Source of the DNA: a virus
Taxonomy: Duplodnaviria; Caudoviricetes
IMG/VR virus record: IMGVR_UViG_3300034196_000061
Coordinates: 1 to 60,045 of that record
Length of the DNA stretch: 60,045 nucleotides
Reading direction: 5' to 3' (one strand)
Every line of letters starts with the position of its first letter. Position 1 is the stretch's first letter. The translations under genes were made by a program, and so were the position numbers. Below, in pieces: positions 1-60,045 of this stretch. Below the pieces are notes generated by a model, which saw only the letters and a list, made by a program, of their open reading frames with translations, ran no database searches and was not told the DNA's origin.

Positions 1-306
1 CTGGTTTTTAACCTTGTCCAGCATTTTGGCCATAAGCTTTGCGCGGGACAGGGTTACGCTGTGAACGTCGATATAGCTGACGTCGATAATGTTGAACTTT
101 CCGTCGTACTCGCTGACATATCCGTCAAGGCAAAGCCCGTCTAGCTCACGTTCGTCTGACCAATCGCTGCCGGATGGATTGGTGGGGAACGCAAATCCCT
201 TGCCGCGGATCATGGCGTTTACGCGAATTGTCGTGGTCCCGTAGGACTCTTTCAGGTTTATCATCAGGCCGACAGTGTTGCCGTCGTACTTTTCAGCCTT
301 GGCCAT
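1..306 (-). CDS. Hypothetical protein, N-terminal part; continues across the window junction into 60043..59786
   Basis: ATG at 306, open frame to base 1 (MAKAEKYDGNTVGLM...AKMLDKVKNQ). It joins in frame with IAKDESREAGDVFQSF at the window end if the terminal CT is shared. Confidence 0.75.
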   Translation of the reverse strand, partial: MAKAEKYDGNTVGLMINLKESYGTTTIRVNAMIRGKGFAFPTNPSGSDWSDERELDGLCLDGYVSEYDGKFNIIDVSYIDVHSVTLSRAKLMAKMLDKVKNQ

Positions 307-354
307 CGGGTTTGCTTTCTCGGTTGGGTTGGGGGTGTGGTTGGACTCGCAGAA

Positions 355-612
355 TTACTCGGCAACGGGCCAATCGGGATCGGGGAGGATGCAGGCGGCT
401 TTGAAAGCCTTGGGTTTCATCATGGGTTTCGCGCGGATCAAAGCCTCCCGGGCCTCGTCCATGGTGGCGAACCTGTCCGCACGTTGCAGGGAACCTGCCC
501 ACGTCTTGCCGCGAAGGAACCACGACATGGGGTCGTCAGGATTCCCCGTGCTGCAAACGATGAACGGTCGCGCGGTCGGGCGAGATGGCGGCTTAGTCGG
601 ATCGTCTGTCAT
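355..612 (-). CDS. Hypothetical early protein
   Basis: 85 aa ORF directly downstream of a sigma70-like promoter. Confidence 0.65.
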   Translation of the reverse strand: MTDDPTKPPSRPTARPFIVCSTGNPDDPMSWFLRGKTWAGSLQRADRFATMDEAREALIRAKPMMKPKAFKAACILPDPDWPVAE

Positions 613-656
613 GGGGTGGGCTTTCCCTGGGTTTGGGGTGGTGCGTCGGTCCGGAA

Positions 657-685
657 GGTATACTTAGTATACCCTCGGGACGCAA
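657..685 (-). promoter_or_regulatory. Sigma70-like promoter overlapped by GTATAC-N3-GTATAC operator
   Basis: Minus strand TTGCGT-17 bp-TATACC; GTATAC at 658 and 667. Confidence 0.7.
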
Positions 686-704
686 TAGGGGTGTGGGGAT
701 TTCT

Positions 705-1064
705 TTAGGCTTTGGCTTCGGATTTCTTCCGCTTGCCTCGGAATATCATCCCCGGGCCGGCGGTTCGGCCGGTGTAGGTCGCGCCGTCAACCGTCGCAAT
801 CGCCTGCGACATGGTGTCGCTGTATAGGCAATTTCTAAGCGGCCACGTCGCGGTTATCGTGATCTTTCCGATTATGTTCCCGTGCCAATCGGTCAGGTTG
901 TAGCGGTTGTGACAAAGCTTGGCCCCAACGTAGGCGATGCAATGGTCTGGCGTGATCTGAGCTCCGCCGGATTCGAAGGTGTTTCCGTTGGGGCCGGTTA
1001 TGGTGCAGTTGGTTTCGATGAACGGGAGCGGGGCGGCTTCGGTTGCAGTCGTGATCTCGGCCAT
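705..1064 (-). CDS. Hypothetical protein
   Basis: 119 aa ORF in the minus-strand early cluster. Confidence 0.7.
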   Translation of the reverse strand: MAEITTATEAAPLPFIETNCTITGPNGNTFESGGAQITPDHCIAYVGAKLCHNRYNLTDWHGNIIGKITITATWPLRNCLYSDTMSQAIATVDGATYTGRTAGPGMIFRGKRKKSEAKA

Positions 1065-1162
1065 GATGTCAGCCCCCGATGAACGAAGTTAGGGCCAAAA
1101 AGAGAAGGATGGTTGCCGCACCTGCCGCGGCTTGCAGGGTGGCCCGGGTTGCGTCGGTCACG

Positions 1163-1423
1163 TTACGCAACCTTGTGCGCAACGTAGTCGATTACTTCGA
1201 CTCCGGAGTAGGACGAATGGTGCAGCGTGCCTTGCCATGTGAAGTAGGACTCGCCTTCCGTGCTGACGATGTGGAGTCCCTCGGCCTCAAGGTAGGCGCA
1301 AAATTCGTCGTAGTCGGCCTTGTCGGTTGCGTCGTTGTCGTAGTCAAAGCCGGACTCGTCGCCATTGATAAGAGCGCAAGCCCAATAGACGGGGGCCGTG
1401 ATCGTCTCAACCTGTATGGCCAT
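1163..1423 (-). CDS. Acidic hypothetical protein
   Basis: 86 aa, PVYWACALINGDESG motif, abuts the upstream gene. Confidence 0.7.
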   Translation of the reverse strand: MAIQVETITAPVYWACALINGDESGFDYDNDATDKADYDEFCAYLEAEGLHIVSTEGESYFTWQGTLHHSSYSGVEVIDYVAHKVA

Positions 1424-1424
1424 T

Positions 1425-2210
1425 TCAGATCACCATGCCGAACAAGGTCACGACGCTTTCGCCGGTCACGAGGGCGGTTGCCATTGCGGCTGTCGTCGCG
1501 GACACCGCAAACGCCGCGACTGCACCGGTTGCCGCCTGGGTGACGCTCGCGACGGCGCGGCCAAACTTGCGCCAGACGCTGACAGTCGCGGGCTTGGCGG
1601 TTGCCGGCGCGGCGGGCTCGGCGACAGGAGCGGGAGCGGCGGGGAGCTCGGCGGGGAGCTCAGCGGGAGCGGTCGCCGCGGGCTTGCGGCTTACGCGGAT
1701 GTTCGTGCAACCATGGTCCGAAAGCATTCCGGAAATAGCGGCTTCAGGTGTGGCGTAATCCTTTGAGCAACCATACACCGCCATGAAAGCCGAGTACTTT
1801 CCGTCGCGGCATGAAACCCGGGCCGTTGCATCCGTCGCGGCGTACTTCGCGACAGTGTGGTTAGCGTTCACGATGAACGTTTCGTCCGGAACGTAAGCCG
1901 AAACCGGGGGGAGCTCGGCGGGGGCGGCTTCGATCGCCTTCCATCCGCCACTTCGCATCCAACCGAAACCATCGCGGAAAGCCTCGGCGATTGCGGCACG
2001 AAGGGCCAGCTTGTGATCTTCGCGGATCGTGCGGAAAGCTGCGCCGGAGCGGACCCGGAGCTCCGTCGTGATCGTGCCATCCTGATAACCGGTCACGGTC
2101 GCGAAGTAGACCTTGCCGCTGTCGGAAATTGCTGCGGTCTGCGCCGAAATGCGACGATCGGAACCATCCGCAATTTTGGTCGCCGCTTCGAAGGTAATCA
2201 GGGTGGACAT
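1425..2210 (-). CDS. Hypothetical protein with Ala/Pro linker and hydrophobic C-terminus
   Basis: 261 aa ORF, first gene after the triple GTATAC site. Confidence 0.7.
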   Translation of the reverse strand: MSTLITFEAATKIADGSDRRISAQTAAISDSGKVYFATVTGYQDGTITTELRVRSGAAFRTIREDHKLALRAAIAEAFRDGFGWMRSGGWKAIEAAPAELPPVSAYVPDETFIVNANHTVAKYAATDATARVSCRDGKYSAFMAVYGCSKDYATPEAAISGMLSDHGCTNIRVSRKPAATAPAELPAELPAAPAPVAEPAAPATAKPATVSVWRKFGRAVASVTQAATGAVAAFAVSATTAAMATALVTGESVVTLFGMVI

Positions 2211-2254
2211 CGGCTTGTCTTTCTCTGTTGCTGGTTAATCGGGTAGTGGCATTG

Positions 2255-2278
2255 GTATACCGTGTATACTCGGTATAC
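2255..2278. promoter_or_regulatory. Triple tandem GTATAC operator (9-bp period)
   Basis: GTATAC-CGT-GTATAC-TCG-GTATAC just upstream of the ORF starting at 2210. Confidence 0.7.
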
Positions 2279-2551
2279 CGTTAATCACAAACCCGTGATA
2301 TCGGGGAGGGCGAGGCGGGCGGGCTCGGGCAGGGGGCGGGCTCGGCCGGGCTCGGGCGGCACCGTAAGAGAAAGGACGGGCCGGGACGGGACGGGGAGCT
2401 CAGCGGGCCGATCCCGCGCGTTGCCATGCAACCACACGCTACACGGGAAATGTACTCGGGTTGTTCGCTTCGTGTATAATGTGTGGAATTCGGTTTCCGG
2501 TATTATGGAAAGTCAGGTAGGTTTTTTCCCGGGCCGAAAATCTGAAAGGCG

Positions 2552-2944
2552 TTGCGGTTGTCTACTCCTGCGAAACTCTCCCCGACCGATCCACCGAAAC
2601 AGCGTCGCGGGCGACCACCGGGCCGTGAGAACGCTACGACCGTGTACATCCGGGATATGTGCAAGCAACTCGACTTTGACCCGTTCCGTTGCATGGTTAT
2701 GATCGCACAGAACCTGGAACATCCCGTTAAGGTTCGGGCGCTCTGTGCAATAGAGATAGCCCGGTATCTTGCGCCTTATTACAAGGATACTGACGCAGCG
2801 CGATCGGTTCCGCCTGACAACTCGGGAGTAACCAACGTGTTCGTCTCAGTTGATGACAGGCTGGCGCAATGGCAGGCTCTGAAAGCAAAGCGGGATGGCG
2901 CCACGGTCCCCACGATTGAGGGGAGCGCCGATCCCACAACCTGA
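2552..2944 (+). CDS. Putative terminase small subunit / DNA-binding packaging protein
   Basis: RGRPPGRENATT...FDPFRCM..IA.....R...AIEIARYLAP pattern typical of small phage packaging-associated proteins; no other terS candidate seen. Confidence 0.5.
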   Translation: MRLSTPAKLSPTDPPKQRRGRPPGRENATTVYIRDMCKQLDFDPFRCMVMIAQNLEHPVKVRALCAIEIARYLAPYYKDTDAARSVPPDNSGVTNVFVSVDDRLAQWQALKAKRDGATVPTIEGSADPTT

Positions 2945-2965
2945 TGGGGCTGTGCACAAGGTGCA

Positions 2966-3021
2966 CCTTTTGCAACAAGCGGCGCGCCTAGCAACATCAA
3001 AGGGTTAGCCGTTGCAAAAGG
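2966..3021. promoter_or_regulatory. 11-bp inverted repeat enclosing an IHF-like site (candidate pac region)
   Basis: CCTTTTGCAAC (2966-2976) / GTTGCAAAAGG (3011-3021) around CATCAAAGGGTTA (IHF consensus WATCAANNNNTTR, one mismatch). Confidence 0.45.
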
Positions 3022-3345
3022 GGTGTGCGGAATAGCAGGAGCGGGACGGGCGGGCACTCGGCCGGGCCGGTCCGGGCTCTGCCTCCCCGACTGCGGAGCG
3101 ACGAGGGCGATCAAGGCAGGGGAGGCTCAGCCGTGATATTCAGGCTTATCGCGGGTGAGCACAGCGAAGGTTGACGGTCGCCGCGCTCGCTCGCCTGCAA
3201 GTTGGCTTGCCTATTGGCGAAACCGCGACAGGCCCCCCCCCACCTTTCCTTCCACCGCGGTCCCATCGTGGAGCGGGCGCTACACTCCCTCGGGACGTGA
3301 GGCGCCGCGGCCAGATCGCCGCCATGACGCACCTGTCGGGTTGGG

Positions 3346-3597
3346 CTACCAATCCTCGTCAGGCACTCTTCCCAGCACCACAGGTGCTGCCCCGGGGCTG
3401 AGCTCGGCCAAAAAGAAGGCCCGGCAGTCTGACCTCATGGCCCGCCGAAGCCCCCGCGGCACGTCATCCGCCGCCAGCAGACCGACGAAGCTCCGCCCCT
3501 GGTCATAGATCATCCAAGGCCCGGCCGGATCGCTCAGCGGGCGTTGAATCTTGACCACGATCGGCTTTTGGCCCGCCTGCCCACCCTGATTTCCCAT
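3346..3597 (-). CDS. Hypothetical protein
   Basis: 83 aa ORF with IVVKIQRPL...MIYDQGRS motif. Confidence 0.6.
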   Translation of the reverse strand: MGNQGGQAGQKPIVVKIQRPLSDPAGPWMIYDQGRSFVGLLAADDVPRGLRRAMRSDCRAFFLAELSPGAAPVVLGRVPDEDW

Positions 3598-3694
3598 CCG
3601 CCATCCCCCAAAAATCCCAGCGCCGCCGCCATTTTTTCAGCGTTTTCGTTCCGACACATCCACGAACATGTTACACTTTGCCTAACACTCCCTT

Positions 3695-4004
3695 CTATCA
3701 CTCCCGGAAAACACCTATAACCCTTTGATGTTACTACCTCTTATTCCCCATAAGTGTCTAAGTGATAGAAGTGATAGGGTATGGAGGAAGGAACGGAACT
3801 GGCAGAGGGGTGCAGGAAGCGCCCACCGGGTGTGCGCAACCACAAAAGTATACGGAATATACAAACACGAAATACCAGTTCGGGACATTTATGGAAGTTG
3901 CCCACCACTATCACTCTATCACTTCCTCGTGTCGGTATCGTTAGAACACGTCCTGCGACTCCAAAGACTTAGCGGACCATTTCCAGCCCTTCGGAGAGTG
4001 ATAG
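3695..4004. repeat. CTATCACT iteron cluster, candidate lytic replication origin
   Basis: CTATCACT at 3695, 3908, 3916; AGTGATAG at 3761, 3770, 3997; AT-rich, IHF-like site at 3718-3730, directly downstream of the helicase. Confidence 0.55.
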
Positions 4005-5293
4005 CGGGGCCGCCCGTCGAGCAAAGGTCCTTTGGTCCAGCCCAGGCGGCGGAGGATTTTGACGATCCGGTTGCTGTCGGCGCGGGTGTGTCGCGACAGT
4101 TCAAGCCCGAGGCATTCGGCGCCGATGGCCTGGATCGTGACCTGGGTTGACGGCGGGATGTCGCTAAGCCATTGGTTGATAACGCTTTCCCAGGCGTCTT
4201 CGCAAAACCGGCCCGCCTGTTGGGGCGCGATGTGCTCGGCTTCGAACTCGCGGGTTGGATACCAGTGGTCGCCGAGCCGGTATCGGGCGAGCGCCTCGGC
4301 GAAGAGTTGTTCCCGGTCGCGGCGGAGCCCGGAGAGGTCGATGATGCCGCACAGGATTGGCCAGTACCGCCGCGCGCCCGTCTCGTCGTGCAGGTACGAC
4401 TCTTTGTTGGTGGTTCCAACGAACACGCATTGTCGTGGGGCGATGATATCTCGCCGGGCATATGGCGGCCGGTAGCGTTCTTCCCGGCGAGACAGAAAGC
4501 TCTTCAGAGATTCCGAATCCGCGTTGCTCATGGCCGACAATTCGGAAACTTCGATCAGCAGCTTGCCGGAAAGGTGTTGACTCAAATCCTTTCCACCATG
4601 TCGAATGTCCGGAAGAGAGTCAGAGAAATAGTCTCGTGTTGCCAGGATTTCGCACAGCGTGCTTTTGGCCGCTCCCTGCGGCCCCTCAATCACCACCATG
4701 TTGTCAACTTTGCACCCCGGCTCATATATCCGCGCCACCATCGACAGGAGGAACATCTTGCCGACGCCGCGCGAATACGGCGTCGAGACAACGCCGGCAT
4801 AGGTTGAAAGCCAATCGTCAAGCCGCGGAACGCCGTCCCACACCAACCCGTCGAGCCAATCACGAACCGGGTGAAACTTGTTGGCCGCGGCATGGACTTC
4901 CACGGCTTGGTGGCAAACGTCCTGGCCGATCGTCGGCATGGCGTTGATTTGGAGCCATTCTTGAATGGCCCCGATGTCGATATCTGTAATCGGCCGGATG
5001 ACAAAGGGTTTGGGCTCAAAGCGTGCGCGGTACGGAAGGGGCCGCAGGAGCACGGTGCAGCGCTGCATGTCGTCAAAGCCTATGCGGCCTTTGAGAGACG
5101 GAGCGGAACGTAAAGCAATCAGCACGTTTGAAAGTGAGTTGCGGGGACCTTCGCGTGTGGTTGCCAGGAGCGAGGTCCAGTGCACCGGCCCGGCGGGTAC
5201 TGCGGTGTTGTCCACCACGAGCTCCGGGCGGGGCCATTCCGGTTCGTCGGTCATGTGCGGAGGGGAAGCTGGAGGATCAGCCGCGGCGGGCAC
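3941..5293 (-). CDS. VapE / virulence-associated E family P-loop helicase
   Basis: Walker A GPQGAAKST, IEVSEL Walker B, YRPPYAR..PRQCVFVGTTN..YLHDETGARRYWP. Confidence 0.9.
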   Translation of the reverse strand: MPAAADPPASPPHMTDEPEWPRPELVVDNTAVPAGPVHWTSLLATTREGPRNSLSNVLIALRSAPSLKGRIGFDDMQRCTVLLRPLPYRARFEPKPFVIRPITDIDIGAIQEWLQINAMPTIGQDVCHQAVEVHAAANKFHPVRDWLDGLVWDGVPRLDDWLSTYAGVVSTPYSRGVGKMFLLSMVARIYEPGCKVDNMVVIEGPQGAAKSTLCEILATRDYFSDSLPDIRHGGKDLSQHLSGKLLIEVSELSAMSNADSESLKSFLSRREERYRPPYARRDIIAPRQCVFVGTTNKESYLHDETGARRYWPILCGIIDLSGLRRDREQLFAEALARYRLGDHWYPTREFEAEHIAPQQAGRFCEDAWESVINQWLSDIPPSTQVTIQAIGAECLGLELSRHTRADSNRIVKILRRLGWTKGPLLDGRPRYHSPKGWKWSAKSLESQDVF

Positions 5294-6104
5294 CCCGGAA
5301 GGCCGAAGAGATGGTTGCCCGGGACTCGGGGATCGACATGCCGGCTTGCGCTCCGGCGCGCATCAGGCCGTCGCAGGCTTCCGACTCTGAGAGCTCCCCG
5401 GCGTTGACGCGGAGAGCAAGTATAAAGGCCCACCTGTTTAGACATGCGTTTCGTGTCCCTTGTTGAGCGCGAGAAATCGCAGTCAGTGCTCGGGACATTA
5501 TTAAGTCCGCGGCAGGGCTGGACTTCGTTTTGTCGCGGTCAACATAGGGCTGTGCTGGTGGTGGCGCGAGAAGAGACGACAACCAAGGCGGGCAGTCTGG
5601 TGGGGATACTTCCCAGGGGGGTGTCAACCAGATGTAGGGCTTGCGGGTCCTGTGGTGACTAGATGGCGGAATTGTGACGGTAAGGCGACCGCGCCTGGGG
5701 TCAATGCCGGGGAGGGGGCAACCGGCATCCCCCCGGATCACTTCCCCGTTATAACGAAAGAAAATAACCAATCCACCGCCGCCCGTTCTAATTGTTGGAC
5801 GTCGCGGTAGAATACCATGTATACTCACGAGCGAAGCCATGGCGGCAATACCGTCGTGTTTATGCTCGCCACCCGGCACGTCCAAATCCAAAGCAAAGAT
5901 GCCGGACCCCTCCATCCGCACACGCCAGTTGCAGCCCGGGAATTCTCGGCTCCATTTACCGAGTATATCAAGATCAGATGTACTCTGATCGTTAGCGCCT
6001 ATGAAGCAAGAGGCGCGAGAACCCGAGTAGCAAGGGTGGATTTTCCATCCAAGTAGCGCGAGATTTTCAACGCAGGTCGGAAGCTTCATTATTCTTTCCC
6101 CCAA
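5277..6104 (-). CDS. Bifunctional DNA primase/polymerase (prim-pol domain)
   Basis: GWKIHPC, ALDLD catalytic motif, TIRTGGGG, IPPSSH, C-terminal GTRNACL helical domain; overlaps the helicase gene. Confidence 0.85.
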   Translation of the reverse strand: MGERIMKLPTCVENLALLGWKIHPCYSGSRASCFIGANDQSTSDLDILGKWSREFPGCNWRVRMEGSGIFALDLDVPGGEHKHDGIAAMASLVSIHGILPRRPTIRTGGGGLVIFFRYNGEVIRGDAGCPLPGIDPRRGRLTVTIPPSSHHRTRKPYIWLTPPWEVSPPDCPPWLSSLLAPPPAQPYVDRDKTKSSPAADLIMSRALTAISRAQQGTRNACLNRWAFILALRVNAGELSESEACDGLMRAGAQAGMSIPESRATISSAFRGARRG

Positions 6105-6155
6105 AGAGGAAATCTGTTTAGTGTAAAACCACCGTGAGGATTAAGGAGAAAGACG

Positions 6156-6473
6156 TTGCAAGTTCAAACGAAGGACGAGACAGGACCCGAGGGGTCAAGC
6201 GCTCCGCAAAGCGTAAACTTGTTTGCTGGCCGCTCTATCAAGGCGCGAGAACCCGAGCGTTCGGGGGTGTTCGTGCCAGGACCGGATACCCTTGCCGCCT
6301 GGGACCAGGGTGTTGCGATCAGCGACGACGATCTGGCCGCCATTGAAGTGTTCTTTGGTTGGATGGTGGGCGCTTGTGAGGCGCTTGGTGAGCGCTACGC
6401 GATGGCGACCACGGCATTCCGCACAGAGCACGACCGGGCGACGCGGATGCAGGGGTATCGCAGCACCCGATAG
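6156..6473 (+). CDS. Hypothetical protein
   Basis: AAGGAG RBS upstream; starts a plus-strand coupled cluster. Confidence 0.55.
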   Translation: MQVQTKDETGPEGSSAPQSVNLFAGRSIKAREPERSGVFVPGPDTLAAWDQGVAISDDDLAAIEVFFGWMVGACEALGERYAMATTAFRTEHDRATRMQGYRSTR

Positions 6474-6505
6474 GGGGCGCCGGGGAGGCGGAGGGAGGCG
6501 GAGAG

Positions 6506-6709
6506 ATGCAGCACGTTGACGACATCAACGACCCGGCGGCGCGCGGCCTTGCTGCCGAGTTTCAGGCGTACGTGGAGGGTGTGGAGGCGTCGGCCAGGGT
6601 TGCCGAGGCGGCGATTTGCGAGGCCGGCGGGAACGGCAAGGAAGCCTCCCGAATGGGCAGGCGCATTGCCGAAGCCATCCGCGACCTGAAGCTACAGCTT
6701 CCCCGATGA
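6506..6709 (+). CDS. Hypothetical protein
   Basis: GGAG RBS; ATGA overlap with next gene. Confidence 0.55.
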   Translation: MQHVDDINDPAARGLAAEFQAYVEGVEASARVAEAAICEAGGNGKEASRMGRRIAEAIRDLKLQLPR

Positions 6710-6882
6710 ACGCGGCGCCGAAGACGTGGGCGAAGGCGGAGGTTGTCGCGCTGATGCTGCAATCCATCCGCGATGTCGGCTTGCAATGCGCGCAGCTAGG
6801 ACAGTCTTACAAAATAGACGATGCGATTGAACAGGTTTACGACGATCTAAACGAGCTCGGCCTGATCGAGCACACGCCATGA
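6706..6882 (+). CDS. Hypothetical protein
   Basis: MNAAPKTW..., ATGA overlaps at both ends. Confidence 0.6.
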   Translation: MNAAPKTWAKAEVVALMLQSIRDVGLQCAQLGQSYKIDDAIEQVYDDLNELGLIEHTP

Positions 6883-7298
6883 GCTCGGCCATCGAAGCGA
6901 TCTGTCACCATGTGGACGCCTGGGTTGCGATTTTGGAGAACCGGCTTGCGTTGCTGTCGGATCAGCATCCCGACCCTGACGGCACGGTCAGCGCCGAACG
7001 CAGCTACGTGCAGCACGAGCTTGACGCCATGCGCGCCCACATGGCCGAGCTTTTGAGCGACAGCCCGCCGGAGCCCGGCGCCCGGCCGTACCGTAGACTC
7101 GCGGAATCCGGGTTTTTCTTTTTGGCCCATATCCTCCGGGCGCACTGCTTCCGGCGGCCCAACCACGCTTTTGACATGGAGGCTTTCGCGCCCGAGGCGC
7201 GGGAGTTTTTGAGTGAGCCGGGCAAGCGCCTGTACGACGCCTGCGCGGCGATGGCCGCCTGCGAAAGACGCAACACCGAAACGGGGATCATGCAATGA
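6879..7298 (+). CDS. Hypothetical protein
   Basis: 139 aa, translationally coupled. Confidence 0.6.
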   Translation: MSSAIEAICHHVDAWVAILENRLALLSDQHPDPDGTVSAERSYVQHELDAMRAHMAELLSDSPPEPGARPYRRLAESGFFFLAHILRAHCFRRPNHAFDMEAFAPEAREFLSEPGKRLYDACAAMAACERRNTETGIMQ

Positions 7299-7573
7299 GC
7301 GAAGCGACAGCAAGTTACAAACGCGAGGCCAAGCTTGAGGCGGCGATTCGCGCGATCATGGTCGGCGGCAACCATCTCGTTGGCCTGATCGGCGCAGATC
7401 ATCCGAGCTACCGGGCGAGTTACGCCGAGGCGCTTCGGCACTACGGCCAGGACCGGCAGGGCGAGTACGATGCGTGGTGTTGCTGGCGCTCGATCATGCA
7501 GGCCCGGGAGTTCCTTGGGGAAAAGGACGCGCCCGCTCAGCCGCCGCAGCGTCGGGAAAATTCGGCGTGTTGA
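7295..7573 (+). CDS. Hypothetical protein
   Basis: 92 aa, translationally coupled. Confidence 0.6.
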   Translation: MSEATASYKREAKLEAAIRAIMVGGNHLVGLIGADHPSYRASYAEALRHYGQDRQGEYDAWCCWRSIMQAREFLGEKDAPAQPPQRRENSAC

Positions 7574-7616
7574 GTGGTGCCCGAGCGGCGCGGGTGAGCC
7601 GGCAGAAGGAAAATCC

Positions 7617-8000
7617 GTGAGGAACCTTCGCAGGTTGGACCAACACCGCCTTGTCGGTCCGGGTGTCGTCAAGATTTTCGGCGGCGAGGGAGACGAAACC
7701 TGCGGGGTGTTCGCTGTGCCGTCTCCAATCGACGGCGCCAGGATGCACGTCATCGCGTCGTCAGAGCTCGGATGGGATCATGTCTCTGTCAGCCGGAAGA
7801 ACCGGTGCCCGAACTGGCAGGAGATGGAGCACGTCAAGAAACTGTTTTTCGAAGATGGCGAAACAGCCATGCAGCTTCATGTTCCGGTCGAGGATCACCT
7901 GAGTCACCACCCGTACACGCTGCACATCTGGCGTCCCAACGACGGGCGCGAAATCCCGATGCCCCCGCCGATCATGGTAGCGCTGCCAAATGTCGCCTGA
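7617..8000 (+). CDS. Conserved phage protein (DUF7694-like)
   Basis: GWDHVSVS..NRCPNWQEM..VK.LFF..E..MQLH.P....SHHPYTLHIW motif. Confidence 0.75.
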   Translation: MRNLRRLDQHRLVGPGVVKIFGGEGDETCGVFAVPSPIDGARMHVIASSELGWDHVSVSRKNRCPNWQEMEHVKKLFFEDGETAMQLHVPVEDHLSHHPYTLHIWRPNDGREIPMPPPIMVALPNVA

Positions 8001-8208
8001 AGGCGTCGGCCGAGCGGCGTGCCCGTTTTGCGGAACCGTGCCAGCCGATCTTGATTCGGTCGGAACCGACGAATCGGGAAAATGGGGCTTTGTGGAGTGT
8101 GGGTGCGGAGCTCGCGGCCCGGATGTCAGGACCGGATACCAGCCCGCTCCGGCATGGGCTCCGGCCGCTTTCGCAGAATGGAACAAGCGGGCAAGCACCA
8201 ATGCCTGA
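7990..8208 (+). CDS. Lar-family (restriction alleviation) zinc-finger protein
   Basis: CPFCG...VECGCGARGP...A.AEWNKR. Confidence 0.7.
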   Translation: MSPEGVGRAACPFCGTVPADLDSVGTDESGKWGFVECGCGARGPDVRTGYQPAPAWAPAAFAEWNKRASTNA

Positions 8209-8443
8209 TCCGACAACCACCGCCGCCGCCGACGCCGAGCCGTGGCCTATCGAGAAATCGCCGGAGGAAACGCTGCGGTGGATCATCCGAAATTGCGCGC
8301 GGCCAGCCGGCCGGGCTCGGATCGGCGCTGTCCCGCGATGGTCTATCGTGTCGAACCTGACATCAAACGGCTCGACCTATTCGGCGCGGCTGTGCGCCTG
8401 GGCCGGGCTCGACCCAAACGAGATTGTGGTGAGGCGGAAATGA
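8201..8443 (+). CDS. Hypothetical protein
   Basis: PRWSIVSNL...GSTYSARLC.WAGLDP motif; coupled. Confidence 0.6.
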   Translation: MPDPTTTAAADAEPWPIEKSPEETLRWIIRNCARPAGRARIGAVPRWSIVSNLTSNGSTYSARLCAWAGLDPNEIVVRRK

Positions 8444-8649
8444 CGAACCACAATCCCGCCACGACCATCCGAACGGCAGATGATCTCCGCAAGCGAATGC
8501 TCGCAGGGGAAATCCTGCACTCGTTCATCCCGCCCGGCAGTCGTCGCCACGCATGGCGGCTAGAGCCGTCGCAGGCGCACGTTGCACATGAGGCCGTTGC
8601 CGATCTGCGGCGCGAGGTTCCGACCACAACCACCTTGGAAGTGGCATGA
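8440..8649 (+). CDS. Hypothetical protein
   Basis: ATGA overlap; lies before terL. Confidence 0.5.
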   Translation: MTNHNPATTIRTADDLRKRMLAGEILHSFIPPGSRRHAWRLEPSQAHVAHEAVADLRREVPTTTTLEVA

Positions 8650-8707
8650 CAAAAACACCGACCCCCTCCCCGCAGACCACCGTTTCCCGGAAATAGACCC
8701 ATAGCCC

Positions 8708-10399
8708 ATGGCGCTTGACCTTCCAGACACCGTTGAAGAGAGCCTAGAATTCTATCGGCACGTCGAGAAAGACGGTCCGCCAGCGGTCGCGCAGCTTGGG
8801 CGAAAGGACCTGTTTTACCTTTTGGCCATCCTGCTAAGACGCCCGGATGTCATGCACCCGTGGCTGTTCAAGAGATGCCGCGAGGTTCAAGAAAGTCCAG
8901 ACAACCACATCGACCTATGGAGCCGCGACCACTACAAGAGCTCGATAATTACGTTTGCTTTGACAATACAGAACATCCTCACCAACCCCGAGATCACGGT
9001 TGGGATTTTCTCGCACACCAGACCGATAGCAAAATCCTTTTTGGTCCAGATCAAGCGGGAGTTCGAAGATAACGAGCACCTGAAGGCTCTTTACCCCGAC
9101 GTGCTTTGGGCAAGCCCCATGAAGGACAGCCCCCGGTGGTCGGATGATATCGGGATCATCGTCAGGCGCGCGACGAACCCCAAGGAAAGCACGGTAGAAG
9201 CCTGGGGTCTGGTAGACGGGCAACCGACCGGAAAGCACTATTCGCACATGATTTACGATGACGTGGTGACGCGGGAGAGTGTCAGCACGCCGGAACAGGT
9301 CCAGAAGACGACAGCAGCTTTCGAGTTGAGCGACAACCTGGGAACCCAGGAAGGCGTGCGCCGGATCATCGGCACGAGATACAGTCTGCACGACACGTAC
9401 GCGACCATTCTCGAAAGACAGGTGGCCGAGCCGAGGATTCACCCGGCAACGCACAACGGAAGATTCAACGGCAAGCCCGTGTTCTTCAGCCAAGAGCTTT
9501 GGGAACGAAAATTAAAGGTGCAGTCAAAGAAAATCCTGGCGGCCCAGCTTCTGCAAAATCCGATGGCCGACGAAGCCGCGACGTTCCAAGCGGCATGGCT
9601 TAAAAGCTACGAGGTTCGGCCGAGGCTCTTGAACGTCTACATCATGTGCGATCCCAGCCGGGGTAGGACATCCGGGTCCGACAACACGGCGATGGCGGTG
9701 GTCGGCGTCGGCAGCGGCGGCAGCAAGTTCCTTCTCGACGGCGCCTGTCACCGCATGACGCTCAGTCAGCGGTGGACGACTCTGCGGGAGCTCCGGCGCA
9801 AATGGTCCGCCAAGCCGGGCGTGCAGCATATCGAAGTCGGGTATGAACGCTTTGGCGCGCAGTCCGATGACGAGTATTTCCAAGAGCAAATGGCGAAAAA
9901 CAAAGACTGGTTTCCGATCGAGGAACTTGCATGGCCGCGCGACGGCACAGAAAGCAAGAGAGAGCGTATCGAGCGCTTGGAGCCGGATTTCAGAAATGGG
10001 CGGTTCTATCTTCCGCTCCCGGTTCTGCGGGAAGGGAAGCCGTCAACATGGAAAATAAACAACGAGACTGAGGACGATCCCGACAACCCAGGGCGAAAGC
10101 TGCAAGGGATGAATTGGGGAAATCTGGAATATCGCAACGTGACCGGTGCAACCCGGGCGCAGATCGAAGCGATAGAGGGTGGATCGTCAGACCTGATAGC
10201 TCGGGCGATCAAGGTCATGGACGAAGAGCGCCACGTCTACGATCTGACTGTATGGTTCATGGACGAATACATACAGTTTCCATTTGGTCGTTGGCGGGAC
10301 ATGCTTGACGCTGTAAGCAGGATTTACGACATGGAACCACGACCGCCGCAGCTTACATCCAAAAGCGCAAGCGAGCCTCCGCTATTCTTTGACAGCTAA
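8708..10399 (+). CDS. terL: Terminase large subunit
   Basis: Walker A SRDHYKSS, TGKHY..MIYDD Walker B, IIGTRY, nuclease CDPS and FPFG..DMLDA motifs. Confidence 0.92.
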   Translation: MALDLPDTVEESLEFYRHVEKDGPPAVAQLGRKDLFYLLAILLRRPDVMHPWLFKRCREVQESPDNHIDLWSRDHYKSSIITFALTIQNILTNPEITVGIFSHTRPIAKSFLVQIKREFEDNEHLKALYPDVLWASPMKDSPRWSDDIGIIVRRATNPKESTVEAWGLVDGQPTGKHYSHMIYDDVVTRESVSTPEQVQKTTAAFELSDNLGTQEGVRRIIGTRYSLHDTYATILERQVAEPRIHPATHNGRFNGKPVFFSQELWERKLKVQSKKILAAQLLQNPMADEAATFQAAWLKSYEVRPRLLNVYIMCDPSRGRTSGSDNTAMAVVGVGSGGSKFLLDGACHRMTLSQRWTTLRELRRKWSAKPGVQHIEVGYERFGAQSDDEYFQEQMAKNKDWFPIEELAWPRDGTESKRERIERLEPDFRNGRFYLPLPVLREGKPSTWKINNETEDDPDNPGRKLQGMNWGNLEYRNVTGATRAQIEAIEGGSSDLIARAIKVMDEERHVYDLTVWFMDEYIQFPFGRWRDMLDAVSRIYDMEPRPPQLTSKSASEPPLFFDS

Positions 10400-10417
10400 C
10401 CAGCACGGGAGATCAGT

Positions 10418-10627
10418 ATGAGCGACACCGAAGGCACACCCGACGTTCCCGCCCCGGCGCCGGACCGTCCGCCGCAATACCCGTTCACGCCGCCAGTCGA
10501 GGGGACCGGTGAGCACCCATTGCCTGCCGGAGATGACACCCCGCCGGAAGATGGCGATGACGACAGCGAAGAGGGCGAAGAGGAAGAGGACGAAGAGACA
10601 CCTGAAGCTCCGGCGCCCTCGCCGTAG
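10418..10627 (+). CDS. Small acidic Pro-rich protein
   Basis: GGGAG RBS; begins MSDTEG like ORF 13581. Confidence 0.55.
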   Translation: MSDTEGTPDVPAPAPDRPPQYPFTPPVEGTGEHPLPAGDDTPPEDGDDDSEEGEEEEDEETPEAPAPSP

Positions 10628-10637
10628 TGAGCAAAAC

Positions 10638-10925
10638 ATGAGCGCGGCGCAAATTCGGAACTTCTCCGCGCTTTCGTACGCGCTCGGTTTTACCCTTTGG
10701 CGGTATCAAGCTGTTGACCACAGAGTAAAAGAAATGCTTGATGTGTCCTACTTCGATGATGCCAAAAACATGCTTCAGAAAGGGGACATGATTTTGGCCG
10801 GAGGATCGGACGGAGACGGAATATTTGTCGTGCAGGACATCAACAGTCGGCGAAAGCCGATCGTGCGCGTGTCGTGCATCTCGCTGGCCACCCTCTATCC
10901 TCCGCCGGCACAGGCGGTTGTCTGA
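10638..10925 (+). CDS. Hypothetical protein
   Basis: LSYALGFTLWRY...YFDDAKNML.KGDMI motif. Confidence 0.7.
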   Translation: MSAAQIRNFSALSYALGFTLWRYQAVDHRVKEMLDVSYFDDAKNMLQKGDMILAGGSDGDGIFVVQDINSRRKPIVRVSCISLATLYPPPAQAVV

Positions 10926-11166
10926 CGAGCCCGACGACGGGACAGAAGCTGCCGCTCCGCCGGAGCGTGCTGACGACGCTGCCGTGTTCCACGGCCATCT
11001 TTTCCAAAAAGAGGATGGCACCTGGGAGGGCGAATTGAGGGACCAATGGGGATGGGCGATTCCGATCACAGCAACCCGAGACAAAACTTGGGGAAACAAC
11101 CCTGCCCGCGTGATCCTCCGCGGCTTCTTGCCGGTGGATCGGCGAAGTGAGCGCATTCGGGATTGA
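10918..11166 (+). CDS. Hypothetical protein
   Basis: TTG start overlapping the previous stop region; GELRDQWGW motif. Confidence 0.5.
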   Translation: MSDEPDDGTEAAAPPERADDAAVFHGHLFQKEDGTWEGELRDQWGWAIPITATRDKTWGNNPARVILRGFLPVDRRSERIRD

Positions 11167-11317
11167 GCTTCGGTTTCACTGCGATTTTTGCGACAGCCGC
11201 GTCATCGTGGCGTGTCGCCCGGGGAGTGACGGCGAACGCCCGTGCGCGTGGTGCCGGGACCACTGGCCATGGCTGGCAACAGAGGACAAAGAAAATGCCG
11301 CGGTATCGGCCGACTGA
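11147..11317 (+). CDS. Small CxxC-CxxC zinc-binding protein (not in ORF track)
   Basis: GTG start; MSAFGIELRFHCDFCD...PCAWCRDHW, 56 aa, fills the gap between neighbours. Confidence 0.5.
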   Translation: MSAFGIELRFHCDFCDSRVIVACRPGSDGERPCAWCRDHWPWLATEDKENAAVSAD

Positions 11318-11489
11318 CGAAGACAGGGAGATTTCTGCAAAGCAGATGGCGAAGCGGAAAAAAGCTGGTGTGAGCTATCGGACCCTGGCGGCGGAGCACG
11401 GGACAAGCAAGAGCTCGGCGCACCGTGCCGTCAAGGGCGATACGGAGCCGATGCGTCAGGGCTTCAACAGGCTTGGTAGCGCAAAGTAG
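11295..11489 (+). CDS. Small HTH DNA-binding protein
   Basis: GVSYRTLAAEHGTSKSSAHRAVK helix-turn-helix. Confidence 0.65.
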   Translation: MPRYRPTDEDREISAKQMAKRKKAGVSYRTLAAEHGTSKSSAHRAVKGDTEPMRQGFNRLGSAK

Positions 11490-11575
11490 AAATATACATT
11501 CCAAGCTTTCTGCAAAATAACCTGCGAAATATTTGTACAACATGATAGCGTGCCCCAAGAACGAGGGGGCGCGCT

Positions 11576-12271
11576 ATGTCGTTTTCGTCTGGTGCAACCG
11601 GCAGCGTTGGGCAGGGCTCCGGGAGCCTCGTTGCTCCCGACTTCGGAAAGTGGAAGAGCCCGGGGGGATCAGCGTCGGCCGCGCTTGACACGCCCGGCGG
11701 CCCGCAACCGGCCGCGGGCTCCGGGGTGAGCTCGACCAGCACAAACAACAACGCCGGCCCGATGTCGGGCGGAAGCTCTGGCCCCCCTATCCTGCCGGTG
11801 CTGCCCTGGCGGCACGCGCCGGGCGGGCAAAACGCGGTCGGGGGCGGACCACCGCCCCAGGCGGGGGGAGCGGCGGCAGGCGCCGCTTTGTCCCCGCAAG
11901 CAACTGCAAACCTTGGACAATTTGCGCAGATGGTGGGCGGCGGCGGCGGGGCCGGCGCGATCAGCGGCGCGCAGATCGCAGCGATGTTGGCCGGGCAGGC
12001 ACCGGGCGCCGCGTCGACTCAGCCGACGCAGGCCCAGGTGGTCGCCGCGCTGCAAGGCGGGCAGGCAACGCCGGCCGCGTCCGGCCCGGCCGGGCCGGGC
12101 TCGGCCGCTCAGCCGCCCGGCGTCCAAATGACCCCGCAACAACTTTACGCAATCGCACAGATTTTGGGCGGCCAGGGGCAGCAACCCGGCGCTGCCGCGG
12201 TGGCCCCGACCATGCTCCGGCCTTCCGCGGCGGTCGCGCCGGCAGCGACGCCGCGACCGTCCGCGCAATGA
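11576..12271 (+). CDS. Gly/Ala/Gln/Pro-rich low-complexity protein, possibly virion internal
   Basis: GAGGGG RBS; ANLGQFAQM motif resembling neighbours. Confidence 0.6.
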   Translation: MSFSSGATGSVGQGSGSLVAPDFGKWKSPGGSASAALDTPGGPQPAAGSGVSSTSTNNNAGPMSGGSSGPPILPVLPWRHAPGGQNAVGGGPPPQAGGAAAGAALSPQATANLGQFAQMVGGGGGAGAISGAQIAAMLAGQAPGAASTQPTQAQVVAALQGGQATPAASGPAGPGSAAQPPGVQMTPQQLYAIAQILGGQGQQPGAAAVAPTMLRPSAAVAPAATPRPSAQ

Positions 12272-12288
12272 TCGCCGGGAGGTAAGCG

Positions 12289-13581
12289 ATGTCCGGTACG
12301 CAGGGCCAGGACGCGGACGGCAACCTCGCCGAATTCCTCCGGATGCTCAGCCCCGCGCCGCCGCAACCGACTCCCGGCTCGACCGGGCCGAGCTCGGCCG
12401 CGCCCGGCGGCAGCTTGCTCGGCGACGCTTGGCGCGATCTGAATGCCCGCCCCGGGCAAAGCCCGCTCGGCCAGCGGAACCCGCTTATTGACAACCCGGT
12501 GGGCACTCAGAGCCTGAGCGAGCAAAGCTTGGCCAACCCCGCCCCGGGCGGATTCTCGCCCGTCGTCGGGGAGCTCGGCGGCGTGCCGGCGACGCAACGC
12601 ACTCTTGATTCCTGGCACCAGGGCCAGTTGGCCGCGCTCAACTTCTCTCCGGCCAACATCATGGCCGGGCCGAACGCCCTCACGGCCAACATGGGCAAAC
12701 TCACCCGCGCCGCTGATCTTGAGAAAGCCGGAGCGACGCCGCACGACATATGGCAGCAGACTCAGTGGTTCCGTGGTGCCGATGGCGGATGGAGATTCGA
12801 AATTCCGGATACTGATGCGAAGATTTCTGCAAAAATTCCAAGGTTGTCTTCCACATCGCCAGACCAGAACGCGCAGCCTTTCATTTCCGCTACCGGACTT
12901 TCAGGAAAAACGCTCGGTCAGGTTGTCCTTCATCCAAATCTTTACGCAGCATATCCAGACCTAGCAAAAACACCAATGCAAACCGTTGGAGGACAAGAGG
13001 CGGCGGCCGGGCTTCGTGGGGCCATTTATCCGGACGGCTCTTTGGGACTCGCGACGGCACGTCAGGATGAGGCTATTTCTACAGCATTGCATGAGATACA
13101 GCATAAAATTCAGGACAAAGAAGGATTTGCACGCGGAGGAATGCCGCATGAATTCTATCCTCCGGGTCACGAAGATTATTACAATGCGTTAAAAAACACA
13201 GTAAACAATTTCGAAACAGATTACTTACGACAGCGCGGGCTTGATCCAATTTCTGTAAGGATAGCCCTCGAATATCAAGGGACTCCGCAGCTTACAGACT
13301 ATTTGAAAAACGTATTAGACGAAGCCCGAAAGGCTGTCGGATCGGACCAGTTGACATGGCATTCTGAAAACCTTGTCAGATTAGGTAAATTGCAGGGAAT
13401 TACAGATAATGCTTTCCAAAAATACAGATCGCTCATGGGAGAAACGGAATCAAGAAACGTACAGCGCCGCTTAGCCAATGACGACTATTCAGTCTTTCCA
13501 AGGTCCACAGAGAGCATTCCGGAAGAACAGCAAATTGCCGCCTTCCAAGGGAAGCCGGTTCCGAGAATTGGAGGTCCGTAG
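12289..13581 (+). CDS. Polyvalent-protein LPD23-like domain with HEXXH metallopeptidase motif
   Basis: WFRGADGGWRFEI, LHPNLYAAYPDL, LHEIQHKIQDKEGFARGG, Y..LMGETESRNVQRR. Confidence 0.75.
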   Translation: MSGTQGQDADGNLAEFLRMLSPAPPQPTPGSTGPSSAAPGGSLLGDAWRDLNARPGQSPLGQRNPLIDNPVGTQSLSEQSLANPAPGGFSPVVGELGGVPATQRTLDSWHQGQLAALNFSPANIMAGPNALTANMGKLTRAADLEKAGATPHDIWQQTQWFRGADGGWRFEIPDTDAKISAKIPRLSSTSPDQNAQPFISATGLSGKTLGQVVLHPNLYAAYPDLAKTPMQTVGGQEAAAGLRGAIYPDGSLGLATARQDEAISTALHEIQHKIQDKEGFARGGMPHEFYPPGHEDYYNALKNTVNNFETDYLRQRGLDPISVRIALEYQGTPQLTDYLKNVLDEARKAVGSDQLTWHSENLVRLGKLQGITDNAFQKYRSLMGETESRNVQRRLANDDYSVFPRSTESIPEEQQIAAFQGKPVPRIGGP

Positions 13582-15224
13582 TGTCAGATACAGAAGGCGC
13601 TCCGGCGCAAAATCCTGTTGTCGGACAAAACCTAGCTCAGTTCCTAAACCTGTCGCAGAGCGGCCTACCGTTCGAATGGCCGGAGCGGAATTCCTCTCTT
13701 CTTGGCCCCAGGAACCGCTTTATCGACAACCCGGTGGGCACTCAGAGCCTGAGCGAGCAAAGCCTGACGAATCCCGCTCCGGGCGGATTTTCGCCCGTCA
13801 TTGGCGATCTTGGCGGCGTGCCGGCGACAGGACCACAGATTGACAGGTTTTGGAGCCTTGCGTCAGAAGCCGCCGGAGCCAGCCCGATCACGGCGTATCA
13901 CGGCACGCCACATCTCTTCAGCGCTTTGGACAAAACCAAGATCGGAACAGGAGAAGGCGCGCAGGCTTACGGATATGGCCACTATAGCGCCGGAAATGAG
14001 GACATCGCGAGGGGATACCGAGACAAGCTGTCGCGTGGCGCAGACACTGCGTTTGCAGACTCGGCGGGGAACGTAGTCGGGCCTTGGCCTCCTGACATGA
14101 CAACGCCTCAAGGTTGGGCTTTAGATTTTCTTAATACATACAAAGGTGACTATAATATTGCGTCATCTCGTTTGTCCGATTCTATAGCCGAAGCGCAGAA
14201 ATACATACGTTCAATGTCTGGTTCTCCAAGCGCGCAACGCCTGATCGCTGAAATGCCTCTGAAGCAAGGCGCGATTGACGAACTGGCAAGAATGGAAGCG
14301 GCCGGCGTGAAGAGAAAGCCGCCGGGAAACATGTACGAAATGCGGCTTAACGTTGAGCCGCATCAGATGCTTGATTGGGACACGCCTCTTGCCGAGCACC
14401 ATCCGGAAGTACATGAAGCTTTGAAGCGTGCTGGCGTTCTGCCGGCCGACAATCCGTATCTGTGGCGCGAAATTCACGATCCAGGCGTGCCGGGTGAGAT
14501 CGGGCATGAACTTTATCACCGCGACGATCCGAGCAACGGTCTGGCAAGGCTTGGGGTCAAAATGCAGAAGATGCGGGATGGAACGACGATCCCGGCCGGT
14601 GACGCGGTGTTTGTCAACGGAAAGTCGATAGGAAGCGCATCTAGCGTCAACGAGATGAAGAGGATGGCTGAAGAGCGCGTTGTTCCGTGGGAAATTCGCA
14701 GTGGAATGGACAGGATTCGGGATACCGGAGAGCTAACATATAGGAACTTGGTTAGCAGACTCGATAACGAAGCCCATGCGAACGGCTATCCACCCCCAGG
14801 TTGGAACCCACACGCCGCCGCCGCTGAGAGACTTCGGGATGCCGGAATTCCAGGTATCCAATACTACGACGGATCAAGCCGAGCGGCGGCACGATCGCTC
14901 AAGCGCGACATCGCGAGACAGCAAGCCACGGTTGACAACTACACCGGGAAGATTGCTGATATACAAAGGCAGATTGACAATCCTCCATATGGAGCTCAAC
15001 CGGCATATGTCAGCAACCGGCAGGGGCAGATTGCTTCACTTCAAGCTACTTTGGAAAGCCAACAAGCTTACCTCGCGCAACTGAAATCCCCAAACTACCT
15101 AAGCCGCAATTACGTCATGTTCCCTGGAAATGAGCACTTGGTTGACATCCTCCGGCGCTACGCCGTTCCGGGGATGGTTGGCGCGGGAGCCGGAGCCGCG
15201 GCGGGCGGAACGCAACAGCAATAG
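13581..15224 (+). CDS. Polyvalent-protein ADP-ribosyltransferase-like (ART-PolyVal-type) protein
   Basis: AYHGTPH.F.....IGTGEGAQAYGYGHY...IARGYR, GNMYE, LDWD.PL, GIPGIQYYD..SR, RNYVMF. Confidence 0.7.
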   Translation: MSDTEGAPAQNPVVGQNLAQFLNLSQSGLPFEWPERNSSLLGPRNRFIDNPVGTQSLSEQSLTNPAPGGFSPVIGDLGGVPATGPQIDRFWSLASEAAGASPITAYHGTPHLFSALDKTKIGTGEGAQAYGYGHYSAGNEDIARGYRDKLSRGADTAFADSAGNVVGPWPPDMTTPQGWALDFLNTYKGDYNIASSRLSDSIAEAQKYIRSMSGSPSAQRLIAEMPLKQGAIDELARMEAAGVKRKPPGNMYEMRLNVEPHQMLDWDTPLAEHHPEVHEALKRAGVLPADNPYLWREIHDPGVPGEIGHELYHRDDPSNGLARLGVKMQKMRDGTTIPAGDAVFVNGKSIGSASSVNEMKRMAEERVVPWEIRSGMDRIRDTGELTYRNLVSRLDNEAHANGYPPPGWNPHAAAAERLRDAGIPGIQYYDGSSRAAARSLKRDIARQQATVDNYTGKIADIQRQIDNPPYGAQPAYVSNRQGQIASLQATLESQQAYLAQLKSPNYLSRNYVMFPGNEHLVDILRRYAVPGMVGAGAGAAAGGTQQQ

Positions 15225-15234
15225 GAGAAGCGAC

Positions 15235-15282
15235 ATGGGCAAATGCAAACCCGTCAAAAAGGGCAAGGATGACAAGAAGTAA
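15235..15282 (+). CDS. 15-aa basic micropeptide MGKCKPVKKGKDDKK
   Basis: AGGAG RBS; TAATG overlap with next gene. Confidence 0.5.
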   Translation: MGKCKPVKKGKDDKK

Positions 15283-15488
15283 TGGCAAAATCGTCAGGCG
15301 GAAGCTTCCGAGCTCCGCACTTGCCAAAGCCGGCGCCGATCAAGTCAGGCTCCGCCGGGCACGCCGGGGCACCGGTCGGATCGTCTGCCCACAAGGCGGC
15401 GCACGCCGGGTTCCGATCCAAGCTTGAGGAGATCGAGACAGATCGCGGCAGCTTCAGCTTCAAGAAAAACCGCGGAGGAAGAGACTGA
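15282..15488 (+). CDS. Small basic protein
   Basis: Coupled at both ends (TAATG, TGATG). Confidence 0.6.
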   Translation: MAKSSGGSFRAPHLPKPAPIKSGSAGHAGAPVGSSAHKAAHAGFRSKLEEIETDRGSFSFKKNRGGRD

Positions 15489-15658
15489 TGCCAAACACGA
15501 TACAGCCACCACCGACCCGCATTCTCAGTTTTCAACAAATGGTGACTGAGGCAGACCCCAACTGGTCCAAGGATAGACTGAAGTCAGTTGCTTACGAAAT
15601 GAGCAACGGACGGCAGTTTTTCTTCAACAATCAAACCTACACGACGACATCGACATGA
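15488..15658 (+). CDS. Hypothetical protein, 56 aa (not in ORF track)
   Basis: GGAGG RBS; MPNTIQPPP...YEMSNGRQF; coupled both sides. Confidence 0.6.
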   Translation: MPNTIQPPPTRILSFQQMVTEADPNWSKDRLKSVAYEMSNGRQFFFNNQTYTTTST

Positions 15659-16032
15659 TGGAAATAGATGTCCAATCCGAAGGCCCAACCGCGATGGCCG
15701 ACGAAGATGCCTGCCGGGCGGTCGGGGAGGATTTGCAGCAGGCGTACCCCGGATATCCATGGATGGTCGGGTGCGACCACACCGCCGGGCGACTCGTGAT
15801 TGACATTGCCCTGAAAAAGCCGTTCGGACTCGAAAACTACGCGTACGCTCTGCATCTCGCGACGGTGTTTGGCCCCGGAGGACAGGCCCGGGTTCGGCGA
15901 GCCGGCGGGGAGCTCTTGGAGCGCTTCGGGCTGCGCCGCGGGCACGCCGCACCAGACCATCGGCAGGAAGCCGCTTCCAACGGCCTGGACATTCACGAAG
16001 CGCTGTATCCCAAGAAAGGTCACACCACCTGA
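15655..16032 (+). CDS. Conserved pre-portal protein
   Basis: YPGYPWMV...VRRAGGELLERFGL; TGATG overlap with portal. Confidence 0.7.
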   Translation: MMEIDVQSEGPTAMADEDACRAVGEDLQQAYPGYPWMVGCDHTAGRLVIDIALKKPFGLENYAYALHLATVFGPGGQARVRRAGGELLERFGLRRGHAAPDHRQEAASNGLDIHEALYPKKGHTT

Positions 16033-18623
16033 TGCCGAGCTCCCGGCTCACGCCGCCATCAAACCAAGACGGCCGACACGGGCTGTCGTCGGCCGCCGCC
16101 TCGCGGTTTGACGCAGACGACGGCGGCGAAGAGCCCGGGATTCTCGACGCGGACACCGCGCGGAAGCTGGCAACCGACTGTTACGAGGCGTCAACCGATT
16201 GGCTCAACTCCGGGCGCCGGGCGGCTTGGAACAACAGCCTGAGAGCTTTTCAGAGCCTCCATCCGAGCGGCAGCAAGTACAACAGCCGCGAGTACGGATA
16301 TCGCAGCACCATGTACCGCCCGATCTCCAGGATGATAATCCGCCGGGCGGAGATGCAGACGGCGCAGGCTTTTTTTTCGAATGAGGACGTTGTTTCTATC
16401 AGGGCGCAAGACGACAACGACAAGAATCAGTTGGCAAGCGCCGAAATCAACAAGGCGCTCCTGCAATACAGACTGACGCATTCGATTCCCTGGTTCCTGA
16501 CGCTGATCGGTGCGCGGCAGGATTGCGAGATCATGGGGATTTGCTGTGCGAAAGCTTATTGGAAATACGAAGAGCAAGTAAGCCACACCGAAGATCGGCC
16601 GATTCTCGGTCCGGACGGTCTACCGCAGGCAGCGGAAGACGGCACGCTCCTGACGGAGCAAGTGGACATTATGAAGGCGATCCACGACAAGCCGGTGGTT
16701 GACCTCATAAGCCCCGAGAACATCCGATTTGAGCCGGGTTGCGACTGGCGCGATCCGGTTGGGTCAAGCCCGTACATCATTGAGTTAATGCCGATGTACA
16801 TAGGCGACGTGTTGACAAAGATGGAAAGCGGCGAGTGGCATTCTGTCTCTGAGTCAGCGCTGCGCGCGGCATCCGATCGAGACGACGACCAGACCCGCCG
16901 AAGCCGAGAAAGCGGACGTGTCCCGGGGAAGGACAAGGATTCATGGAAGCCAAAGGATTATGACATTTGCTGGGTCCGCGCCAACATCATCAAATGGAAT
17001 GGCCAGGACTGGCACTATTATACGCTGGCGGCATCGGGAGAAATCTTGACCGACCCTGTTCCGCTTCGTGATGTCTACTTGCACGGCGAGCGGCCGTATG
17101 TCATCGGCTTTACGATGATGGAGACGCATAAGACATACCCGAGCGGAAAGCTGGAAATGGTCCGCGATCTTCAGCGCGCCGCAAATGACATATGGAATAT
17201 GCGGTACGACAACTTGAAACTCAATTTGAACCCGCGGCAATTCATTCGGACAGGTGTTGCGACTGAGATTTCCGACGTGCGCAGCTTCGCGCCCGGAAAA
17301 GTCGTTGTCGTGAACACCAAACCGTCTGAGGACATGCGGAACGCGATCCAGTGGGATCGCCCGCCACCGATGGACGAAGCCGCTGCCTATCAGGAGCAGG
17401 ACCGCATAAATCTCGACACCGACCAACTGACAGGAGCGTTCACCAACTCGTCTGTCCAGGCATCGCAGCTTCAGCAGCAGAGCGCGACCGGAATGCACCT
17501 GATGTCCGGCGAGGCTTCCGGACTCAACGAATACGAGCTCCGGTGTTTCGCCGAAACATTCGTGGAAAAGCTTGTCAGGCTCTTGATGAAGCTTGAACAG
17601 GCGTACGAGGTTGACCCTGTTATTTTGGCCATTGCCGGGAAGAACAGCCAAATCTATCAGAAATACGGCATCAACGAGATCACCGACGCGCTGATTGAGG
17701 GGGAGCTTACCACGAAAGTCAACGTCGGCGTTGGCGCCAGCAACCCACAGATGCGCTTGAAAAACTTCATAGCTGGCGCCGACATCCTTGGCAAAATCTT
17801 TGGCCCAGCAGCGGCGACCGGTGCGAATTTTCCCGAAGTTGCGAAAGAGGTTTTCGGAATGCTCGGGTATTCCGACGGTTCCCGTTTTTTCAATCCGGAA
17901 TTCGATCCCCGCGTGGAGATTTTGCAAAAGCAACTCGACAAGGCCAAGGGCGCCGGAGGGAAGGGCGGCCCGACCGACCAGGGCAAGATACAGTCAGCGC
18001 AAATCCAGGCCCAGGCGCATCTTCAGGCCGCCCAAACAAAGGCACAGGCCGACGTGCAGATGACGGCGATGGAAGCGCAAGCGAAGCAGCAACAGATGTC
18101 CGTGGACCAATGGAAAACGATGTTCAAGGGGGCCAGCGACAACGCGATGGTGGAGGCGCAGCTTGCGCACTCAGGACAGCAGCAAAGGATAGATCGCGGG
18201 CATGACGCGGCGATGCAACACAACGAGATAGTGCATCAAGCCGCGATCAAGGGGGTGGGGGACGATAACGGGAACGTATCGGCGCGAACCCCCACACAGG
18301 GGGTTGTGGCTGGCCCTCGGGCTACACAACCCCCTGCTTCTGAAGATTCGTCAATGTCGTCAGTCGTGCAAATTCTTGCCGCTCTTACGAGCGGGATACA
18401 GCAAGGAAATGCACAGTTGGCAGCAGCAATCACCGAAAACACGCGGCAGATGACTCAGGCTCTAGCTGCCGTCGTGCGGGAGACGAATGCTCCCGTCATG
18501 CAGTCGATGGCCCACCTTGCGCAGTCGCACGCCAATATGGCGTCGGCATTGAGCGCGAGGCGCCGCTTGATTCGCGGGCCGGACGGGAGAGCGGAGGGTG
18601 TGGAGATCGTTGACACGAGATGA
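16032..18623 (+). CDS. Portal protein (podovirus type) with long Gln/Ala coiled-coil C-terminus
   Basis: 863 aa, position after terL, ISPENIRFEP, DLQRAANDIWN, SATGMHLM motifs. Confidence 0.88.
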   Translation: MPSSRLTPPSNQDGRHGLSSAAASRFDADDGGEEPGILDADTARKLATDCYEASTDWLNSGRRAAWNNSLRAFQSLHPSGSKYNSREYGYRSTMYRPISRMIIRRAEMQTAQAFFSNEDVVSIRAQDDNDKNQLASAEINKALLQYRLTHSIPWFLTLIGARQDCEIMGICCAKAYWKYEEQVSHTEDRPILGPDGLPQAAEDGTLLTEQVDIMKAIHDKPVVDLISPENIRFEPGCDWRDPVGSSPYIIELMPMYIGDVLTKMESGEWHSVSESALRAASDRDDDQTRRSRESGRVPGKDKDSWKPKDYDICWVRANIIKWNGQDWHYYTLAASGEILTDPVPLRDVYLHGERPYVIGFTMMETHKTYPSGKLEMVRDLQRAANDIWNMRYDNLKLNLNPRQFIRTGVATEISDVRSFAPGKVVVVNTKPSEDMRNAIQWDRPPPMDEAAAYQEQDRINLDTDQLTGAFTNSSVQASQLQQQSATGMHLMSGEASGLNEYELRCFAETFVEKLVRLLMKLEQAYEVDPVILAIAGKNSQIYQKYGINEITDALIEGELTTKVNVGVGASNPQMRLKNFIAGADILGKIFGPAAATGANFPEVAKEVFGMLGYSDGSRFFNPEFDPRVEILQKQLDKAKGAGGKGGPTDQGKIQSAQIQAQAHLQAAQTKAQADVQMTAMEAQAKQQQMSVDQWKTMFKGASDNAMVEAQLAHSGQQQRIDRGHDAAMQHNEIVHQAAIKGVGDDNGNVSARTPTQGVVAGPRATQPPASEDSSMSSVVQILAALTSGIQQGNAQLAAAITENTRQMTQALAAVVRETNAPVMQSMAHLAQSHANMASALSARRRLIRGPDGRAEGVEIVDTR

Positions 18624-18640
18624 AATACAGGAAAAAATAA

Positions 18641-19033
18641 ATGGCCGGACTTTCGACGTATGCTCAACAAAAAATCTTGGATCATATGGTCGGAAAGGCA
18701 TCGTGGACAATGCCGACCGCCTATGTGGCGGGCTACACTGCGGCCCCGAGCGATGCCGGCGGCGGCACGGAATGTTCGTATACCGGATATACACGCGCCA
18801 CGACATCGGCGTCTGATTGGGGCTCGGCCAGCGGCACGACGGCGACCAACGCAGCCGTCATTGCGTTAGGCGGCTGCACAGCCGGCACAGCCACAATCAC
18901 CCACTTTGGCGTCTTCGATGCGCTGAGCGGCGGGAACCTGATCGGTTGGGCGCCGCTTGGGGCATCGCTGATCGTAAATCCCGGCGTCACGCCTCAATTC
19001 GCAGTGGGTGCTCTTGTGAGAACGATTGACTGA
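18641..19033 (+). CDS. Small fibre-associated structural protein
   Basis: GLSTYAQQKILDH...GGGTECS..GYTR...TITHFGVFDALSGGNL. Confidence 0.7.
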   Translation: MAGLSTYAQQKILDHMVGKASWTMPTAYVAGYTAAPSDAGGGTECSYTGYTRATTSASDWGSASGTTATNAAVIALGGCTAGTATITHFGVFDALSGGNLIGWAPLGASLIVNPGVTPQFAVGALVRTID

Positions 19034-19058
19034 CATAGCGGGCGGTTAGGGGGCGCCC

Positions 19059-21209
19059 ATGTCGATCGTCTTTCTGACCGCGGCCACGGGCACATGGGTT
19101 GTGCCAGTTGGTATCACGTCCCTCAAGCTAGAGGGGTGGGGCGCGGGCGGGTCGGGGGCCAAGGGGACCTCGCGCGCTTCGGGCGGCGGTGCGGGAGCTC
19201 ACGCGGCTGTTCCGTCGATCACTGTTACGCCCGGCCAAACTGTCTACTACGCCACCGGCCAAGGTGGTGCTGCACGCACGACAGCCACCGCCGGCGCCGC
19301 TGGCGGCGACACCTGGGTCAACATCTCGACCAACGCGGCGCCGTCGAGCACCGCGCAAGGCATTCTTGCTAAGGGCGGCAGTGGCGGGAATGCGTCAACA
19401 TCGACAGCCGCAGCAGCGGCGGGCGGCACGACTGCGGCCAGCATCGGCACGACCAAGTTCGCTGGTGGCAGCAGCGGCGCGGCCAGCACGACGGCGGGGG
19501 CGGCCACCGGTGGTGGTGGCGCGGCGTCACCAACCGCTGCGGGCTCGAATGCAGCGGGTGTCACCACCAACGTTGGCGGCGCGGGCGGCGCGGCAGGATC
19601 AGGCGGCGGCGCGGGCGGCACGGCAGGCGGATCGTCGGCAGCGGGCGGAACCCCTGCCAACAACATCAACGGTGGCGGCGGCGGTGGCGGGTCCAGCGCA
19701 TCGGGCCTGAATGCCGGCAACGGTGCCATACCGGGCGGTGGCGGTGGCGGTTCGGCGACCGGAGGCAACAGCGGTGCCGGCGGCAGCGGCCTAATCAAAG
19801 TCACTTTCACGCCGACTTCCGGCCAAAACCTCGTCGCGGAGAGCGAAGACTTCGCTTCTGCATGGGGCGGGTGGAACAGCACGATCGCCAACAACGCAGT
19901 TTCCGGCCCGTCTGGCGCGGGCACGGGCTTGGCGTCGGACGCGATCCCAACGGCTGTGTCGGACACCCATTCGATATACCAGCATAATTTTTCCTACCCG
20001 ACGCAGAATACGGCCTCCATGTTCGTGGAGGCGCACGGATTTACCAAAGGGCTAATTCAGCTTCACGACGATCCATATGTGATCGGCGCTTACTATAGTT
20101 TCGACCTTTCGGCAGGAACGATAGTATTCGATGGCGCGGATGTCATCGTAAACGGCGGATGTGGAATCGTTGATTTCGGCGGAGGGTGGTGGCGTATTTG
20201 GGCCGCAGTGGACACATCATCTGTTTTTGTTCCGCTGACTTACGAAATCGTGTTTCTGGACGCTTCGGGCAACCTCACGTTCACCGGTGACGGGACATCT
20301 GGCTTCTACGTCACCGGATGGATGGTGAATGACGGGCTCACGGTCGCCGACTACCAGCGCGTGCCAGCGCCCAGCGGCGATCTGTCGGGCACGATCTCCG
20401 CGACCTCGGGCTTCTCGGGAAACCTGACCGGCCTCGGTGCTCTTTCCGGCACGATCTCCGCCACGTCGGCCCTGTCTGGCACGCTGACCGACGCGACCCC
20501 GCCCAGCGGCGACCTGTCGGGCACGATCGCCGCCACGTCGGACTTCTCGGGAAACCTTTCTGGCCAAGGTGCGCTTGCCGGCACGATCTCCGGAACAGCG
20601 GCTTTCGCTGGTTCGATGAGCGCGCCCGCTGCTTTGTCGGGCACGATCGCAGCGACCTCGGCATTTGCTGGCAACCTTTCTGGCCAAGGTGCGCTTGCTG
20701 GCACGATCTCCGCGACCTCGGGCTTCTCGGGAAACCTGACCGGCCTCGGTGCTCTTTCCGGCGAAATCGCTGCGACCTCGGCATTTGCTGGATCAATGAG
20801 CGGCCTTGGTGGCAACGCCCTTTCCGGCACGATCTCCGCCACAAGTGCATTCTTTGGAATCCTGACTCCGTATTACTCGGGGCCGTCTGGCGGAGGCCCG
20901 GCCGATCGGCGCCTAAGTCGCCGCCAGCGCCGGAAACTCAACAAACAAAAGGCCGCCGCCGCTGCGGCGACGGCAGAAGCGCCCCCGACGCCGCCGCAAG
21001 TCGCCGCGGCGGTTGCGCCTCCGCAAACCGTATCGCTGCTTCCGGAAGTTTTTGAACTATATGTCGGTCATTTGCTTTTAGAAGGTATACAAAACTCCAA
21101 TCCTATGGTTGAGTTTCCGACAGAAATAGGCGCAGCTTTGAGCCTGGCCATGAAGCAAGCGCGCGACGATGACGATGATGAAGCTATCGCTCTTCTGTTG
21201 GGGTTTTAG
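19059..21209 (+). CDS. Fibre/spike protein: Gly-rich domain, carbohydrate-binding-like domain, 20-aa repeats
   Basis: EGWGAGGSG Gly-rich domain; NLVAESEDF...GGGWWRIW; repeats; acidic DDDDEAIALLL end. Confidence 0.75.
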   Translation: MSIVFLTAATGTWVVPVGITSLKLEGWGAGGSGAKGTSRASGGGAGAHAAVPSITVTPGQTVYYATGQGGAARTTATAGAAGGDTWVNISTNAAPSSTAQGILAKGGSGGNASTSTAAAAAGGTTAASIGTTKFAGGSSGAASTTAGAATGGGGAASPTAAGSNAAGVTTNVGGAGGAAGSGGGAGGTAGGSSAAGGTPANNINGGGGGGGSSASGLNAGNGAIPGGGGGGSATGGNSGAGGSGLIKVTFTPTSGQNLVAESEDFASAWGGWNSTIANNAVSGPSGAGTGLASDAIPTAVSDTHSIYQHNFSYPTQNTASMFVEAHGFTKGLIQLHDDPYVIGAYYSFDLSAGTIVFDGADVIVNGGCGIVDFGGGWWRIWAAVDTSSVFVPLTYEIVFLDASGNLTFTGDGTSGFYVTGWMVNDGLTVADYQRVPAPSGDLSGTISATSGFSGNLTGLGALSGTISATSALSGTLTDATPPSGDLSGTIAATSDFSGNLSGQGALAGTISGTAAFAGSMSAPAALSGTIAATSAFAGNLSGQGALAGTISATSGFSGNLTGLGALSGEIAATSAFAGSMSGLGGNALSGTISATSAFFGILTPYYSGPSGGGPADRRLSRRQRRKLNKQKAAAAAATAEAPPTPPQVAAAVAPPQTVSLLPEVFELYVGHLLLEGIQNSNPMVEFPTEIGAALSLAMKQARDDDDDEAIALLLGF
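20378..20865 (+). repeat. About 8 tandem ~60-bp coding repeats (LSGTISATSxFxGxLxGxG)
   Basis: GGCACGATCTCCGCGACCTCGG-like units recur; visible in translation. Confidence 0.85.
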
Positions 21210-21530
21210 ATGGAACTGTCGCAAGAGCAAATAGACGAGATCAAAGCGCGCGACGATCGTTTTCGTGCGGTTGACACTGCTTTGCAGCTTGCTTCAGAGC
21301 TAACAAAGGGAAGAGGGCTTGACATATTTGTTGAAGCTCTTTCGTCGGATGCTATCCGCGCCATGGAATTGTTCGCGGAAACAAGCCCAAGCGATTTGGA
21401 AGAAATTATGAAGCTGCAAGTTGTTGTTCGGACCTATATCCGATCTCGCGACATCTTCAACGCAGTGCTGGCGGTCGGGCGAAACGCGGAAGCGGACCTA
21501 CGGGCCAATGACATGGAGGACTCCGAGTGA
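21210..21530 (+). CDS. Hypothetical head-module protein
   Basis: 106 aa helical protein coupled to the scaffold gene. Confidence 0.7.
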   Translation: MELSQEQIDEIKARDDRFRAVDTALQLASELTKGRGLDIFVEALSSDAIRAMELFAETSPSDLEEIMKLQVVVRTYIRSRDIFNAVLAVGRNAEADLRANDMEDSE

Positions 21531-22687
21531 CGACAGATATTGAAGTCCAAACGACGAACCAACTGACGCCGGACGAGCCGGGCGGCCCGATTGCGTCGCC
21601 GCCGCCGGCCCCACCCCCTGCGCCGGATGGGCAGGAAGACGAGGCGCGCGAGCGTGCCAGAAGCCCACGCGAAGACGCCATGATCCGGATCGCCGAGCGT
21701 CGGGCGGAGGCTTTGGCCCGCGAGATCGCGTACGGCGAATCGATCGGGCTCCCGTCCAACGAGGCGACCGACGACGAGCCGGCGGCGCGGCGCGAGGCGG
21801 GCGACCCGAACACGCCGCACGGCACGCCGGCCGAGCCCGCCCGCCCCCAGGCGGCGCCCGCGGCCCCGACCTCGGCGCCGCCGCCGGAAGCGCAGCAACC
21901 CCAGCTTTTCCCGTTCGATCCGGGCAACGGCAACACGATTCTGGTGACGGCTGACCAACTAGTACAGCTTGCCCGAGACGGCGCCGCGGCGCGGCTTGCG
22001 GTGCAGCAGTACCAGCAGCAGGGCCAGCAACCGGGGCAGCAACAGCCGTCCGCACAGCAGCAACAGGCTCTGGCGGCTCAGCAGCAGCAAGCGGCGATCG
22101 ACCAGCAGCGCAGCGCTGAGTACTTCCGCCGGCTCACGTTCGGCGACGCCGAAGAGGGCGGCCGGGCGCTGCAAGAGTTTGCGGGGGACCTGCTTGCCCG
22201 GTCGCGACAGTTGGCCCCCGACCCGCGCCAGATCGCGCAATTTGCGACGCAACAAGCAATGCAGGCGATAAACCTAGAGCGTAATCTAAATACGCTGGCG
22301 TCCGAATACACCGACATCTTCGAAGATCGCGGTCTATCACAGTTGGCCGCCATAAAAGTTGGTGAGCTCCGCCAGCAGTATGCTATGCAAGGCGTTCAAA
22401 GAGGGGATTTGGACCTCTACCGCGACGCTTGCTCCGTGGTCCGCAAGACGATCCAGCGCGGACAGGAGCCGGCGAACGGCAAGGCGCCCCCGGCAGACAC
22501 CGCCTCTCAGGCGGCGCCCGCTGTCGCGGATAACACGCGAAAGTTGGAGCGCAAGCGAGCGGCCCCGGCTCAACCAACGGCAGTAAGCCGTGTTGCGTCC
22601 GACGAAAGCGCAAAGCCCTGGGAAGGGAATCGAAGCGCAGTAGTCGATCGGATGAGGGCGCTACGCGGCCAGCCAAGCATGAGGTAA
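21527..22687 (+). CDS. Putative capsid scaffolding protein
   Basis: Acidic/Pro/Gln-rich, directly before MCP, basic C-terminal VVDRMRALRGQ. Confidence 0.7.
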   Translation: MTTDIEVQTTNQLTPDEPGGPIASPPPAPPPAPDGQEDEARERARSPREDAMIRIAERRAEALAREIAYGESIGLPSNEATDDEPAARREAGDPNTPHGTPAEPARPQAAPAAPTSAPPPEAQQPQLFPFDPGNGNTILVTADQLVQLARDGAAARLAVQQYQQQGQQPGQQQPSAQQQQALAAQQQQAAIDQQRSAEYFRRLTFGDAEEGGRALQEFAGDLLARSRQLAPDPRQIAQFATQQAMQAINLERNLNTLASEYTDIFEDRGLSQLAAIKVGELRQQYAMQGVQRGDLDLYRDACSVVRKTIQRGQEPANGKAPPADTASQAAPAVADNTRKLERKRAAPAQPTAVSRVASDESAKPWEGNRSAVVDRMRALRGQPSMR

Positions 22688-22695
22688 TTTTCGTA

Positions 22696-23682
22696 ATGGC
22701 CGGACAACTCTGGTCGGTGAACACGCTCGGCGGGTTTATGTACTCGCTTGAGCTTTCCGATCTTCTTCGAACCGCTGTGCAACCTCTTTGTAAGTATCGC
22801 CAGTTTTGCGATGCAAAAGATTTCACTGACAAAGGGCTTCACAAGGGCCAGTTGTTCACTTGGAACGTTTACAACGACGTTGCAACCGGCGGGACTTCAC
22901 TCACCGAGACAACGACAATCCCGCTCACCAACTACACGATTGCTCAAGGCACCGGAACGGTATTCGAATACGGAAATAGTGTTCCGTATACCGAGTTGCT
23001 GGATAACTTGAGCAAGCATCCCGTTCAAGAGATCATCAACAAAGTTCTCAAGAACGATTGCAAAAAAGCGCTCGACGATCAGGCGTGGTCGCAGTTTTGG
23101 GCAACGCCCCTGAAGGCTGTTGGAACTGGTGGACAGGCCAACACCGTCATTGCTTTGACCACGAACGGCACAGCAACCGGCACCAACTCGTCGGCGCTGG
23201 GAAAGGCGGCTCTGAAGCTACTTGTCGATCTTATGAAAGAGCGCAACATCCCAGCCTATATGGGCGACGAATACTTTGGGATTGCTTGGCCGACGACTTG
23301 GCGACCTCTGAAGAATGATCTGGAATCTGTATACCAATACAGAGACGAAGGTTTCCAGATGATTTACAACGGGGAGATCGGGAAGTTTGAAGGTGTTCGT
23401 TTCATCGAGCAAACGAACGTGTTCAAGGGGCGGTATACCAGCGGCGCCTATCAGGTTCCAGGCAGCTTCACGGCCTGGACTTCCGGACTTTCCGACAATG
23501 CGTTTTTTTTCGGTGAAGATACTGTTGCCGAAGCCATCGTTGTCCCGGAGGAAATGCGCGGCATGATCCCGCAGGACTTTGGCCGGAGCAAAGGTATTGC
23601 GTGGTACTATCTTGGAGGATTCGCGTTGACGCAGACCCAGGCGTCTCAGGCGCGTATCGTCCACTGGACCTCGGCGGCATAG
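22696..23682 (+). CDS. Major capsid protein (N4-gp56-like family)
   Basis: LSDLLRTAVQPLCKYRQF, EYGNSVPYT, GEIGKFEGVRFIE, DFGRSKGIAWYYLGGF. Confidence 0.88.
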   Translation: MAGQLWSVNTLGGFMYSLELSDLLRTAVQPLCKYRQFCDAKDFTDKGLHKGQLFTWNVYNDVATGGTSLTETTTIPLTNYTIAQGTGTVFEYGNSVPYTELLDNLSKHPVQEIINKVLKNDCKKALDDQAWSQFWATPLKAVGTGGQANTVIALTTNGTATGTNSSALGKAALKLLVDLMKERNIPAYMGDEYFGIAWPTTWRPLKNDLESVYQYRDEGFQMIYNGEIGKFEGVRFIEQTNVFKGRYTSGAYQVPGSFTAWTSGLSDNAFFFGEDTVAEAIVVPEEMRGMIPQDFGRSKGIAWYYLGGFALTQTQASQARIVHWTSAA

Positions 23683-23692
23683 GGGGCCAACA

Positions 23693-24079
23693 ATGCCACA
23701 GTCAGGTTCGTACAGCGACCCAAACTACACCGTTCGGCAACAGGTGTTTCTCGGGAACACCATCGCTGGCGCAAACGGCACATCGGTATACTTTGGAGCT
23801 CCGTCTTCTGATCTTCGGATCAGAAGCGTAGCCATAAAGCCGGTCGCGCTCACGACGGCAGCAACGACGGCGGTGGTGCTGATTGGGACAGCGACCGCCG
23901 GCACAATCGCCGTGAGCTCGGCGCTTGGAACCAACACCTATGCGCGAAGCGCGGACTTGAATGCACTGTTGCCTGTTGGCACAATGCTGGCAGTCAAAAA
24001 CGGTGCAGATGCCACCGGGACCTTTTCTGTTTGGGCAGAATTGCATCTCGACCCCGCGTCATCTTGGACGGGACCATAG
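23693..24079 (+). CDS. Putative capsid decoration / minor structural protein
   Basis: Beta-rich 128 aa protein right after MCP. Confidence 0.6.
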   Translation: MPQSGSYSDPNYTVRQQVFLGNTIAGANGTSVYFGAPSSDLRIRSVAIKPVALTTAATTAVVLIGTATAGTIAVSSALGTNTYARSADLNALLPVGTMLAVKNGADATGTFSVWAELHLDPASSWTGP

Positions 24080-24081
24080 GC

Positions 24082-24501
24082 ATGGCGATCAAGGGACAGC
24101 GCCCCGGCGCAGAGGGAGACGACTACAGGCCAGCCGCCGACTCTCATGCGGACGGCAAAAGCTACAAAGATCGGGGCGCCTTCGGGACCTATCAGGTTCG
24201 CGAAGACGATTTCCCCGACCCGGCGAACCTCAAGCGCGCCACGGGATGGGGCGCGACAACTGAGGACTTGCGCCGGGGATTCGTGCGCCCGTCGATTACC
24301 GACAATCCCGCCTACGAGAAGTCAAACTATGAGCTCCGGAGCTCTCTTCCGCGCCGTGAGATGGACGGCGGAGACTCCCGGGATCGGTTGAACGATGACG
24401 GGTCAAACATCTTCGATGACGCCGATTATTCTAACTTTCGTGATCGGAACATGGTCGCGAAAGGATTCCTGACACGACCGCGCTACAGCAAGGAGCGATA
24501 A
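24082..24501 (+). CDS. Hypothetical protein
   Basis: Contiguous with neighbours; EDLRRGF motif resembling ADLIRGY in ORF 24685. Confidence 0.6.
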   Translation: MAIKGQRPGAEGDDYRPAADSHADGKSYKDRGAFGTYQVREDDFPDPANLKRATGWGATTEDLRRGFVRPSITDNPAYEKSNYELRSSLPRREMDGGDSRDRLNDDGSNIFDDADYSNFRDRNMVAKGFLTRPRYSKER

Positions 24502-24502
24502 G

Positions 24503-24688
24503 ATGGCCGACGCAGCATCAATCCCGCCGAAATTTATCCCCGACGAGCAGCTTCACGGCCGCGACAACAGCGGCGGTCCCGGATTTACCCCGCACACTGC
24601 CGACTTCGGCGACGGCGGCTACACCACCGGCCCGAAACCGCACCTTGGAACTGGTGGCGATTCCGGCAACAAGTCAGGAAAAAAGTGA
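24503..24688 (+). CDS. Hypothetical protein
   Basis: AAGGAG RBS, 61 aa. Confidence 0.55.
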   Translation: MADAASIPPKFIPDEQLHGRDNSGGPGFTPHTADFGDGGYTTGPKPHLGTGGDSGNKSGKK

Positions 24689-24924
24689 TGGTCGCGAGCA
24701 ACCCGGAGCGGGCTTCTCGCGGCGGCGCCGTGCCAGGAACCACGAAAAGCTATTCTTCGCACGGACGGGGCGTTGACGTGGCGCTGTCGTCATTCGATCC
24801 CGGATACAACCTTCTCAGCGACTACGAGGGCGGCGAGGGGGCGTCTGAATCAATAACCCAGGCCGATCTTATCCGGGGGTATGTCGCCTCCGGACGCCTC
24901 GTTGGTGGTGGCGGGAAAAAGTAG
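24685..24924 (+). CDS. Hypothetical protein
   Basis: GTGA overlap, 79 aa. Confidence 0.55.
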   Translation: MMVASNPERASRGGAVPGTTKSYSSHGRGVDVALSSFDPGYNLLSDYEGGEGASESITQADLIRGYVASGRLVGGGGKK

Positions 24925-24929
24925 CGCAC

Positions 24930-25355
24930 ATGCTCGACAAAACGCTTCCGCACGGCGAAGTCGTGGGCTTCGGTTTTCGCGTCTACTCTCAGGGCGGACA
25001 CCACTACGACAGCACCGGCAGACGCGTACGGGTGCTCCCTGGCCAAATAGTGGACGGGGAGCAAACGTACGTCTGTGAGTGCATCGAAGTTGAGCCCGTA
25101 CGCCCGGAGGACCGGAAGTATCCCTATCCGGACGTGCCGGGGGAGGCGGCTGCGCCGCTATCTTTCAAGGGGTGCCTCGGCACGCCGGGTGAGCCCGCGG
25201 ACCCGGCGGCGCCGGTTGAGCATAGTTGGGGTATGCTCAATGACGAAGTTCTGAAATCTGCCCTCGTGACGTACGGCGAGAAATGGACCGATCGCGACGA
25301 CGCCATAAACTTTCTTGAATCTCAGGGCAGGAAATCGAATGACGTGGACACCTGA
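24930..25355 (+). CDS. Hypothetical protein
   Basis: LDKTLPHGEV.G....YSQGGHHYD motif. Confidence 0.65.
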   Translation: MLDKTLPHGEVVGFGFRVYSQGGHHYDSTGRRVRVLPGQIVDGEQTYVCECIEVEPVRPEDRKYPYPDVPGEAAAPLSFKGCLGTPGEPADPAAPVEHSWGMLNDEVLKSALVTYGEKWTDRDDAINFLESQGRKSNDVDT

Positions 25356-26937
25356 AACAAGCCGCGGATACGAAAGCGCCAAGATCGCGGCTGTCTCGGT
25401 ACCCTATCTCCAAGGCACATTCGTAGACCTCGGGTGCGGCACCGACAAGGTTTGGCCATCGGCTATCGGGATCGACTCCGGCAAAGCCTATGGAGTGGCT
25501 TCTGATATCGTCGCGGACATCGCCGATCTGTCGATATTCGCGACGGGCTCCATGGACGCGGTGTTCTCTTCTCATGCCTTGGAGGATTTCGACAGATCGG
25601 CGGTGCCGCGCGTGCTTGAAGAGTGGGCGCGAATCCTTCGGGTTGGCGGAAACCTCGTTCTGTACGTGCCATCGGCAAATCTCTACCCTCGAAAGGGCGA
25701 GCCTGGGGCGAACAAGGCGCACAAGTGGGATATATACCCCGGAGAGATAGAAGAAATACTAAAACAGGTGAATTGGGGAGACTGGACGCTTCTCGAAAGT
25801 GAAGAGCGCAGCGGGACAAACGAGTATTCGCTTTTCATCGTTGCGCGCAAGATGGCCCCCGGATCGGGATGGCGGGAAAACGTCTGGCAGCGGAACCCGG
25901 GCGGAAAGAAGCGCGCACTGGTCATCCGGTATGGCGCTGCGATCGGCGACATGATGATTGCGAGCTCCATTCTCCCGGGGCTACAGCGCAAAGGATACCA
26001 CGTCACCTTCAACACAACCCCGACCGGCCGCGACTTGCTGTTGCACGATCCACACGTAGACGAGTGGATCATTCAGGACCGGGATTTTGTCCCAAACCCG
26101 CAACTCGGGCCATATTGGGAAGCTCTCGGCGACAGGTTCGATCAGGTCATAAATCTCTGCGAAAGCATCGAAGGAACCTACCTGACGATTGCCGGCCGGA
26201 TTGCAAACCGACACTCTCCGGAAGCTCGGCGGAGGCTCTTGAGCAGCGCGAACTATCTTGAGATCACGCACGACATCGCCGACGTGCCGTATGAGTTTGC
26301 CAGTCGGTTTTATCCGACCGACGAAGAGCGCGCTTGGGCTCTGGACCGGCGCGCGGAGATCGCGGCTCCGGTCATCGCGTGGGTGCTGCACGGCTCGGCC
26401 ATGCACAAGGCGAGCCCGCACATTCAACACGTCGTCTCGTGGCTGTTGCAGCGCTCCCCGTGCGAGGTCGTGCTTTTGGGCGACCGCTCGATTGGATCGA
26501 AGCTGGCGGCCGGGATTATCTCCAAGGTCGGGGAATCCGCGCCCGGGGAGATACACCGAATCCGCAACATGGCAGGGGAGCAGTGGACCCGCCGGCAGGC
26601 TCTTGCGTTTTCCCAGGTCGCCGACTGCGTTGTTGGCCCGGAGACGGGGATTCTCAATGCCGTAGCGCTAGAGATGATGCCCAAGGTCGTGTACCTATCG
26701 CATAGCTCTCGGGACAACTTGACGCGGACCTGGGTGAACACCACGGCGCTTGCGCCGCCATCATCCGCGGCTCCCTGCTACCCGTGCCACATGATGCACC
26801 AAGACTGGTCAACCTGCCATCAGGACCCCGAGACGGGCGCGGCGCTGTGCGCGGCCGGCGTGACCCCGATGGCTCTCTTTGCCGCCATTGCCACAGCGTT
26901 GGGGGCCGTGCGCTGCCGGGATGTCGCCGCCGAGTAA
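25339..26937 (+). CDS. Class I SAM methyltransferase fused to GT9 (heptosyltransferase-like) glycosyltransferase
   Basis: VDLGCG, MDAVFSSHALED, EWARILRVGGNL; then ALVIRYGAAIGDMMIAS, VVGPETGILNA, CYPCH..C..C cluster. Confidence 0.85.
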   Translation: MTWTPETSRGYESAKIAAVSVPYLQGTFVDLGCGTDKVWPSAIGIDSGKAYGVASDIVADIADLSIFATGSMDAVFSSHALEDFDRSAVPRVLEEWARILRVGGNLVLYVPSANLYPRKGEPGANKAHKWDIYPGEIEEILKQVNWGDWTLLESEERSGTNEYSLFIVARKMAPGSGWRENVWQRNPGGKKRALVIRYGAAIGDMMIASSILPGLQRKGYHVTFNTTPTGRDLLLHDPHVDEWIIQDRDFVPNPQLGPYWEALGDRFDQVINLCESIEGTYLTIAGRIANRHSPEARRRLLSSANYLEITHDIADVPYEFASRFYPTDEERAWALDRRAEIAAPVIAWVLHGSAMHKASPHIQHVVSWLLQRSPCEVVLLGDRSIGSKLAAGIISKVGESAPGEIHRIRNMAGEQWTRRQALAFSQVADCVVGPETGILNAVALEMMPKVVYLSHSSRDNLTRTWVNTTALAPPSSAAPCYPCHMMHQDWSTCHQDPETGAALCAAGVTPMALFAAIATALGAVRCRDVAAE

Positions 26938-26949
26938 GGATCAAGCGCC

Positions 26950-27633
26950 ATGGACTGGTCTACCCTGACGGCTTCGAAGGCGACAGCCGGTTCCCTGGCA
27001 AATTGGGCCAACAACAGCACGATCACCAGCGGAGCCGGAGGCGTCGCCGACATCATCTTGGGCGAGGCCGTGCTGTGGATTTCCGAGCGGCTACGGCACT
27101 GGCGAATGCTCTCAGCACCGACAACCGGCACCCTTACCGCCGTCACGGTCCCGAGCCCGACCGGTCAGGACACGGTTTCGATTCCGTCAGACCTGTTGGA
27201 GATGTACGAATTCTATTTGACGGGCACTTACTATTCCAAGGTCCCGATGAAAACCGAACAGGAAATCATCGGCGCGTGGAACTTCGACTCCTCGGGAAAC
27301 CGCGTTCCGTCGATGCCGCGGGGTTTCTTTGTCAACTCCGCGAACATCAACTTTGATTCTCCGCCAGACCGCGCCTACACGTACGCCTATACCTACTATC
27401 AAGCAATCCCCGCGCTCACGTCTGGCGCCCCGACGAATTGGCTTACCCAGCGCTATCCACGCCTGCTTCGGGCCGCCTGCATGATCGGCATATGTGAGTG
27501 GACCAAGGAGCTCGGGGGCGGGACGTATGACCGCACGTATTGGATGATGATGGCTGGCACGCACTTGGACGAAGCGCAGATGTCGAGCGATCGAAGCCGG
27601 CGCGCGACGAGCGGCGGGGTCATTTACGAATGA
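26950..27633 (+). CDS. Head-to-tail adaptor protein
   Basis: PPDRAYTY...YY..IPAL....TNWLTQRYPRLL..AC. Confidence 0.8.
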   Translation: MDWSTLTASKATAGSLANWANNSTITSGAGGVADIILGEAVLWISERLRHWRMLSAPTTGTLTAVTVPSPTGQDTVSIPSDLLEMYEFYLTGTYYSKVPMKTEQEIIGAWNFDSSGNRVPSMPRGFFVNSANINFDSPPDRAYTYAYTYYQAIPALTSGAPTNWLTQRYPRLLRAACMIGICEWTKELGGGTYDRTYWMMMAGTHLDEAQMSSDRSRRATSGGVIYE

Positions 27634-29672
27634 CCCTTCAGCCGGTCTATCTCCTGCCGGGCGTTTGCAAGGTAAATTCGGCCTATGCGTCCGGGAAACA
27701 GATCGGCGCTGGCCCGGGGCGCTACGGCACCGGTCGCTATACGGACATGAGCGGGATTCGGTTTGTTGCGGGATTTCCGGAGAAGATAGGGGGATGGCAA
27801 CAGGTCGCTTATGGGCTCGGAAGTCGGACGAACTGTGCGGTTGACTATCGCGGCTCCGACTCGTCAAACAACTTAGCTATTGGCGCGACCAAGGCGGTTT
27901 TTACGTTCAACCCCGTCAACGCATTTATTTGGTATGAAGTGACTCCGTTTAGGTATCCTAAGCAATTTAGTTCCGGTGGATTAACTCTCACGATAACAGC
28001 AAACTCGTCCATTATTTCATTAACTCAGCCCGTCGGGTTGTGGGTTAGTACTGTAGGTTGGATTTATATAAGCGTCCACGACAAACAGCCTGGGGGAATT
28101 GGGTATATAAAAGGTTGGTTTAAGCTTACAAGCGGAAACCCTTTGGTTTTTGACTGTGGCGTCGTGTCAAGCCTTTCCGCAACACAAAATCTGCAAGATG
28201 CAGTATTTTATTCAGAGTGGAATCTATTAGGATCAGCACCCATAGCAACAACCTCCGGATCACCGCTTGTCGTTGTCACGTTCTCTGGCCATGGCGCGGC
28301 GGTTGGCGACGTTGTTAGTTTCTCCGGCGCAAGCGCCGTTGGAGGTTTAACGCTGAGCGGGGACTACACAATAACTGCGGTAACGAGCACAACTTTTACC
28401 GTGAACGCAGGAAGCAACGCAGGGTCTACAACATCCGGAGGCGGGACCTTCGTAATAGTAAGGTTTCGTGCGACCATACCGACCATATCTAATGCTGCGA
28501 CATCGACGGTAGTAAACACGTTCAAAGGTTGGACCATGGCGGCGTATGGTTCAATGGTCGTGTGTGCGCCATGTGGCGGGCAGATGTTCTTTCTCAATAG
28601 CGCATATGGCGGTGGGCACGGCTACCCGATCACGCTGCCAACGGACGCTTACGCCCCAAAGAGCGTTTTGGCCATTTTTGTCACTCCGGAGCGGTTCATT
28701 GTCGCTCTCGGCATCAATGGCAACTCCATGCAGATGGCATGGTGCGATCAGAGCGACCCGACGCAATGGCAGAGCCTGCCGACAAACACGGCAAACCAGG
28801 GCCGGACGTTGCAGGGCGGCGGGTTCCTTGTTGGTGGCATTCCGGTCGGGAGCGGAATTTCGCTGATCTTCTCCAATAAGTCGTGCTTCCAAATGCAATA
28901 CATCGGCGGAAACACGGTGTATTCGACTCCGATGCTGTCAGACGTGGCCGGGCTAATTGGACCCGGAGCGGTCGCGACGCTCGGGGGCGTGGCTTTTTGG
29001 ATGAGCTCCAATGATTTCTTTGCCTACACCGGGACAGTGCAGCGTCTTCCATCCGATGATATCCGAGATTATGTTTTCACCACACTTGGCGGGAACCCAG
29101 GATTCAATTACGAATATGCCTACAACGTAGCGTGCGGAAGCAACAGGGCCAAAAATGAAATTTGGTGGTTCTATCCCGACGCTTCGCACACCGAGAACAA
29201 CCGGTATGTTATCTATCATATAGACCAACAGTGCTGGTCCGTTGGGCTTATGTCCCGCACGGCATGGTGCGACAGTCACCTGTTCTCGACGCCATATGCG
29301 TTTGATGCGGGTGGGTTTGGATATATACACGAAGTTGGCGTTGACGCGGCAGGGTCCGCTCTCGATTGCTATCTAACGACTTCCCCGATTGACATTTCAA
29401 ATGGTGATGCGGGGATGGACGTGTTTGGTTTTATACCAGATATCGAGCGGCTTTCTGGAAACCTGGCTCTCACGATATATACGCAGCAATATACAGAAGA
29501 CACTCCGGCCGCAGACGGGCCTTACACACTGGCCCCCGGCTCCCCTCCGCGTCTGGATTTGCGAAGTGACGGTAAGCTGTTGAGTTTCAAGCTGCGATCA
29601 AATGCCGTTGGTGGGGATGTGCGGCTTGGACTCTGCCGCGTTGACATAAAGCCGTCAAATCAGAGGCTTTAG
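27630..29672 (+). CDS. Tail nozzle / DNA stabilisation protein (P22 gp10-like)
   Basis: IRF..GFPEKIGGW, WCDQSDPTQW.S.PTN.A, NEIWWFYP, RYVIY, LRSDGK. Confidence 0.8.
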   Translation: MTLQPVYLLPGVCKVNSAYASGKQIGAGPGRYGTGRYTDMSGIRFVAGFPEKIGGWQQVAYGLGSRTNCAVDYRGSDSSNNLAIGATKAVFTFNPVNAFIWYEVTPFRYPKQFSSGGLTLTITANSSIISLTQPVGLWVSTVGWIYISVHDKQPGGIGYIKGWFKLTSGNPLVFDCGVVSSLSATQNLQDAVFYSEWNLLGSAPIATTSGSPLVVVTFSGHGAAVGDVVSFSGASAVGGLTLSGDYTITAVTSTTFTVNAGSNAGSTTSGGGTFVIVRFRATIPTISNAATSTVVNTFKGWTMAAYGSMVVCAPCGGQMFFLNSAYGGGHGYPITLPTDAYAPKSVLAIFVTPERFIVALGINGNSMQMAWCDQSDPTQWQSLPTNTANQGRTLQGGGFLVGGIPVGSGISLIFSNKSCFQMQYIGGNTVYSTPMLSDVAGLIGPGAVATLGGVAFWMSSNDFFAYTGTVQRLPSDDIRDYVFTTLGGNPGFNYEYAYNVACGSNRAKNEIWWFYPDASHTENNRYVIYHIDQQCWSVGLMSRTAWCDSHLFSTPYAFDAGGFGYIHEVGVDAAGSALDCYLTTSPIDISNGDAGMDVFGFIPDIERLSGNLALTIYTQQYTEDTPAADGPYTLAPGSPPRLDLRSDGKLLSFKLRSNAVGGDVRLGLCRVDIKPSNQRL

Positions 29673-29673
29673 A

Positions 29674-30957
29674 ATGTCAGATACGTTCACGACCTCACTC
29701 CGCTTTACGATGTCGTCCGACAGCGCGACGGCAATTATCATATCTGATCCTCCAAATATAAATTCCCCGCTCTATTTTACCGGTGCATCCGAATTCGATA
29801 AGGCGATGAACTTATGGGCTCAGCAAATCAAGGGGCAGATTTTCGTACAAAGCAACGTCGGAAACTCTGAGTTTGCAAAATCTATAAACTCAGATTTCAA
29901 ACTTATCGAACAGTCCATTTCAGGTTTTGCGTCTATCCCCGTTGACGGGCTGTCAAGCTACACGCTGACAGCGAACAATGGCACAGAAGACGAGGCGCGT
30001 TGCGCGGTATACCAGTTTACCGGGGCCTTGACGGCGGATTGCACCGTCGATTTGCCCGCGGTTCCCAAGATAGCTTGGGCCACTAACGCATCTTCTGCAA
30101 ATTACAAAATAATTCTTAGAAATGAAAACAGCGCAGGAAGGACATCAGAACTACCGCACTATCAATATTATCCTCAGATGTACACTCTCGTTGTGTCTGA
30201 TGGAGTTAATATTGACCAGCCAGTTATTTACTCAGATCAAGGGTTTGTATCTCGAAACGTCACAGGTGGATATGGATTTTTTGATTCAACATTTACTTAT
30301 AGAAGCACAGTTTTTGTAGACGCAAGCTACAACACTATTCTTTCAAATGTTGGATCAACAGGAACAAGGTTTTATATAACCAACCGAGCCAAAACAATAT
30401 ACTACTCTCTTGACGACAACGGAATCACAACCCTCGCCGGGTCAGATCAGGCGCCGATTAACAACAAAGTCGGCGGCATTCGTATTCTGGCGAACGGCGC
30501 AATAGATCAGTATACAACGTCAACCGTGAACGGCGTCCACAACATGGGTGTTCCGACAGGTGGGAGCTCCTTCTGCGGGTTTTTTTACAACGGCGCAAAT
30601 CCTGTCGGGTCAATCACGACAAATGGCACGACGACATCCTTCAACACGACTTCCGACTATCGGCTGAAGGAAACATTTGGCCCATACCCTTCGTCCGATG
30701 ACTTCGACAAAATAAAAGTCTACGATGGCCGTTGGTTAAATCTATTCGGCGGAGATACCGTTCATTCGCTACAGCCGCTTATCTTGGCGCATGAACTTGC
30801 GGAAGTATTTCCGTTTGCTGTCTCTGGTGAAAAAGATGCAGTAACAGACGAAGGGACTATCAAGCCACAACAGGTGGATTTTTTGTCTCTGATACCGGCG
30901 TTGATTTCTGAAATTCAGTCTCTCCGTTCTAGGCTTGCGAGGCTTGAAGCTAAGTAA
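29674..30957 (+). CDS. Tail fibre/spike with C-terminal peptidase S74-type chaperone
   Basis: TSDYRLKE cleavage motif, LAHELAEVFP.AV.GEKDA, LIPALISEIQ.L..RL. Confidence 0.85.
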   Translation: MSDTFTTSLRFTMSSDSATAIIISDPPNINSPLYFTGASEFDKAMNLWAQQIKGQIFVQSNVGNSEFAKSINSDFKLIEQSISGFASIPVDGLSSYTLTANNGTEDEARCAVYQFTGALTADCTVDLPAVPKIAWATNASSANYKIILRNENSAGRTSELPHYQYYPQMYTLVVSDGVNIDQPVIYSDQGFVSRNVTGGYGFFDSTFTYRSTVFVDASYNTILSNVGSTGTRFYITNRAKTIYYSLDDNGITTLAGSDQAPINNKVGGIRILANGAIDQYTTSTVNGVHNMGVPTGGSSFCGFFYNGANPVGSITTNGTTTSFNTTSDYRLKETFGPYPSSDDFDKIKVYDGRWLNLFGGDTVHSLQPLILAHELAEVFPFAVSGEKDAVTDEGTIKPQQVDFLSLIPALISEIQSLRSRLARLEAK

Positions 30958-31017
30958 CGCGGTTTGCCGTCTCCGCGGTTATCCTGCTAGATTGGCACAA
31001 TTAGTAGGGGAACACCA

Positions 31018-32253
31018 ATGAGCGGGACACTACAGGCGCCGCAGCCGGGCCAGCAGCTACCCCCGGAGGTTTTGGCCGCTCTGCTACAGGGCCGCGGTGG
31101 CTTTGGTGGTCAGGCCCCGCCGGGCGGCGGCCCGGCACCGGGCGGTGCACCACCCCAGGGCGGAGCTCCCGGCGGCAGGCCCCCGATTCCCCTTGGCCCC
31201 CCTCCGGGCGGACCTTCGCCGGGTGGCCCCTCTGGAATGCCGCCGGGCGGCCCGGCCCAAGGCGCTCCCCCAGGCGCTGGCGGCCCGCCACCGATGCCGG
31301 GTCCGGCGCCAGGACCCCCGCCCGGGGCAGGGCAAATCCCCGCAAACTTGGCCATGTTCGCCCGCGGCACCGTGCCCGTGCCAGGGGCGGCGCAGGGCGG
31401 GCAGATGTTCAATCCCGCCGAAATCGCAGCGATGGGCCGCAACGGGGATTCGATCGTCGCCCACCTGACGCCCGGGGAAATCACGATCCCGCCGCAGCTT
31501 CAGAACCCACGCTTGTTGGCCGAGCTCTCGCGCCACTTTCAACGGCATGGCGTTGACCTTGCACAGTTCACCGCGGGCTCTCCGGCGTCGTCGCCAAACC
31601 CCGAGACAGGGGCTCCGCAATACAACTTCATGTCCGCTCTCCTGCCGACGTTGCTTGGGATCGGCGGCGGCGTGATCGGGTCCGCGATCGGCGGCCCGAT
31701 GGGCGGCATGGCGGGCGCAAGCCTGGGATCGGGCGGCGGCACCGCGTTGACTGGTGGCAACGCCCAGCAGTCCCTTTTGTCCGGCCTTGGCAGCGGGCTT
31801 GGGTACGGCGTCGGCACCGGCTCTTTGGGCGATATCCTCGGCGGAGGCGCCGCAACCGGCGTTGCCCAAGCGAGCCCCGGGGTGTCGGCCGGCATGGCGA
31901 ACGCGCTCGGGCCGCAATCTCTCGGCTCCGCTGCGGCCAATGCCGCGCCAGCAACCGCCAGCGCGGGCGGGCTGGCGTCCGATTCACTTGGAAGTCAGTT
32001 GTCCAACGCTTGGAACACCAAGGGCGCGCTCGGGACAGCGTTCGGCGCAAACCTGGGTTACGCCCTCGCTGCGCCGACTGAAGCAAAGGCCGATACGAGC
32101 GCGATGACCGGGCACATGCCCGCAGTCAACAGCACCGGAGGATACAACGCCCGCCTCGGGAATTTCGGCACGTCAACAACCCCGACGTTCAACGGCTACG
32201 ACCCGCAGGCTGCGATGCAAGGTGGCGGCTATCGGTTTTTCAAGACAGCCTGA
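31018..32253 (+). CDS. Internal virion / DNA ejection protein
   Basis: GRNGDSIVAHLTPGE...NPETGAPQY followed by Gly-rich membrane-like segment. Confidence 0.75.
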   Translation: MSGTLQAPQPGQQLPPEVLAALLQGRGGFGGQAPPGGGPAPGGAPPQGGAPGGRPPIPLGPPPGGPSPGGPSGMPPGGPAQGAPPGAGGPPPMPGPAPGPPPGAGQIPANLAMFARGTVPVPGAAQGGQMFNPAEIAAMGRNGDSIVAHLTPGEITIPPQLQNPRLLAELSRHFQRHGVDLAQFTAGSPASSPNPETGAPQYNFMSALLPTLLGIGGGVIGSAIGGPMGGMAGASLGSGGGTALTGGNAQQSLLSGLGSGLGYGVGTGSLGDILGGGAATGVAQASPGVSAGMANALGPQSLGSAAANAAPATASAGGLASDSLGSQLSNAWNTKGALGTAFGANLGYALAAPTEAKADTSAMTGHMPAVNSTGGYNARLGNFGTSTTPTFNGYDPQAAMQGGGYRFFKTA

Positions 32254-32262
32254 AGATTTTCC

Positions 32263-32718
32263 ATGAACGATATGCAGGTTGGCCAAGCGATCATCATGCG
32301 GCTGGCGACGGAGAACATCCCGGCGCTGTGGCCGCAACTTGAGCCGCTGATTGTGCGCTCTCTGTTCGATACCCCGACCACGACAGCGGAAGACGTGTTC
32401 CGGATGCTCATGGCATACCGGGCCGATGCCTGGGTGCAGATTCAGCCCGAAACCACCACCGTACAGGCTCTGTCGATTACCGATTACGAAAGCACTCCGC
32501 AGGGTGTTTGGCTGAGAGTTTGGCTGTGCGCTGTTGCTGATGGATACCGACTGAAAACCCAGGAGTTTCGCAGCGCAATCGAACGCTGGAAAACAAGGCA
32601 GCGCTGCCGCGGGCTTTCGCTTGTTGGCCGGCATGGTTGGGTAAAGCTGTTCCCCGACGCAAAAGTTGAGGGGGTGATGATGCGAACCACCGATGCCTAC
32701 GTGGAGGATTCGCCATGA
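32263..32718 (+). CDS. GNAT-fold virion assembly protein (T7 gp13 / P22 gp14-like position)
   Basis: LWPQLEPLI...ERW...CRGLSLVGRHGW.KL. Confidence 0.6.
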   Translation: MNDMQVGQAIIMRLATENIPALWPQLEPLIVRSLFDTPTTTAEDVFRMLMAYRADAWVQIQPETTTVQALSITDYESTPQGVWLRVWLCAVADGYRLKTQEFRSAIERWKTRQRCRGLSLVGRHGWVKLFPDAKVEGVMMRTTDAYVEDSP

Positions 32719-34106
32719 GTAGCGGCGGCGGAGGGAGTAGCAGTCAGACATCAACTGTAACCCAAACCATACCTCAGTTCGAACAGGACTTCGCGCAAGC
32801 GAACCAAAATCTTGCGAACGATCTCGGCTCAACACCGTATCCGGTGTACCAGGGGCAGCTTCAGGCGCCTTTGACATCATTGCAGCAACAGGCTCTGAAA
32901 ACCGTAGGAGACGCCGCCAACAGCTACCGGCCTGATTTGCAAAAAGCAAACAACACGCTGGACAATTCCTCGTATCTTTTGCGCCAGTTCGATAATTTGT
33001 CGGGGCAGACAAGCGCGAACGCAAGCAATGACCCGGTAGCGATGGGGCAGGCTTACATGCCGAGCCTTATGGGCGGCGCGCAAAACTCTATCACCATGGG
33101 ATCAAATTACGCTCCGGGGCTCATGTCGGCCGCAAGCCAAGCCGGCAACAACACCGCTTCGCTCGGCGACGCAGGAGCGTTGGAACAAACCGGCGCGGCT
33201 CTTGGAACGCGCGGCGCCCAAAACATCGCACTCGACCCGAGCGATACGGCGACGGTCCAACGGTTTATGAATCCGTACGTGCAAGCGGCTCTCGATCCGC
33301 AGATACAGCAACTCAATTTGCAGTACGGAAAGCAGGCGCAGGATTTGGCGTCGCAAGCGACCTCGGCCGGCGCCTTCGGCGACGCTCGGCTTGGTGTTAG
33401 TCAGAGCCTCAACAACTATTACAACAACCTCGCGACCTCCGGAGTTGAAGCGCAGGGCTACAACACCGCGTACAACAACGCGATGAGCACGATTGGAAAT
33501 CAGCAGCAGCTTGGCCTCGGGGAAATGAACGGTGCCAGTTCCGCATTCAATCAAGCGGGAACACTTCGCCAGGGGCAACAGGGGTTGCAGCTTCAGGGCG
33601 CACAGATCGGCAACCAAATCCTCACCGGACAACAGGCAAATCAGTTGTCAGCTACAGGATTGCAGAACACCATCTTGACCGGTCAGCAGCAAGCCGGATT
33701 CAACCAAATGGCCGCGGCGCAGGCGGCGCAAAAGAACCTGATGGAAGAACAGGCCGCGCAACTCGCGCGCTCGCAGCAGTACCAATCTCTCGGAACGTCG
33801 GCGCAAACCCTCGGGTTGAATGCGTCGAATGCCAAGTGGGCGGCCGGGCAGGCGGAACAGCAGCAGCAGCAGACGGCCGATAACCTCGCTTATCAGCAAT
33901 ATATGAACCAAGTGAACTGGCCATATCAGCAACTCAACGTGCGCGAGTCTGCGCTCAGCAACAGCCCATACACGATGCAGAACGCCGTCACCCTGCCTGG
34001 GACCTCCAATTCTGCGACGAACCTTGGCGCGTTCGCCAGCCTGTTGGGGCTGTCGGGCGCGAGCTCCGGATGGGGCAGCAGCACCGTTCCGCAAGCGATA
34101 AAGTGA
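32715..34106 (+). CDS. DNA ejection protein
   Basis: MSSGGGGSSSQTST..IP, FMNPYVQ, AGAFGDAR, YQQY....NWPYQQL. Confidence 0.75.
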   Translation: MSSGGGGSSSQTSTVTQTIPQFEQDFAQANQNLANDLGSTPYPVYQGQLQAPLTSLQQQALKTVGDAANSYRPDLQKANNTLDNSSYLLRQFDNLSGQTSANASNDPVAMGQAYMPSLMGGAQNSITMGSNYAPGLMSAASQAGNNTASLGDAGALEQTGAALGTRGAQNIALDPSDTATVQRFMNPYVQAALDPQIQQLNLQYGKQAQDLASQATSAGAFGDARLGVSQSLNNYYNNLATSGVEAQGYNTAYNNAMSTIGNQQQLGLGEMNGASSAFNQAGTLRQGQQGLQLQGAQIGNQILTGQQANQLSATGLQNTILTGQQQAGFNQMAAAQAAQKNLMEEQAAQLARSQQYQSLGTSAQTLGLNASNAKWAAGQAEQQQQQTADNLAYQQYMNQVNWPYQQLNVRESALSNSPYTMQNAVTLPGTSNSATNLGAFASLLGLSGASSGWGSSTVPQAIK

Positions 34107-34110
34107 TGCC

Positions 34111-36534
34111 ATGACACAAGACCCGCTCGACATCTCCCGCACGGATCGCCCCGGAAACGAAGCGACTCTACTCGGCGCCAGTCCGGACTTTTGGCACAAC
34201 CTCGCGAATTTCGGGTTGTCAACGATCGTCGCCGCGAACGCGCGGAATCCGAACGGGTTTCTGACTTATGGCCAAGGCTCTGCCGGACCTGTTGCGGCCG
34301 GGCTCCTGGCAGCGCAGCAGCAGAACATGGGAGAGGCGGAGGGCCGCAGCACGCAAGCGGGGCGCGATATCGAGACGCGCACCAAAACCTTGATGCTGCC
34401 GTACCAGCTTCAGCTTGCGGGCCTGAATGCCGACATCAACAAGGCGCTTCTCAAAGAGGTAAACAGCCCCGACGGTACAGAATCTCCCGCAGCGCCATCA
34501 GAGCCGAGTGGAGGGTTTGGCCAGACCGGCAGGCTGGCGCCCACGGCGCCAGCGACGCCAGGGCAGGGACCTCCCGCCTCCCGGTCGGACTCAGCCGGCG
34601 GCACGCTGCCGACAGGGACGCCGCCGGCCGGAGGGCGGACCTTCGCTGCGGGGATCGCGGGTTCCGAATCCGGCGGCGAGCGCAACCCCGACACTGCGAC
34701 CAATTCGCTTTGGCCAGCAGAGCGCGGCGGGCCGCTCGGACGGCACCAGTTTGCCGCCAGGACCTGGGACGATTTCGTGCGCGACAACCCGACGTATTTC
34801 GCGGGGATGACGCCGCAGCAAGCCCAGGCGGCACGAGCCGACCCCGCCCTGTCGGAACGGGCTACCAACTGGTACGCAACACAGAACGCGCCGATTTTGG
34901 CCCGCGCCGGAATGCCGGTGACGAACCAGACGCTGGCGCTGGCCCACACCCTCGGGCCGGCGGACGCGGTTGCGGCTCTACAGGCCCCGCCAACGATGAA
35001 CCTGATCGACGCGCTGGCCGTCCGCAATCCGGGCCACGCCGCCGCGGTCGCCGCCGCCAACCCGACGTACCGCAACATGACGGTGGGGCAGTTTGCCCAG
35101 CGCTACGCCGCATTCAACGGTTTGGCACCGGTTGCCGGCATCGCCTACACGCCGCAGGGACCCGGCGCAACGGCAGGGGGACCGCCCCCAAGCGCGGTCG
35201 CCGGCCCGGGAGCGCCCGCGCCCCCAGGCCCGCAGCTTGCCGCTACCGCTCCGCCCGGCGGCGGTCCCACGGCGCCGGGCGGATCACCAGCACCGGCAGC
35301 ACCGGCAGCACCGGCAGGATCACCAGCACCGGCAGCACCGGCAGCACCGGCAGGATCACCAGCACCGGCAGCGCCGGCAGGAGCACCAGCACCAGCGGCG
35401 GCGCCAGCGGTGGCGCCAGCACCCGGGCAACCGACCGGCAATGCGGCGTACGTTGCCGAGATTCAGCAGCAGATTGCCGCGGCCACGGCCCGCGCCCGAA
35501 AGAACAACCTCATGGCGACGCTGTTGCAGGGCTCCGGCCGCGACGGCTCTTCGTTCGCTACCCAAGCCGCCAAAGACGCCGAGTTGGCCAACGCTCTTCG
35601 GGAAAAGCTTTACTCACAGACTCCGGTTCGTGAGGGCCAACAGGTATTCTCCGGAAAGGGGCATGTGCTTTCGTCAACTCCGTCCCGTGTGACTTCGATA
35701 AATCGGCAAACCAATGAACCGGGAACCGAGCTTCGCAACCCTGACGGAAGTTTGGTTCCGAACAGCTTTGTTCCGGCAGGGCTCCCGAAGGCGTACGAGG
35801 TTCTTGCAGACAACGCCTCAAAGAAATACGAGGAAATGTCCAAGAGCTTCAATCTCGGAATGGGGGGATTGCAGAGCCTTGAAGGGATGGAGATCGGCCT
35901 TCGGTCGCTCAGTGCGGATAATGGTTTCCTCGCCCCCGGCGCATTCGACTCCGCTCGCGGGGCGATTGCTAATTCGTTGAACACCGTTTTTCGTCAGTTC
36001 GGTTTTAATGAGCTATTTGACCCGTCAAAAGTAGCGACGTGGCAAGACTTGCAGAAAGAGACTAGTCGGTTGGGTTTCCAGTTCGTCAGCAGCTTTTTGG
36101 GCCAACAGCGCGAGGCGGCACAGACGATCGAACGCGGGATTTCAGCCGTTCCCGGAACGCACAACACGCCCGAAGGCGCAATCTTGGTCATCAACGGAGT
36201 CCGCGAAACCATCAAGCGCGGACTTGATGAATACGCTTACATGACAAAGTGGATTCAGGACCCGTCGCACAAGGGAAACTTTGTCGGCGCAGATGTTGCG
36301 TTCGCTGCGGCCCGCCCTCCGGAAGCGTATGCCGACCGGGCAATCAGTCAGGTCCACCCTTTCACCGTCAAGCCGGATACCGACCTGTCGCGCTATCTGC
36401 CGGGGACTTTGGTAACGCCTCTGGACGCGGAGGGGAGGCCGATGTTGAACCCGAACACGGGCAAGCCGGTTGTCAGGGCTGTTTCCGGCGAAGTCGATAT
36501 GTGGCGCAGCAACCGCGCTCCGGTGGGGCGATAG
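34111..36534 (+). CDS. Ejection protein with lysozyme / lytic transglycosylase-like domain
   Basis: GSESGG...GRHQF..RTW...ALAHTLGP. Confidence 0.75.
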   Translation: MTQDPLDISRTDRPGNEATLLGASPDFWHNLANFGLSTIVAANARNPNGFLTYGQGSAGPVAAGLLAAQQQNMGEAEGRSTQAGRDIETRTKTLMLPYQLQLAGLNADINKALLKEVNSPDGTESPAAPSEPSGGFGQTGRLAPTAPATPGQGPPASRSDSAGGTLPTGTPPAGGRTFAAGIAGSESGGERNPDTATNSLWPAERGGPLGRHQFAARTWDDFVRDNPTYFAGMTPQQAQAARADPALSERATNWYATQNAPILARAGMPVTNQTLALAHTLGPADAVAALQAPPTMNLIDALAVRNPGHAAAVAAANPTYRNMTVGQFAQRYAAFNGLAPVAGIAYTPQGPGATAGGPPPSAVAGPGAPAPPGPQLAATAPPGGGPTAPGGSPAPAAPAAPAGSPAPAAPAAPAGSPAPAAPAGAPAPAAAPAVAPAPGQPTGNAAYVAEIQQQIAAATARARKNNLMATLLQGSGRDGSSFATQAAKDAELANALREKLYSQTPVREGQQVFSGKGHVLSSTPSRVTSINRQTNEPGTELRNPDGSLVPNSFVPAGLPKAYEVLADNASKKYEEMSKSFNLGMGGLQSLEGMEIGLRSLSADNGFLAPGAFDSARGAIANSLNTVFRQFGFNELFDPSKVATWQDLQKETSRLGFQFVSSFLGQQREAAQTIERGISAVPGTHNTPEGAILVINGVRETIKRGLDEYAYMTKWIQDPSHKGNFVGADVAFAAARPPEAYADRAISQVHPFTVKPDTDLSRYLPGTLVTPLDAEGRPMLNPNTGKPVVRAVSGEVDMWRSNRAPVGR
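35281..35400 (+). repeat. 36-bp tandem repeat (GSPAPAAPAAPA) made of 9-bp units
   Basis: GGATCACCAGCACCGGCAGCACCGGCAGCACCGGCA twice plus a degenerate third copy. Confidence 0.85.
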
Positions 36535-38886
36535 ATGTCTGGCGCCATTGCCGTAGACCCTTGGGCCGGCAGACTGGACCCCGCGTTTGACGATCCGATT
36601 GCGCCACCCGCCGCCGCCCGGCCGCCTGCTTCGCCTGTCGCTCCGGTTGCGCCGGCCGCGCCCGCCGCGGACCCGTACGCCGGCCGTCTCGGGGATGCGA
36701 TTGAAGCCCCCCTTGTGCCGCGCGCACCACCCCGCACCGACGCCGGAGGCATGGGCCGGAACATCGCCGCTGGCGCCATCGAAGGCGCTGGCGGAATGCT
36801 CAATATCATTTCGGACCCGTTCGGCAACCTGATCGGCCGCCCGGTAGTCCGCGCCGGCATGTTTGCTCACGATGCGCTGGCCCCGTACACGGGCGCGACG
36901 CGCTTCACGGACGAAGATCGGCGGGCCATGCTTGACGATACAGTGCCCCAACCGGGCACGCGCATTGCCAACCGCGTCGGGGCGTGGCTTGGCGCCCCCT
37001 CGCCAGAGTCTGTCGCGGTCACGACGCCCAGCGAGGGGTGGGCACGCGCAGCAGCCGCGGGCGCTCTCGGCGGAATTCCCTTTGGTTTCGGGACCGCTGC
37101 AATCGGCGCGGCGGGCGCCCCGCTCAGTCAGGAAGCCGCTCAACGCGCCGGGGCCGCGGCGCCGGAGTGGGCAAAACCGTACGTGGAGCCGGCCGCAGCG
37201 GGGGCGGCGGCTCTCGCGCTGCCCGTCGCCGGCCGGACGGCAGCGGGCGGCCTCGGAATGGCCGCCAGGGCGGCGCTTGTGCCGCGCGACGCCGAGCTTC
37301 AGCGGCTGTTGCAGTACGCCCAGCAACAGGACATCCCGGCGACAGTCGGCGGCGTGACGCAAAGCCCGTTCGCCAAGACGATGGACTCCGTGCTCCGGTC
37401 AGTCCCGGGATCGGGGTACGCCGGCCTCGACGCCGAGATGCAGAGCGCCATCAACCGCGCGGCCAATCGCACGATGGGCCTTGATGCGCAGACGCTGCGC
37501 TTGGCCAACTTGCCAGATGACAAGGTGACGGGCGCGCATTTCAATCTTGCGCACAGGCTCTCAGCGGGAGAAATGCAGAGGATCGAATCGACGTATCCGC
37601 TGCGGCTTGATCCGCAGTTGGGCGCGGACCTCCGCGCGATCATCGGCCGCTTCAACCCGAGCACGATTGCGCAACACGAAGCGACGGCGATTGAAAGTAG
37701 CCTCACGCAATTTCTGGACACCGCACTCGAAAACCAGCGGCGGAGCGGAATTGCAGGCGAAATCCCGGGGACCGTGTACGGAAACTTCGTGCACACGGGG
37801 GCGCCGATCGAAAGCGCGATTGGTTCCACGTCGCCGAACATGCGCCGCGCCAACACGGAAATTCTGCGGGCGCTACAGGACGCCTACACGCGATCACTTC
37901 CGGCGAACGAAGCCGGAGCGTACCACGCCGCGCGGGTGAACTATTCGAACAAGGAAGCGCTGTCGCCGATTGCCGGCCGGGCCGACGTGCCGGGCGGAGC
38001 TCACCCGAGCACGGGCGACATCGTTCCCGAACAGCTACGCGGCATCGTCAACCGGGCGCGCGGCGGGCCGGAAGTCGCCTACCTCAACCCAGGCGACGAT
38101 CGTTTGAATGATTTGGCCCAACTGACTCAGCGGCTGAAGCAACCCCGGAGCTCCAACACCAGCGAGCGCAGTTTTGCCCGCCGGACGCTTGAGGGCATCC
38201 CCCATATCGTTACGGCTCTTGGGGCCGCGGCGATGGAGCGCGGGGCGATGCCGGAGTTCATGCACCCAACGACAGTCGGGCCGACGCTACTCGGGGCGGG
38301 TGCGCTCGGCTTCCTGGCACGCGGGCTCGGGGCCGGACTGCGCACCCCGGCGCTGCCCGAAGGCACCTTCAGCCAGCGGCTTGGGCGCGCCGTCACGGAT
38401 AGCCTGCCGGCCGCGGTTGCCGGCGCGGCCGGCGGCGCCGAGACGCCCACGATCAACCCGGCGACCGGGCTTCCGCAGTACAACCTCGCCGACGCGCAGG
38501 CGGCCAATGCCGCATCGGGCCACCCGCTTGTTTCTGGATTACTCGCGTCTGGCGCGAAATATAGCGATTGGGTTCGCGCTCACCGTGCAGGGATCATCCG
38601 CGAGTTCGGCGGACAAGGATTCCAACGGATGATGCAACTAGGTGCTTCACTTTCGCGTGGGAACACTATATTACGTTCCATGGTTGACTTGTTCAACTCA
38701 CGGTCGGGGCTTCCCCCGATGTTGTCTCATCTCGGGGTGCGATCTCCCGACGATCTGATACTTGCGGCGGTCCGAAAATCGGGCCTCGCGAACGTGCTGT
38801 CTGGACCTTCAATGCCAAATGGCCGTGTCAGTAATTGGGCATTGAAGCAGGTTGCTAAGGCTATTGGCGGGGATACCGGAACCTGA
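36535..38886 (+). CDS. Large internal virion / ejection protein
   Basis: 783 aa Ala-rich, SSNTSER and INPATGLPQYN motifs, last of the structural operon. Confidence 0.7.
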   Translation: MSGAIAVDPWAGRLDPAFDDPIAPPAAARPPASPVAPVAPAAPAADPYAGRLGDAIEAPLVPRAPPRTDAGGMGRNIAAGAIEGAGGMLNIISDPFGNLIGRPVVRAGMFAHDALAPYTGATRFTDEDRRAMLDDTVPQPGTRIANRVGAWLGAPSPESVAVTTPSEGWARAAAAGALGGIPFGFGTAAIGAAGAPLSQEAAQRAGAAAPEWAKPYVEPAAAGAAALALPVAGRTAAGGLGMAARAALVPRDAELQRLLQYAQQQDIPATVGGVTQSPFAKTMDSVLRSVPGSGYAGLDAEMQSAINRAANRTMGLDAQTLRLANLPDDKVTGAHFNLAHRLSAGEMQRIESTYPLRLDPQLGADLRAIIGRFNPSTIAQHEATAIESSLTQFLDTALENQRRSGIAGEIPGTVYGNFVHTGAPIESAIGSTSPNMRRANTEILRALQDAYTRSLPANEAGAYHAARVNYSNKEALSPIAGRADVPGGAHPSTGDIVPEQLRGIVNRARGGPEVAYLNPGDDRLNDLAQLTQRLKQPRSSNTSERSFARRTLEGIPHIVTALGAAAMERGAMPEFMHPTTVGPTLLGAGALGFLARGLGAGLRTPALPEGTFSQRLGRAVTDSLPAAVAGAAGGAETPTINPATGLPQYNLADAQAANAASGHPLVSGLLASGAKYSDWVRAHRAGIIREFGGQGFQRMMQLGASLSRGNTILRSMVDLFNSRSGLPPMLSHLGVRSPDDLILAAVRKSGLANVLSGPSMPNGRVSNWALKQVAKAIGGDTGT

Positions 38887-38937
38887 TTTCAGGACGGCAA
38901 TCGGGGGCAGAAGGCTCCGCTACTCGGTTGTAAGGTC

Positions 38938-39147
38938 ATGTCTGAATTTGAATACGTAAAAATTGCTGCCGACTTGTTTCTAATTCCGTGCGGATGGATT
39001 TTAATAAAGATACTGTTGGCAATTCAGGAAATGAAAGTTTCCTTGATTTCCGCAGAATTGCGCATGAACGAAAAGTTCGTAAAATCGACGGAATGCAGAC
39101 GAAATAGACATTTTGACAACAAGCGTGTTTCAGCAGGTTCGCAATGA
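38938..39147 (+). CDS. Small single-TM membrane protein (lysis module)
   Basis: Hydrophobic N-terminal segment; precedes holin-like gene and endolysin. Confidence 0.55.
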   Translation: MSEFEYVKIAADLFLIPCGWILIKILLAIQEMKVSLISAELRMNEKFVKSTECRRNRHFDNKRVSAGSQ

Positions 39148-39344
39148 ATTTTCGTATCGCTCTTCAGCCGTCATCCTTCGCTGGATATGCCGGTGTTGGT
39201 GCCACAATCCTTTCGACTGTCGCAAGCAACAGCGGGAACCTTCCGAACAATGCCTTTGGTTGGATCACGCTTGCCTTGACGGTCGTGTCAAGCATTGCGG
39301 CGATCAAAATTGACGACGGGTCAGGTCACAAGCCGGCCCCGTAA
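39144..39344 (+). CDS. Putative holin
   Basis: 66 aa, two hydrophobic segments, directly before endolysin. Confidence 0.55.
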   Translation: MNFRIALQPSSFAGYAGVGATILSTVASNSGNLPNNAFGWITLALTVVSSIAAIKIDDGSGHKPAP

Positions 39345-39380
39345 ATTCTCCTTAGCAACCTGAAGCTTTGAGTAAACACC

Positions 39381-39413
39381 GCGGCCCCCGACGACCTGGG
39401 GGCCGCACGTTTT
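39381..39413 (+). terminator. GC hairpin, possible weak terminator
   Basis: GCGGCCCCC-N8-GGGGGCCGC followed by ACGTTTT. Confidence 0.4.
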
Positions 39414-39425
39414 CGCTGGAAAACC

Positions 39426-39971
39426 ATGACGCAATTTGAGCGCTGCGTTTCTTTCACCCTCGCGGAAGAGGGCGACGAGTACACCGACGACCCGCGCGAT
39501 CCGGGCGGACCGACCCGATGGGGGATCACCCTGGCGGACCTCCGCCGCTGGCGTGAGGGGCACGCTCACCCCGACGAGCCGGTGACGGTGACGGCGGGGG
39601 ACGTGCGCGACATGGGCCAACAGGAAGCCCGTGAGATATACAGGGCGAAGTATTGGAACGTGGTGCAGGGCGACTATCTTTCGTACGGACTTGACCTGTG
39701 CGTCTTTGACTACGGCGTGAACAGCGGTACCGTTCGCAGCGTGAAGCTATTGCAGAGTTTTTTGCGCACGAATGTTGACGGTGTTCTTGGCCCAAAGACG
39801 CTGGCGGCGGTGCGCGGCGTCAACGATCTCCCCGGGCTGATCGGCCGGTTTCAGGACGCCCGACAAGCGTTTCTGGAGTCGCTGAGCACGTTCGACCACT
39901 TCGGCCGCGGGTGGACGGCTCGAGTCGCGCGCATCCGAGTCGCCGCCCTGGCCATGGCGACGAGGGGCTGA
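39426..39971 (+). CDS. Endolysin, glycoside hydrolase family 108 with peptidoglycan-binding domain
   Basis: EEG..YTDDPRDPGGPTRWGIT, IYRAKYW, FDYGVNSG, DGVLGPKTL, FGRGWTARV. Confidence 0.92.
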   Translation: MTQFERCVSFTLAEEGDEYTDDPRDPGGPTRWGITLADLRRWREGHAHPDEPVTVTAGDVRDMGQQEAREIYRAKYWNVVQGDYLSYGLDLCVFDYGVNSGTVRSVKLLQSFLRTNVDGVLGPKTLAAVRGVNDLPGLIGRFQDARQAFLESLSTFDHFGRGWTARVARIRVAALAMATRG

Positions 39972-39982
39972 AGCAAAAAAAG

Positions 39983-40216
39983 TTATCCACATTTGCCTGT
40001 TTTATGGGCAAAGTTATCCACGTTATCCACAGGAAATCGCGGAATCTTGAATCAGTGGGGTGTGATCTTTTGTACGCACGCCAAAAGTGCCAGTTTTTGG
40101 GATATCAATAGGTTACGGGACTTATCCCGTGATCTATTGTAGGGCATTCTAATAGAAGAACTAATAGCTTTCTTCCTTCTGTCCGGCAGGGGCTTGTCTC
40201 CTACAAAAGATCACAC
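39983..40216. promoter_or_regulatory. Plasmid-type replication origin (oriV): DnaA boxes, IHF site, iterons
   Basis: TTATCCACA at 39983 and 40023, TTATCCACG at 40014; TATCAATAGGTTA at 40103; GTGATCTWTTGTA at 40062, 40129 and inverted at 40202-40214. Confidence 0.8.
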
Positions 40217-40252
40217 TCCCGCCGATCTCCCGGATGTGCCAGCCTTGGTCGC

Positions 40253-41176
40253 ATGGGAAAGGTGCATCGGCTGATAGCGGAGGAAGGGCGGCAAGGAGCA
40301 ATGCGCTTCGATGTGCCGCGCACGGTCATTGAAGCCGCTTCGGCTTACATGGCCAATGAGGAAGGCGGCATTGAATGCCTCTACTCGGGTTGGTGCCAAG
40401 CGGCGCTGCCGCATCGGCGCATCCCTGACGGCGACGACTGGAAGGTAACGAGCGAGTTTGTAACGCTGGTCGTTGAGAGTGGCGTTCGCCTGGATCAAGC
40501 TAACAACATGGTCCATGTCGGCGTGCCGTTCGGATCGAAAGCCCGACTGATTTTGCTCTACCTGCAAGCGGAGGCTTTGCGCACGGACAACCGAGAAGTT
40601 GAGCTTGGGAAAAGTCTTCGTTCCTGGCTTGCGAAGCTTGGAATCCCGGTTGGCGGAAAGAACGTGCGCGAGGTTCGCGAACAATCGGACCGGCTGGCCC
40701 GGTGCCGGATTTCCTTCCACTTCCAGCGCGGCCGGAAGCGCGCCCTCGTCAATCAGAACATCATGGATACCGCGATGTTCGAAGAGGACGAAGGCGACGG
40801 CGGCGTTGTCTCGACATTTCTGGACCGGGCTTGCCTATCGGAAGCATTCTTTGCGGAGCTCAAGCGGCACCCTGTCCCGCTGGAAGAGTCGGCCATCCGG
40901 GCGCTGTCCAACAACTCTCAGGGGCTCGACATCTATGCGTGGCTTGCCTACCGACTGCACTCGCTGAAGGCCGCGACGCCGATCAATTGGCCCGCCCTCA
41001 AGCCGCAATTTGGCGCTGGTGTTGGGCGCATGGACAATTTCCGCCGGCTGTTCCTCCCCAACCTGCATCTGGCTCTGGCGGTCTATCCGGACGCCAAGGT
41101 TGACCTCACAGACACCGGCCTGTTGCTGCACCCGTCCCGGCCGCCCGTCGCGCCGCGCGTGTTCGCCGTCGCCTGA
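40253..41176 (+). CDS. repA: Plasmid replication initiator RepA (RepA_C, IncW/pBBR1-like)
   Basis: CQAALPHR, GVPFGSKARLILLYL, REQ..RL, HPVPL, LDIYAWLAYRL, L..QFG, PSRPPV. Confidence 0.9.
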   Translation: MGKVHRLIAEEGRQGAMRFDVPRTVIEAASAYMANEEGGIECLYSGWCQAALPHRRIPDGDDWKVTSEFVTLVVESGVRLDQANNMVHVGVPFGSKARLILLYLQAEALRTDNREVELGKSLRSWLAKLGIPVGGKNVREVREQSDRLARCRISFHFQRGRKRALVNQNIMDTAMFEEDEGDGGVVSTFLDRACLSEAFFAELKRHPVPLEESAIRALSNNSQGLDIYAWLAYRLHSLKAATPINWPALKPQFGAGVGRMDNFRRLFLPNLHLALAVYPDAKVDLTDTGLLLHPSRPPVAPRVFAVA

Positions 41177-41183
41177 CGACGCC

Positions 41184-41600
41184 ATGCCCTGGGAATCGCT
41201 GGAAATTCGGGGGCTGTATCGACTCGCCGGGCGGGACGTGGTTCCGGAACCCAGCTTCATGGAGTGGGCGGCTTGGCGAGGGCACGCGGATTGCACGGTT
41301 CGGCGCACCAATGTTTCCAAGCCGGGAATGAGCCATCCAACGTTGATCTCAACCGTGTTCATCGGGGTTGATCTTGGGTGCAAAGACGGTGAGCTCCCCC
41401 TGGTGTTCGAAACCATGATCTTTGTCGGCGGTCGGGCAAGTGGCTCACAATGGCGCCGCAGCACCTGGGAAGACGCCGAAGCCTGCCACGACGACGCGGT
41501 TGCCATGGCCACTGCCGCGGCCATGGCCACGGGCTCAGAGGGCGTGGAAGTCCACGATGTGCCTAGCCCGAGCTCAGGGCAGAGCGGGCCAACTGCGTAA
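41184..41600 (+). CDS. Conserved phage hypothetical protein
   Basis: ISTVFIGVD.....PLVFETMIF...STWEDAEACH. Confidence 0.7.
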   Translation: MPWESLEIRGLYRLAGRDVVPEPSFMEWAAWRGHADCTVRRTNVSKPGMSHPTLISTVFIGVDLGCKDGELPLVFETMIFVGGRASGSQWRRSTWEDAEACHDDAVAMATAAAMATGSEGVEVHDVPSPSSGQSGPTA

Positions 41601-41739
41601 GCAGTTCGGCGGTTTCCTGGCCCCCGGTGGTGGTCGTGAAGTTCGGGGCAACGTCGCGCCGCACAAGTTCTTCCTTCCTGGCCATCCCCGCGACCACGCC
41701 GGCCAACAGGTGCAGCAAGGCCCGCTCTTCCTCAGTCAT
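41563..41739 (-). CDS. Hypothetical protein
   Basis: MTEEERALLHLLAG with GGGGA RBS. Confidence 0.45.
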   Translation of the reverse strand: MTEEERALLHLLAGVVAGMARKEELVRRDVAPNFTTTTGGQETAELLTQLARSALSSG

Positions 41740-42025
41740 CGGCCGATCCCCCCACCTGTTGGTCCATGCCATTGGCGCCCTCCCTCCGGTCCGCAGAAGC
41801 TTCCGCCAGCACCTTGCGGGCCATGTCCCCGAGCGTCTTCGAAGTGGCTTCGTTCGTGCCCGTCAGGAGCTTCCAGACGACACGATGGCGGCCCGTCCAT
41901 GGGCCGGCGGCCCAAAACATCAGAACGGCCCCAGCAAGCCTCTCAGCGGCTGTGGCGTCGGGGTTGATAAGCCAATCTCCGGGAGGATCGGCGTCCGCTT
42001 CCAATCCTCCGCCGATCTCCGTCAT
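41732..42025 (-). CDS. Hypothetical protein
   Basis: AGGAG RBS; AVLMFW..GPW...W..LTG.NEATSKTLGD. Confidence 0.6.
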   Translation of the reverse strand: MTEIGGGLEADADPPGDWLINPDATAAERLAGAVLMFWAAGPWTGRHRVVWKLLTGTNEATSKTLGDMARKVLAEASADRREGANGMDQQVGGSADD

Positions 42026-42165
42026 TGAAATCCGCTCCTGATCCGATTGCAATCCGCCCTCATTAAAATCCGATCGGCATCCGCTTTTGATGAACCGGAA
42101 GCGGGCCAGGGGCGGATTGGCATCCGATGCCGTTGAAATCCGCTCCCAAATCCGATCTCAATCCC
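42026..42165. repeat. Phased ATCCG repeat array (centromere-like)
   Basis: ATCCG at 42030, 42041, 42052, 42068, 42079, 42122, 42138, 42150; inverted copy at 42113. Confidence 0.65.
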
Positions 42166-42655
42166 CGTTAAGACGGTCCGCTGCCGGTCCGCCTTCAGTC
42201 TGCCTTTGGTCGGGGTGGTGGGGAGATCCGACTCCATTTACCTTGACCAGCGCCTTGCCGGCCTTTGGCTTGCGGGCCGCGGGGAGCTTCAGGGGGACCT
42301 CACCGGCCGCCAGCATTGCGTTTGACAGCGCTGCGGCCCGATGCAGGGGGACAGATCGCCCCTGGTAGAGCAGGGCGTGAGCCGCAATGATCCGCTCCAA
42401 ATCCGCCACGCGATCCGCCCGCCGATCCGCCGCGCCGGCCGACTCGGGCGCCTGCGTCTGATCGGAAGCGGATTGCGCCGCGGCCCCATTGACGTAGGCA
42501 ACAATCGCCGCTTCCACGAATTCAGACACCAGCATCCGCCGGGCTTTCGCCTCTTTCGATGCCAGTTCGCTGATGTCTTTGGGCATCAGGGCGATGCTCC
42601 ATTTCTCCCGAGATCGGCCATCGTCGTGGGCTTCCTTCGCCCGAAAATCTGCCAC
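42158..42655 (-). CDS. Ribbon-helix-helix-like DNA-binding protein, candidate plasmid stability factor
   Basis: EKWSIALMPKDISELASKEAKARRMLVSEFVEAAI; GTG start after GAAGAGG. Confidence 0.65.
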   Translation of the reverse strand: MADFRAKEAHDDGRSREKWSIALMPKDISELASKEAKARRMLVSEFVEAAIVAYVNGAAAQSASDQTQAPESAGAADRRADRVADLERIIAAHALLYQGRSVPLHRAAALSNAMLAAGEVPLKLPAARKPKAGKALVKVNGVGSPHHPDQRQTEGGPAADRLNGD

Positions 42656-42713
42656 CAATCCGCCCTCTTCATTGTTCGAAGCGGATTGCAATCTGCCCGA
42701 AATCAGATTTGAG

Positions 42714-43880
42714 TCAACTCCCGGAAATTCTGGTTCTGGCCATTTCCGCATAGGCGCGATTGATCTCGATCATGGTAGCGTCGCGTCCAAGCTTTCCGGC
42801 CGCCAGTCCGGTAGTTCCGGCCCCACCGAATGGGTCAAGGATGCGGCACGGCACACCCGGACCGCTCGGGCAATCGCAGGAACGACTCCAACCGATTGTT
42901 TTCCGCTTGCGCATACCAGCAAGAATTCGCGCCTTGGTAGCGCTGGAATCTTGAGCGCCAGCGGCGGCATAATCCTTCGTCGCTTTTCCCAAATATGCGC
43001 CGGTTGCATCGCCGCCGCACGCGCGTTGGTGCGCAAGGTCATGGTCGCCGACTTCAACCACGCGCTCAAACGGAACCCCACACACCGCGCAGCATCCGCC
43101 CTCGCTGCTTCCCGCCAAAATGCACCGCTCAGCCAATGCGGGCGCCATGGTTGCAAAGTGGGCGCCGGAAAACGATTTTGTCGGGATGATCCATACTGAT
43201 CTGGAATTGCGCTTTGTTGGCGTATCCCGAAAACCAACTGTTGCTATACGACTATCACCATTTCTCAAAGCTTCATGCTTTACACCGCCAAATTCGTATT
43301 TGTATCGTTCTGCCGTTTCTGGCTTTACATCTTCGCTAATTGCTTCTGAATCGTAAAAATATGATTTAGATGGAGTTAGCATAAAGACGTATTCGTGCGA
43401 TTTAGTTGGGCGATCTTTAACGCTTTCTGGAATTGGATTTGGTTTGTGCCAAATAATATCTGATCGCAAATACCATCCGTCGTTTCGTAAGGCAAAAGCC
43501 AACATCCATGGAATTCCGAGCAAGTCTTTTGGTTTGATTCCATCCGGATCGGAAGGCCGATTGTCCATGCGGACGAAATTCGTCTCCGAACGCATTCCGT
43601 TTGTGTTTGGTGCCCGCCACGTCCGATCCCCGGATGCGTAGCTGTCGCCGATATTCAGGAACAGAACGCCGTCCATTCTCAGCACGCGGCGAACGTCCCG
43701 GAAGACTCCGACCAACGCTGAGACATAGTGTTCCGGATTCTCTTCAGCGCCAAGCTGGCCCGCTACGCCGTAATCGCGGAGGCCGAAATATGGAGGGCTT
43801 GTGACGCAACAGTGGTGCGACGACGTTGCAAGCATGGCCAACCCGTCGCGGCAATCCCCGACGATGATGCGTGCGCTCAT
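42714..43880 (-). CDS. DNA N4-cytosine/N6-adenine methyltransferase (beta class)
   Basis: CVTSPPYFGLRDY, WYLRSDIIWHKPNP, HFATM, LDPFGGAGTT. Confidence 0.92.
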   Translation of the reverse strand: MSARIIVGDCRDGLAMLATSSHHCCVTSPPYFGLRDYGVAGQLGAEENPEHYVSALVGVFRDVRRVLRMDGVLFLNIGDSYASGDRTWRAPNTNGMRSETNFVRMDNRPSDPDGIKPKDLLGIPWMLAFALRNDGWYLRSDIIWHKPNPIPESVKDRPTKSHEYVFMLTPSKSYFYDSEAISEDVKPETAERYKYEFGGVKHEALRNGDSRIATVGFRDTPTKRNSRSVWIIPTKSFSGAHFATMAPALAERCILAGSSEGGCCAVCGVPFERVVEVGDHDLAHQRACGGDATGAYLGKATKDYAAAGAQDSSATKARILAGMRKRKTIGWSRSCDCPSGPGVPCRILDPFGGAGTTGLAAGKLGRDATMIEINRAYAEMARTRISGS

Positions 43881-43896
43881 TTGGCCCCCTCAACGG

Positions 43897-43935
43897 AAAG
43901 CGGCGGCGACTCCCGAAGGACGCCGCCGCCGCTCT
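43897..43935 (-). terminator. Hairpin with cUUCGg loop, terminator-like
   Basis: Minus strand GCGGCGGCG-TCCTTCGGGA-GT-CGCCGCCGC-TTT. Confidence 0.45.
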
Positions 43936-44013
43936 CCCGGTGAACCGGCTTGTGTGACCCCGCCGAGGGTAACGCCGTCAATCCACCGACAGCCGCCCGC
44001 AGCACGGGGACGG

Positions 44014-44301
44014 CTATGCCGCCGCGGCAGTCGCCGCCTGTTGGGCAATCGCGTCTTCCAGCGTCACTTGAGCGCCCGCCGAAGCCGGCGGCTCGACGGG
44101 AGCTTTCGGCTTGCGCGGACCGTTGGGACCCCGGGGCGCCGAGACACTGTGCGAAATCTCGACCGTGCCGGAAAGGCTATCGGGCAGCGCGGCGCGAAAA
44201 GCATCGACGGCACCCTTGAGACTGCCGATTGCGGCGGCGTGGTCAAAGATATCTTCGGGCAACGGGAGCGATGCGCCCAGGTTGAACGTTTTTACAGCCA
44301 T
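44014..44301 (-). CDS. Hypothetical protein
   Basis: AAGGA RBS, AT-rich upstream region with TTGCAG-17-TAAGTT. Confidence 0.65.
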   Translation of the reverse strand: MAVKTFNLGASLPLPEDIFDHAAAIGSLKGAVDAFRAALPDSLSGTVEISHSVSAPRGPNGPRKPKAPVEPPASAGAQVTLEDAIAQQAATAAAA

Positions 44302-44528
44302 TTCCCATTCCTTTGTATTGACCTGACGAAACTTAGTAAGTCAGATTTGCGCCTGCAACCTATAATTGTAATTGCCCAAAAGAAAAATGAGGGGGGTATT
44401 TTTCAAGCATGAAGAAAACGTGATAAATTCCAAGCGCTGGCAAATCTTTTCTCAAAACTCAACCGTAGGTCAGAGATCGTTTTTGGCGCCGCCTGATGCT
44501 TCGGACATCCCTTGCACGATGTTGCCGG

Positions 44529-45578
44529 TCACGGCGCGGATGCTTCTTGGCCGGTCGCCGCCTGGGTGTACTCAGGGTTGCCCAGGTCGCCGTCTGGTCC
44601 GTTGATCTCGCCCGTCTCGTGATCGTGCGCCGGCTCCCCCTGTACCTTATTCTCTGTGGGCGCGGGCGCGGGCGCGGGCTCGGGCGCGGCGTCGGCGATG
44701 TCTGCCGCGGCGCGGATTTCAGCCTCCCGGGTCCGCTCGGCCCGGAGCACCTTGACCACCAACTCGTTGCGCCCGGCGGCTTCGAAGTCGCGCAGCATCG
44801 ACTCGGCGCGGGCCGCCAGTTTGGCCAGTTCGTCAACCGCCCGCATTTTTGTTACGACCGCCAAGTATTTGTCGGCCCGCTGAGAGAGTTCGTCCACGAG
44901 ATCGGCGTCCGGGATGGCGTCCGGCATCGACGCGCCGTTCTTGCTCGGCGCGGCCGGGCCGGCGGGCGGTATGATCCCGTCCTCCGGATAGTCCATGACC
45001 TCTTCCGTCGTCAGGAGCCCCTTCAGAACGTCGGGATAGGCATCCCTCAAGGCAAAGCCCCGGGCGCGCTGTTGCAGCATCCGCCGCGGCGAAGTCACCC
45101 AGGGCGTTGGCTTTCCGTCGTACCCCGTCTTCCCCCACAGCTTGGCCATCTTGGCGTCGCCGACCGAAAATTCAGCACGGACGGGGCTCGGGCGGCCCTT
45201 TCGGTGGGTTTCACAGACTGCGCGGAAGTGATCTCCGGTGCCCTCAAACCACTCGTTGATATAAAGGCAAATCCCGCTGGCGTTTACCAGACCGGGAACA
45301 GCATCACCCCAAACGGTTGGGCGTCCATTTGTCACCATTATGTTTGACAGGCTCTGCATTGGAGTAAGCCCGACCTCGGCACCAAACTGCACGGCCAATA
45401 TGATGTCGGCTTTGCGCGGCTTCTTGGTGTTTTTGTCCCAAAAGGAGCTCGGAACCATTGAGGATTCGATGACGTAATCCGCAAAATGTTCAAGCTCTGC
45501 CCATGTCGTCAGACGAAGCGCGGTGACTCTCGGTTCGTATTTCGCGACAGCAGTTTCCGTCTTTTCTGTATCCGCCAC
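44529..45578 (-). CDS. RecT-like single-strand annealing recombinase
   Basis: AVQFGAEVGLTPMQSL.NI...NGRPTVWGD, DAK.AKLWGK, PW...PRRMLQ.RARGFALRDAYPDVLKGL. Confidence 0.85.
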   Translation of the reverse strand: MADTEKTETAVAKYEPRVTALRLTTWAELEHFADYVIESSMVPSSFWDKNTKKPRKADIILAVQFGAEVGLTPMQSLSNIMVTNGRPTVWGDAVPGLVNASGICLYINEWFEGTGDHFRAVCETHRKGRPSPVRAEFSVGDAKMAKLWGKTGYDGKPTPWVTSPRRMLQQRARGFALRDAYPDVLKGLLTTEEVMDYPEDGIIPPAGPAAPSKNGASMPDAIPDADLVDELSQRADKYLAVVTKMRAVDELAKLAARAESMLRDFEAAGRNELVVKVLRAERTREAEIRAAADIADAAPEPAPAPAPTENKVQGEPAHDHETGEINGPDGDLGNPEYTQAATGQEASAP

Positions 45579-45590
45579 TTTCGATTCCTT

Positions 45591-46160
45591 CTACTTGTCT
45601 CGCACCTTTACGATTTCTTCCCCGGGCTCTTTTCCAGCGCCCGGCACAACTTCTCCCTTTCTCATGGCTTCGATGATCGCAGCTTTGGAAATTGTGGTGA
45701 CTGTTACGCGGTATTGAGCCGGTATCAGAGACTCATCAAGGATGACCATCCGAAGTCTCGGGGGCTCAATAGTTATGGAGCAATCGGCGAACGCTGCCTT
45801 TGACTGGCCGATCTCCCGGAGGCAGTCAGCCGCCGCGCGCTTCAGCATGTCGGCGCGCTTCAGATAGCGATCCCGACGCTGCAAGGTGCGCTCCGCGATC
45901 CCATCCGCCGCCGCGGCGGTCGCTTTTGCCGCAAGGTGCGCCCGCATGACTTTGCCAAGAACTTCCCAGGCGTCGCACGTATCAGGATCGCCAGAAAGAA
46001 GATCGGCCAAATAGGATTCATCGTTCGCTAAGCACTGGTCCTCTTCTAACAAAGCGGTTCTTGCTTCAAGAAGAACCATCTTTGCTCTATACAATCGGTT
46101 TGCTAACCGGCTCGCGTCGGCTTCAATCGTCAGAGACTTTGGGAGTGTTCTTTCAGACAT
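45591..46160 (-). CDS. Siphovirus Gp157-like protein
   Basis: Coiled coil then ILDESLIPAQY...SKAAI.EA...GEVVPGA. Confidence 0.75.
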   Translation of the reverse strand: MSERTLPKSLTIEADASRLANRLYRAKMVLLEARTALLEEDQCLANDESYLADLLSGDPDTCDAWEVLGKVMRAHLAAKATAAAADGIAERTLQRRDRYLKRADMLKRAAADCLREIGQSKAAFADCSITIEPPRLRMVILDESLIPAQYRVTVTTISKAAIIEAMRKGEVVPGAGKEPGEEIVKVRDK

Positions 46161-46175
46161 TTATGAAAACATCCA

Positions 46176-46193
46176 ATGATAATTGATTATCAT
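46176..46193. promoter_or_regulatory. Palindromic operator candidate
   Basis: ATGATAAT-TG-ATTATCAT in the AT-rich divergent intergenic region. Confidence 0.45.
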
Positions 46194-46351
46194 GTATTCT
46201 TCATGCTTGCTCGTAAATGTCGATTTATGTTGCAGCATTTCTTTTGCTCCATCGCTTGAGACAACAAGAACATGCAGATCACTTAAATTTCAACTCACTG
46301 TTTCTTGAGAATTGTGTTGTTTCAAAGCGGCCATGAAGGTATGGCGTGCTT

Positions 46352-46795
46352 ATGGCCAAGCCGTTTTCGCTTACGGCGCCTGTCCCGACCGAAGATGATT
46401 TGCACGTAAGCGTCAGAAGCGCTCTGTCGATCGCGATTGCGCCACCTGGAAAAACCTCCCGGTGCGGCGTGCTCTGGTATTCGGTGGAAGCCCGGAACGC
46501 GGGCGGGCGGATGATCCGGACGAAGAGCGGGGCCATGATCCCGCTTGAGGCGGTCAACAGAAAGCGTCGCGGGTGTGTCGCCGGGGTGCCCGACGTGCAT
46601 CTGATGTACGTCGGCAGGCTCTATCTGATCGAGCTCAAGCGCGAGCGGCGCGGCAGCACCAGCGCGGACCAAAAAGAGTTGCACAGCGAGTACGCTTGCG
46701 CAGGCATCCCCGTCCGAATCGCGCGGACCCTATCGGATGTCCTCTACTGCCTCGCCGAGTGGGAGATTCCCCTGACGCACCGTCTGGCGGTGTAG
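46352..46795 (+). CDS. VRR-NUC / PD-(D/E)XK nuclease (resolvase-like)
   Basis: GCVAGVPDV......LIELKR..G..SADQKE. Confidence 0.8.
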   Translation: MAKPFSLTAPVPTEDDLHVSVRSALSIAIAPPGKTSRCGVLWYSVEARNAGGRMIRTKSGAMIPLEAVNRKRRGCVAGVPDVHLMYVGRLYLIELKRERRGSTSADQKELHSEYACAGIPVRIARTLSDVLYCLAEWEIPLTHRLAV

Positions 46796-46872
46796 GGGCC
46801 GGATCGCGCCGGATCGCAGTCCGTCCCACCGGCTTAAAGTCCGTCCTGCCACATCGCGGCGCTGTGCTGGGC

Positions 46873-46901
46873 TTTACACATACGTCAAAATGACAGATAA
46901 T
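46873..46901 (+). promoter_or_regulatory. Sigma70-like promoter with palindromic operator in the spacer
   Basis: TTTACA-17 bp-GATAAT; GTCA-AAA-TGAC at 46884-46894. Confidence 0.65.
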
Positions 46902-46946
46902 TTCCATGTCGCGGCAATGGTGTCGCGGCAATCCGGAGGACGAGTG

Positions 46947-47018
46947 ATGCAATTTTGCATCGACTTCGCGATCCGGGTTGGGAAGTGGCGACTCAGGTTA
47001 CGACTGAGCCGCCGATAG
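46947..47018 (+). CDS. 23-aa basic/hydrophobic micropeptide MQFCIDFAIRVGKWRLRLRLSRR
   Basis: GGAGG at 46935, ATG 7 nt later, downstream of promoter and 5' hairpin. Confidence 0.6.
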   Translation: MQFCIDFAIRVGKWRLRLRLSRR

Positions 47019-47100
47019 CTTCCCTACCTGGGGGTGGGTCGCCGCAAGGCGGCCCACTTCCGAGTAGGAGATTCAGCGGACGGAAATCAAGGTGGGCACA

Positions 47101-47373
47101 ATGGAGAACCAGAACAACACCGGGTCATCCCGCGGCACGCCGGAAAGCGCCGCGTGGTTCCGGGCCGAGTTGGCGGAAATCGGCGAAACACAGTCCGGAT
47201 TGGCGCGGCTGATGAAACGGTGCGGCGACGATCGCGAGCAAGGCAACATCCTTCGCAGCATCCAACGCATGGCCGCAGGTGACGCTCGCATTTCCGGTGA
47301 AATGCGGGTGTTGCTACATTTCCTGCGGACAGGTCGCCGCAAGCGGATGGAACGGGAGCAGTCGGCCGCCTAA
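47101..47373 (+). CDS. Cro/XRE-like HTH regulator
   Basis: FRAELAEIGETQSGLARLM...SIQRMAAGDARISGEMRVLL. Confidence 0.75.
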   Translation: MENQNNTGSSRGTPESAAWFRAELAEIGETQSGLARLMKRCGDDREQGNILRSIQRMAAGDARISGEMRVLLHFLRTGRRKRMEREQSAA

Positions 47374-47681
47374 ACCAGCGCCACGCCGCGGTGGGCGGAT
47401 GATCTGCGGCGCGGGCTCGAGTCGGCCAGCCACGCGCGGTAATCCTGGCCATGCCCCGTCAGGCGGTACTCCCGGAGCGGCCGGCGCGGGGTGGACCCGC
47501 CGGCCTCGCGCATGTCAACAACCTGCCGGTGGTAGGTCCACAGGCTCAAGAAGCGCGCCGCCGGGCGGCCGAGTGCCGGGTGCCAGGACCCGTCGATAGG
47601 CAGCGCCAGGAGCGCCCACCGCTGCTTTCTCGACAGGCCGCGGCCGGCGTGCGACTCGGACGTGACGACAGGCTCCGTCAT
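47370..47681 (-). CDS. Hypothetical winged-helix-like protein
   Basis: LSRKQRWALL...YRLTGHG. Confidence 0.55.
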   Translation of the reverse strand: MTEPVVTSESHAGRGLSRKQRWALLALPIDGSWHPALGRPAARFLSLWTYHRQVVDMREAGGSTPRRPLREYRLTGHGQDYRAWLADSSPRRRSSAHRGVALV

Positions 47682-48250
47682 CCGGCCGCCGCCTCCGCCG
47701 CCAGCGCCGCCGCTACCTTGGCCCGCATGTCGGCTTCGCTGTTCATGTTTCCTCTGATCTCCAACCACTGGCCGCCTTCGTCCAAGCAAGGCGCGACCAA
47801 AAGGAAGCCATCCCGGGAGCCGTGCCGAATCAGCGCCGGGAAGCGGTATACCTCGGCGATCCTGGCCACGTAGGCGCGGAGCTCGGGGGCCGTGTGGGCG
47901 TCGGGACGCTTCGGGTCTATCCAGATTTGTAGGCAGTCAAGCGGCACGTCGTTGGCCAAGATCGTGTCAAGCATCGGGTCAACTATATATCCGGCGAAAT
48001 CGGGCCTTTTTAGATTATCGGCATGTTCATCGAACAACCAACGGCACGACCACGCTCTACAGGGAAGGGGCCTGGTTTTGTAAATAGAGCACCCGGTTGC
48101 CCGGACATGCTTGCACTTTTCTCCGGCGAGCTTCTTTCCATCAGCCAACTCGACCGGCACAATAGTACAGCAAGCCGTACACGATCCGCAGGACCTTCCG
48201 CGCCTCGGCTCTCCAAATATTGCAAACCCTGGACTTGAGTGTTCCGCCAC
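47678..48250 (-). CDS. YkgJ-like CxxCxxCC Zn/Fe-S cluster protein
   Basis: RSCGSCTACC...CKH...GCSIYKTRP..CR.WSC.WL. Confidence 0.8.
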   Translation of the reverse strand: MAEHSSPGFAIFGEPRRGRSCGSCTACCTIVPVELADGKKLAGEKCKHVRATGCSIYKTRPLPCRAWSCRWLFDEHADNLKRPDFAGYIVDPMLDTILANDVPLDCLQIWIDPKRPDAHTAPELRAYVARIAEVYRFPALIRHGSRDGFLLVAPCLDEGGQWLEIRGNMNSEADMRAKVAAALAAEAAAG

Positions 48251-48251
48251 A

Positions 48252-48434
48252 TCAGGCCGCCTTTGATCTGTCCCTAGATGGCGAACGCCGCTTTGCGGAA
48301 ACGTCAGCGCTGATCCATTCGGTGACGATATGCCTCAAAAACCACGACAGAGTCCTGTCGTCAGCTTGGCATAGCTTTTCCAAATATTCTTTGTCTTCCT
48401 CGTGGATTTTTAGGCATACGGTTGTTAGTGACAC
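48252..48434 (-). CDS. Ribbon-helix-helix (CopG/Arc-like) repressor
   Basis: TTVCLKIHEEDKEYLEKLCQADDRTLSWFLRHIVTEWI. Confidence 0.8.
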   Translation of the reverse strand: MSLTTVCLKIHEEDKEYLEKLCQADDRTLSWFLRHIVTEWISADVSAKRRSPSRDRSKAA

Positions 48435-48462
48435 GGCAAAATCCCCGCTATGGTAGAATCCG

Positions 48463-48491
48463 AATATACACGGTATACCTTATGCCGGCAA
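48463..48491 (-). promoter_or_regulatory. Sigma70-like promoter with GTATAC-N3-GTATAT operator
   Basis: Minus strand TTGCCG-17 bp-TATATT directly before the RHH gene. Confidence 0.75.
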
Positions 48492-48498
48492 GCGACCA

Positions 48499-48804
48499 TC
48501 AGTTGTAGCCCCGAAGCGCGAGCTCGCGCCGGCCAGCCTCAGTCAAAAACCAGACCGACAGCGCCGGCTCCCACATAACAAGCATCTCGTCTTCAAGTTT
48601 AGTAATCACGTTTGACCGGATGCCACGCTCCCGAAGCCACCCCGGGGAGCAACCAGCCGCTCCGCCCTGGCCGAGCGCAACCAAGGCGCGGAGCGGGCCG
48701 CCCGCCAGCGCCGCCGCGATCCCGGGCACCTTCGGCCGGGCTCGGCTCCCGTTGAATTGGCGCCGAGTTGGCGCCGCAGCATTACCGCCGTCTGGCATTA
48801 TCAA
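48499..48804 (-). CDS. Hypothetical winged-helix-like protein
   Basis: ITKLEDEMLV...WFLTEAGRREL. Confidence 0.55.
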   Translation of the reverse strand: MIMPDGGNAAAPTRRQFNGSRARPKVPGIAAALAGGPLRALVALGQGGAAGCSPGWLRERGIRSNVITKLEDEMLVMWEPALSVWFLTEAGRRELALRGYN

Positions 48805-49325
48805 CCCCCCGCCCGAACCTCGATGTAGCTATATAAGTAGTGCGCCCCACCACGACGGCGGTTTGCATTTATAAAACCATCAGCCCTTAGCCTTGTAAGA
48901 CCGTTGCTAAGGTCTTTTCTTTGTTTGTCGGTTACAATACCAGTGAATACGGCTCTGGCAATAGCTCTGGATGTCATGGCTCCGTTATTCTGTAGTTGCT
49001 CAATAATTAGCTCTCGCAACTCAAGCGCCCCGGTACGTTTCGGCGGTCGCAGCGGCTTGCGCTCCGGCGCGGGCAGGGGCAGGGGGTTGGTGCGGACGGC
49101 GTGGGCAGTGCCAGGGGCCGGGCCGGGCAGGCGGAGCGGGCGGGCGGGGGAGGCTGGCGCCGGGCTTTCCGGGCCGCCGCCGGTGGGGAGGATGTGGACA
49201 CGGCCGGTCGCAGGGTCATGGACGATTTCGCACGCGCCCTCAGTCTCGTAGAGGGTGCCATTTATCATCACCCGGATCATGGGCTCTGGCGGCGCCGCGG
49301 CTTCGCATTGCCTACAAGCATCCAA
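48801..49325 (-). CDS. Protein with C-terminal winged HTH
   Basis: IIEQLQNNGAMTSRAIAR...LSNGLTRLRADGFI; start uncertain. Confidence 0.6.
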   Translation of the reverse strand: MDACRQCEAAAPPEPMIRVMINGTLYETEGACEIVHDPATGRVHILPTGGGPESPAPASPARPLRLPGPAPGTAHAVRTNPLPLPAPERKPLRPPKRTGALELRELIIEQLQNNGAMTSRAIARAVFTGIVTDKQRKDLSNGLTRLRADGFINANRRRGGAHYLYSYIEVRAGG

Positions 49326-49684
49326 ATTGCAGAATAGCTGAGATACTGAAAGGTCATTGTCTTTTGAAAATAGTGTCCATCAAGCTTCAACACCACATCG
49401 TCGTTGAGTCTATGGACCTCAGAAACAATCTTTGTGGACCAAAGGGGCTTATTCCGACCTAATTCGTCCTTTAGCTGTTGCCGAGTTTCTATTCTCACGA
49501 CATGCCAAAGCGTTTTCCCGAGCCTTCCGCGGTGCTCTAGCTTGCTGCCGACGACGATTTGCCCCTTATGAAAAAATACCGGATCATCTTCAGGCTCTGG
49601 CTTGATCTCCGGGTAGACCACAAAAGGCAGCTTCCCCCGGAGCTTCGCCGGGGGGTCCTCTTGCTTTTTGGCCAAAGCTGTCAT
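49277..49684 (-). CDS. Hypothetical protein
   Basis: 135 aa, coupled to neighbours. Confidence 0.6.
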   Translation of the reverse strand: MTALAKKQEDPPAKLRGKLPFVVYPEIKPEPEDDPVFFHKGQIVVGSKLEHRGRLGKTLWHVVRIETRQQLKDELGRNKPLWSTKIVSEVHRLNDDVVLKLDGHYFQKTMTFQYLSYSAIWMLVGNAKPRRRQSP

Positions 49685-50022
49685 CGCTCAATCGCTTTCA
49701 TAGCAGCGGCAAGCCTCTCTGCAAAACCGTCATCGTCGCATTTGATCCCGAGCGATACAGGATCAATCTCTCTTCCGTTGGCCTTGTCAATCTCTTGGAG
49801 TGCTTTGGAAATTGCTTCCCGTTCCTCTTTCACGATGGCTTGAAGTCTCAAAAACTCGGCCAAAATAGCATGGCACTCCCTGAGTCTGGTTTGCATATCT
49901 ACGATCGGGTTTGTTGTATATTTGAAGCTTTCTTTGCGGTATGCTTTAATCTTTATCATTTCCTGTTTCCTCGCTTCATGTCGTTTATCTATCTCCCCAA
50001 ATGTTCTTGTTGCACCACTCAA
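49681..50022 (-). CDS. Hypothetical protein
   Basis: 113 aa coiled-coil-like, coupled. Confidence 0.55.
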   Translation of the reverse strand: MSGATRTFGEIDKRHEARKQEMIKIKAYRKESFKYTTNPIVDMQTRLRECHAILAEFLRLQAIVKEEREAISKALQEIDKANGREIDPVSLGIKCDDDGFAERLAAAMKAIER

Positions 50023-50251
50023 TAAACTTAGCCGCCTGAGTATCTTTGTTTACCTTCTCTGTCTCATTGCACAGATTGAATACCTCAACAGCGGTTGGCA
50101 TCTCGCGTTCGTCTGTGCCAGTGCTCCGCTTGTATTGAGATTTCAACTTCGGTTGCTGCGATCCCCACAACATGCAGGATTGCCACGCCTCGGTTGCGAT
50201 GTCAGGGGTGCTCTCGGGCATTAGGGTTGGGCGTTTACGACCGGTCGTCAT
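49985..50251 (-). CDS. Hypothetical protein
   Basis: 88 aa, overlapping neighbours in operon. Confidence 0.5.
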   Translation of the reverse strand: MTTGRKRPTLMPESTPDIATEAWQSCMLWGSQQPKLKSQYKRSTGTDEREMPTAVEVFNLCNETEKVNKDTQAAKFIEWCNKNIWGDR

Positions 50252-50447
50252 AGCGAATCGACGCGATGAAGGTCATAATGCAGACGCCAATCGCCAAGCC
50301 CGGGGAAAAGTAAATTGCAAGCGCGGCGACATAACCGGGAACAAGCCAATAGTTCCCGCCGGATATGAAAACAATCACCGTCAACGCCGCCGCTAAAATT
50401 GCAATCGCTAATATCAAAAGCGCAAAACCGAACAGAAGAATCTTCAT
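50235..50447 (-). CDS. Small membrane protein
   Basis: AGGAG RBS; almost entirely hydrophobic 70 aa. Confidence 0.6.
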   Translation of the reverse strand: MKILLFGFALLILAIAILAAALTVIVFISGGNYWLVPGYVAALAIYFSPGLAIGVCIMTFIASIRYDDRS

Positions 50448-50458
50448 CTTAGTGTCTC

Positions 50459-50668
50459 CTATAACCCTAGAACTTCCCGGCGTATGCTTGACAGGGCCAT
50501 GGATGCAACGTCGCTTTCAAGTCTCAGCCTTTCGTAATTTACTTCTTGTTCAATCCTATTTTTCGTCACACCTTGCACGTTCCTCATTCCTGCGTTTTCC
50601 AAAGCCATCCGGGCTTCGGCCGCCGCTTCGGCGAATGGTCTAATTTTATCCCATTGGTCGTCTGTCAT
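50459..50668 (-). CDS. Hypothetical protein
   Basis: GGGAG RBS before MTDDQWDK. Confidence 0.55.
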   Translation of the reverse strand: MTDDQWDKIRPFAEAAAEARMALENAGMRNVQGVTKNRIEQEVNYERLRLESDVASMALSSIRREVLGL

Positions 50669-50753
50669 GTAAACTCCCTGGTTATTTGGGCTTACTAGTT
50701 TATGATATACCTTGTATTCTATGGAAACGCACCACGCAATCCGTGATTGAAAA

Positions 50754-51002
50754 TTAGTTTTGATTGGATGGAATGGATTCAATAACTTCCATGCTGGAAA
50801 ACTTGACAAGCTTGATTGGATGCCCGGTCTGCCGGTGAATTTCGATCACGGTTGATCTCAGGCTCTCAACGCGGTTCGCGTCTGCCCCGATAAGCGGCAT
50901 GTAAATTAGCTGTCCTTCCATGACCATTTGCGCCGCACATATTCCCTCCCCTCCGTCCGGCTCTGTGGAAACCCAGGCGAACATCTCGGTAATCTTTGGC
51001 AT
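50754..51002 (-). CDS. Hypothetical protein
   Basis: KITEMFAWV..EPDGGEG...MPLIGAD..R.ESLR...IKLVKFS. Confidence 0.65.
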   Translation of the reverse strand: MPKITEMFAWVSTEPDGGEGICAAQMVMEGQLIYMPLIGADANRVESLRSTVIEIHRQTGHPIKLVKFSSMEVIESIPSNQN

Positions 51003-51007
51003 GTCGG

Positions 51008-51229
51008 TTATTTTTCCTCTTGCTTGGCGAGCTTGGCGAGACAGCGCGGGCAGGTTACGGCGTTGCCAGGATAGGTCGCCCACCCGTTGCCGCGGTCGCC
51101 CGGGGCCGCGCCGCAGACGGCGCGCGTCCACCCGTGGCCGAGCGCCACCGCATGGAAGCGCTGTCCCTTGTCGCGCTCTGCGCCACTGGCGCACCGTCCC
51201 GACATTTTGAGGGGGAGATAGTCAGTCAT
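51008..51229 (-). CDS. Small Zn-finger-like protein
   Basis: FHAV...AVCG...VTCPRC. Confidence 0.6.
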   Translation of the reverse strand: MTDYLPLKMSGRCASGAERDKGQRFHAVALGHGWTRAVCGAAPGDRGNGWATYPGNAVTCPRCLAKLAKQEEK

Positions 51230-51435
51230 CTTCTGTCGTCTGTGACCGTCAACATCGCGCCAGCCTTGGCGAACGGCTCGCGGCGGATTGCCGTCTTGGC
51301 GGCCGGTGACAGGGCTTCTTGCTGGTCCTCTTCAAGCGCTATGGACTGGCCTTGATCGACCATGAATTTCAATGCCTCGAATTCGCTGTTTGACAGCGTG
51401 ATCCGATATCCGCCCTTCAACCGCGTGACCTTCAT
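51226..51435 (-). CDS. Hypothetical protein
   Basis: MKVTRLKGGYRITLSNSEFEAL; coupled. Confidence 0.65.
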   Translation of the reverse strand: MKVTRLKGGYRITLSNSEFEALKFMVDQGQSIALEEDQQEALSPAAKTAIRREPFAKAGAMLTVTDDRR

Positions 51436-51447
51436 ATGAGTCGCCCC

Positions 51448-51657
51448 TTACTGAGTCGATCTTGACAAAATGTCGCTGACAACAACCTGCATAACAGAAA
51501 ATCTTGTCATGTCATCCTCACTGGCCAAACGCCGGGCTTCCTGAGTCGCGGCATCTTTGGATTGGTGGACGGAAAGCACCCGCACGATACCGCCGGATTT
51601 CGCGACCTTGAAAACGGCCCACGACTGTTGCCAGCTTTCCGATGTTGCTTCGCTCAT
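51448..51657 (-). CDS. Hypothetical protein
   Basis: HQSKDAATQEARRLA motif; AGGACGCGGCTCA leader. Confidence 0.6.
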   Translation of the reverse strand: MSEATSESWQQSWAVFKVAKSGGIVRVLSVHQSKDAATQEARRLASEDDMTRFSVMQVVVSDILSRSTQ

Positions 51658-51681
51658 TGAGCCGCGTCCTGCAAACGGGGG

Positions 51682-51861
51682 CTATCGGGAACGCTTGGGC
51701 AGGCCGTCGCGGAACGCGCGCTCAATCTCTATCGTCGCGCGGCCGTGCTCTATGAACTCCGCCCACTCGTCCGCCGCGTTCTGCTGCTCTGGCGACAGGT
51801 CCGGAAGCGGCGCGGCTCCGGTTGCGCTAGTGCCGTCGCTGTAGTGCTTAGTCTCGATCAT
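51682..51861 (-). CDS. Hypothetical protein
   Basis: ETKHYSDGTSATG.APLPDLSPEQQ; ATGA overlap. Confidence 0.55.
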   Translation of the reverse strand: MIETKHYSDGTSATGAAPLPDLSPEQQNAADEWAEFIEHGRATIEIERAFRDGLPKRSR

Positions 51862-52043
51862 GCTGCCGTCCTCATGTTCCATGCTGCGTCCGCGTCGTTC
51901 GCGTCGGATTTGTAGGCAGTCCGCGCTCCGCAGGACGGACATTCGACCCACGCCCATTGCTCGGCATCCCAATGCCGACCAGGGGCGGCACCGCAGTGTG
52001 GGCAGGCGGCCAGCGCGGTAGCGATCTTTGGCTTGCGGGGCAT
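51858..52043 (-). CDS. Lar-family (restriction alleviation) zinc-finger protein
   Basis: LAACPHCG...WVECPSCGART...A.AAWNMR; GGAGG RBS. Confidence 0.7.
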   Translation of the reverse strand: MPRKPKIATALAACPHCGAAPGRHWDAEQWAWVECPSCGARTAYKSDANDADAAWNMRTAA

Positions 52044-52059
52044 CTGTCATCCTCCGGGG

Positions 52060-52275
52060 TTATGCGGACTGGTCGCCAAGCGCGGCGCGCCCGGACGGCG
52101 TTATCTCGTAATGCGGCTCCCGAGCGTAGGGCCGGAACCTCGCCAGCCCCGCCCAGCAAACGGCGTCTAGGGTGGCCTTCCGGTAGCCGTAGACATGGCA
52201 AGCAGTCTCGGGGACCGGACCGTCCGCCAGGATCGCAAGCACGCGGCGGCGGGCAGGGGTGAGCTTGGCATCCAT
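52060..52275 (-). CDS. Hypothetical winged-helix-like protein
   Basis: KLTPARRRVLAILADG...YEITPSGRAAL. Confidence 0.6.
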   Translation of the reverse strand: MDAKLTPARRRVLAILADGPVPETACHVYGYRKATLDAVCWAGLARFRPYAREPHYEITPSGRAALGDQSA

Positions 52276-52276
52276 C

Positions 52277-52549
52277 TCAGCGCCGTCCGCGCTTCTCTTT
52301 CTGTGCCTCGTCACGGCTGCCATCCTCGTTGGCAAACAAGAGGTGGTTTGTCCGCTTTGCGTGTGCGAGTGCTTCCTTTGCAAAGACCGCACACCGCTCA
52401 CGGGCAGACTCGAAAATCTCTACGTGTTCCGGGTTGCTGTGATCGAACTTTCGTCCCATGACCTCAAGCATATCTATTGCGAGCGAAAGTTTCGCTTCTG
52501 CGCTTCCTGCGTTTTCACAGACTTCCTCGATAATCTGTCGGATGTGCAT
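52277..52549 (-). CDS. Hypothetical protein
   Basis: AGGAG RBS, 90 aa. Confidence 0.6.
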   Translation of the reverse strand: MHIRQIIEEVCENAGSAEAKLSLAIDMLEVMGRKFDHSNPEHVEIFESARERCAVFAKEALAHAKRTNHLLFANEDGSRDEAQKEKRGRR

Positions 52550-52567
52550 CCCTAGTCTCCTATTTCT

Positions 52568-52822
52568 TTAAGGCGTTGCCGAAGCGCGCAGCATGGCAAT
52601 GCCAGCGGCAATAGCCTCTGCCTCGGCACGCTCGATCGTCGCCAGCAACTCAGACCGGGCCGCCTCATATGCAGCGCCGGCCGCTTCGATTCTGCTTTGT
52701 TGACCAGAACGAATCGCTTCGAAGCGATCATCGGACGCCTTCACAAACAACTTCATCGTGTGAGCGGTGAGGCTCGGGATCATGTCATCCTCCGGGGTTC
52801 TTGGGACTCGTCGTCGGGCCAC
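52568..52822 (-). CDS. Hypothetical protein
   Basis: ORF in operon; start uncertain. Confidence 0.5.
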   Translation of the reverse strand: MARRRVPRTPEDDMIPSLTAHTMKLFVKASDDRFEAIRSGQQSRIEAAGAAYEAARSELLATIERAEAEAIAAGIAMLRASATP

Positions 52823-53034
52823 ATGGCGGCACGTACACCGGCCACCTGTTCCCGCAATGTCTCGACTAACTGGTCCGGCACGCCGGCCAGTGCGTCAGGG
52901 AAGGTCAACAGCATTTCAAGGCTACTGACCAACAATCCAACCGCGGTGTTTTGCGCTTCTAGGCTGGCCGCCATCGCGAGCGGATGGAGTGTGCGAACAG
53001 GTGCGGGTTTGCGCGCCATGGCTCCGCCTTTCAA
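52780..53034 (-). CDS. Hypothetical protein
   Basis: ORF in operon; probable start MARKPAP after GGCGGAG. Confidence 0.5.
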   Translation of the reverse strand: MKGGAMARKPAPVRTLHPLAMAASLEAQNTAVGLLVSSLEMLLTFPDALAGVPDQLVETLREQVAGVRAAMWPDDESQEPRRMT

Positions 53035-53042
53035 GATCGGGG

Positions 53043-53267
53043 TTAGTGCACGCGCTCGCGCAGCATCCGGCGCGCGAGCTCGCGCTGCTCCGGGTCTGCG
53101 GTTCCGGCGCGGTCGTTGATGCCGTTCCGCCTGCCATGCGCGTACGCAATGCTGCCGTCATCGCGCGGCGGTCGGCCGGCTATGCCGTCCTGATATCCGG
53201 CAACCATGTCGTCGGCCTCGGCCGGCGACGGGTGCAGCGGATCGAACGGCGGGGCGTTGCTGGTCAC
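53043..53267 (-). CDS. Hypothetical protein
   Basis: MVAGYQDG...AYAHGRRNG..DR; AGGACGCGACTCA leader. Confidence 0.6.
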   Translation of the reverse strand: MTSNAPPFDPLHPSPAEADDMVAGYQDGIAGRPPRDDGSIAYAHGRRNGINDRAGTADPEQRELARRMLRERVH

Positions 53268-53297
53268 TGAGTCGCGTCCTTTCTGGTCAGAAGATGA

Positions 53298-53603
53298 CTA
53301 AATGCGTTTCCATTCGCTTTGATAAACCGTGCAAGCCAATCGGTTGTCCTCTCCTGCACGGGCGCGAGTCGCCTCTTCCAGCGTGTATCCTGCGGAAACG
53401 TGTTCCCAGCGCGGAGGATTCGGATATCTCGCCCGAACGGTTTGACGCTCGCCGCTGGTGTCGGTCAGGGTCAACACAAAGTCGGTTCCGTCAATCTTGT
53501 AACTGACGGTCACGCTGGCGCCGCGGGTCACGTAGAATCCAACTATATCGTCTATCAGCGTGTCGATGTTCTTCCCGTGGAAGGTGTGGCAAGTGTCGCT
53601 CAT
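53298..53603 (-). CDS. Hypothetical protein
   Basis: First gene after promoter; AGGACGCGACTCA leader. Confidence 0.6.
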   Translation of the reverse strand: MSDTCHTFHGKNIDTLIDDIVGFYVTRGASVTVSYKIDGTDFVLTLTDTSGERQTVRARYPNPPRWEHVSAGYTLEEATRARAGEDNRLACTVYQSEWKRI

Positions 53604-53622
53604 TGAGTCGCGTCCTGTTGTT

Positions 53623-53862
53623 TCAGTTATCGTATACACAGTATACACCTATGGCAAGCTGCCGGCAGGTGATTGGTTTGCAAATCGGGGTGCCGGACGG
53701 GGTTTGCGTCCACTCGCACGCGGGCCAAAGGGGGTGCGACATGCCGGCCAGGATCGTGGCGCAGTGGCCCTTGCACCGGGGGTCCGGCGGCGGCGGCGCG
53801 GCGCCGGCCGAGCCCGCCAGGGCCGCCAGAGTCGCGGCCAGGGCGAGAGTCGACCGGATCAT
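53623..53862 (-). CDS. Small exported Cys-rich protein
   Basis: Signal peptide MIRSTLALAATLAALAGSAGA then six Cys. Confidence 0.55.
   Translation of the reverse strand: MIRSTLALAATLAALAGSAGAAPPPPDPRCKGHCATILAGMSHPLWPACEWTQTPSGTPICKPITCRQLAIGVYCVYDN
53629..53657 (-). promoter_or_regulatory. Sigma70-like promoter with GTATAC-N3-GTATAC operator
   Basis: Minus strand TTGCCA-17 bp-TACGAT; GTATAC at 53632 and 53641. Confidence 0.75.
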
Positions 53863-54101
53863 GAGTCGCACGCCACCGGGCTCTGCCGCCACCCGCTGGC
53901 GAGCTCTGCCGCCGAGCGAGCATCCCCACGGTAGCCGGCCACCCAGCAATAGGCGCCCAACGATCCGGCCGGATAGGGGTTGCCGCTCCCGCTCCCGCCG
54001 AGCCCGGCCGCCCGCCCGGCCCGGTACGCGCCGGCCGCGGTCGCCTGGAGTCGCCGAGCCTCGAAACCCCGCCGGGTGTCGTACCGGTTCCGCACGGTCA
54101 C
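53859..54101 (-). CDS. Ribosome modulation factor-like small protein
   Basis: AYRAGRAAG..G...NPY......CWVAGYR pattern. Confidence 0.45.
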   Translation of the reverse strand: MTVRNRYDTRRGFEARRLQATAAGAYRAGRAAGLGGSGSGNPYPAGSLGAYCWVAGYRGDARSAAELASGWRQSPVACDS

Positions 54102-54388
54102 GACTCCCCGCCAGCGAAACGGGGGCGGAAACAATTCAGGAGTCGGCCCGTATCCGTGTCGATATTATTTACGATGCCGGAAACATCGTGGAGGAAATTC
54201 AGGTCATCGGCGGCGAGAAGAGCGGCCAAGCGAAGCCGGCACCCGTTGGCGTGAGTCGCCAGGATGGCCAGCGACAGCGCCAGCGGGTCGCACTCGATCC
54301 CGTAATCTCGATACAGGCCGATCGCCCGGCCCGTGATTGCGGCAATCGTCTCCCGCTCCTGATAGGTGGCGTCCGTGCTCATGGGCAT
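54098..54388 (-). CDS. DUF6874-like protein
   Basis: ATHANGCRLRLAALLAADD.NF.HDV.GI..NID..TG.L.NCFRPRFA. Confidence 0.75.
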   Translation of the reverse strand: MPMSTDATYQERETIAAITGRAIGLYRDYGIECDPLALSLAILATHANGCRLRLAALLAADDLNFLHDVSGIVNNIDTDTGRLLNCFRPRFAGGES

Positions 54389-54456
54389 AGTTCGTCCCCT
54401 TGGGCTGTGGTTGAGGACTCCCCGGAACCCTGCCCGGGGAGGCTTCAATCACGGCG

Positions 54457-54675
54457 CTACCAGCAACGCATGAGGTATTCCCGGGGAACGGTGCAGCGCC
54501 TGACTCCGGTGATCGACAAAGCGCGGGCCAAATCATCGTCCGGGATTTCGTAGATTCCCCTGTGCTTCGGTTGCCTGGGTGAGTCGAGCGACACAAACCA
54601 GCACGGGCGCGCCGAGCTCCGGCCAACAAGCTTTTCCCGGGCGCGGTGAGAAGCGGCCATGACGAAGGTTGCCAT
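54457..54675 (-). CDS. Hypothetical protein
   Basis: 72 aa in operon. Confidence 0.55.
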   Translation of the reverse strand: MATFVMAASHRAREKLVGRSSARPCWFVSLDSPRQPKHRGIYEIPDDDLARALSITGVRRCTVPREYLMRCW

Positions 54676-54677
54676 GG

Positions 54678-54917
54678 TCAGACCTTCGCGGGGAGGCGGT
54701 AGGAGTCCAGCCAGCGCGGGCCGTGGGTGTTGCGGAGGGTGTGCAGGATGCAACCCGTCATCTCGTCATTGCCCAGCGGGCCGCGCCACGGTCTGGCGTT
54801 ATACCAGTAGACCATGGCCAGGGTTTCCTTCCATTTCTTCCCGTGCGCGTCTGCGAAGGCTTGCACTGCGGCGACTTGCTCCGGAGTCAACTCCGGATAG
54901 GTTTCCTTGCGGGCCAT
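54678..54917 (-). CDS. Hypothetical protein
   Basis: LTPEQ.AA.QAFA..HG..WK..L...LRNTHGPRWL. Confidence 0.7.
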   Translation of the reverse strand: MARKETYPELTPEQVAAVQAFADAHGKKWKETLAMVYWYNARPWRGPLGNDEMTGCILHTLRNTHGPRWLDSYRLPAKV

Positions 54918-54919
54918 GG

Positions 54920-55135
54920 TCAAGCGAGCTCCGGATAAGAGGACTCGGCGTAGCGGGCCAGATCGCCAAGAGCCTCGGCCTTCGTCCGGTACTGCGGGCC
55001 GATCACTGCCGGGCTGGCGGGGGTTGTCCCCCCGCCATTCCAATCGAGACAGACGAACCGCCAAAGAGTCGGCGCACAACGACTCACGCCAAGGTACTTG
55101 AATCGCGTCGGGGAGTAGTCGGGCCAGTTTGCCAT
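54920..55135 (-). CDS. Hypothetical protein
   Basis: PTRFKYLG...WRFV...IGPQYRTKAEAL.DL.RYA. Confidence 0.7.
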   Translation of the reverse strand: MANWPDYSPTRFKYLGVSRCAPTLWRFVCLDWNGGGTTPASPAVIGPQYRTKAEALGDLARYAESSYPELA

Positions 55136-55137
55136 GG

Positions 55138-55341
55138 TTAGCGGGTCCACCTTACGTTTTCACCAATCGGAAGATTACGGGTGCAGTCGTTGAATCGACT
55201 GGCAAGCTTGCGCGTGAACACCCAACCGTGACGGTTTGACCAAAACTTAGTACCGCGTGGCGTGTCGCACGCAATAAACCACTTCGTTGTGCTGGCCACA
55301 GCCCTACCCCTCAACCACGCGGACGGGGCAAAGCGGGTCAC
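55138..55341 (-). CDS. Hypothetical protein
   Basis: FWSNRHGW...ASRF...NLPIG...W. Confidence 0.6.
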   Translation of the reverse strand: MTRFAPSAWLRGRAVASTTKWFIACDTPRGTKFWSNRHGWVFTRKLASRFNDCTRNLPIGENVRWTR

Positions 55342-55492
55342 GGTGGCGCATGGTTGCCGCGTGTGCCTCGGCGGACTCCTTGGTTTTGAAATCCGGGAGG
55401 ATCACCCACAACCACTTTCCATTTGCCTCCACTTCGATCCGCCACACCTTGCGTTTGTGCTGGCGTGCGGCGCTTGTAGCAGGTTTGGCCAC
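55304..55492 (-). CDS. Hypothetical protein
   Basis: AAGGA RBS, FKTKESAEAHA motif. Confidence 0.5.
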   Translation of the reverse strand: MAKPATSAARQHKRKVWRIEVEANGKWLWVILPDFKTKESAEAHAATMRHRDPLCPVRVVEG

Positions 55493-55493
55493 G

Positions 55494-55706
55494 TCAGGAT
55501 TCCTTGTTAAGAGCGTCAACGATGGCGCGGGCCAGCCTGTCAATGCCGGCGGGAGTCAGGTTGAACCGTCCGAATTCGTTGGCGGGAGCTCGCGCGATGA
55601 TCGCCAGGGGAATTCCGTTGAGGGAAAGCCGCCGGCCACCGTCCAACGTCCAAACACCGGGACGGGCAGTTGCGTCGGCTTCGTCATGCTCTGCGTTCTC
55701 TGTCAT
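55494..55706 (-). CDS. Hypothetical protein
   Basis: LTPAGIDRLARAIVDALN. Confidence 0.6.
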   Translation of the reverse strand: MTENAEHDEADATARPGVWTLDGGRRLSLNGIPLAIIARAPANEFGRFNLTPAGIDRLARAIVDALNKES

Positions 55707-55790
55707 GTCGGCTATCTTGCAGAAAGCCGGGCTTGATTGCTCGGCTTTCCGGAGGATAGCGGGGGGAGGGATTAGCTCCCCCCGGTCGCC

Positions 55791-56672
55791 CTATGCCGCG
55801 TGCTTGATCTCGGCCATCCGCTTTGCAAGGTGGTGCAGCGCTGCATTGAGTTTGATGTCTTGGTCAATGCCGTTGATCGCCCGGGATGTGACCCGGCGGC
55901 TTTGATTGTTGGCGTTGCGGGCTCGGCCGGACAAGCCGCCGCGGATGACATTCTCCTGTATCACGTTGTGCGTGGTCCAAATGTCTTGGGCATTGTCATC
56001 CCTCCGGCGGATGTCAAGCAACCGCTCCGGCCGGATTGCCTCGGCCATTGACGACTCTTCTTTGTCGCCGAACCGGAGCATGTGCGCGGCTTCCGCCATG
56101 GCCATGCGTTCGTCACGGTTGAGGGCGATCCGGGACCACTCGGCGGCTTGCGTGACAGCTTGGCGGGAGTCTTCTATGACCTCGAAAGAACCGTCGATAA
56201 CCTTGTCAACCACGTTCCCCTTGTGCGGGACTTTGACCGATCCGGTTTCTTCGTCCATGCAGACCAAGCCGTTAAGGCAGATCAAACGAAAAGTTCCGGC
56301 CATAAGCTTGTAAGCCGACGTTCCATCATGCGCGTTCACCAAAATAACTTCCGGGACCGCGACGCCCAAGCCGCCGCGCTCCATGTCCTCAATCCTGCGA
56401 AACCGCAGCATGTGCTTTGTGAATTCGGCCTTGCCGGGGGTGCGGCTTTTCCCCTGCGTCGCCTTGACCGGGAGGAAACCCTGCGCCCGCATTCCGTCCA
56501 ACACTTCAAGAGTCGGGATGTAGGCGAACCGGGCGGAACGGGACTCGTGGGCCTCCGTCGCGAACACGCTCGGCGCGTAGTGCATTATTTGGTCATTCGT
56601 CAGCGCGACCATCGCGCCGTTGCGCGGGGTGCTCAGGTTGCGGGCAAGGAAGCGGTCGGAAAACGTAGACAT
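55791..56672 (-). CDS. DUF932 (DUF945) domain protein
   Basis: APSVFA...HESRSARF.YIPT, FTKHMLRFR, PEVILVNAHDGTSAYKLMAG.FRLICLNGL, NVIQENVIRGG. Confidence 0.9.
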   Translation of the reverse strand: MSTFSDRFLARNLSTPRNGAMVALTNDQIMHYAPSVFATEAHESRSARFAYIPTLEVLDGMRAQGFLPVKATQGKSRTPGKAEFTKHMLRFRRIEDMERGGLGVAVPEVILVNAHDGTSAYKLMAGTFRLICLNGLVCMDEETGSVKVPHKGNVVDKVIDGSFEVIEDSRQAVTQAAEWSRIALNRDERMAMAEAAHMLRFGDKEESSMAEAIRPERLLDIRRRDDNAQDIWTTHNVIQENVIRGGLSGRARNANNQSRRVTSRAINGIDQDIKLNAALHHLAKRMAEIKHAA

Positions 56673-56741
56673 GGACAGCGCCTTTCGCGGCGGAGGGGTT
56701 GCGGGGTAGGCGGAAGGTCATTGACCTTGGTTAGTGAGAGG

Positions 56742-56770
56742 ATGGTATACAATGTATACCCGAATGCCAA
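56742..56770 (-). promoter_or_regulatory. Sigma70-like promoter with GTATAC-N3-GTATAC operator
   Basis: Minus strand TTGGCA-17 bp-TACCAT; GTATAC at 56745 and 56754. Confidence 0.75.
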
Positions 56771-56835
56771 TGGGGTATTTTTGTGGATCGGTATTTTTTT
56801 TGGGGAGCGGGGAGGGGTGGCGGGAGATATGGGCC

Positions 56836-56869
56836 AAAAGAAAGCCCGTAGGGTGCGCCTACGGGCTTT
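56836..56869 (-). terminator. Rho-independent terminator
   Basis: AAAGCCCGTAGG-N5-CCTACGGGCTTT stem followed by CTTTT on minus strand. Confidence 0.75.
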
Positions 56870-56897
56870 GTGGTGCGGGTGGTGGGGTGGTGCTGGT

Positions 56898-57122
56898 CTA
56901 GATGTCAGCGAAGCCCAAGGGCGCGGGGATGATCCCCTGTTGCTCTATCTGCGCCTTGCCTCGCTCGAAAGCCGCCATGCTGGGATATACCAGTTCCTGC
57001 CAGCCGGTCGCCCAGGTGTTGACCGCGAGCACTCGGCCATCTTTCAGCGTCTTGCGGAGGATCAAACGCTCCCCGTTGTCGGCCGGTTTGGTTGCCTGGT
57101 TCTTTGTTTCCGTGGTTGTCAT
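56898..57122 (-). CDS. Hypothetical protein
   Basis: 74 aa, ends before terminator. Confidence 0.6.
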   Translation of the reverse strand: MTTTETKNQATKPADNGERLILRKTLKDGRVLAVNTWATGWQELVYPSMAAFERGKAQIEQQGIIPAPLGFADI

Positions 57123-57126
57123 GTTG

Positions 57127-57477
57127 TCAGGCTTTCACTGTGGTTGTGGGATAGCTATTCACGCCAAGCTTGACTCCGGAACCCTCCGTCCCGCCCGGAC
57201 CGTCTTTCTTGCCGCTCTGCCATCGGGCCGGAGCACAGACAAGGCGATACTCGTAAAGTTGAGACGGTATCCCAAGGCTTGCCATACGGTCTTGACGTGC
57301 CATCGCTTCGCGTTCCGTGGAAAAGGTTTGGTCAGGCGGAAAATCTGTGGCCATGTCAGGGTGAACCGACAGCAACCATAAATTTCCGGTCACTGTAGGG
57401 GCGTGTTTTTCAATTATTTCATTGTCACGCCGCGCCTTGTTTACGATTGTATCTAGCTTTTGATCCGTGGTTGTCAT
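57127..57477 (-). CDS. Hypothetical protein
   Basis: GAGGA RBS, 116 aa. Confidence 0.6.
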   Translation of the reverse strand: MTTTDQKLDTIVNKARRDNEIIEKHAPTVTGNLWLLSVHPDMATDFPPDQTFSTEREAMARQDRMASLGIPSQLYEYRLVCAPARWQSGKKDGPGGTEGSGVKLGVNSYPTTTVKA

Positions 57478-57644
57478 GGGTTACGATCCTCTTTGTTGCG
57501 TGCAATCCAGCGAAGCGCGGAGTCTCTAGCGGCTGTGTCCGATGTTTCCCCATAGCCGCGCGTCAAAATTTTTCCGCTTTCGCTTTCAACTTCGAAGCAG
57601 TGATTTCTGTCGAGTGAAAACCATATCCGGAAGGTTATCGGCAC
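57474..57644 (-). CDS. Hypothetical protein, 56 aa (not in ORF track)
   Basis: AAGGA RBS, GTG start, ATGA overlap with next gene. Confidence 0.5.
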   Translation of the reverse strand: MPITFRIWFSLDRNHCFEVESESGKILTRGYGETSDTAARDSALRWIARNKEDRNP

Positions 57645-57647
57645 AGC

Positions 57648-57842
57648 TTATCCTTTCACGATTTTGCATTTCTCGATTGCGGCGCGGGCCATAGGTCCTG
57701 GATCACGATGGTTGTCCCGATGCCAGATTGTGCGATTGAATCCAGTGGCGGGGGAAACAACACGCACATACCACGGGCGACCGGACATAAACGAAACCAA
57801 AGCAACCCTTCCTTCAACATTAACAGTTTGCGTTCGGTTCAT
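57648..57842 (-). CDS. Hypothetical protein
   Basis: AAGGTG RBS; first gene after promoter. Confidence 0.6.
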   Translation of the reverse strand: MNRTQTVNVEGRVALVSFMSGRPWYVRVVSPATGFNRTIWHRDNHRDPGPMARAAIEKCKIVKG

Positions 57843-57855
57843 AAATCACCTTCGC

Positions 57856-57905
57856 CTTTACTCTGTTAGCTTCCCAAGTATACAGGGTATACTAACAGAG
57901 TAAAG
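57856..57905 (-). promoter_or_regulatory. Promoter with GTATAC-N3-GTATAC operator inside a 14-bp inverted repeat
   Basis: TTTACT-16 bp-TATACT on minus strand; CTTTACTCTGTTAG / CTAACAGAGTAAAG arms. Confidence 0.7.
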
Positions 57906-57974
57906 TAACGTTTTCGTGATCTGTGGTTTGTGCTGTTAGATTTCTCTTGACAGTGCTTGAACGTTGTTTCCGGG

Positions 57975-58184
57975 CTAAGTGACCGCTTGGGCCAGCCTGC
58001 GCCACGCGCGTTTTACCAGGGGGCCAATGCTGTGCTTGTCCCGCACAAGGTATGTGTTCGGTTGCGCTCTTGGAGTCTCGGTATCTCCCGCAAGGTCTAG
58101 CAGGCGATTCCATGCCTGCGCTCTTAGTTCGGGACTGGCGAATTCAATCCGGGACATGCGGGTCAGGAATTCAGAATCGCCCAT
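57975..58184 (-). CDS. Hypothetical protein
   Basis: GGGAG RBS before MGDSEF. Confidence 0.45.
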   Translation of the reverse strand: MGDSEFLTRMSRIEFASPELRAQAWNRLLDLAGDTETPRAQPNTYLVRDKHSIGPLVKRAWRRLAQAVT

Positions 58185-58188
58185 GGCG

Positions 58189-58617
58189 CTATACGCTCCC
58201 GCCCCACGGCGCTGCGTCGTACTCGGGGAGATTGGCGACGATCCGGCGCGCCACGTTGCCGCACATGGTATCGAGCTCCCGCCATTCGGGGGAGTCGTGC
58301 ACCGGGTCCTCACTGCATTGATACAGGAGACATTCAAGGGCCTTGTAACAGGCAATCTCATTGCGGAGCGGGATTTCGCTGCTCTGCCAAATGTAGCCGG
58401 CATGGGCTGTTAGGTCCGGAGTCTTGTGATAGCGCCCGGCAACCGCGCGTTCGTTCAATTCGAAAAGCTTCCGGCCGATTTCGTCCATAGCCTTCAGATC
58501 ATCGCCGATGGTTTGGGCGCTTTGCGCCAGCGTCACGCCCATGAACGATCGGGCGTGCTTCGCGATGATGTACACGGCGCGGTGCATGGTGGTATCGGAC
58601 ACGATGAAAGCGGACAT
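58189..58617 (-). CDS. Conserved hypothetical early protein
   Basis: MSAFIVS...IGRKL..LN..AV..RY...KAL.CL.YQCSE...LPEYDAAPWG. Confidence 0.75.
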   Translation of the reverse strand: MSAFIVSDTTMHRAVYIIAKHARSFMGVTLAQSAQTIGDDLKAMDEIGRKLFELNERAVAGRYHKTPDLTAHAGYIWQSSEIPLRNEIACYKALECLLYQCSEDPVHDSPEWRELDTMCGNVARRIVANLPEYDAAPWGGSV

Positions 58618-58620
58618 GGT

Positions 58621-59136
58621 TTAGAGTCCCTCCGCCGGTTTTGGCGCGGTATCCCGCGCGGCGTTGCGGGCGGCTTGCCAGGAGTCTTCGCCTTGGGCTT
58701 CGCGATCGGCCTTGCGCTCTTCATAGGCAAGCTTGCGCAGAGTCCATAACTCGGCGATTGCCTTGCAGGATTCGGGGACGCCAGCGCTGTAGCGGTTCAT
58801 CCAATCTTTGGTTTGCTGTGCGTCCATGTACTCGTGCAATCCGGTATGTTGGACGTGGTTGTCATCGTCCAAATACATGGCCATGCCAAACCGGCAGTAG
58901 GTGCCGGCCTTCGGCTTGTTCCAGGGGTTCCCCGCTTTCTTGGGGTTCGTGGTTTGGCTGACAAATCGGCAACCGCGCGTCAAGCTGTGCTCAATCCAAT
59001 AGCGGATGCTGCAACGGAGGCGGAACCCGTAGGGGTAATCTGCGACCGTGTAAGCCGTTTCCGGGCTTGTGTGGCCAATAAGCAGGTTGGGGGAGTCGGT
59101 TGCTTGTGCTGGCGAGTCGGTCTGTGCGTCGGACAT
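58621..59136 (-). CDS. Conserved hypothetical early protein
   Basis: GHTSPETAY.V.DYPYGFRLRC.IRYWIE...RFVSQTTNPK...WNKPKAGTY. Confidence 0.75.
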   Translation of the reverse strand: MSDAQTDSPAQATDSPNLLIGHTSPETAYTVADYPYGFRLRCSIRYWIEHSLTRGCRFVSQTTNPKKAGNPWNKPKAGTYCRFGMAMYLDDDNHVQHTGLHEYMDAQQTKDWMNRYSAGVPESCKAIAELWTLRKLAYEERKADREAQGEDSWQAARNAARDTAPKPAEGL

Positions 59137-59257
59137 GGTTTCGCCTTTCCCGGTTAGGGCCAAAAGGTTCGGGGTGGTGTGGTTGTGGTGTGGTGGTGGT
59201 GGTCGGGCCGCTCCGGAGCTCGACAGGTTGCTCCGGAGCTGGTGGTTTAGCTTTGGG

Positions 59258-59533
59258 CTAGGCTTTGTCCCGCGTGATAGCGTTGACGTAGACCCGGGCT
59301 TTCGTGGTCGGGTGGTAGCGGTGGCGGAAGGTGTGGCGGCATGTCGTGCCCGTGCGTTCGCTTCCCATGTACTGCCAGGACTCGCCACCGTGCTCTTGCC
59401 TCAGATCGGCTCCGTCGCCCAGGTTCTTGGCGCGAAGCCGGCGGGCAAACTCCGCCCATGCCGCGTGCCATTCTGGCGTTCCGTGGTCCAAGCAATATGG
59501 AACGGGATCGGGTGCTGTCGTGGTCATGTTCAA
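59258..59533 (-). CDS. Hypothetical protein
   Basis: GESWQYMGS......HTFRHRYHP. Confidence 0.7.
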   Translation of the reverse strand: MNMTTTAPDPVPYCLDHGTPEWHAAWAEFARRLRAKNLGDGADLRQEHGGESWQYMGSERTGTTCRHTFRHRYHPTTKARVYVNAITRDKA

Positions 59534-59730
59534 AACACCTTGGTGTTGAAGTGAATCGACAGGTAGAACGCGCGCAACGCAGTGAGCTCTAACAGAGCAT
59601 ACCGGATCGCTTCGGCCCGGCGCGGCTTCGCGCGTTTCTCATTGGCGAAGAGCTCGGCAAGCTTGCGGTCTATTTCTGCAACAGCCTCGCGGCGAAAGTC
59701 ATCGGCTGTTATCGAATCAGATATGACCAT
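59530..59730 (-). CDS. Hypothetical protein
   Basis: 66 aa, coupled to next gene. Confidence 0.55.
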   Translation of the reverse strand: MVISDSITADDFRREAVAEIDRKLAELFANEKRAKPRRAEAIRYALLELTALRAFYLSIHFNTKVF

Positions 59731-59785
59731 GGTTTGGCTTTCCAGATTTGCTCCCCGGTTTCCCGGGGAGCGGTTTCTGCGGGTG

Positions 59786-60045
59786 TTACTCGGCGGCTTC
59801 CGCGAGGCTTGGCACGGCGGGCGGGTACTTGACACCCCGGGCCAGTTGCTTTGCCTCTTCAGTCGAGATCAAGCGGCGGAACACTTCCTTGCCTTCGCCA
59901 ACGCTCCGCCAGTACCATTGCATTTCGCTATAGGAATATGAGCGCGGGAGATCTTCCTTCGGTTCAACGAACCACGTCGCGCCAATCGCCTTTGCGAAGG
60001 ATTGGAACACGTCGCCAGCCTCGCGGGATTCATCCTTCGCGATCT
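59786..60045 (-). CDS. C-terminal part of the gene starting at 306
   Basis: Frame is open to the window end and continues the 306..1 frame. Confidence 0.75.
   Translation of the reverse strand, partial: IAKDESREAGDVFQSFAKAIGATWFVEPKEDLPRSYSYSEMQWYWRSVGEGKEVFRRLISTEEAKQLARGVKYPPAVPSLAEAAE

Follow-up and report, generated by a model that had tools for sequence, protein, structure and literature searches.

Organization of the terL–portal interval

The window, that is, the whole 60,045-nt stretch of phage DNA analysed here, comes from an uncultured phage that appears podovirus-like, judging by its SU10-type portal and ejection-protein genes. Between terL and the portal gene, as an earlier note on this DNA had stated, lies a block of three genes (11576–15224; Table 1), whose open reading frames we confirmed. 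We refer to the second and third as A and B; B opens with a GTG start codon that overlaps the stop codon of A by one base. The first gene is preceded by a Shine-Dalgarno sequence (GAGGGGG), and its frame has the highest GC content at third and the lowest at second codon positions. Its product is dominated by three amino acids (49 Ala, 44 Gly and 29 Pro among 231 residues) and gave zero matches in Pfam, PHROG, NCBIfam and PADLOC. No promoter or terminator signals above background part the block from its neighbours.

How fixed is this arrangement? The closest relative found, G001, is 100% complete according to CheckV, and its terL and portal proteins are 59% and 54% identical to those of the window. 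It has no homologue of the first gene and carries neither A nor B nor the N-terminal leader that these two share. Since G001 lacks the whole cassette, the block is an accessory module in a variable terL–portal slot, and leader, A and B are dispensable for virion assembly.

Table 1. Features of the terL–portal interval (window coordinates).
Feature	Position	Strand	Remarks
Terminase large subunit (terL)	8708..10399	+	phrog_38, E 1.4e-45; upstream landmark of the variable slot
First gene of accessory block	11576..12271	+	231 aa; Ala/Gly/Pro-rich, low complexity
Gene A: leader, LPD23, HExxH zincin	12289..13581	+	430 aa; predicted metallopeptidase
NLAEF in N-terminal hydrophobic helix, leader of A	12322..12336	+	A residues 12–16, upstream of core
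Leader core of A, IDNPVGTQSLSEQSLANPAPGGFSPVVGELGGVPAT	12487..12594	+	within repeat copy 12466–12593
LPD23 domain of A	12658..12825	+	residues 124–179, PF18838
HEIQH of A	13090..13104	+	residues 268–272; predicted zinc-binding/catalytic motif
GETE of A	13438..13449	+	downstream of HEIQH; holds invariant E385 and E387
Gene B: leader, ART-PolyVal-family domain	13581..15224	+	547 aa; large insert, Gly/Ala-rich C-terminal tail
NLAQF in N-terminal helix, leader of B	13629..13643	+	B residues 17–21, upstream of core
Leader core of B, IDNPVGTQSLSEQSLTNPAPGGFSPVIGDLGGVPAT	13722..13829	+	within repeat copy 13701–13828
Predicted ART triad span	13899..14870	+	H107 13899–13901, Y135 13983–13985, D430 14868–14870
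ART-family conserved C-terminal tail, ILRRYAVPGMVGAGAGAAAGGTQQQ	15147..15221	+	present in leader-bearing relatives, leaderless relatives and fused proteins
Portal protein, SU10 type	16032..18623	+	PF23899 (SU10_portal), E 3.2e-39; candidate docking partner of the leader

A conserved leader shared by A and B

The earlier note had singled out a segment of ~40 amino acids common to A and B, with 39 identical nucleotides, and both observations were borne out. The two genes share a direct repeat of 128 nt (12466–12593 versus 13701–13828; 85% identity) with sharp edges at ~12465 and ~12595. The exact run within it (12490–12528 = 13725–13763) is the longest exact repeat between 11400 and 15400; across 50 shuffled sequences, the longest exact repeat did not exceed 14 nt. 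At the protein level, the leaders match at E 1e-20 in BLASTP, with 74% identity over a 53-residue segment and 33/36 identical residues in the core. The proposed NLA(E/Q)F motif is present upstream of the core in both proteins, and 15 members of the leader family have a similar short hydrophobic stretch ahead of the core. A and B carry the only two copies of the leader in the 60-kb record.

Over the 36 codons of the core, A and B differ by 10 synonymous and three conservative non-synonymous changes (dS 0.47, dN 0.039). Because dN/dS is thus ~0.08, we count the core as selected: it is under purifying selection and not a fresh accident. The payload of A is indeed more AT-rich, as previously remarked: GC content falls from 0.718 in the leader (GC3 0.845) to 0.507 in the payload (GC3 0.486), around a window mean of 0.599, and such a sharp gap is expected for a recombinational join.

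Predicted activities of the payloads

The LPD23-like domain with HEIQH that had been read from the sequence of A was readily recovered, LPD23 scoring 67 bits against a Pfam cutoff of 27 (E 1.2e-18) and so passing the gathering score. In an alignment of 39 family sequences, H215, H268, E269, H272, E385 and E387 are invariant, a pattern of HExxH helix plus downstream conserved Glu ligand as in zincin-like MPTases. H215 fits the conserved His at the end of strand 2 that the accessible parts of PMC5512222 give for the zincin-like MPTases of polyvalent proteins. Among Pfam peptidase models, nothing beyond a chance-level C53 match was found at E ≤ 10, and the sole match in a PDB profile search was weak (IrrE, E 0.42). 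There are 97 homologues of A; the PHROG matches of A itself, over residues 123–290, are families of giant proteins.

For B, the earlier assignment to an ART-PolyVal-like domain holds at the level of the family, but not for the single sequence, which scores 18.1 bits against PF18760 and stays below the cutoff of 31.2. Among the 36 aligned family members, 33 match ART-PolyVal at E ≤ 0.01 (best E 7.4e-22), and H107, Y135 and D430 are invariant. This corresponds to the H-Y-D configuration known, from the accessible text of PMC5512222, for polyvalent-protein ARTs (His on strand 1, Tyr on strand 2, Asp on strand 5), the strands in B being assigned by sequence pattern. We place B in the ART-PolyVal family as a predicted ADP-ribosyltransferase. 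In its C-terminal half, the ART domain gave matches to 'structural protein P5' and to internal virion proteins of Autographiviridae phages, and gp5 of phiGT1 is an ART homologue without the leader.

The leader recurs on unrelated payloads

The leader consensus consists of a short hydrophobic helix followed by DNPVGT(Q/E)...P.PG.(D/S)PV...P(V/M)T. We defined the leader family by an N-terminal DNPVGT(Q/E) core, then P.PG.(D/S)PV and P(V/M)T, with an unrelated payload following; A and B both belong to it and match the leader HMM at E 1e-32 to 1e-34. The 36-residue core is embedded in a conserved stretch of ~55–85 residues that is Pro/Gly-rich and apparently unstructured, with a short invariant motif. 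In all members seen, the leader is N-terminal and never internal.

A profile search of 1.84 billion representative sequences returned 11 matches at E ≤ 1e-3, seven of which carry the N-terminal motif (A, P0003, P0006, P0007, P0009, P0010 and P0011). Three of the 11 were false matches to repeat or low-complexity sequence (P0004 was left out of this reading). A word-index search with the leader alignment yielded 14 matches, and DNPVGTE occurred at 69 loci in a scan of IMG/VR, of which 31 contain a leader ORF.

Searching with the leader alone and listing what follows it disposes of a one-off duplication confined to this genome, and the modularity proposed earlier—a common leader on different payloads—stands. 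Besides ART-PolyVal-like, LPD23-zincin and DUF7178 domains, the leader precedes proteins of no known family; within the collected set, it is carried by 14/72 ART, 4/99 zincin and 11/72 DUF7178 sequences. Leader subtypes cut across payloads: clusters at ≥60% identity mix them (the largest holds five ART, three DUF7178 and one other), and the nearest leader has the same payload in just 11 of 31 cases. The leaders of A and B are each other's nearest neighbours. On sequence grounds, the leader is a recurrent, selected N-terminal module on at least three unrelated payload families, and it is undescribed in Pfam, NCBIfam and the literature searched.

Leader genes adjoin portal genes

Five genomes were examined more widely. 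Each has a single leader gene, located upstream of the coat gene and either immediately behind the portal gene or one gene from it; judged by gene order alone, a further locus (L011) has the same layout. The typical leader phage thus has one leader gene and not a cassette, the term used in the earlier note. The portal is of the P22 type in four of the five genomes and of the SU10 type in the other, and the coat families are P22_CoatProtein (three), Phage_capsid_3 (one) and none (one). A single leader subtype is combined with P22_portal as well as SU10_portal genes and with differing coats, which speaks against a portal or coat interface in tight co-evolution.

Across the IMG/VR loci, a same-strand portal homologue lies within ±2 kb of 16/31 leader loci versus 0/38 pattern-only loci (Fisher p = 1.6e-7); none was found within that distance at the other 15, where flanks are short and a single portal profile was used. 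The portal follows the leader gene, as in the window, at three of the 16 portal-linked loci. Leader genes, then, adjoin P22- or SU10-type portal genes.

A and B as the probable halves of a split fusion

ART and LPD23 Pfam domains occur together in 8/97 A-family proteins. Three fusions (P0049, P0069 and P0032) have the zincin at the N-terminus and a B-type ART at the C-terminus (E 1e-59 to 1e-89), in the same order as genes A and B. The C-terminus of A aligns with the junction of P0032 that leads directly into the ART domain. The leader of B takes the position of the inter-domain junction, and in P0049 the linker includes RPVGTVEQ, a string that recalls NPVGTE. Given these same-order fusions in other phages, the A/B pair is best read as a split form of an LPD23-zincin-ART fusion, with a second leader at the junction, so that each polypeptide has one leader. 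In another phage (L141/L115), a different short motif, KFNPNHDERGRF, stands at the start of the products of three adjacent genes and also within a fused ART-HExxH protein. With LPD23 plus zincin in A and one enzymatic domain in B, neither has the 2–15 effector domains per polypeptide of polyvalent proteins; the pair acts like an unbundled polyvalent protein and is not itself one.

Comparison with known systems

What might such a leader do? The domains in question—ART-PolyVal with its H-Y-D triad, LPD23 and the HExxH zincin MPTase—belong to the repertoire of polyvalent proteins as far as this is covered by the accessible sections of Iyer et al. 2017 (PMC5512222), and DUF7178 is here added to that vocabulary. 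There, too, the genes lie beside terminase and portal genes, and the products are taken to be packaged, early-acting effectors (accessible parts of PMC5512222). All three payload families occur within giant polyvalent or internal virion proteins; a 3120-aa open frame of OP947163 holds both ART and DUF7178. Unlike in polyvalent proteins, the domains are here distributed over small separate genes, and every one of these genes has a leader of its own. The DNPVGT leader was absent from the giant fused forms examined, and the accessible portion of PMC5512222 makes no mention of it.

A second parallel is MuF, the SPP1 gp7/Mu gp30 type of head protein, in which variable effectors form the C-terminal part, MuF polymorphic toxins included (available parts of PMC5576092). 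In both cases, a gene next to the portal gene starts with a conserved N-terminal module and continues with variable C-terminal enzymes, ARTs among them (available parts of PMC5512222 and PMC9503650). Payloads are swapped among phages in both, and both are proposed to place effectors in the head, ready for injection. Unlike the folded MuF domain, the leader is far shorter, Pro/Gly-rich and apparently unstructured, and it is found with P22-/SU10-type portal genes of podovirus-like genomes. No Pfam match to MuF appeared in A or B (E ≤ 10) or in the scanned relatives (E ≤ 0.01), nor among seven proteins searched against NCBIfam.

In T4, a short N-terminal capsid targeting sequence common to unrelated internal proteins and Alt directs them into the prohead; its ~10–20 residues bind the scaffolding core and are cut off by the prohead protease. 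The leader is likewise a short N-terminal peptide on unrelated proteins, and T4 cargo includes an ADP-ribosyltransferase. It differs in showing no sequence similarity, in occurring in another type of phage and in the lack of a detected prohead protease in the window (none among 15 window proteins scanned against Pfam), which leaves a T4-style cleaved targeting sequence without an obvious protease except A. Encapsulin cargo-loading peptides, mostly C-terminal, bind the shell interior and suffice for loading into an HK97-fold shell, with no portal or ejection involved. The leader seems to resemble them as a short conserved peptide with a flexible Pro/Gly/Ala linker on unrelated enzymes beside shell genes.

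A proposed role in packaging

By analogy with MuF or the T4 targeting sequence, the leader most likely docks injected effectors into the procapsid. As a whole explanation, we propose that it is a procapsid-docking peptide on a split, packaged and injected effector pair, with a probability of roughly 0.5. The partner of the leader would be a component of the procapsid located at the portal or close to it (portal or scaffold); a few copies of the enzyme behind the leader would thereby be incorporated into the head, to leave with the DNA at infection. Once in the cell, the ART may modify host or defence targets, and the zincin may process cargo or attack host proteins; each half of the split pair carries its own copy of the portable leader. 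The data show the repeat and its selection, the identity of the domains, the modularity across the family and the linkage to portal genes; from these we infer procapsid binding, packaging, ejection and the enzymatic activities of A and B. The capsid-routing step would follow from gene position and from the parallels with polyvalent proteins and MuF. Where ARTs and polyvalent domains have their genes next to those of terminase and portal, the accessible parts of the literature hold the products to be packaged and injected (PMC5512222, PMC9503650).

More tentatively, and with a good chance of being wrong, we suggest a portable and self-sufficient 'load-me' tag: in podoviruses with P22-/SU10-type portals, whatever protein stands behind the leader would dock at the procapsid portal vertex and be co-injected. 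Payloads would be shuffled behind it, the leader would be duplicated when a fused effector splits, and a related short motif, NL(A/G)xF, may also mark the resident ejection proteins of this phage.

Beyond T4, P22 and T7, there is little understanding of how podoviruses choose the proteins enclosed with their DNA. If true, the docking proposal would provide a sequence handle for injected anti-defence and host-takeover effectors in metagenomic phages and, possibly, a tool for loading cargo into phage heads. The locus would be a concrete example of modular arsenal evolution, with polyvalent effectors unbundled into genes and the leader duplicated at the break.

Alternative explanations

Could the leader instead serve processing? 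It might be a recognition or cleavage site, or an inhibitory pro-segment, for zincin A or another protease, equivalent to the inter-domain linkers of fused polyvalent proteins and keeping enzymes inactive until release. The leader of B lies exactly at such a junction, the P0049 linker resembles NPVGTE, KFNPNHDERGRF is shared by the N-termini of adjacent genes and the interior of a fused protein, and zincin MPTases have been proposed to process polyvalent proteins (Iyer et al., accessible parts of PMC5512222). However, in most of the leader phages examined, the one leader protein is of the ART or DUF7178 type with no zincin in its vicinity, so that leader function cannot depend on A, and the N-terminal position in all members seen does not suit a linker. 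We therefore consider this reading unlikely. Pro-peptide and docking roles are compatible with each other, the T4 targeting sequence being one that both targets and is cleaved.

Just as unlikely, in our view, is that A and B stay unpackaged, working as late cytoplasmic enzymes on phage or host proteins during assembly while the leader tethers them to a shared assembly factor. Gene position proves co-transcription with head genes only, and the missing promoter and terminator signals around the block agree with this. Yet all three payload families are met again within giant proteins that are virion-associated or polyvalent, and the literature, in its accessible parts, reads such gene contexts as packaging (PMC5512222, PMC9503650).

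The leader might also act after ejection, as a short linear motif within a disordered N-terminus that binds a conserved host factor or an envelope component for envelope crossing or target aiming. Its Pro/Gly-rich, seemingly unstructured sequence with a short invariant motif would suit this, and one subtype across differing portal and coat families is what a host-side partner would lead one to expect; the Tol/Ton boxes of colicin translocation domains may offer an analogy. A host partner does not explain the tight, directional linkage to portal genes, though, the leader contains no signal-like segment, and it occurs in 0/80 ART homologues from bacterial and MAG genome contigs, making such a role quite improbable.

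That A and B share the segment simply through an illegitimate recombination or duplication in this one genome, with no function attached—as the mere two copies in the record, the foreign composition of the A payload and the lack of the block in G001 might suggest—is very improbable and already contradicted by the dN/dS ratio of ~0.08 at dS 0.47 and by the motif at the N-termini of dozens of other-phage proteins with varied payloads.

A smaller point concerns NLxxF, which the earlier note had traced beyond A and B. The motif is kept in only one of three orthologues in G001, but ANLGQF in the protein of the first gene (residue 112) and ANLAMF in ejection protein 31018 are both present, and at the sequence level the extension to these two proteins is statistically suggestive.

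Genome context

The window record is a linear IMG/VR virus sequence of 60,045 bases with a CheckV completeness estimate of 66%, and it carries the genes typical of a tailed phage. The two genes at issue, A (leader, LPD23 domain and HExxH zincin) and B (leader and ART-PolyVal-family domain), lie within the 5.6-kb interval between terL and the portal gene. A DNA search of the block containing them (11576-15224) against 50,697 phage records returned no match, and a promoter/terminator scan of 10300-16200 gave counts equal to or under the shuffle means.

Features of the window referred to in the text
Feature	Position	Strand	Remark
Helicase/primase genes		-
terL	8708-10399		phrog_38
69-aa ORF	10418-10627	+	immediately 3′ of terL
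Gene A	12289-13581
Gene B	13581-15224
Portal gene	16032-18623		SU10-type
Scaffold candidate	21527-22687
Major head protein	22696-23682
Tail genes			3′ of head protein gene
540-aa protein	25315-26937	+	mid structural module
Run of 'DNA ejection protein' genes	31018-38886
Ejection-cluster genes with NL[AG]xF	31018-32253, 32715-34106, 34111-36534	+
NL[AG]xF sites in ejection cluster	31345, 34020, 34198	+

The 69-aa ORF next to terL has its own Shine-Dalgarno sequence and a strongly acidic, Asp/Glu-rich C-terminal tail, and yielded no family matches. Its N-terminus, MSDTEGTP, resembles the MSDTEGAP of B with differing codons, which could reflect an extreme N-terminal signal common to both or a chance likeness. 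The 540-aa protein carries a Methyltransf_11 domain (E = 9e-8) and may be a virion-associated methyltransferase; G001, the closest relative found, encodes an orthologue of it at 54% identity.

A duplicated leader under purifying selection

The sharing between A and B that the earlier note had described was borne out: a direct repeat spans 128 nt at 85% identity and includes an exact run of 39 nt at 12490-12528 and 13725-13763, as compared to a longest exact repeat that never exceeded 14 nt in 50 shuffles of the region. Its edges are abrupt, with identity jumping at ~12465 and dropping at ~12595. In the encoded core, IDNPVGTQSLSEQSL(A/T)NPAPGGFSPV(V/I)G(E/D)LGGVPAT, 33 of 36 residues are identical, and upstream of it both proteins begin MS.T.G and then carry NLA(E/Q)FL. 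The 36 codons differ by ten synonymous and three conservative non-synonymous changes (dN 0.039, dS 0.47, dN/dS 0.08), arguing that the duplication is not fresh and that purifying selection acts on the peptide in A and B alike. Since all 13 nucleotide differences of the 108-nt core fall outside the 39-nt identical tract—by a hand estimate, an outcome with a chance of about 1% under uniform dS—the tract hints at a stretch of gene conversion within a duplication that is itself older. RNA structure was considered as a cause of the 39-nt identity and rejected (z = -0.26 and +1.19). The AT-richness ascribed to the payload of A, that is, the part behind the leader, is equally real: payload GC is 0.507 (GC3 0.486) and leader GC 0.718 (GC3 0.845), making A compositionally chimeric.

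The leader family

Does this leader exist elsewhere? A 53-column profile built from the A and B cores had 11 matches at E ≤ 1e-3 among 1.84 billion representative proteins. Seven of these bear the motif near the N-terminus and three proved, on reading the sequences, to be repeat or low-complexity artefacts, with the remaining match, P0004, standing outside this sorting. A word-index search with the leader alignment gave 14 matches. At the DNA level, a pattern for DNPVGTE (covering the ...TE form of the core, not the ...TQ form) hit 69 IMG/VR loci, 31 of which encode the leader according to an iterated HMM; the remaining loci were set aside as chance matches. The leader-alone search that the earlier note had proposed, with a listing of what the leader is fused to, thus shows it to recur outside the window genome, on ART, DUF7178, zincin and other payloads.

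The consensus reads …P(P)R(N/D)x(F/Y)xDNPVGT(E/Q)xLxxxxL(T)NPxPG(I/F)(D/S)PV(V/I)G…G.P(V/M)T(A/Q)xQ…, alongside a second, longer subtype (…DNPVGTETLQSMGMPQPT.YAGPVGQ…). In 15 full-length members, a short hydrophobic or acidic helix precedes the core by 10-40 residues, and NLA(E/Q)FL of A and B corresponds to this upstream element. No counterpart was found in Pfam (E ≤ 10), NCBIfam or PADLOC, and none of DNPVGT, NPVGTE and NPVGTQ turned up in the searched literature. In a protein atlas, the B leader yielded sub-threshold leads alone (at most 0.85), the nearest named cluster being P22 gp16, whose 0.79 is a value that chance matches often attain; the payload of leader-bearing P0007 had no usable match there. 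An ART homologue on a MAG contig (L254, 2272-2973) carries only the latter half (…FDPVVGRGLPVTRGQLAGI…) and lacks DNPVGT; given this occurrence, the leader may consist of two separable sub-motifs.

The earlier note had also extended an NLxxF motif to gene 11576 and ejection gene 31018. By count, the motif is enriched: 87 gene-like ORFs hold six NL[AGS]xF sites, as compared to 0.46 expected, and none of 2000 shuffles reached six, albeit for a pattern defined post hoc and with mutually non-independent occurrences in A and B. All six sites lie in 11576, A, B and the ejection-cluster genes 31018, 32715 and 34111, the latter two being additional to the examples originally named. Of the three ejection orthologues in G001, only one retains the motif (kept in 34111, degraded in 32715, deleted in 31018), and the extension is best viewed as a lead rather than a finding. 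As a leader bearer, 11576 was rejected: it lacks the DNPVGT core.

One leader family, several payload types

By iterated HMM, 42 distinct sequences among those collected are leader-positive, a few of them being truncated copies of a gene already counted. Fourteen carry an ART payload, eleven DUF7178 and four a zincin; the other 13 include four with weak Pfam matches to DUF7178. Conversely, the leader is carried by 14 of 72 ART, 4 of 99 zincin and 11 of 72 DUF7178 sequences; in these samples, biased by their mode of collection, each payload family mostly occurs without it. Leader clusters at 60% identity or more contain mixed payloads, and the nearest leader shares the payload type in just 11 of 31 cases. 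The leaders of A and B (71% over the profile columns) are closer to one another than that of B is to that of P0003, its closest full-length relative, and an extended N-terminus is common to P0010 (ART) and P0018 (DUF7178). Together, this indicates that leaders track phage lineages, not payloads. P0013 and P0018 agree in the length of their longest contig (45,486), as do P0007 and P0009 (5,039), and the members of each pair may be neighbours; a metagenome scan with P0010 did not bring up the contigs encoding P0010, P0013 or P0018.

Two probable halves of one polyvalent-type architecture

In A, an LPD23 domain (67 bits) is followed by an HExxH module, and all 39 aligned homologues have H215, H268, E269, H272, E385 and E387. 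These residues make up a predicted gluzincin-type signature, in agreement with the phage-type MPTase of polyvalent proteins as presented in PMC5512222. B alone scores under the Pfam cutoff for ART-PolyVal; of its aligned relatives, 33 of 36 match the domain (best E = 7.4e-22). H107, Y135 and D430 are invariant in the B family and fit the H-Y-D configuration that PMC5512222 reports for ART-PolyVal. PDB sequence searches with alignments of the A and B families and with a DUF7178 protein returned only IrrE (E = 0.42). The C-terminal tail, hydrophobic and rich in Gly and Ala, is likewise conserved across the ART family: …ILR(K/R)YG(I/V)AG…GG.AA… (15147-15221 for the B copy; L005, 2998-3852, is an example among the ART relatives) is present with or without the leader and in fused proteins as well. 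DUF7178, too, is a polyvalent-protein domain: in Rhodobacteraceae phage LS06-2018-MD07, an open frame of 3120 aa holds both it and ART, and has no leader.

LPD23 and ART-PolyVal domains occur together in one protein in 8 of 97 homologues of the A payload. P0049, P0069 and P0032 have the zincin in the N-terminal part and, C-terminal to it, a B-type ART complete with tail (ART parts against the B-family profile: E = 1e-59 to 1e-89), which matches the gene order A then B. The C-terminus of A (…IPEEQQIAAFQGKP…) aligns with a segment of P0032 (…IPEEQQIVRYGDGP…) that passes straight into the 'YHGSPH' strand of the ART. Compared to the fusions, three elements are added at the window junction: a stop codon, a GTG start that overlaps it and is served by a separate Shine-Dalgarno sequence, and a leader of ~100 residues. 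Judging from these alignments, A and B are probably halves of one architecture. A targeting or docking function predicts a single leader per polypeptide, as in the split A and B.

Another phage (L141, 23-3787; L115, 10380-12693) has a short motif of its own, K(F/Y)NPNHDERGRF, which three neighbouring genes carry N-terminally or close to the N-terminus and which recurs within a fused ART and HEIEH protein, between its two domains. It is a putative second, unrelated leader or linker type on the same kind of cargo.

An accessory block beside the portal gene

Five further genomes, three of them at least 99% complete, contain exactly one motif match each. In all five, the leader gene is upstream of the coat gene and either follows the portal gene directly or lies one gene from it (portal type P22 in four, SU10 in one), and contig L011 has the same layout, judged by gene order alone. 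Within ±2 kb, 16 of 31 leader loci have a same-strand portal homologue, whereas none of the 38 loci set aside as chance matches does (Fisher p = 1.6e-7); in 3 of these 16, the portal is downstream of the leader gene, as in the window. Elsewhere, ART homologues without a leader fill the same slot: in L005/L007, judged by gene order, and in Sulfitobacter phage phiGT1, where the homologue is gp5.

G001 (64,293 bases, CheckV 100% complete) is related to the window through terL (59% identity), portal (54%) and head protein (78%), and the small genes 11163 and 15655 that flank the block have counterparts in it. Different small ORFs fill its terL-portal interval, and comparison of the complete genome revealed no homologue of the leader, A, B or 11576, hence the block is accessory. 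Directly upstream of the G001 portal gene, and overlapping it, lies an ORF of 242 aa (L152, 9280-10008) that contains repeats of basic motifs and is absent from the window; visual inspection suggests a possible insertion of the homing-endonuclease type.

What might the leader do?

The best-supported reading is that of an adaptor installing effectors in the procapsid near the portal: the leader would be portable and would place there polyvalent-type effectors that have become unbundled, with packaging being the step we infer. Packaging and injection of ARTs and polyvalent domains encoded beside terminase and portal genes is already a published inference (PMC5512222, PMC9503650); what this analysis adds is the leader as such, the way it is combined with payloads, and the fact that it is duplicated at the fission point. 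The leader would work like MuF fusions and the T4 targeting sequence, while belonging to neither. The main awkward point for a specific portal or coat interface is that one leader subtype occurs with differing portal and coat families. Alternatively, the leader may be a processing signal or a motif that binds a host component after ejection, or else A and B may be assembly enzymes that are not packaged. For the leader, a useful analogy is offered by two adjacent tail-fibre-like genes (L093, 7259-9556), whose products are 67% identical over their first 90 residues and then diverge, in the familiar manner of proteins that share an N-terminal anchor to the virion and vary towards the C-terminus.

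Follow-up and report, generated by a model that had tools for sequence, protein, structure and literature searches.

A plasmid-like RepA replicon in the closed genome of an SU10-like podovirus from peat: a candidate phage-plasmid

Between a phage endolysin gene and a phage-type hypothetical gene, the window (the whole stretch of viral DNA that we analysed, 60,045 nucleotides) holds a 1.2-kb cassette, in which an origin-like region is followed by an intact repA gene:

39426..39971, plus strand, endolysin gene (GH108 and PG_binding_3), the last recognisable late gene, adjoining the origin upstream
39983..40031, plus strand, cluster of three DnaA boxes (read directly and by pattern search)
39983-39991 and 40023-40031, plus strand, DnaA box TTATCCACA (pattern search)
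40014-40022, plus strand, DnaA box TTATCCACG (pattern search)
40042-40046, GAATC, the second of two GANTC sites
40049..40058, plus strand, motif GAATCAGTGG, which includes the other GANTC site
40057..40074, plus strand, direct iteron 1 in its 18-nt form GGGGTGTGATCTTTTGTA, with the core GTGATCTTTTGTA at 40062-40074
40103-40115, plus strand, IHF-consensus-like site TATCAATAGGTTA (pattern search)
40115-40130, plus strand, palindrome ACGGGA-N4-TCCCGT (read directly), running into direct iteron 2 (element 40115..40143)
40129-40141, plus strand, direct iteron 2, GTGATCTATTGTA
40144..40199, plus strand, AT-rich spacer with a CTAATAG doublet (40149-55 and 40161-67)
40200..40219, minus strand, inverted iteron (core 40202-40214), 38 nt ahead of the repA ATG (40253)
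40253..41176, plus strand, repA, 307 aa, intact, RepA_C family (PF04796 and fold)
41184..41600, plus strand, 138-aa ORF, phage-type hypothetical protein

The elements named in the original prediction, namely three clustered DnaA boxes, a consensus IHF site, the palindrome, two direct iterons with an inverted one, and an intact RepA, were all recovered. The RepA protein matches PF04796 over profile positions 1-167 of 181 (E 7e-23, 82.2 bits for a cut-off of 26; 83.9 bits in the six-frame search). Among PLSDB plasmids 1097 records match it, 971 of them covering at least 80% of the query, and it is colinear with plasmid RepAs from residue 1, the best reaching 59-61% identity at 98-100% cover (about 60% in Rhodovastum, Roseomonas and G. 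oxydans pGOX2). Plasmids of Acetobacteraceae are thus its nearest relatives; a single enterobacterial relative, at 35% identity, was looked up and belongs to type IncN. The IncW/pBBR1 label of the original prediction gains no support from these relatives. Of the 100 columns conserved to 95% or more among its 119 nearest relatives, RepA keeps 95, its pendant branch (0.28) lies inside the family range (90th percentile 0.37), and it looks constrained. No relative was found in the PDB by sequence. The structural model (pLDDT 82.6) matches domains 2-3 of RctB of Vibrio chromosome 2 (E 4e-7, TM 0.55/0.59), with only 11-12% sequence identity and with extra domains in RctB; the fold resembles, more weakly, a Rep WH1 domain (6h24) and that in two DNA co-crystal entries (9yzm and 9yzp), which we take to hold RepE. 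The predicted fold is the tandem winged-helix one of iteron initiators.

The iteron repeat extends to 18 nt, and each of its three copies is perfect or off at one base. There are no further matches in the 60 kb even at two mismatches, a tolerance at which at least three matches are reached in 7 of 100 shuffles (exact matches expected, 0.001). In an unbiased test on the shuffled 281-nt intergenic region, none of 300 shuffles held any 13-mer family with at least three copies. For the DnaA boxes it is the clustering that is unusual, with three inside 49 nt and only 0.21 exact boxes expected per window; counted over the whole window at up to one mismatch, their number is not above chance (6 versus 5.42 expected, with 6 reached in 41 of 100 shuffles). 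Neither is a single IHF consensus site (2 matches versus 0.81 expected, with 2 reached in 22 of 100 shuffles). The two GANTC sites at the origin may be CcrM-type methylation sites. Around the cassette the promoter scan returned 0 promoter-like sites and the terminator scan 5 terminator-like sites versus 4.2 expected, both uninformative, with no promoter or terminator match between the late operon and the co-oriented repA. GC skew did not clearly mark an origin or terminus, the tandem-repeat scan returned no second iteron array, and the tRNA scan and Rfam gave no match.

The closest systems are the RepA_C plasmids of Acetobacteraceae, namely G. oxydans 621H pGOX2, Roseomonas marmotae p1318-5 and Rhodovastum atsumiense RHOApc, in which the parts come in the same order as in the window: direct iterons, a 'TATCCCGTG'-type lead-in (found in the window at direct iteron 2), the CTAATAG doublet, the inverted iteron and repA. 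Direct iterons plus one inverted copy ahead of repA are present in all six relatives that have enough upstream DNA, and the inverted copy lies at the same place in every one of them. The spacing of the last two direct iterons, 66-67 nt, is the same in three relatives (L009, L012 and L013); the doublet, with its copies 11-12 nt apart, is common to the window and 4 of 7 relatives, and the GAATCAGTGG motif recurs in the Rhodovastum plasmid origin (twice in L010). Each plasmid origin has its own iteron sequence in this common layout, as does the window. The window differs in having two direct iterons where the plasmids have 3-4, in its three strong DnaA boxes, a cluster that the plasmid relatives lack (0-1 boxes up to 800 nt upstream of repA), and in being embedded in a phage genome. 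Furthermore, ParA flanks repA on pGOX2 and p1318-5, whereas the repA of the window has no adjacent ParA or RHH gene. These comparisons support the view that the cassette (approximately 39972-41176) is a complete iteron replicon of the theta type, whose gene and origin layout are both homologous to those of real plasmids, and it would replicate autonomously. The AT-rich spacer would be the unwinding region and/or the repA promoter, and the inverted iteron a putative autoregulation operator.

As the DNA comes from one peat metagenome, the sole source, at about 10x depth, and no second genome has the same arrangement, one might suspect a plasmid fragment mis-joined into a phage contig. We consider such an artefact very improbable. 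A 1.2-kb insert needs two mis-joins, and both flanks are phage genes; the nearest Atlas clusters of the 138-aa ORF are 86-100% viral and it has no match beside plasmid repA genes, so that it appears not to be plasmid-derived. Moreover, a 6430-nt Logan contig from a second assembler holds the whole of repA, shows zero differences from the window over 40046-41772 and reaches 596 nt beyond the repA stop into phage DNA; given its length, some 4.9 kb of it must lie upstream of repA. Depth is even (9.9-10 versus 9.0-9.4), at about 10 on the Logan contig. The comparison of contigs with the window also recorded stretches covered by short or low-depth records, a skip from 42448 to 48697 (side 21 nt) and a back-joint from 59453 to 41156, to which we attach no interpretation.

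The two ends of the window carry the parts of a single gene:

1..306, minus strand, N-terminal 102 codons of a 187-aa gene
59786..60043, minus strand, C-terminal 85 codons and stop of the same gene

The last two bases of the window, 60044-60045 (CT), are the same as bases 1-2. The joined end ORFs equal P0004 (187 aa), a protein called on another contig of 4793 bp, and homologues (166-183 aa) span the end junction. As the two ends rebuild one gene, the genome closes on itself, and the window is the whole genome, a circle of 60,043 bp; a metagenomic contig that closes is as much to be expected of DNA in virions as of an extrachromosomal replicon in a cell. In IMG/VR the record is listed as linear, and CheckV puts its completeness at 66%, a value that we rejected because the ends join. 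On that value the phage could be an ordinary prophage that integrates by means of an integrase encoded beyond the contig, but this is hardly credible for ends that join in frame into a gene seen on another contig and in homologues, that carry no host genes in the Pfam scans, and for a genome whose relatives have units of 50-60 kb.

All phage functions are present, that is, packaging, virion and lysis (TerL, portal, capsid, adaptor, tail fibre, ejection proteins and endolysin):

8708..38886, plus strand, packaging/virion module, including tail fibre and ejection proteins to 38886
8708-10399, plus strand, TerL
16032-18623, plus strand, SU10-type portal (SU10_portal, E 3e-39)
18641-19033, plus strand, GP4 gp80-like protein (E 3e-31)
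22696-23682, plus strand, major head protein (phrog_1357)
26950-27633, plus strand, SU10 adaptor (SU10_adaptor, E 4e-16)

For the capsid protein the sole match is phrog_1357 'major head protein'; Pfam and the PDB, searched by sequence, returned nothing. The N4-gp56 type that the original prediction gave the capsid gains no support from these searches. PHROGs of ejection proteins are matched, whereas none for tape measure, tube or sheath is. Together with the SU10-type portal and adaptor, this bears out the podovirus type proposed originally, and the module is SU10/Xuquatrovirus-like. Its cultured relatives, the Xuquatrovirus phages PTXU04 and Pondi, HelliStehle Bas95 and the Vibrio crassostreae LS29-type podoviruses, are likewise podoviruses with genomes of about 50-60 kb, but distant ones, the portal being 30-32% identical to theirs over about 67% of its length. 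The IMG/VR contig G001 (unit of about 58.4 kb) shares terminase (59%), portal (57%), capsid (73%), adaptor and an endolysin homologue, in the same order. In contrast, its early and replication genes are unrelated to those of the window (AAA_25 helicase), it has neither RepA_C nor integrase, and its endolysin directly faces the converging early operon. The host is probably a member of the Acetobacteraceae.

The cassette is thus found at a late/early junction where G001 has nothing, and it could be cargo without a role in phage replication, either a neutral piece of plasmid taken up where the late operon ends and insertion is tolerated, or an anti-plasmid tool whose iterons titrate the RepA of a resident plasmid of the same incompatibility. 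Its length of only 1.2 kb, its arrival without the ParA of pGOX2 and p1318-5, its reduced set of iterons and its singleton status would all suit such a passenger. Among 50,697 phage records, a single one, of 3.9 kb, matched RepA (tblastn, E 1e-5 or better), and the cassette DNA matched none; RepA_C is all but missing from phages. In IMG/VR, RepA as a single protein retrieved nothing, and a 5-sequence alignment with family motifs gave 65 pattern matches, 0 of them confirmed and none adding another contig; against species genomes, 47 pattern matches again yielded 0 confirmed. The JGI metagenomes contributed 7 loci of 56-62% identity, all on contigs of 1-2.2 kb, and NCBIfam nothing further for RepA or the small ORFs. 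In all sources sampled the nearest relative of RepA has 70% identity and none is close, so conservation inside a phage lineage cannot be shown. Nevertheless, cargo seems to us quite improbable: RepA is intact with its family-conserved columns kept, all three iterons are well preserved, an identity of 60-70% to every sampled relative points away from a recent pick-up from any of them, and the codon-usage score of repA is no outlier among those of the other non-structural genes in the phage.

No integrase, resolvase, transposase, protelomerase, ParA or ParB was found on the 60,043-bp circle. PF00589, PF00239 and PF16684 are absent in six frames and from the 294 ORFs of the Pfam scans, CbiA/ParA and ParB_N are absent in six frames, and the sole rve signal (13.8 bits) lies inside TerL. 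Pfam, PHROGs, NCBIfam and PADLOC hold no match to partition or addiction genes; no toxin-antitoxin or defence system was found, and repressor, antirepressor and excisionase had no Pfam, PHROG or NCBIfam match. The PHROGs scans comprised 205 ORFs, not every small ORF to the right of 57.1 kb among them, and ORFs nested in virion genes were covered by the six-frame family searches only, not one by one. Weak leads to regulators are an HTH at 11349-11450 (13 bits) and an RHH at 48252-48434 (E 0.0055).

The lack of an integrase, part of the original prediction, thus holds across a genome that closes on itself. It is no argument for plasmid lysogeny, however, because an integrase is likewise missing from G001 and, among the cultured relatives, from Bas95 and Vibrio 1.232.O; it is the default of the lineage. 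Of the plasmid-state lysogeny that had been proposed, what stands is the complete plasmid-like replicon. Partition, addiction and clear repressor genes are missing from the searches above, and no relative was seen on plasmids: no portal relative occurs among 72,556 PLSDB records, and the portal alignment against the species genomes reached gave 47 pattern matches, 0 confirmed.

The phage also has replication and recombination genes of its own on the minus strand; an AT-rich divergent region with a regulator lead is listed with them:

3941..6104, minus strand, second replication module (Prim-Pol 5277-6104, VapE/D5-type helicase 3941-5293)
44529-45578, minus strand, RecT-like annealing protein
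45591-46160, minus strand, gp157/Gam-like protein
46161..47373, plus strand, AT-rich divergent region, including a perfect palindrome of 18 nt (46176-46193), and then a plus-strand island
47092-47373, plus strand, 93-aa ORF, a candidate HTH regulator as a lead only (HTH-like Atlas neighbours, TM 0.65)

The leftward operon begins with the Prim-Pol/VapE module, at the one point of the genome where transcription diverges, and the RepA origin is found at the convergence point of the two operons. Such a phage might be virulent, or at most pseudolysogenic, with the captured RepA origin driving early theta replication through the host replisome, and Prim-Pol/VapE and RecT following. RepA and DnaA would recruit that replisome, because the phage encodes no DNA polymerase (no such family was found in the Pfam scans). 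The cultured relatives that share the virion module are described as lytic or virulent isolates (PMC11990801; PMC13230959), and Bas95 and Vibrio 1.232.O carry no integrase; the lineage may simply be virulent. The missing repressor, partition and addiction genes agree with this, as does the position of repA, co-oriented with the late and lysis genes and directly after them; the extra DnaA boxes, absent from the plasmid relatives, could be an adaptation to fast host-dependent firing. On the other hand, in iteron plasmids an autorepressed, iteron-limited initiator serves copy-number control, and it would suit that task rather than runaway replication. With the origin at the convergence of the two operons, its forks would meet all transcription head-on, and a primase-helicase module is already present at the divergence point. 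Finally, G001 does without RepA_C, and no further phage record among those searched matched RepA. On balance, we regard virulent use of the cassette as unlikely, though far from negligible.

We favour the reading that the phage is able to replicate as an extrachromosomal plasmid, whether as a phage-plasmid or in a long-lived carrier state. It is the best reading of the data but unproven, and our confidence in it stops just short of even. It extends to the firing of the replicon, its timing and the lifestyle of the phage, all deduced from what was established directly (the sequence features, the homology to plasmid origins, the fold, the closed genome and its lack of genes for integrase and partition). 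RepA, with its tandem winged helices, would bind the two direct iterons and host DnaA the three DnaA boxes, IHF perhaps bending the DNA in between; the AT-rich spacer would open, the host helicase and replisome would be loaded, and RepA on the inverted iteron would keep its own synthesis low. As the phage has its own Prim-Pol/VapE module and RecT but no integration machinery, the cassette would most likely serve to replicate the phage DNA along with the host, outside the chromosome, and productive replication would proceed from the Prim-Pol/VapE-helicase module. Against a phage-plasmid stand the possible virulence of the lineage, the missing partition, addiction and repressor genes, iterons fewer than in the plasmid relatives, a DnaA-box cluster foreign to those relatives, a repA pointing the same way as the late operon, and the lack of portal relatives on plasmids and of close relatives of RepA. 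As to its origin, one phage of an integrase-free and elsewhere lytic podovirus lineage may have become a minimal phage-plasmid by capturing only the 1.2-kb ori-repA segment of an Acetobacteraceae plasmid, since remodelled to DnaA dependence (three boxes, fewer iterons) and lacking partition, addiction and classical immunity genes; this scenario is possible, but we hold it as doubtful.

P1 uses oriR and RepA for its plasmid state and a separate lytic replicon. The likeness to the window extends to DnaA boxes, iterons and an autoregulated RepA, to the second replication system, and to integration not being needed (for P1 as a phage-plasmid, see PMC10983915). P1 differs in being a myovirus; it carries ParAB and an addiction module, and its repressor circuit is known, whereas none of these three was found in the window. 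The original prediction of a possibly undescribed group overstates the case, since podoviral and Acetobacteraceae candidates are already in print (PMC7969092, PMC10983915, 10.1101/2025.10.31.685865). Carjivirus communis (crAssphage), which is short-tailed, was proposed as a phage-plasmid on the basis of plasmid-type replication genes (PMC7969092), and the passages that treat it in PMC7969092 and PMC10983915 report no integrase or lysogeny module. The Klebsiella phage-plasmids of the F116 community are predicted podoviruses with plasmid-type replication genes (PMC10983915). Their Rep proteins belong to other families than the RepA_C found here, according to the same two sources: crAssphage has RepL, and the F116 group IncFIB. 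Hosts and virion lineages also differ, and crAssphage is reported with a toxin-antitoxin pair, whereas none was found in the window. In Bombella apis, pJPL21 and pAML2 are described as putative Acetobacteraceae phage-plasmids combining plasmid replication proteins with phage genes (10.1101/2025.10.31.685865); they were seen as plasmids of isolates, are reported with toxin-antitoxin genes, and are likened to the window by description only. A RepA_C-bearing podovirus might also stand in the phage-plasmid tables of PMC7969092.

If the replicon fails, or serves lytic growth, the locus would exemplify ordinary gene flow between plasmids and phages. If it works, the phage-plasmids would gain a member from a setting that has been little sampled (peat, a probable Acetobacteraceae host, a Xuquatrovirus-like podovirus), with the smallest plasmid gene set imaginable, and the cassette would be a compact candidate origin for vectors in acetic acid bacteria. 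It would then indicate the minimal needs for turning a virulent-type phage into a plasmid or carrier-state element. Phage-plasmids could thus arise through the capture of a bare origin instead of the fusion of whole elements, which bears on how many 'virulent-looking' metagenomic phages persist in cells.

The cassette of origin (39983-40219) and repA (40253-41176, plus strand) is predicted from its sequence to have all the parts of an iteron replicon of its family. The origin and RepA elements listed in the original prediction are all present in the window, as confirmed by direct reading and pattern searches. The three iterons are the sole matches in the 60,045 nt, even at 2 mismatches (about 0.001 expected for exact ones), and when the 281-nt intergenic region was shuffled 300 times, no shuffle contained a 13-mer family with three copies. 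Over the whole window, DnaA boxes with one mismatch are not above chance (6 versus 5.4 expected); the three lying inside 49 nt, two of them perfect, are above chance. The IHF consensus by itself is not significant.

RepA is intact (307 aa) and scores 82 bits against PF04796 (cut-off 26). It matches 1097 of 72,556 plasmid records, 971 of which cover at least 80% of the protein, and its best plasmid matches, with 53-61% identity from the first residue, are from Acetobacteraceae (Rhodovastum, Roseomonas, G. oxydans pGOX2, Acetobacter and Komagataeibacter). A search of 5.8 billion proteins puts the nearest relative other than RepA itself at 70% identity; many more crowd together at 56-63%, those with names coming from Roseomonas, Rhodovastum, Belnapia and an Acetobacteraceae MAG. 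The identity of these relatives points to an Acetobacteraceae host, and their distances show that repA was not copied recently from any plasmid sampled. Of the 100 alignment columns with at least 95% conservation among its 119 nearest relatives, RepA agrees with 95, the changes being L17M, G41E, R96K, R128K and G164A; in a leave-one-out count, the median relative has 1 change and the most divergent has 7, with five or more in 6 of 119. By this comparison, RepA looks constrained. Its AlphaFold model (alignment of 65 sequences, pLDDT 82.6) resembles domains 2-3 of RctB, the Vibrio chromosome-2 initiator (E 4e-7, TM 0.55/0.59), and more weakly a Rep WH1 domain and the DNA co-crystal entries 9yzm and 9yzp, which we take to be RepE entries. 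The modelled fold is that of the class of iteron-binding initiators.

The DNA upstream of repA was compared with that of relatives on three plasmids and three metagenomic contigs. All six have a common origin construction, with a repeat sequence individual to each: three or four direct iterons, of which a close pair lies 21-23 nt apart and another 54-67 nt on, then an AT-rich stretch, and one inverted iteron shortly upstream of repA. The window also has an inverted copy, and a CTAATAG-like doublet in the AT-rich stretch is found in it and in 4 of 7 relatives examined. Its 67-nt-spaced iteron pair is present, but the close pair is absent, and there are three strong DnaA boxes instead, whereas the relatives have 0 or 1 within 800 nt. 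Judged by this layout, the origin is a recognisable member of the family that has fewer iterons and a stronger complement of DnaA boxes. Sequence, layout and modelled fold all place the element, as a predicted replicon, in the RepA_C iteron-replicon family; the labels IncW, pBBR1 and N4 capsid, which had also been proposed, were not supported by our tests.

One public peat metagenome run, possibly the source, contains the stretch. A different assembler produced its Logan contigs, one of which (6430 nt) encodes the complete 307-aa RepA and has 0 differences from the window over 40046-41772, reaching 596 nt past the repA stop into phage DNA; from its total size it must extend about 4.9 kb upstream of repA, the comparison having started at 40046. 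It is thus very improbable that a plasmid piece was mis-assembled into a phage contig, as the 1.2-kb insert would require two mis-joins, the separate assembler also joined repA to phage DNA, depth in the Logan contigs is even throughout the cassette region, and phage genes lie on either flank (the endolysin gene upstream; downstream, 41184-41600, whose nearest Atlas clusters are viral). Two other joints appear in Logan records: a low-depth one (3.3 versus about 9.4) jumps backwards, joining 59453 to 41156 through two added bases, and another skips 42448-48697, with one side of only 21 nt. The window has no repeats at 59453/41156 or 42448/48697, and a rearranged minority variant, a subgenomic circle or spurious matching could explain them.

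Main phage genes of the window (virion, packaging and lysis genes from Pfam and PHROGs matches)
3941-5293, minus strand, VapE/D5-type helicase, with Prim-Pol at the beginning of the leftward block
5277-6104, minus strand, Prim-Pol, first in the leftward block
8708-10399, large terminase
16032-18623, SU10-type portal
18641-19033, GP4 gp80-like protein
22696-23682, major head protein
26950-27633, SU10-type adaptor
up to 38886, tail-fibre and DNA-ejection proteins
39426-39971, GH108 endolysin

No tape-measure, tube or sheath family was found in the window with Pfam or PHROGs, and it is therefore aptly described as a podovirus. A codon-usage screen gave a single rightward block, from about 6156 to 41600, with nearly all other genes on the minus strand (from 6104 to the left end, then from the right end to 41563), and thus one divergence point (about 6.1 kb) and one convergence point (about 41.2-41.6 kb). 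The leftward block also codes for a RecT-like protein, a gp157/Gam-like protein, DUF932, DUF6874, an orphan adenine methyltransferase and two Lar-like proteins. This methyltransferase (42714-43880) is CcrM-related, and two GANTC sites lie within the RepA origin; Lar-like restriction-alleviation genes occur one per transcription block (7990-8208, plus; 51858-52043, minus). In the virion block, a 540-aa protein (25315-26937) has a class-I methyltransferase domain (Methyltransf_11, E 9e-8). Repeats include a 118-nt stretch of 88% identity (12476-12593 and 13711-13828) common to an LPD23-domain gene and the gene after it, internal 60/120-nt repeats in a 716-aa ORF (20368-20805) and about 10 copies of a 9-nt unit in an 807-aa protein (35281-35420).

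The sole related IMG/VR contig found, G001, shares with the window the terminase, portal, capsid, adaptor, further virion genes and endolysin, in conserved order; the window left of 8.7 kb and right of 40 kb has no counterpart there. G001 lacks both RepA_C and an integrase, and nothing lies between its endolysin and the converging early genes, so that the window's cassette is an extra piece ending the late block. That this piece is mere cargo, with no replication role, seems doubtful. The ends of G001 (loci L005-L008) share an overlap of about 5.9 kb that is only about 90% identical, and its 64.3-kb 'complete' contig looks, by sequence, like two strains of a genome of about 58.4 kb joined. G001 also encodes a ribosomal L7/L12 C-terminal-domain protein, a PAPS-reductase-like protein, DUF6745 and a copy of the 540-aa protein (56% identical).

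The window is an entire IMG/VR virus record, labelled linear there, with a CheckV completeness estimate of 66%. At its left end, a minus-strand ORF begins at 306 and runs off the end after 102 codons; at its right end, another runs from 60043 to 59786 (minus strand, 85 codons plus stop). The left piece had 19 matches among 1.84 billion representative proteins, and the best (P0004, 187 aa) consists of the left piece (residues 1-102) and the right piece (last 85); its gene call comes from a single 4793-nt JGI/IMG contig, distinct from the window's. The window begins and ends with the bases CT, and the reading frame is kept once this overlap is removed; homologues of P0004 (166-183 aa) span the junction, P0008 with 46% identity over its full length. 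The two ends therefore join, giving a closed sequence of 60,043 bp, in agreement with its relatives (G001, about 58.4 kb; cultured relatives, 50-60 kb), the CheckV figure is wrong here, and no missing third of the genome hides an integrase. Closure is as compatible with a circular plasmid as with virion DNA that is circularly permuted or concatemeric, and is thus uninformative on lifestyle. The P0004 family is small (proteins of 161-183 aa), and no Pfam, PHROG, NCBIfam or PADLOC match assigns it.

Six-frame searches of the whole record found no tyrosine integrase, resolvase, protelomerase, CbiA/ParA or ParB_N. ORF scans (Pfam, 294 ORFs; PHROGs, 205; NCBIfam, 65; PADLOC, 69) found no integrase, excisionase, repressor or antirepressor, and no partition, toxin-antitoxin or defence system, the sole defence-related match being the orphan methyltransferase. 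The only rve signal, at 13.8 bits, falls inside the terminase gene and contains two in-frame stops. The absence of an integrase, as originally predicted, thus holds for a closed genome, which makes an integrating prophage exceedingly improbable.

Leads to a regulator are weak. A 93-aa ORF (47092-47373), a plus-strand island within the leftward block, has HTH_3/Cro-C1/HigA clusters as Atlas structural neighbours (TM 0.65) and no Pfam match even at E 5. Some 0.9 kb upstream of this ORF is a divergent intergenic region (46161-46345, 34% GC) with a perfect 18-nt palindrome (46176-46193), unique in the window, and the two may form a regulatory switch. A possible RHH ORF lies at 48252-48434 (Pfam, E 0.0055), and a 108-aa ORF between the terminase and virion genes (11163-11489), with a G001 counterpart at 42% identity, has a weak HTH (HTH_58, E 0.014; HTH_3, 13 bits at 11349-11450, the only HTH_3 signal in six-frame searches).

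The portal matches 32 of 50,697 phage records, and the nearest cultured phages (30-32% identity) are Vibrio podoviruses of about 50-57 kb and Escherichia phages including Pondi and HelliStehle Bas95. Bas95 is described as a relative of the Xuquatrovirus podoviruses of about 60 kb (PMC11990801), and the podovirus LS29 (52,228 nt) is placed among virulent phages (PMC13230959). Neither Bas95 nor Vibrio 1.232.O has a tyrosine integrase; the integrase-free state is normal for this phage type and therefore cannot alone argue for plasmid lysogeny. No portal relatives were found among 72,556 plasmid records or in the species genomes reached by a pattern scan. The main rival to a plasmid state, which we consider rather unlikely, is that of a virulent phage without its own polymerase, which would use RepA and host DnaA to recruit the host replisome during infection; it fits the lytic relatives, the lack of genes for immunity and partition, and the position of repA after the lysis genes in the same direction.

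Phage-plasmids are already a known kind of element. Few are podoviruses according to Pfeifer et al. (PMC7969092), where the Klebsiella F116 community (IncFIB) is named in a podovirus context and crAssphage is a singleton with plasmid-like replication genes; a phage-plasmid lifestyle of crAssphage has been proposed from its RepL genes and lack of an integrase (PMC10983915). The tyPPing preprint reports hundreds of singleton candidates, and two phage-plasmids have been proposed in the Acetobacteraceae species Bombella apis (2025 preprint, bioRxiv 10.1101/2025.10.31.685865). A literature search on phage-plasmids of podoviruses and of Acetobacteraceae found no RepA_C replicon described in a podovirus. 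The phage-plasmid interpretation put forward originally stands as to the phage gene set and the replicon, and loses the argument from the integrase; with no partition genes found and weak leads to a repressor, the element is a candidate rather than an established phage-plasmid.

Forks from the Prim-Pol/helicase module at the divergence point would run with transcription. Forks from the RepA origin, at the convergence point, would meet all transcription head-on, which would be tolerable only if most genes were silent. An autorepressed, iteron-limited initiator is a copy-control device in iteron plasmids. Because of the complete cassette, the constrained RepA, the separate primase/helicase module, the fork direction and the copy-control initiator, we tentatively favour a role in which the cassette would keep the phage DNA in the cell as a plasmid or in a long-lived carrier state, and Prim-Pol/VapE and RecT would carry out lytic replication.
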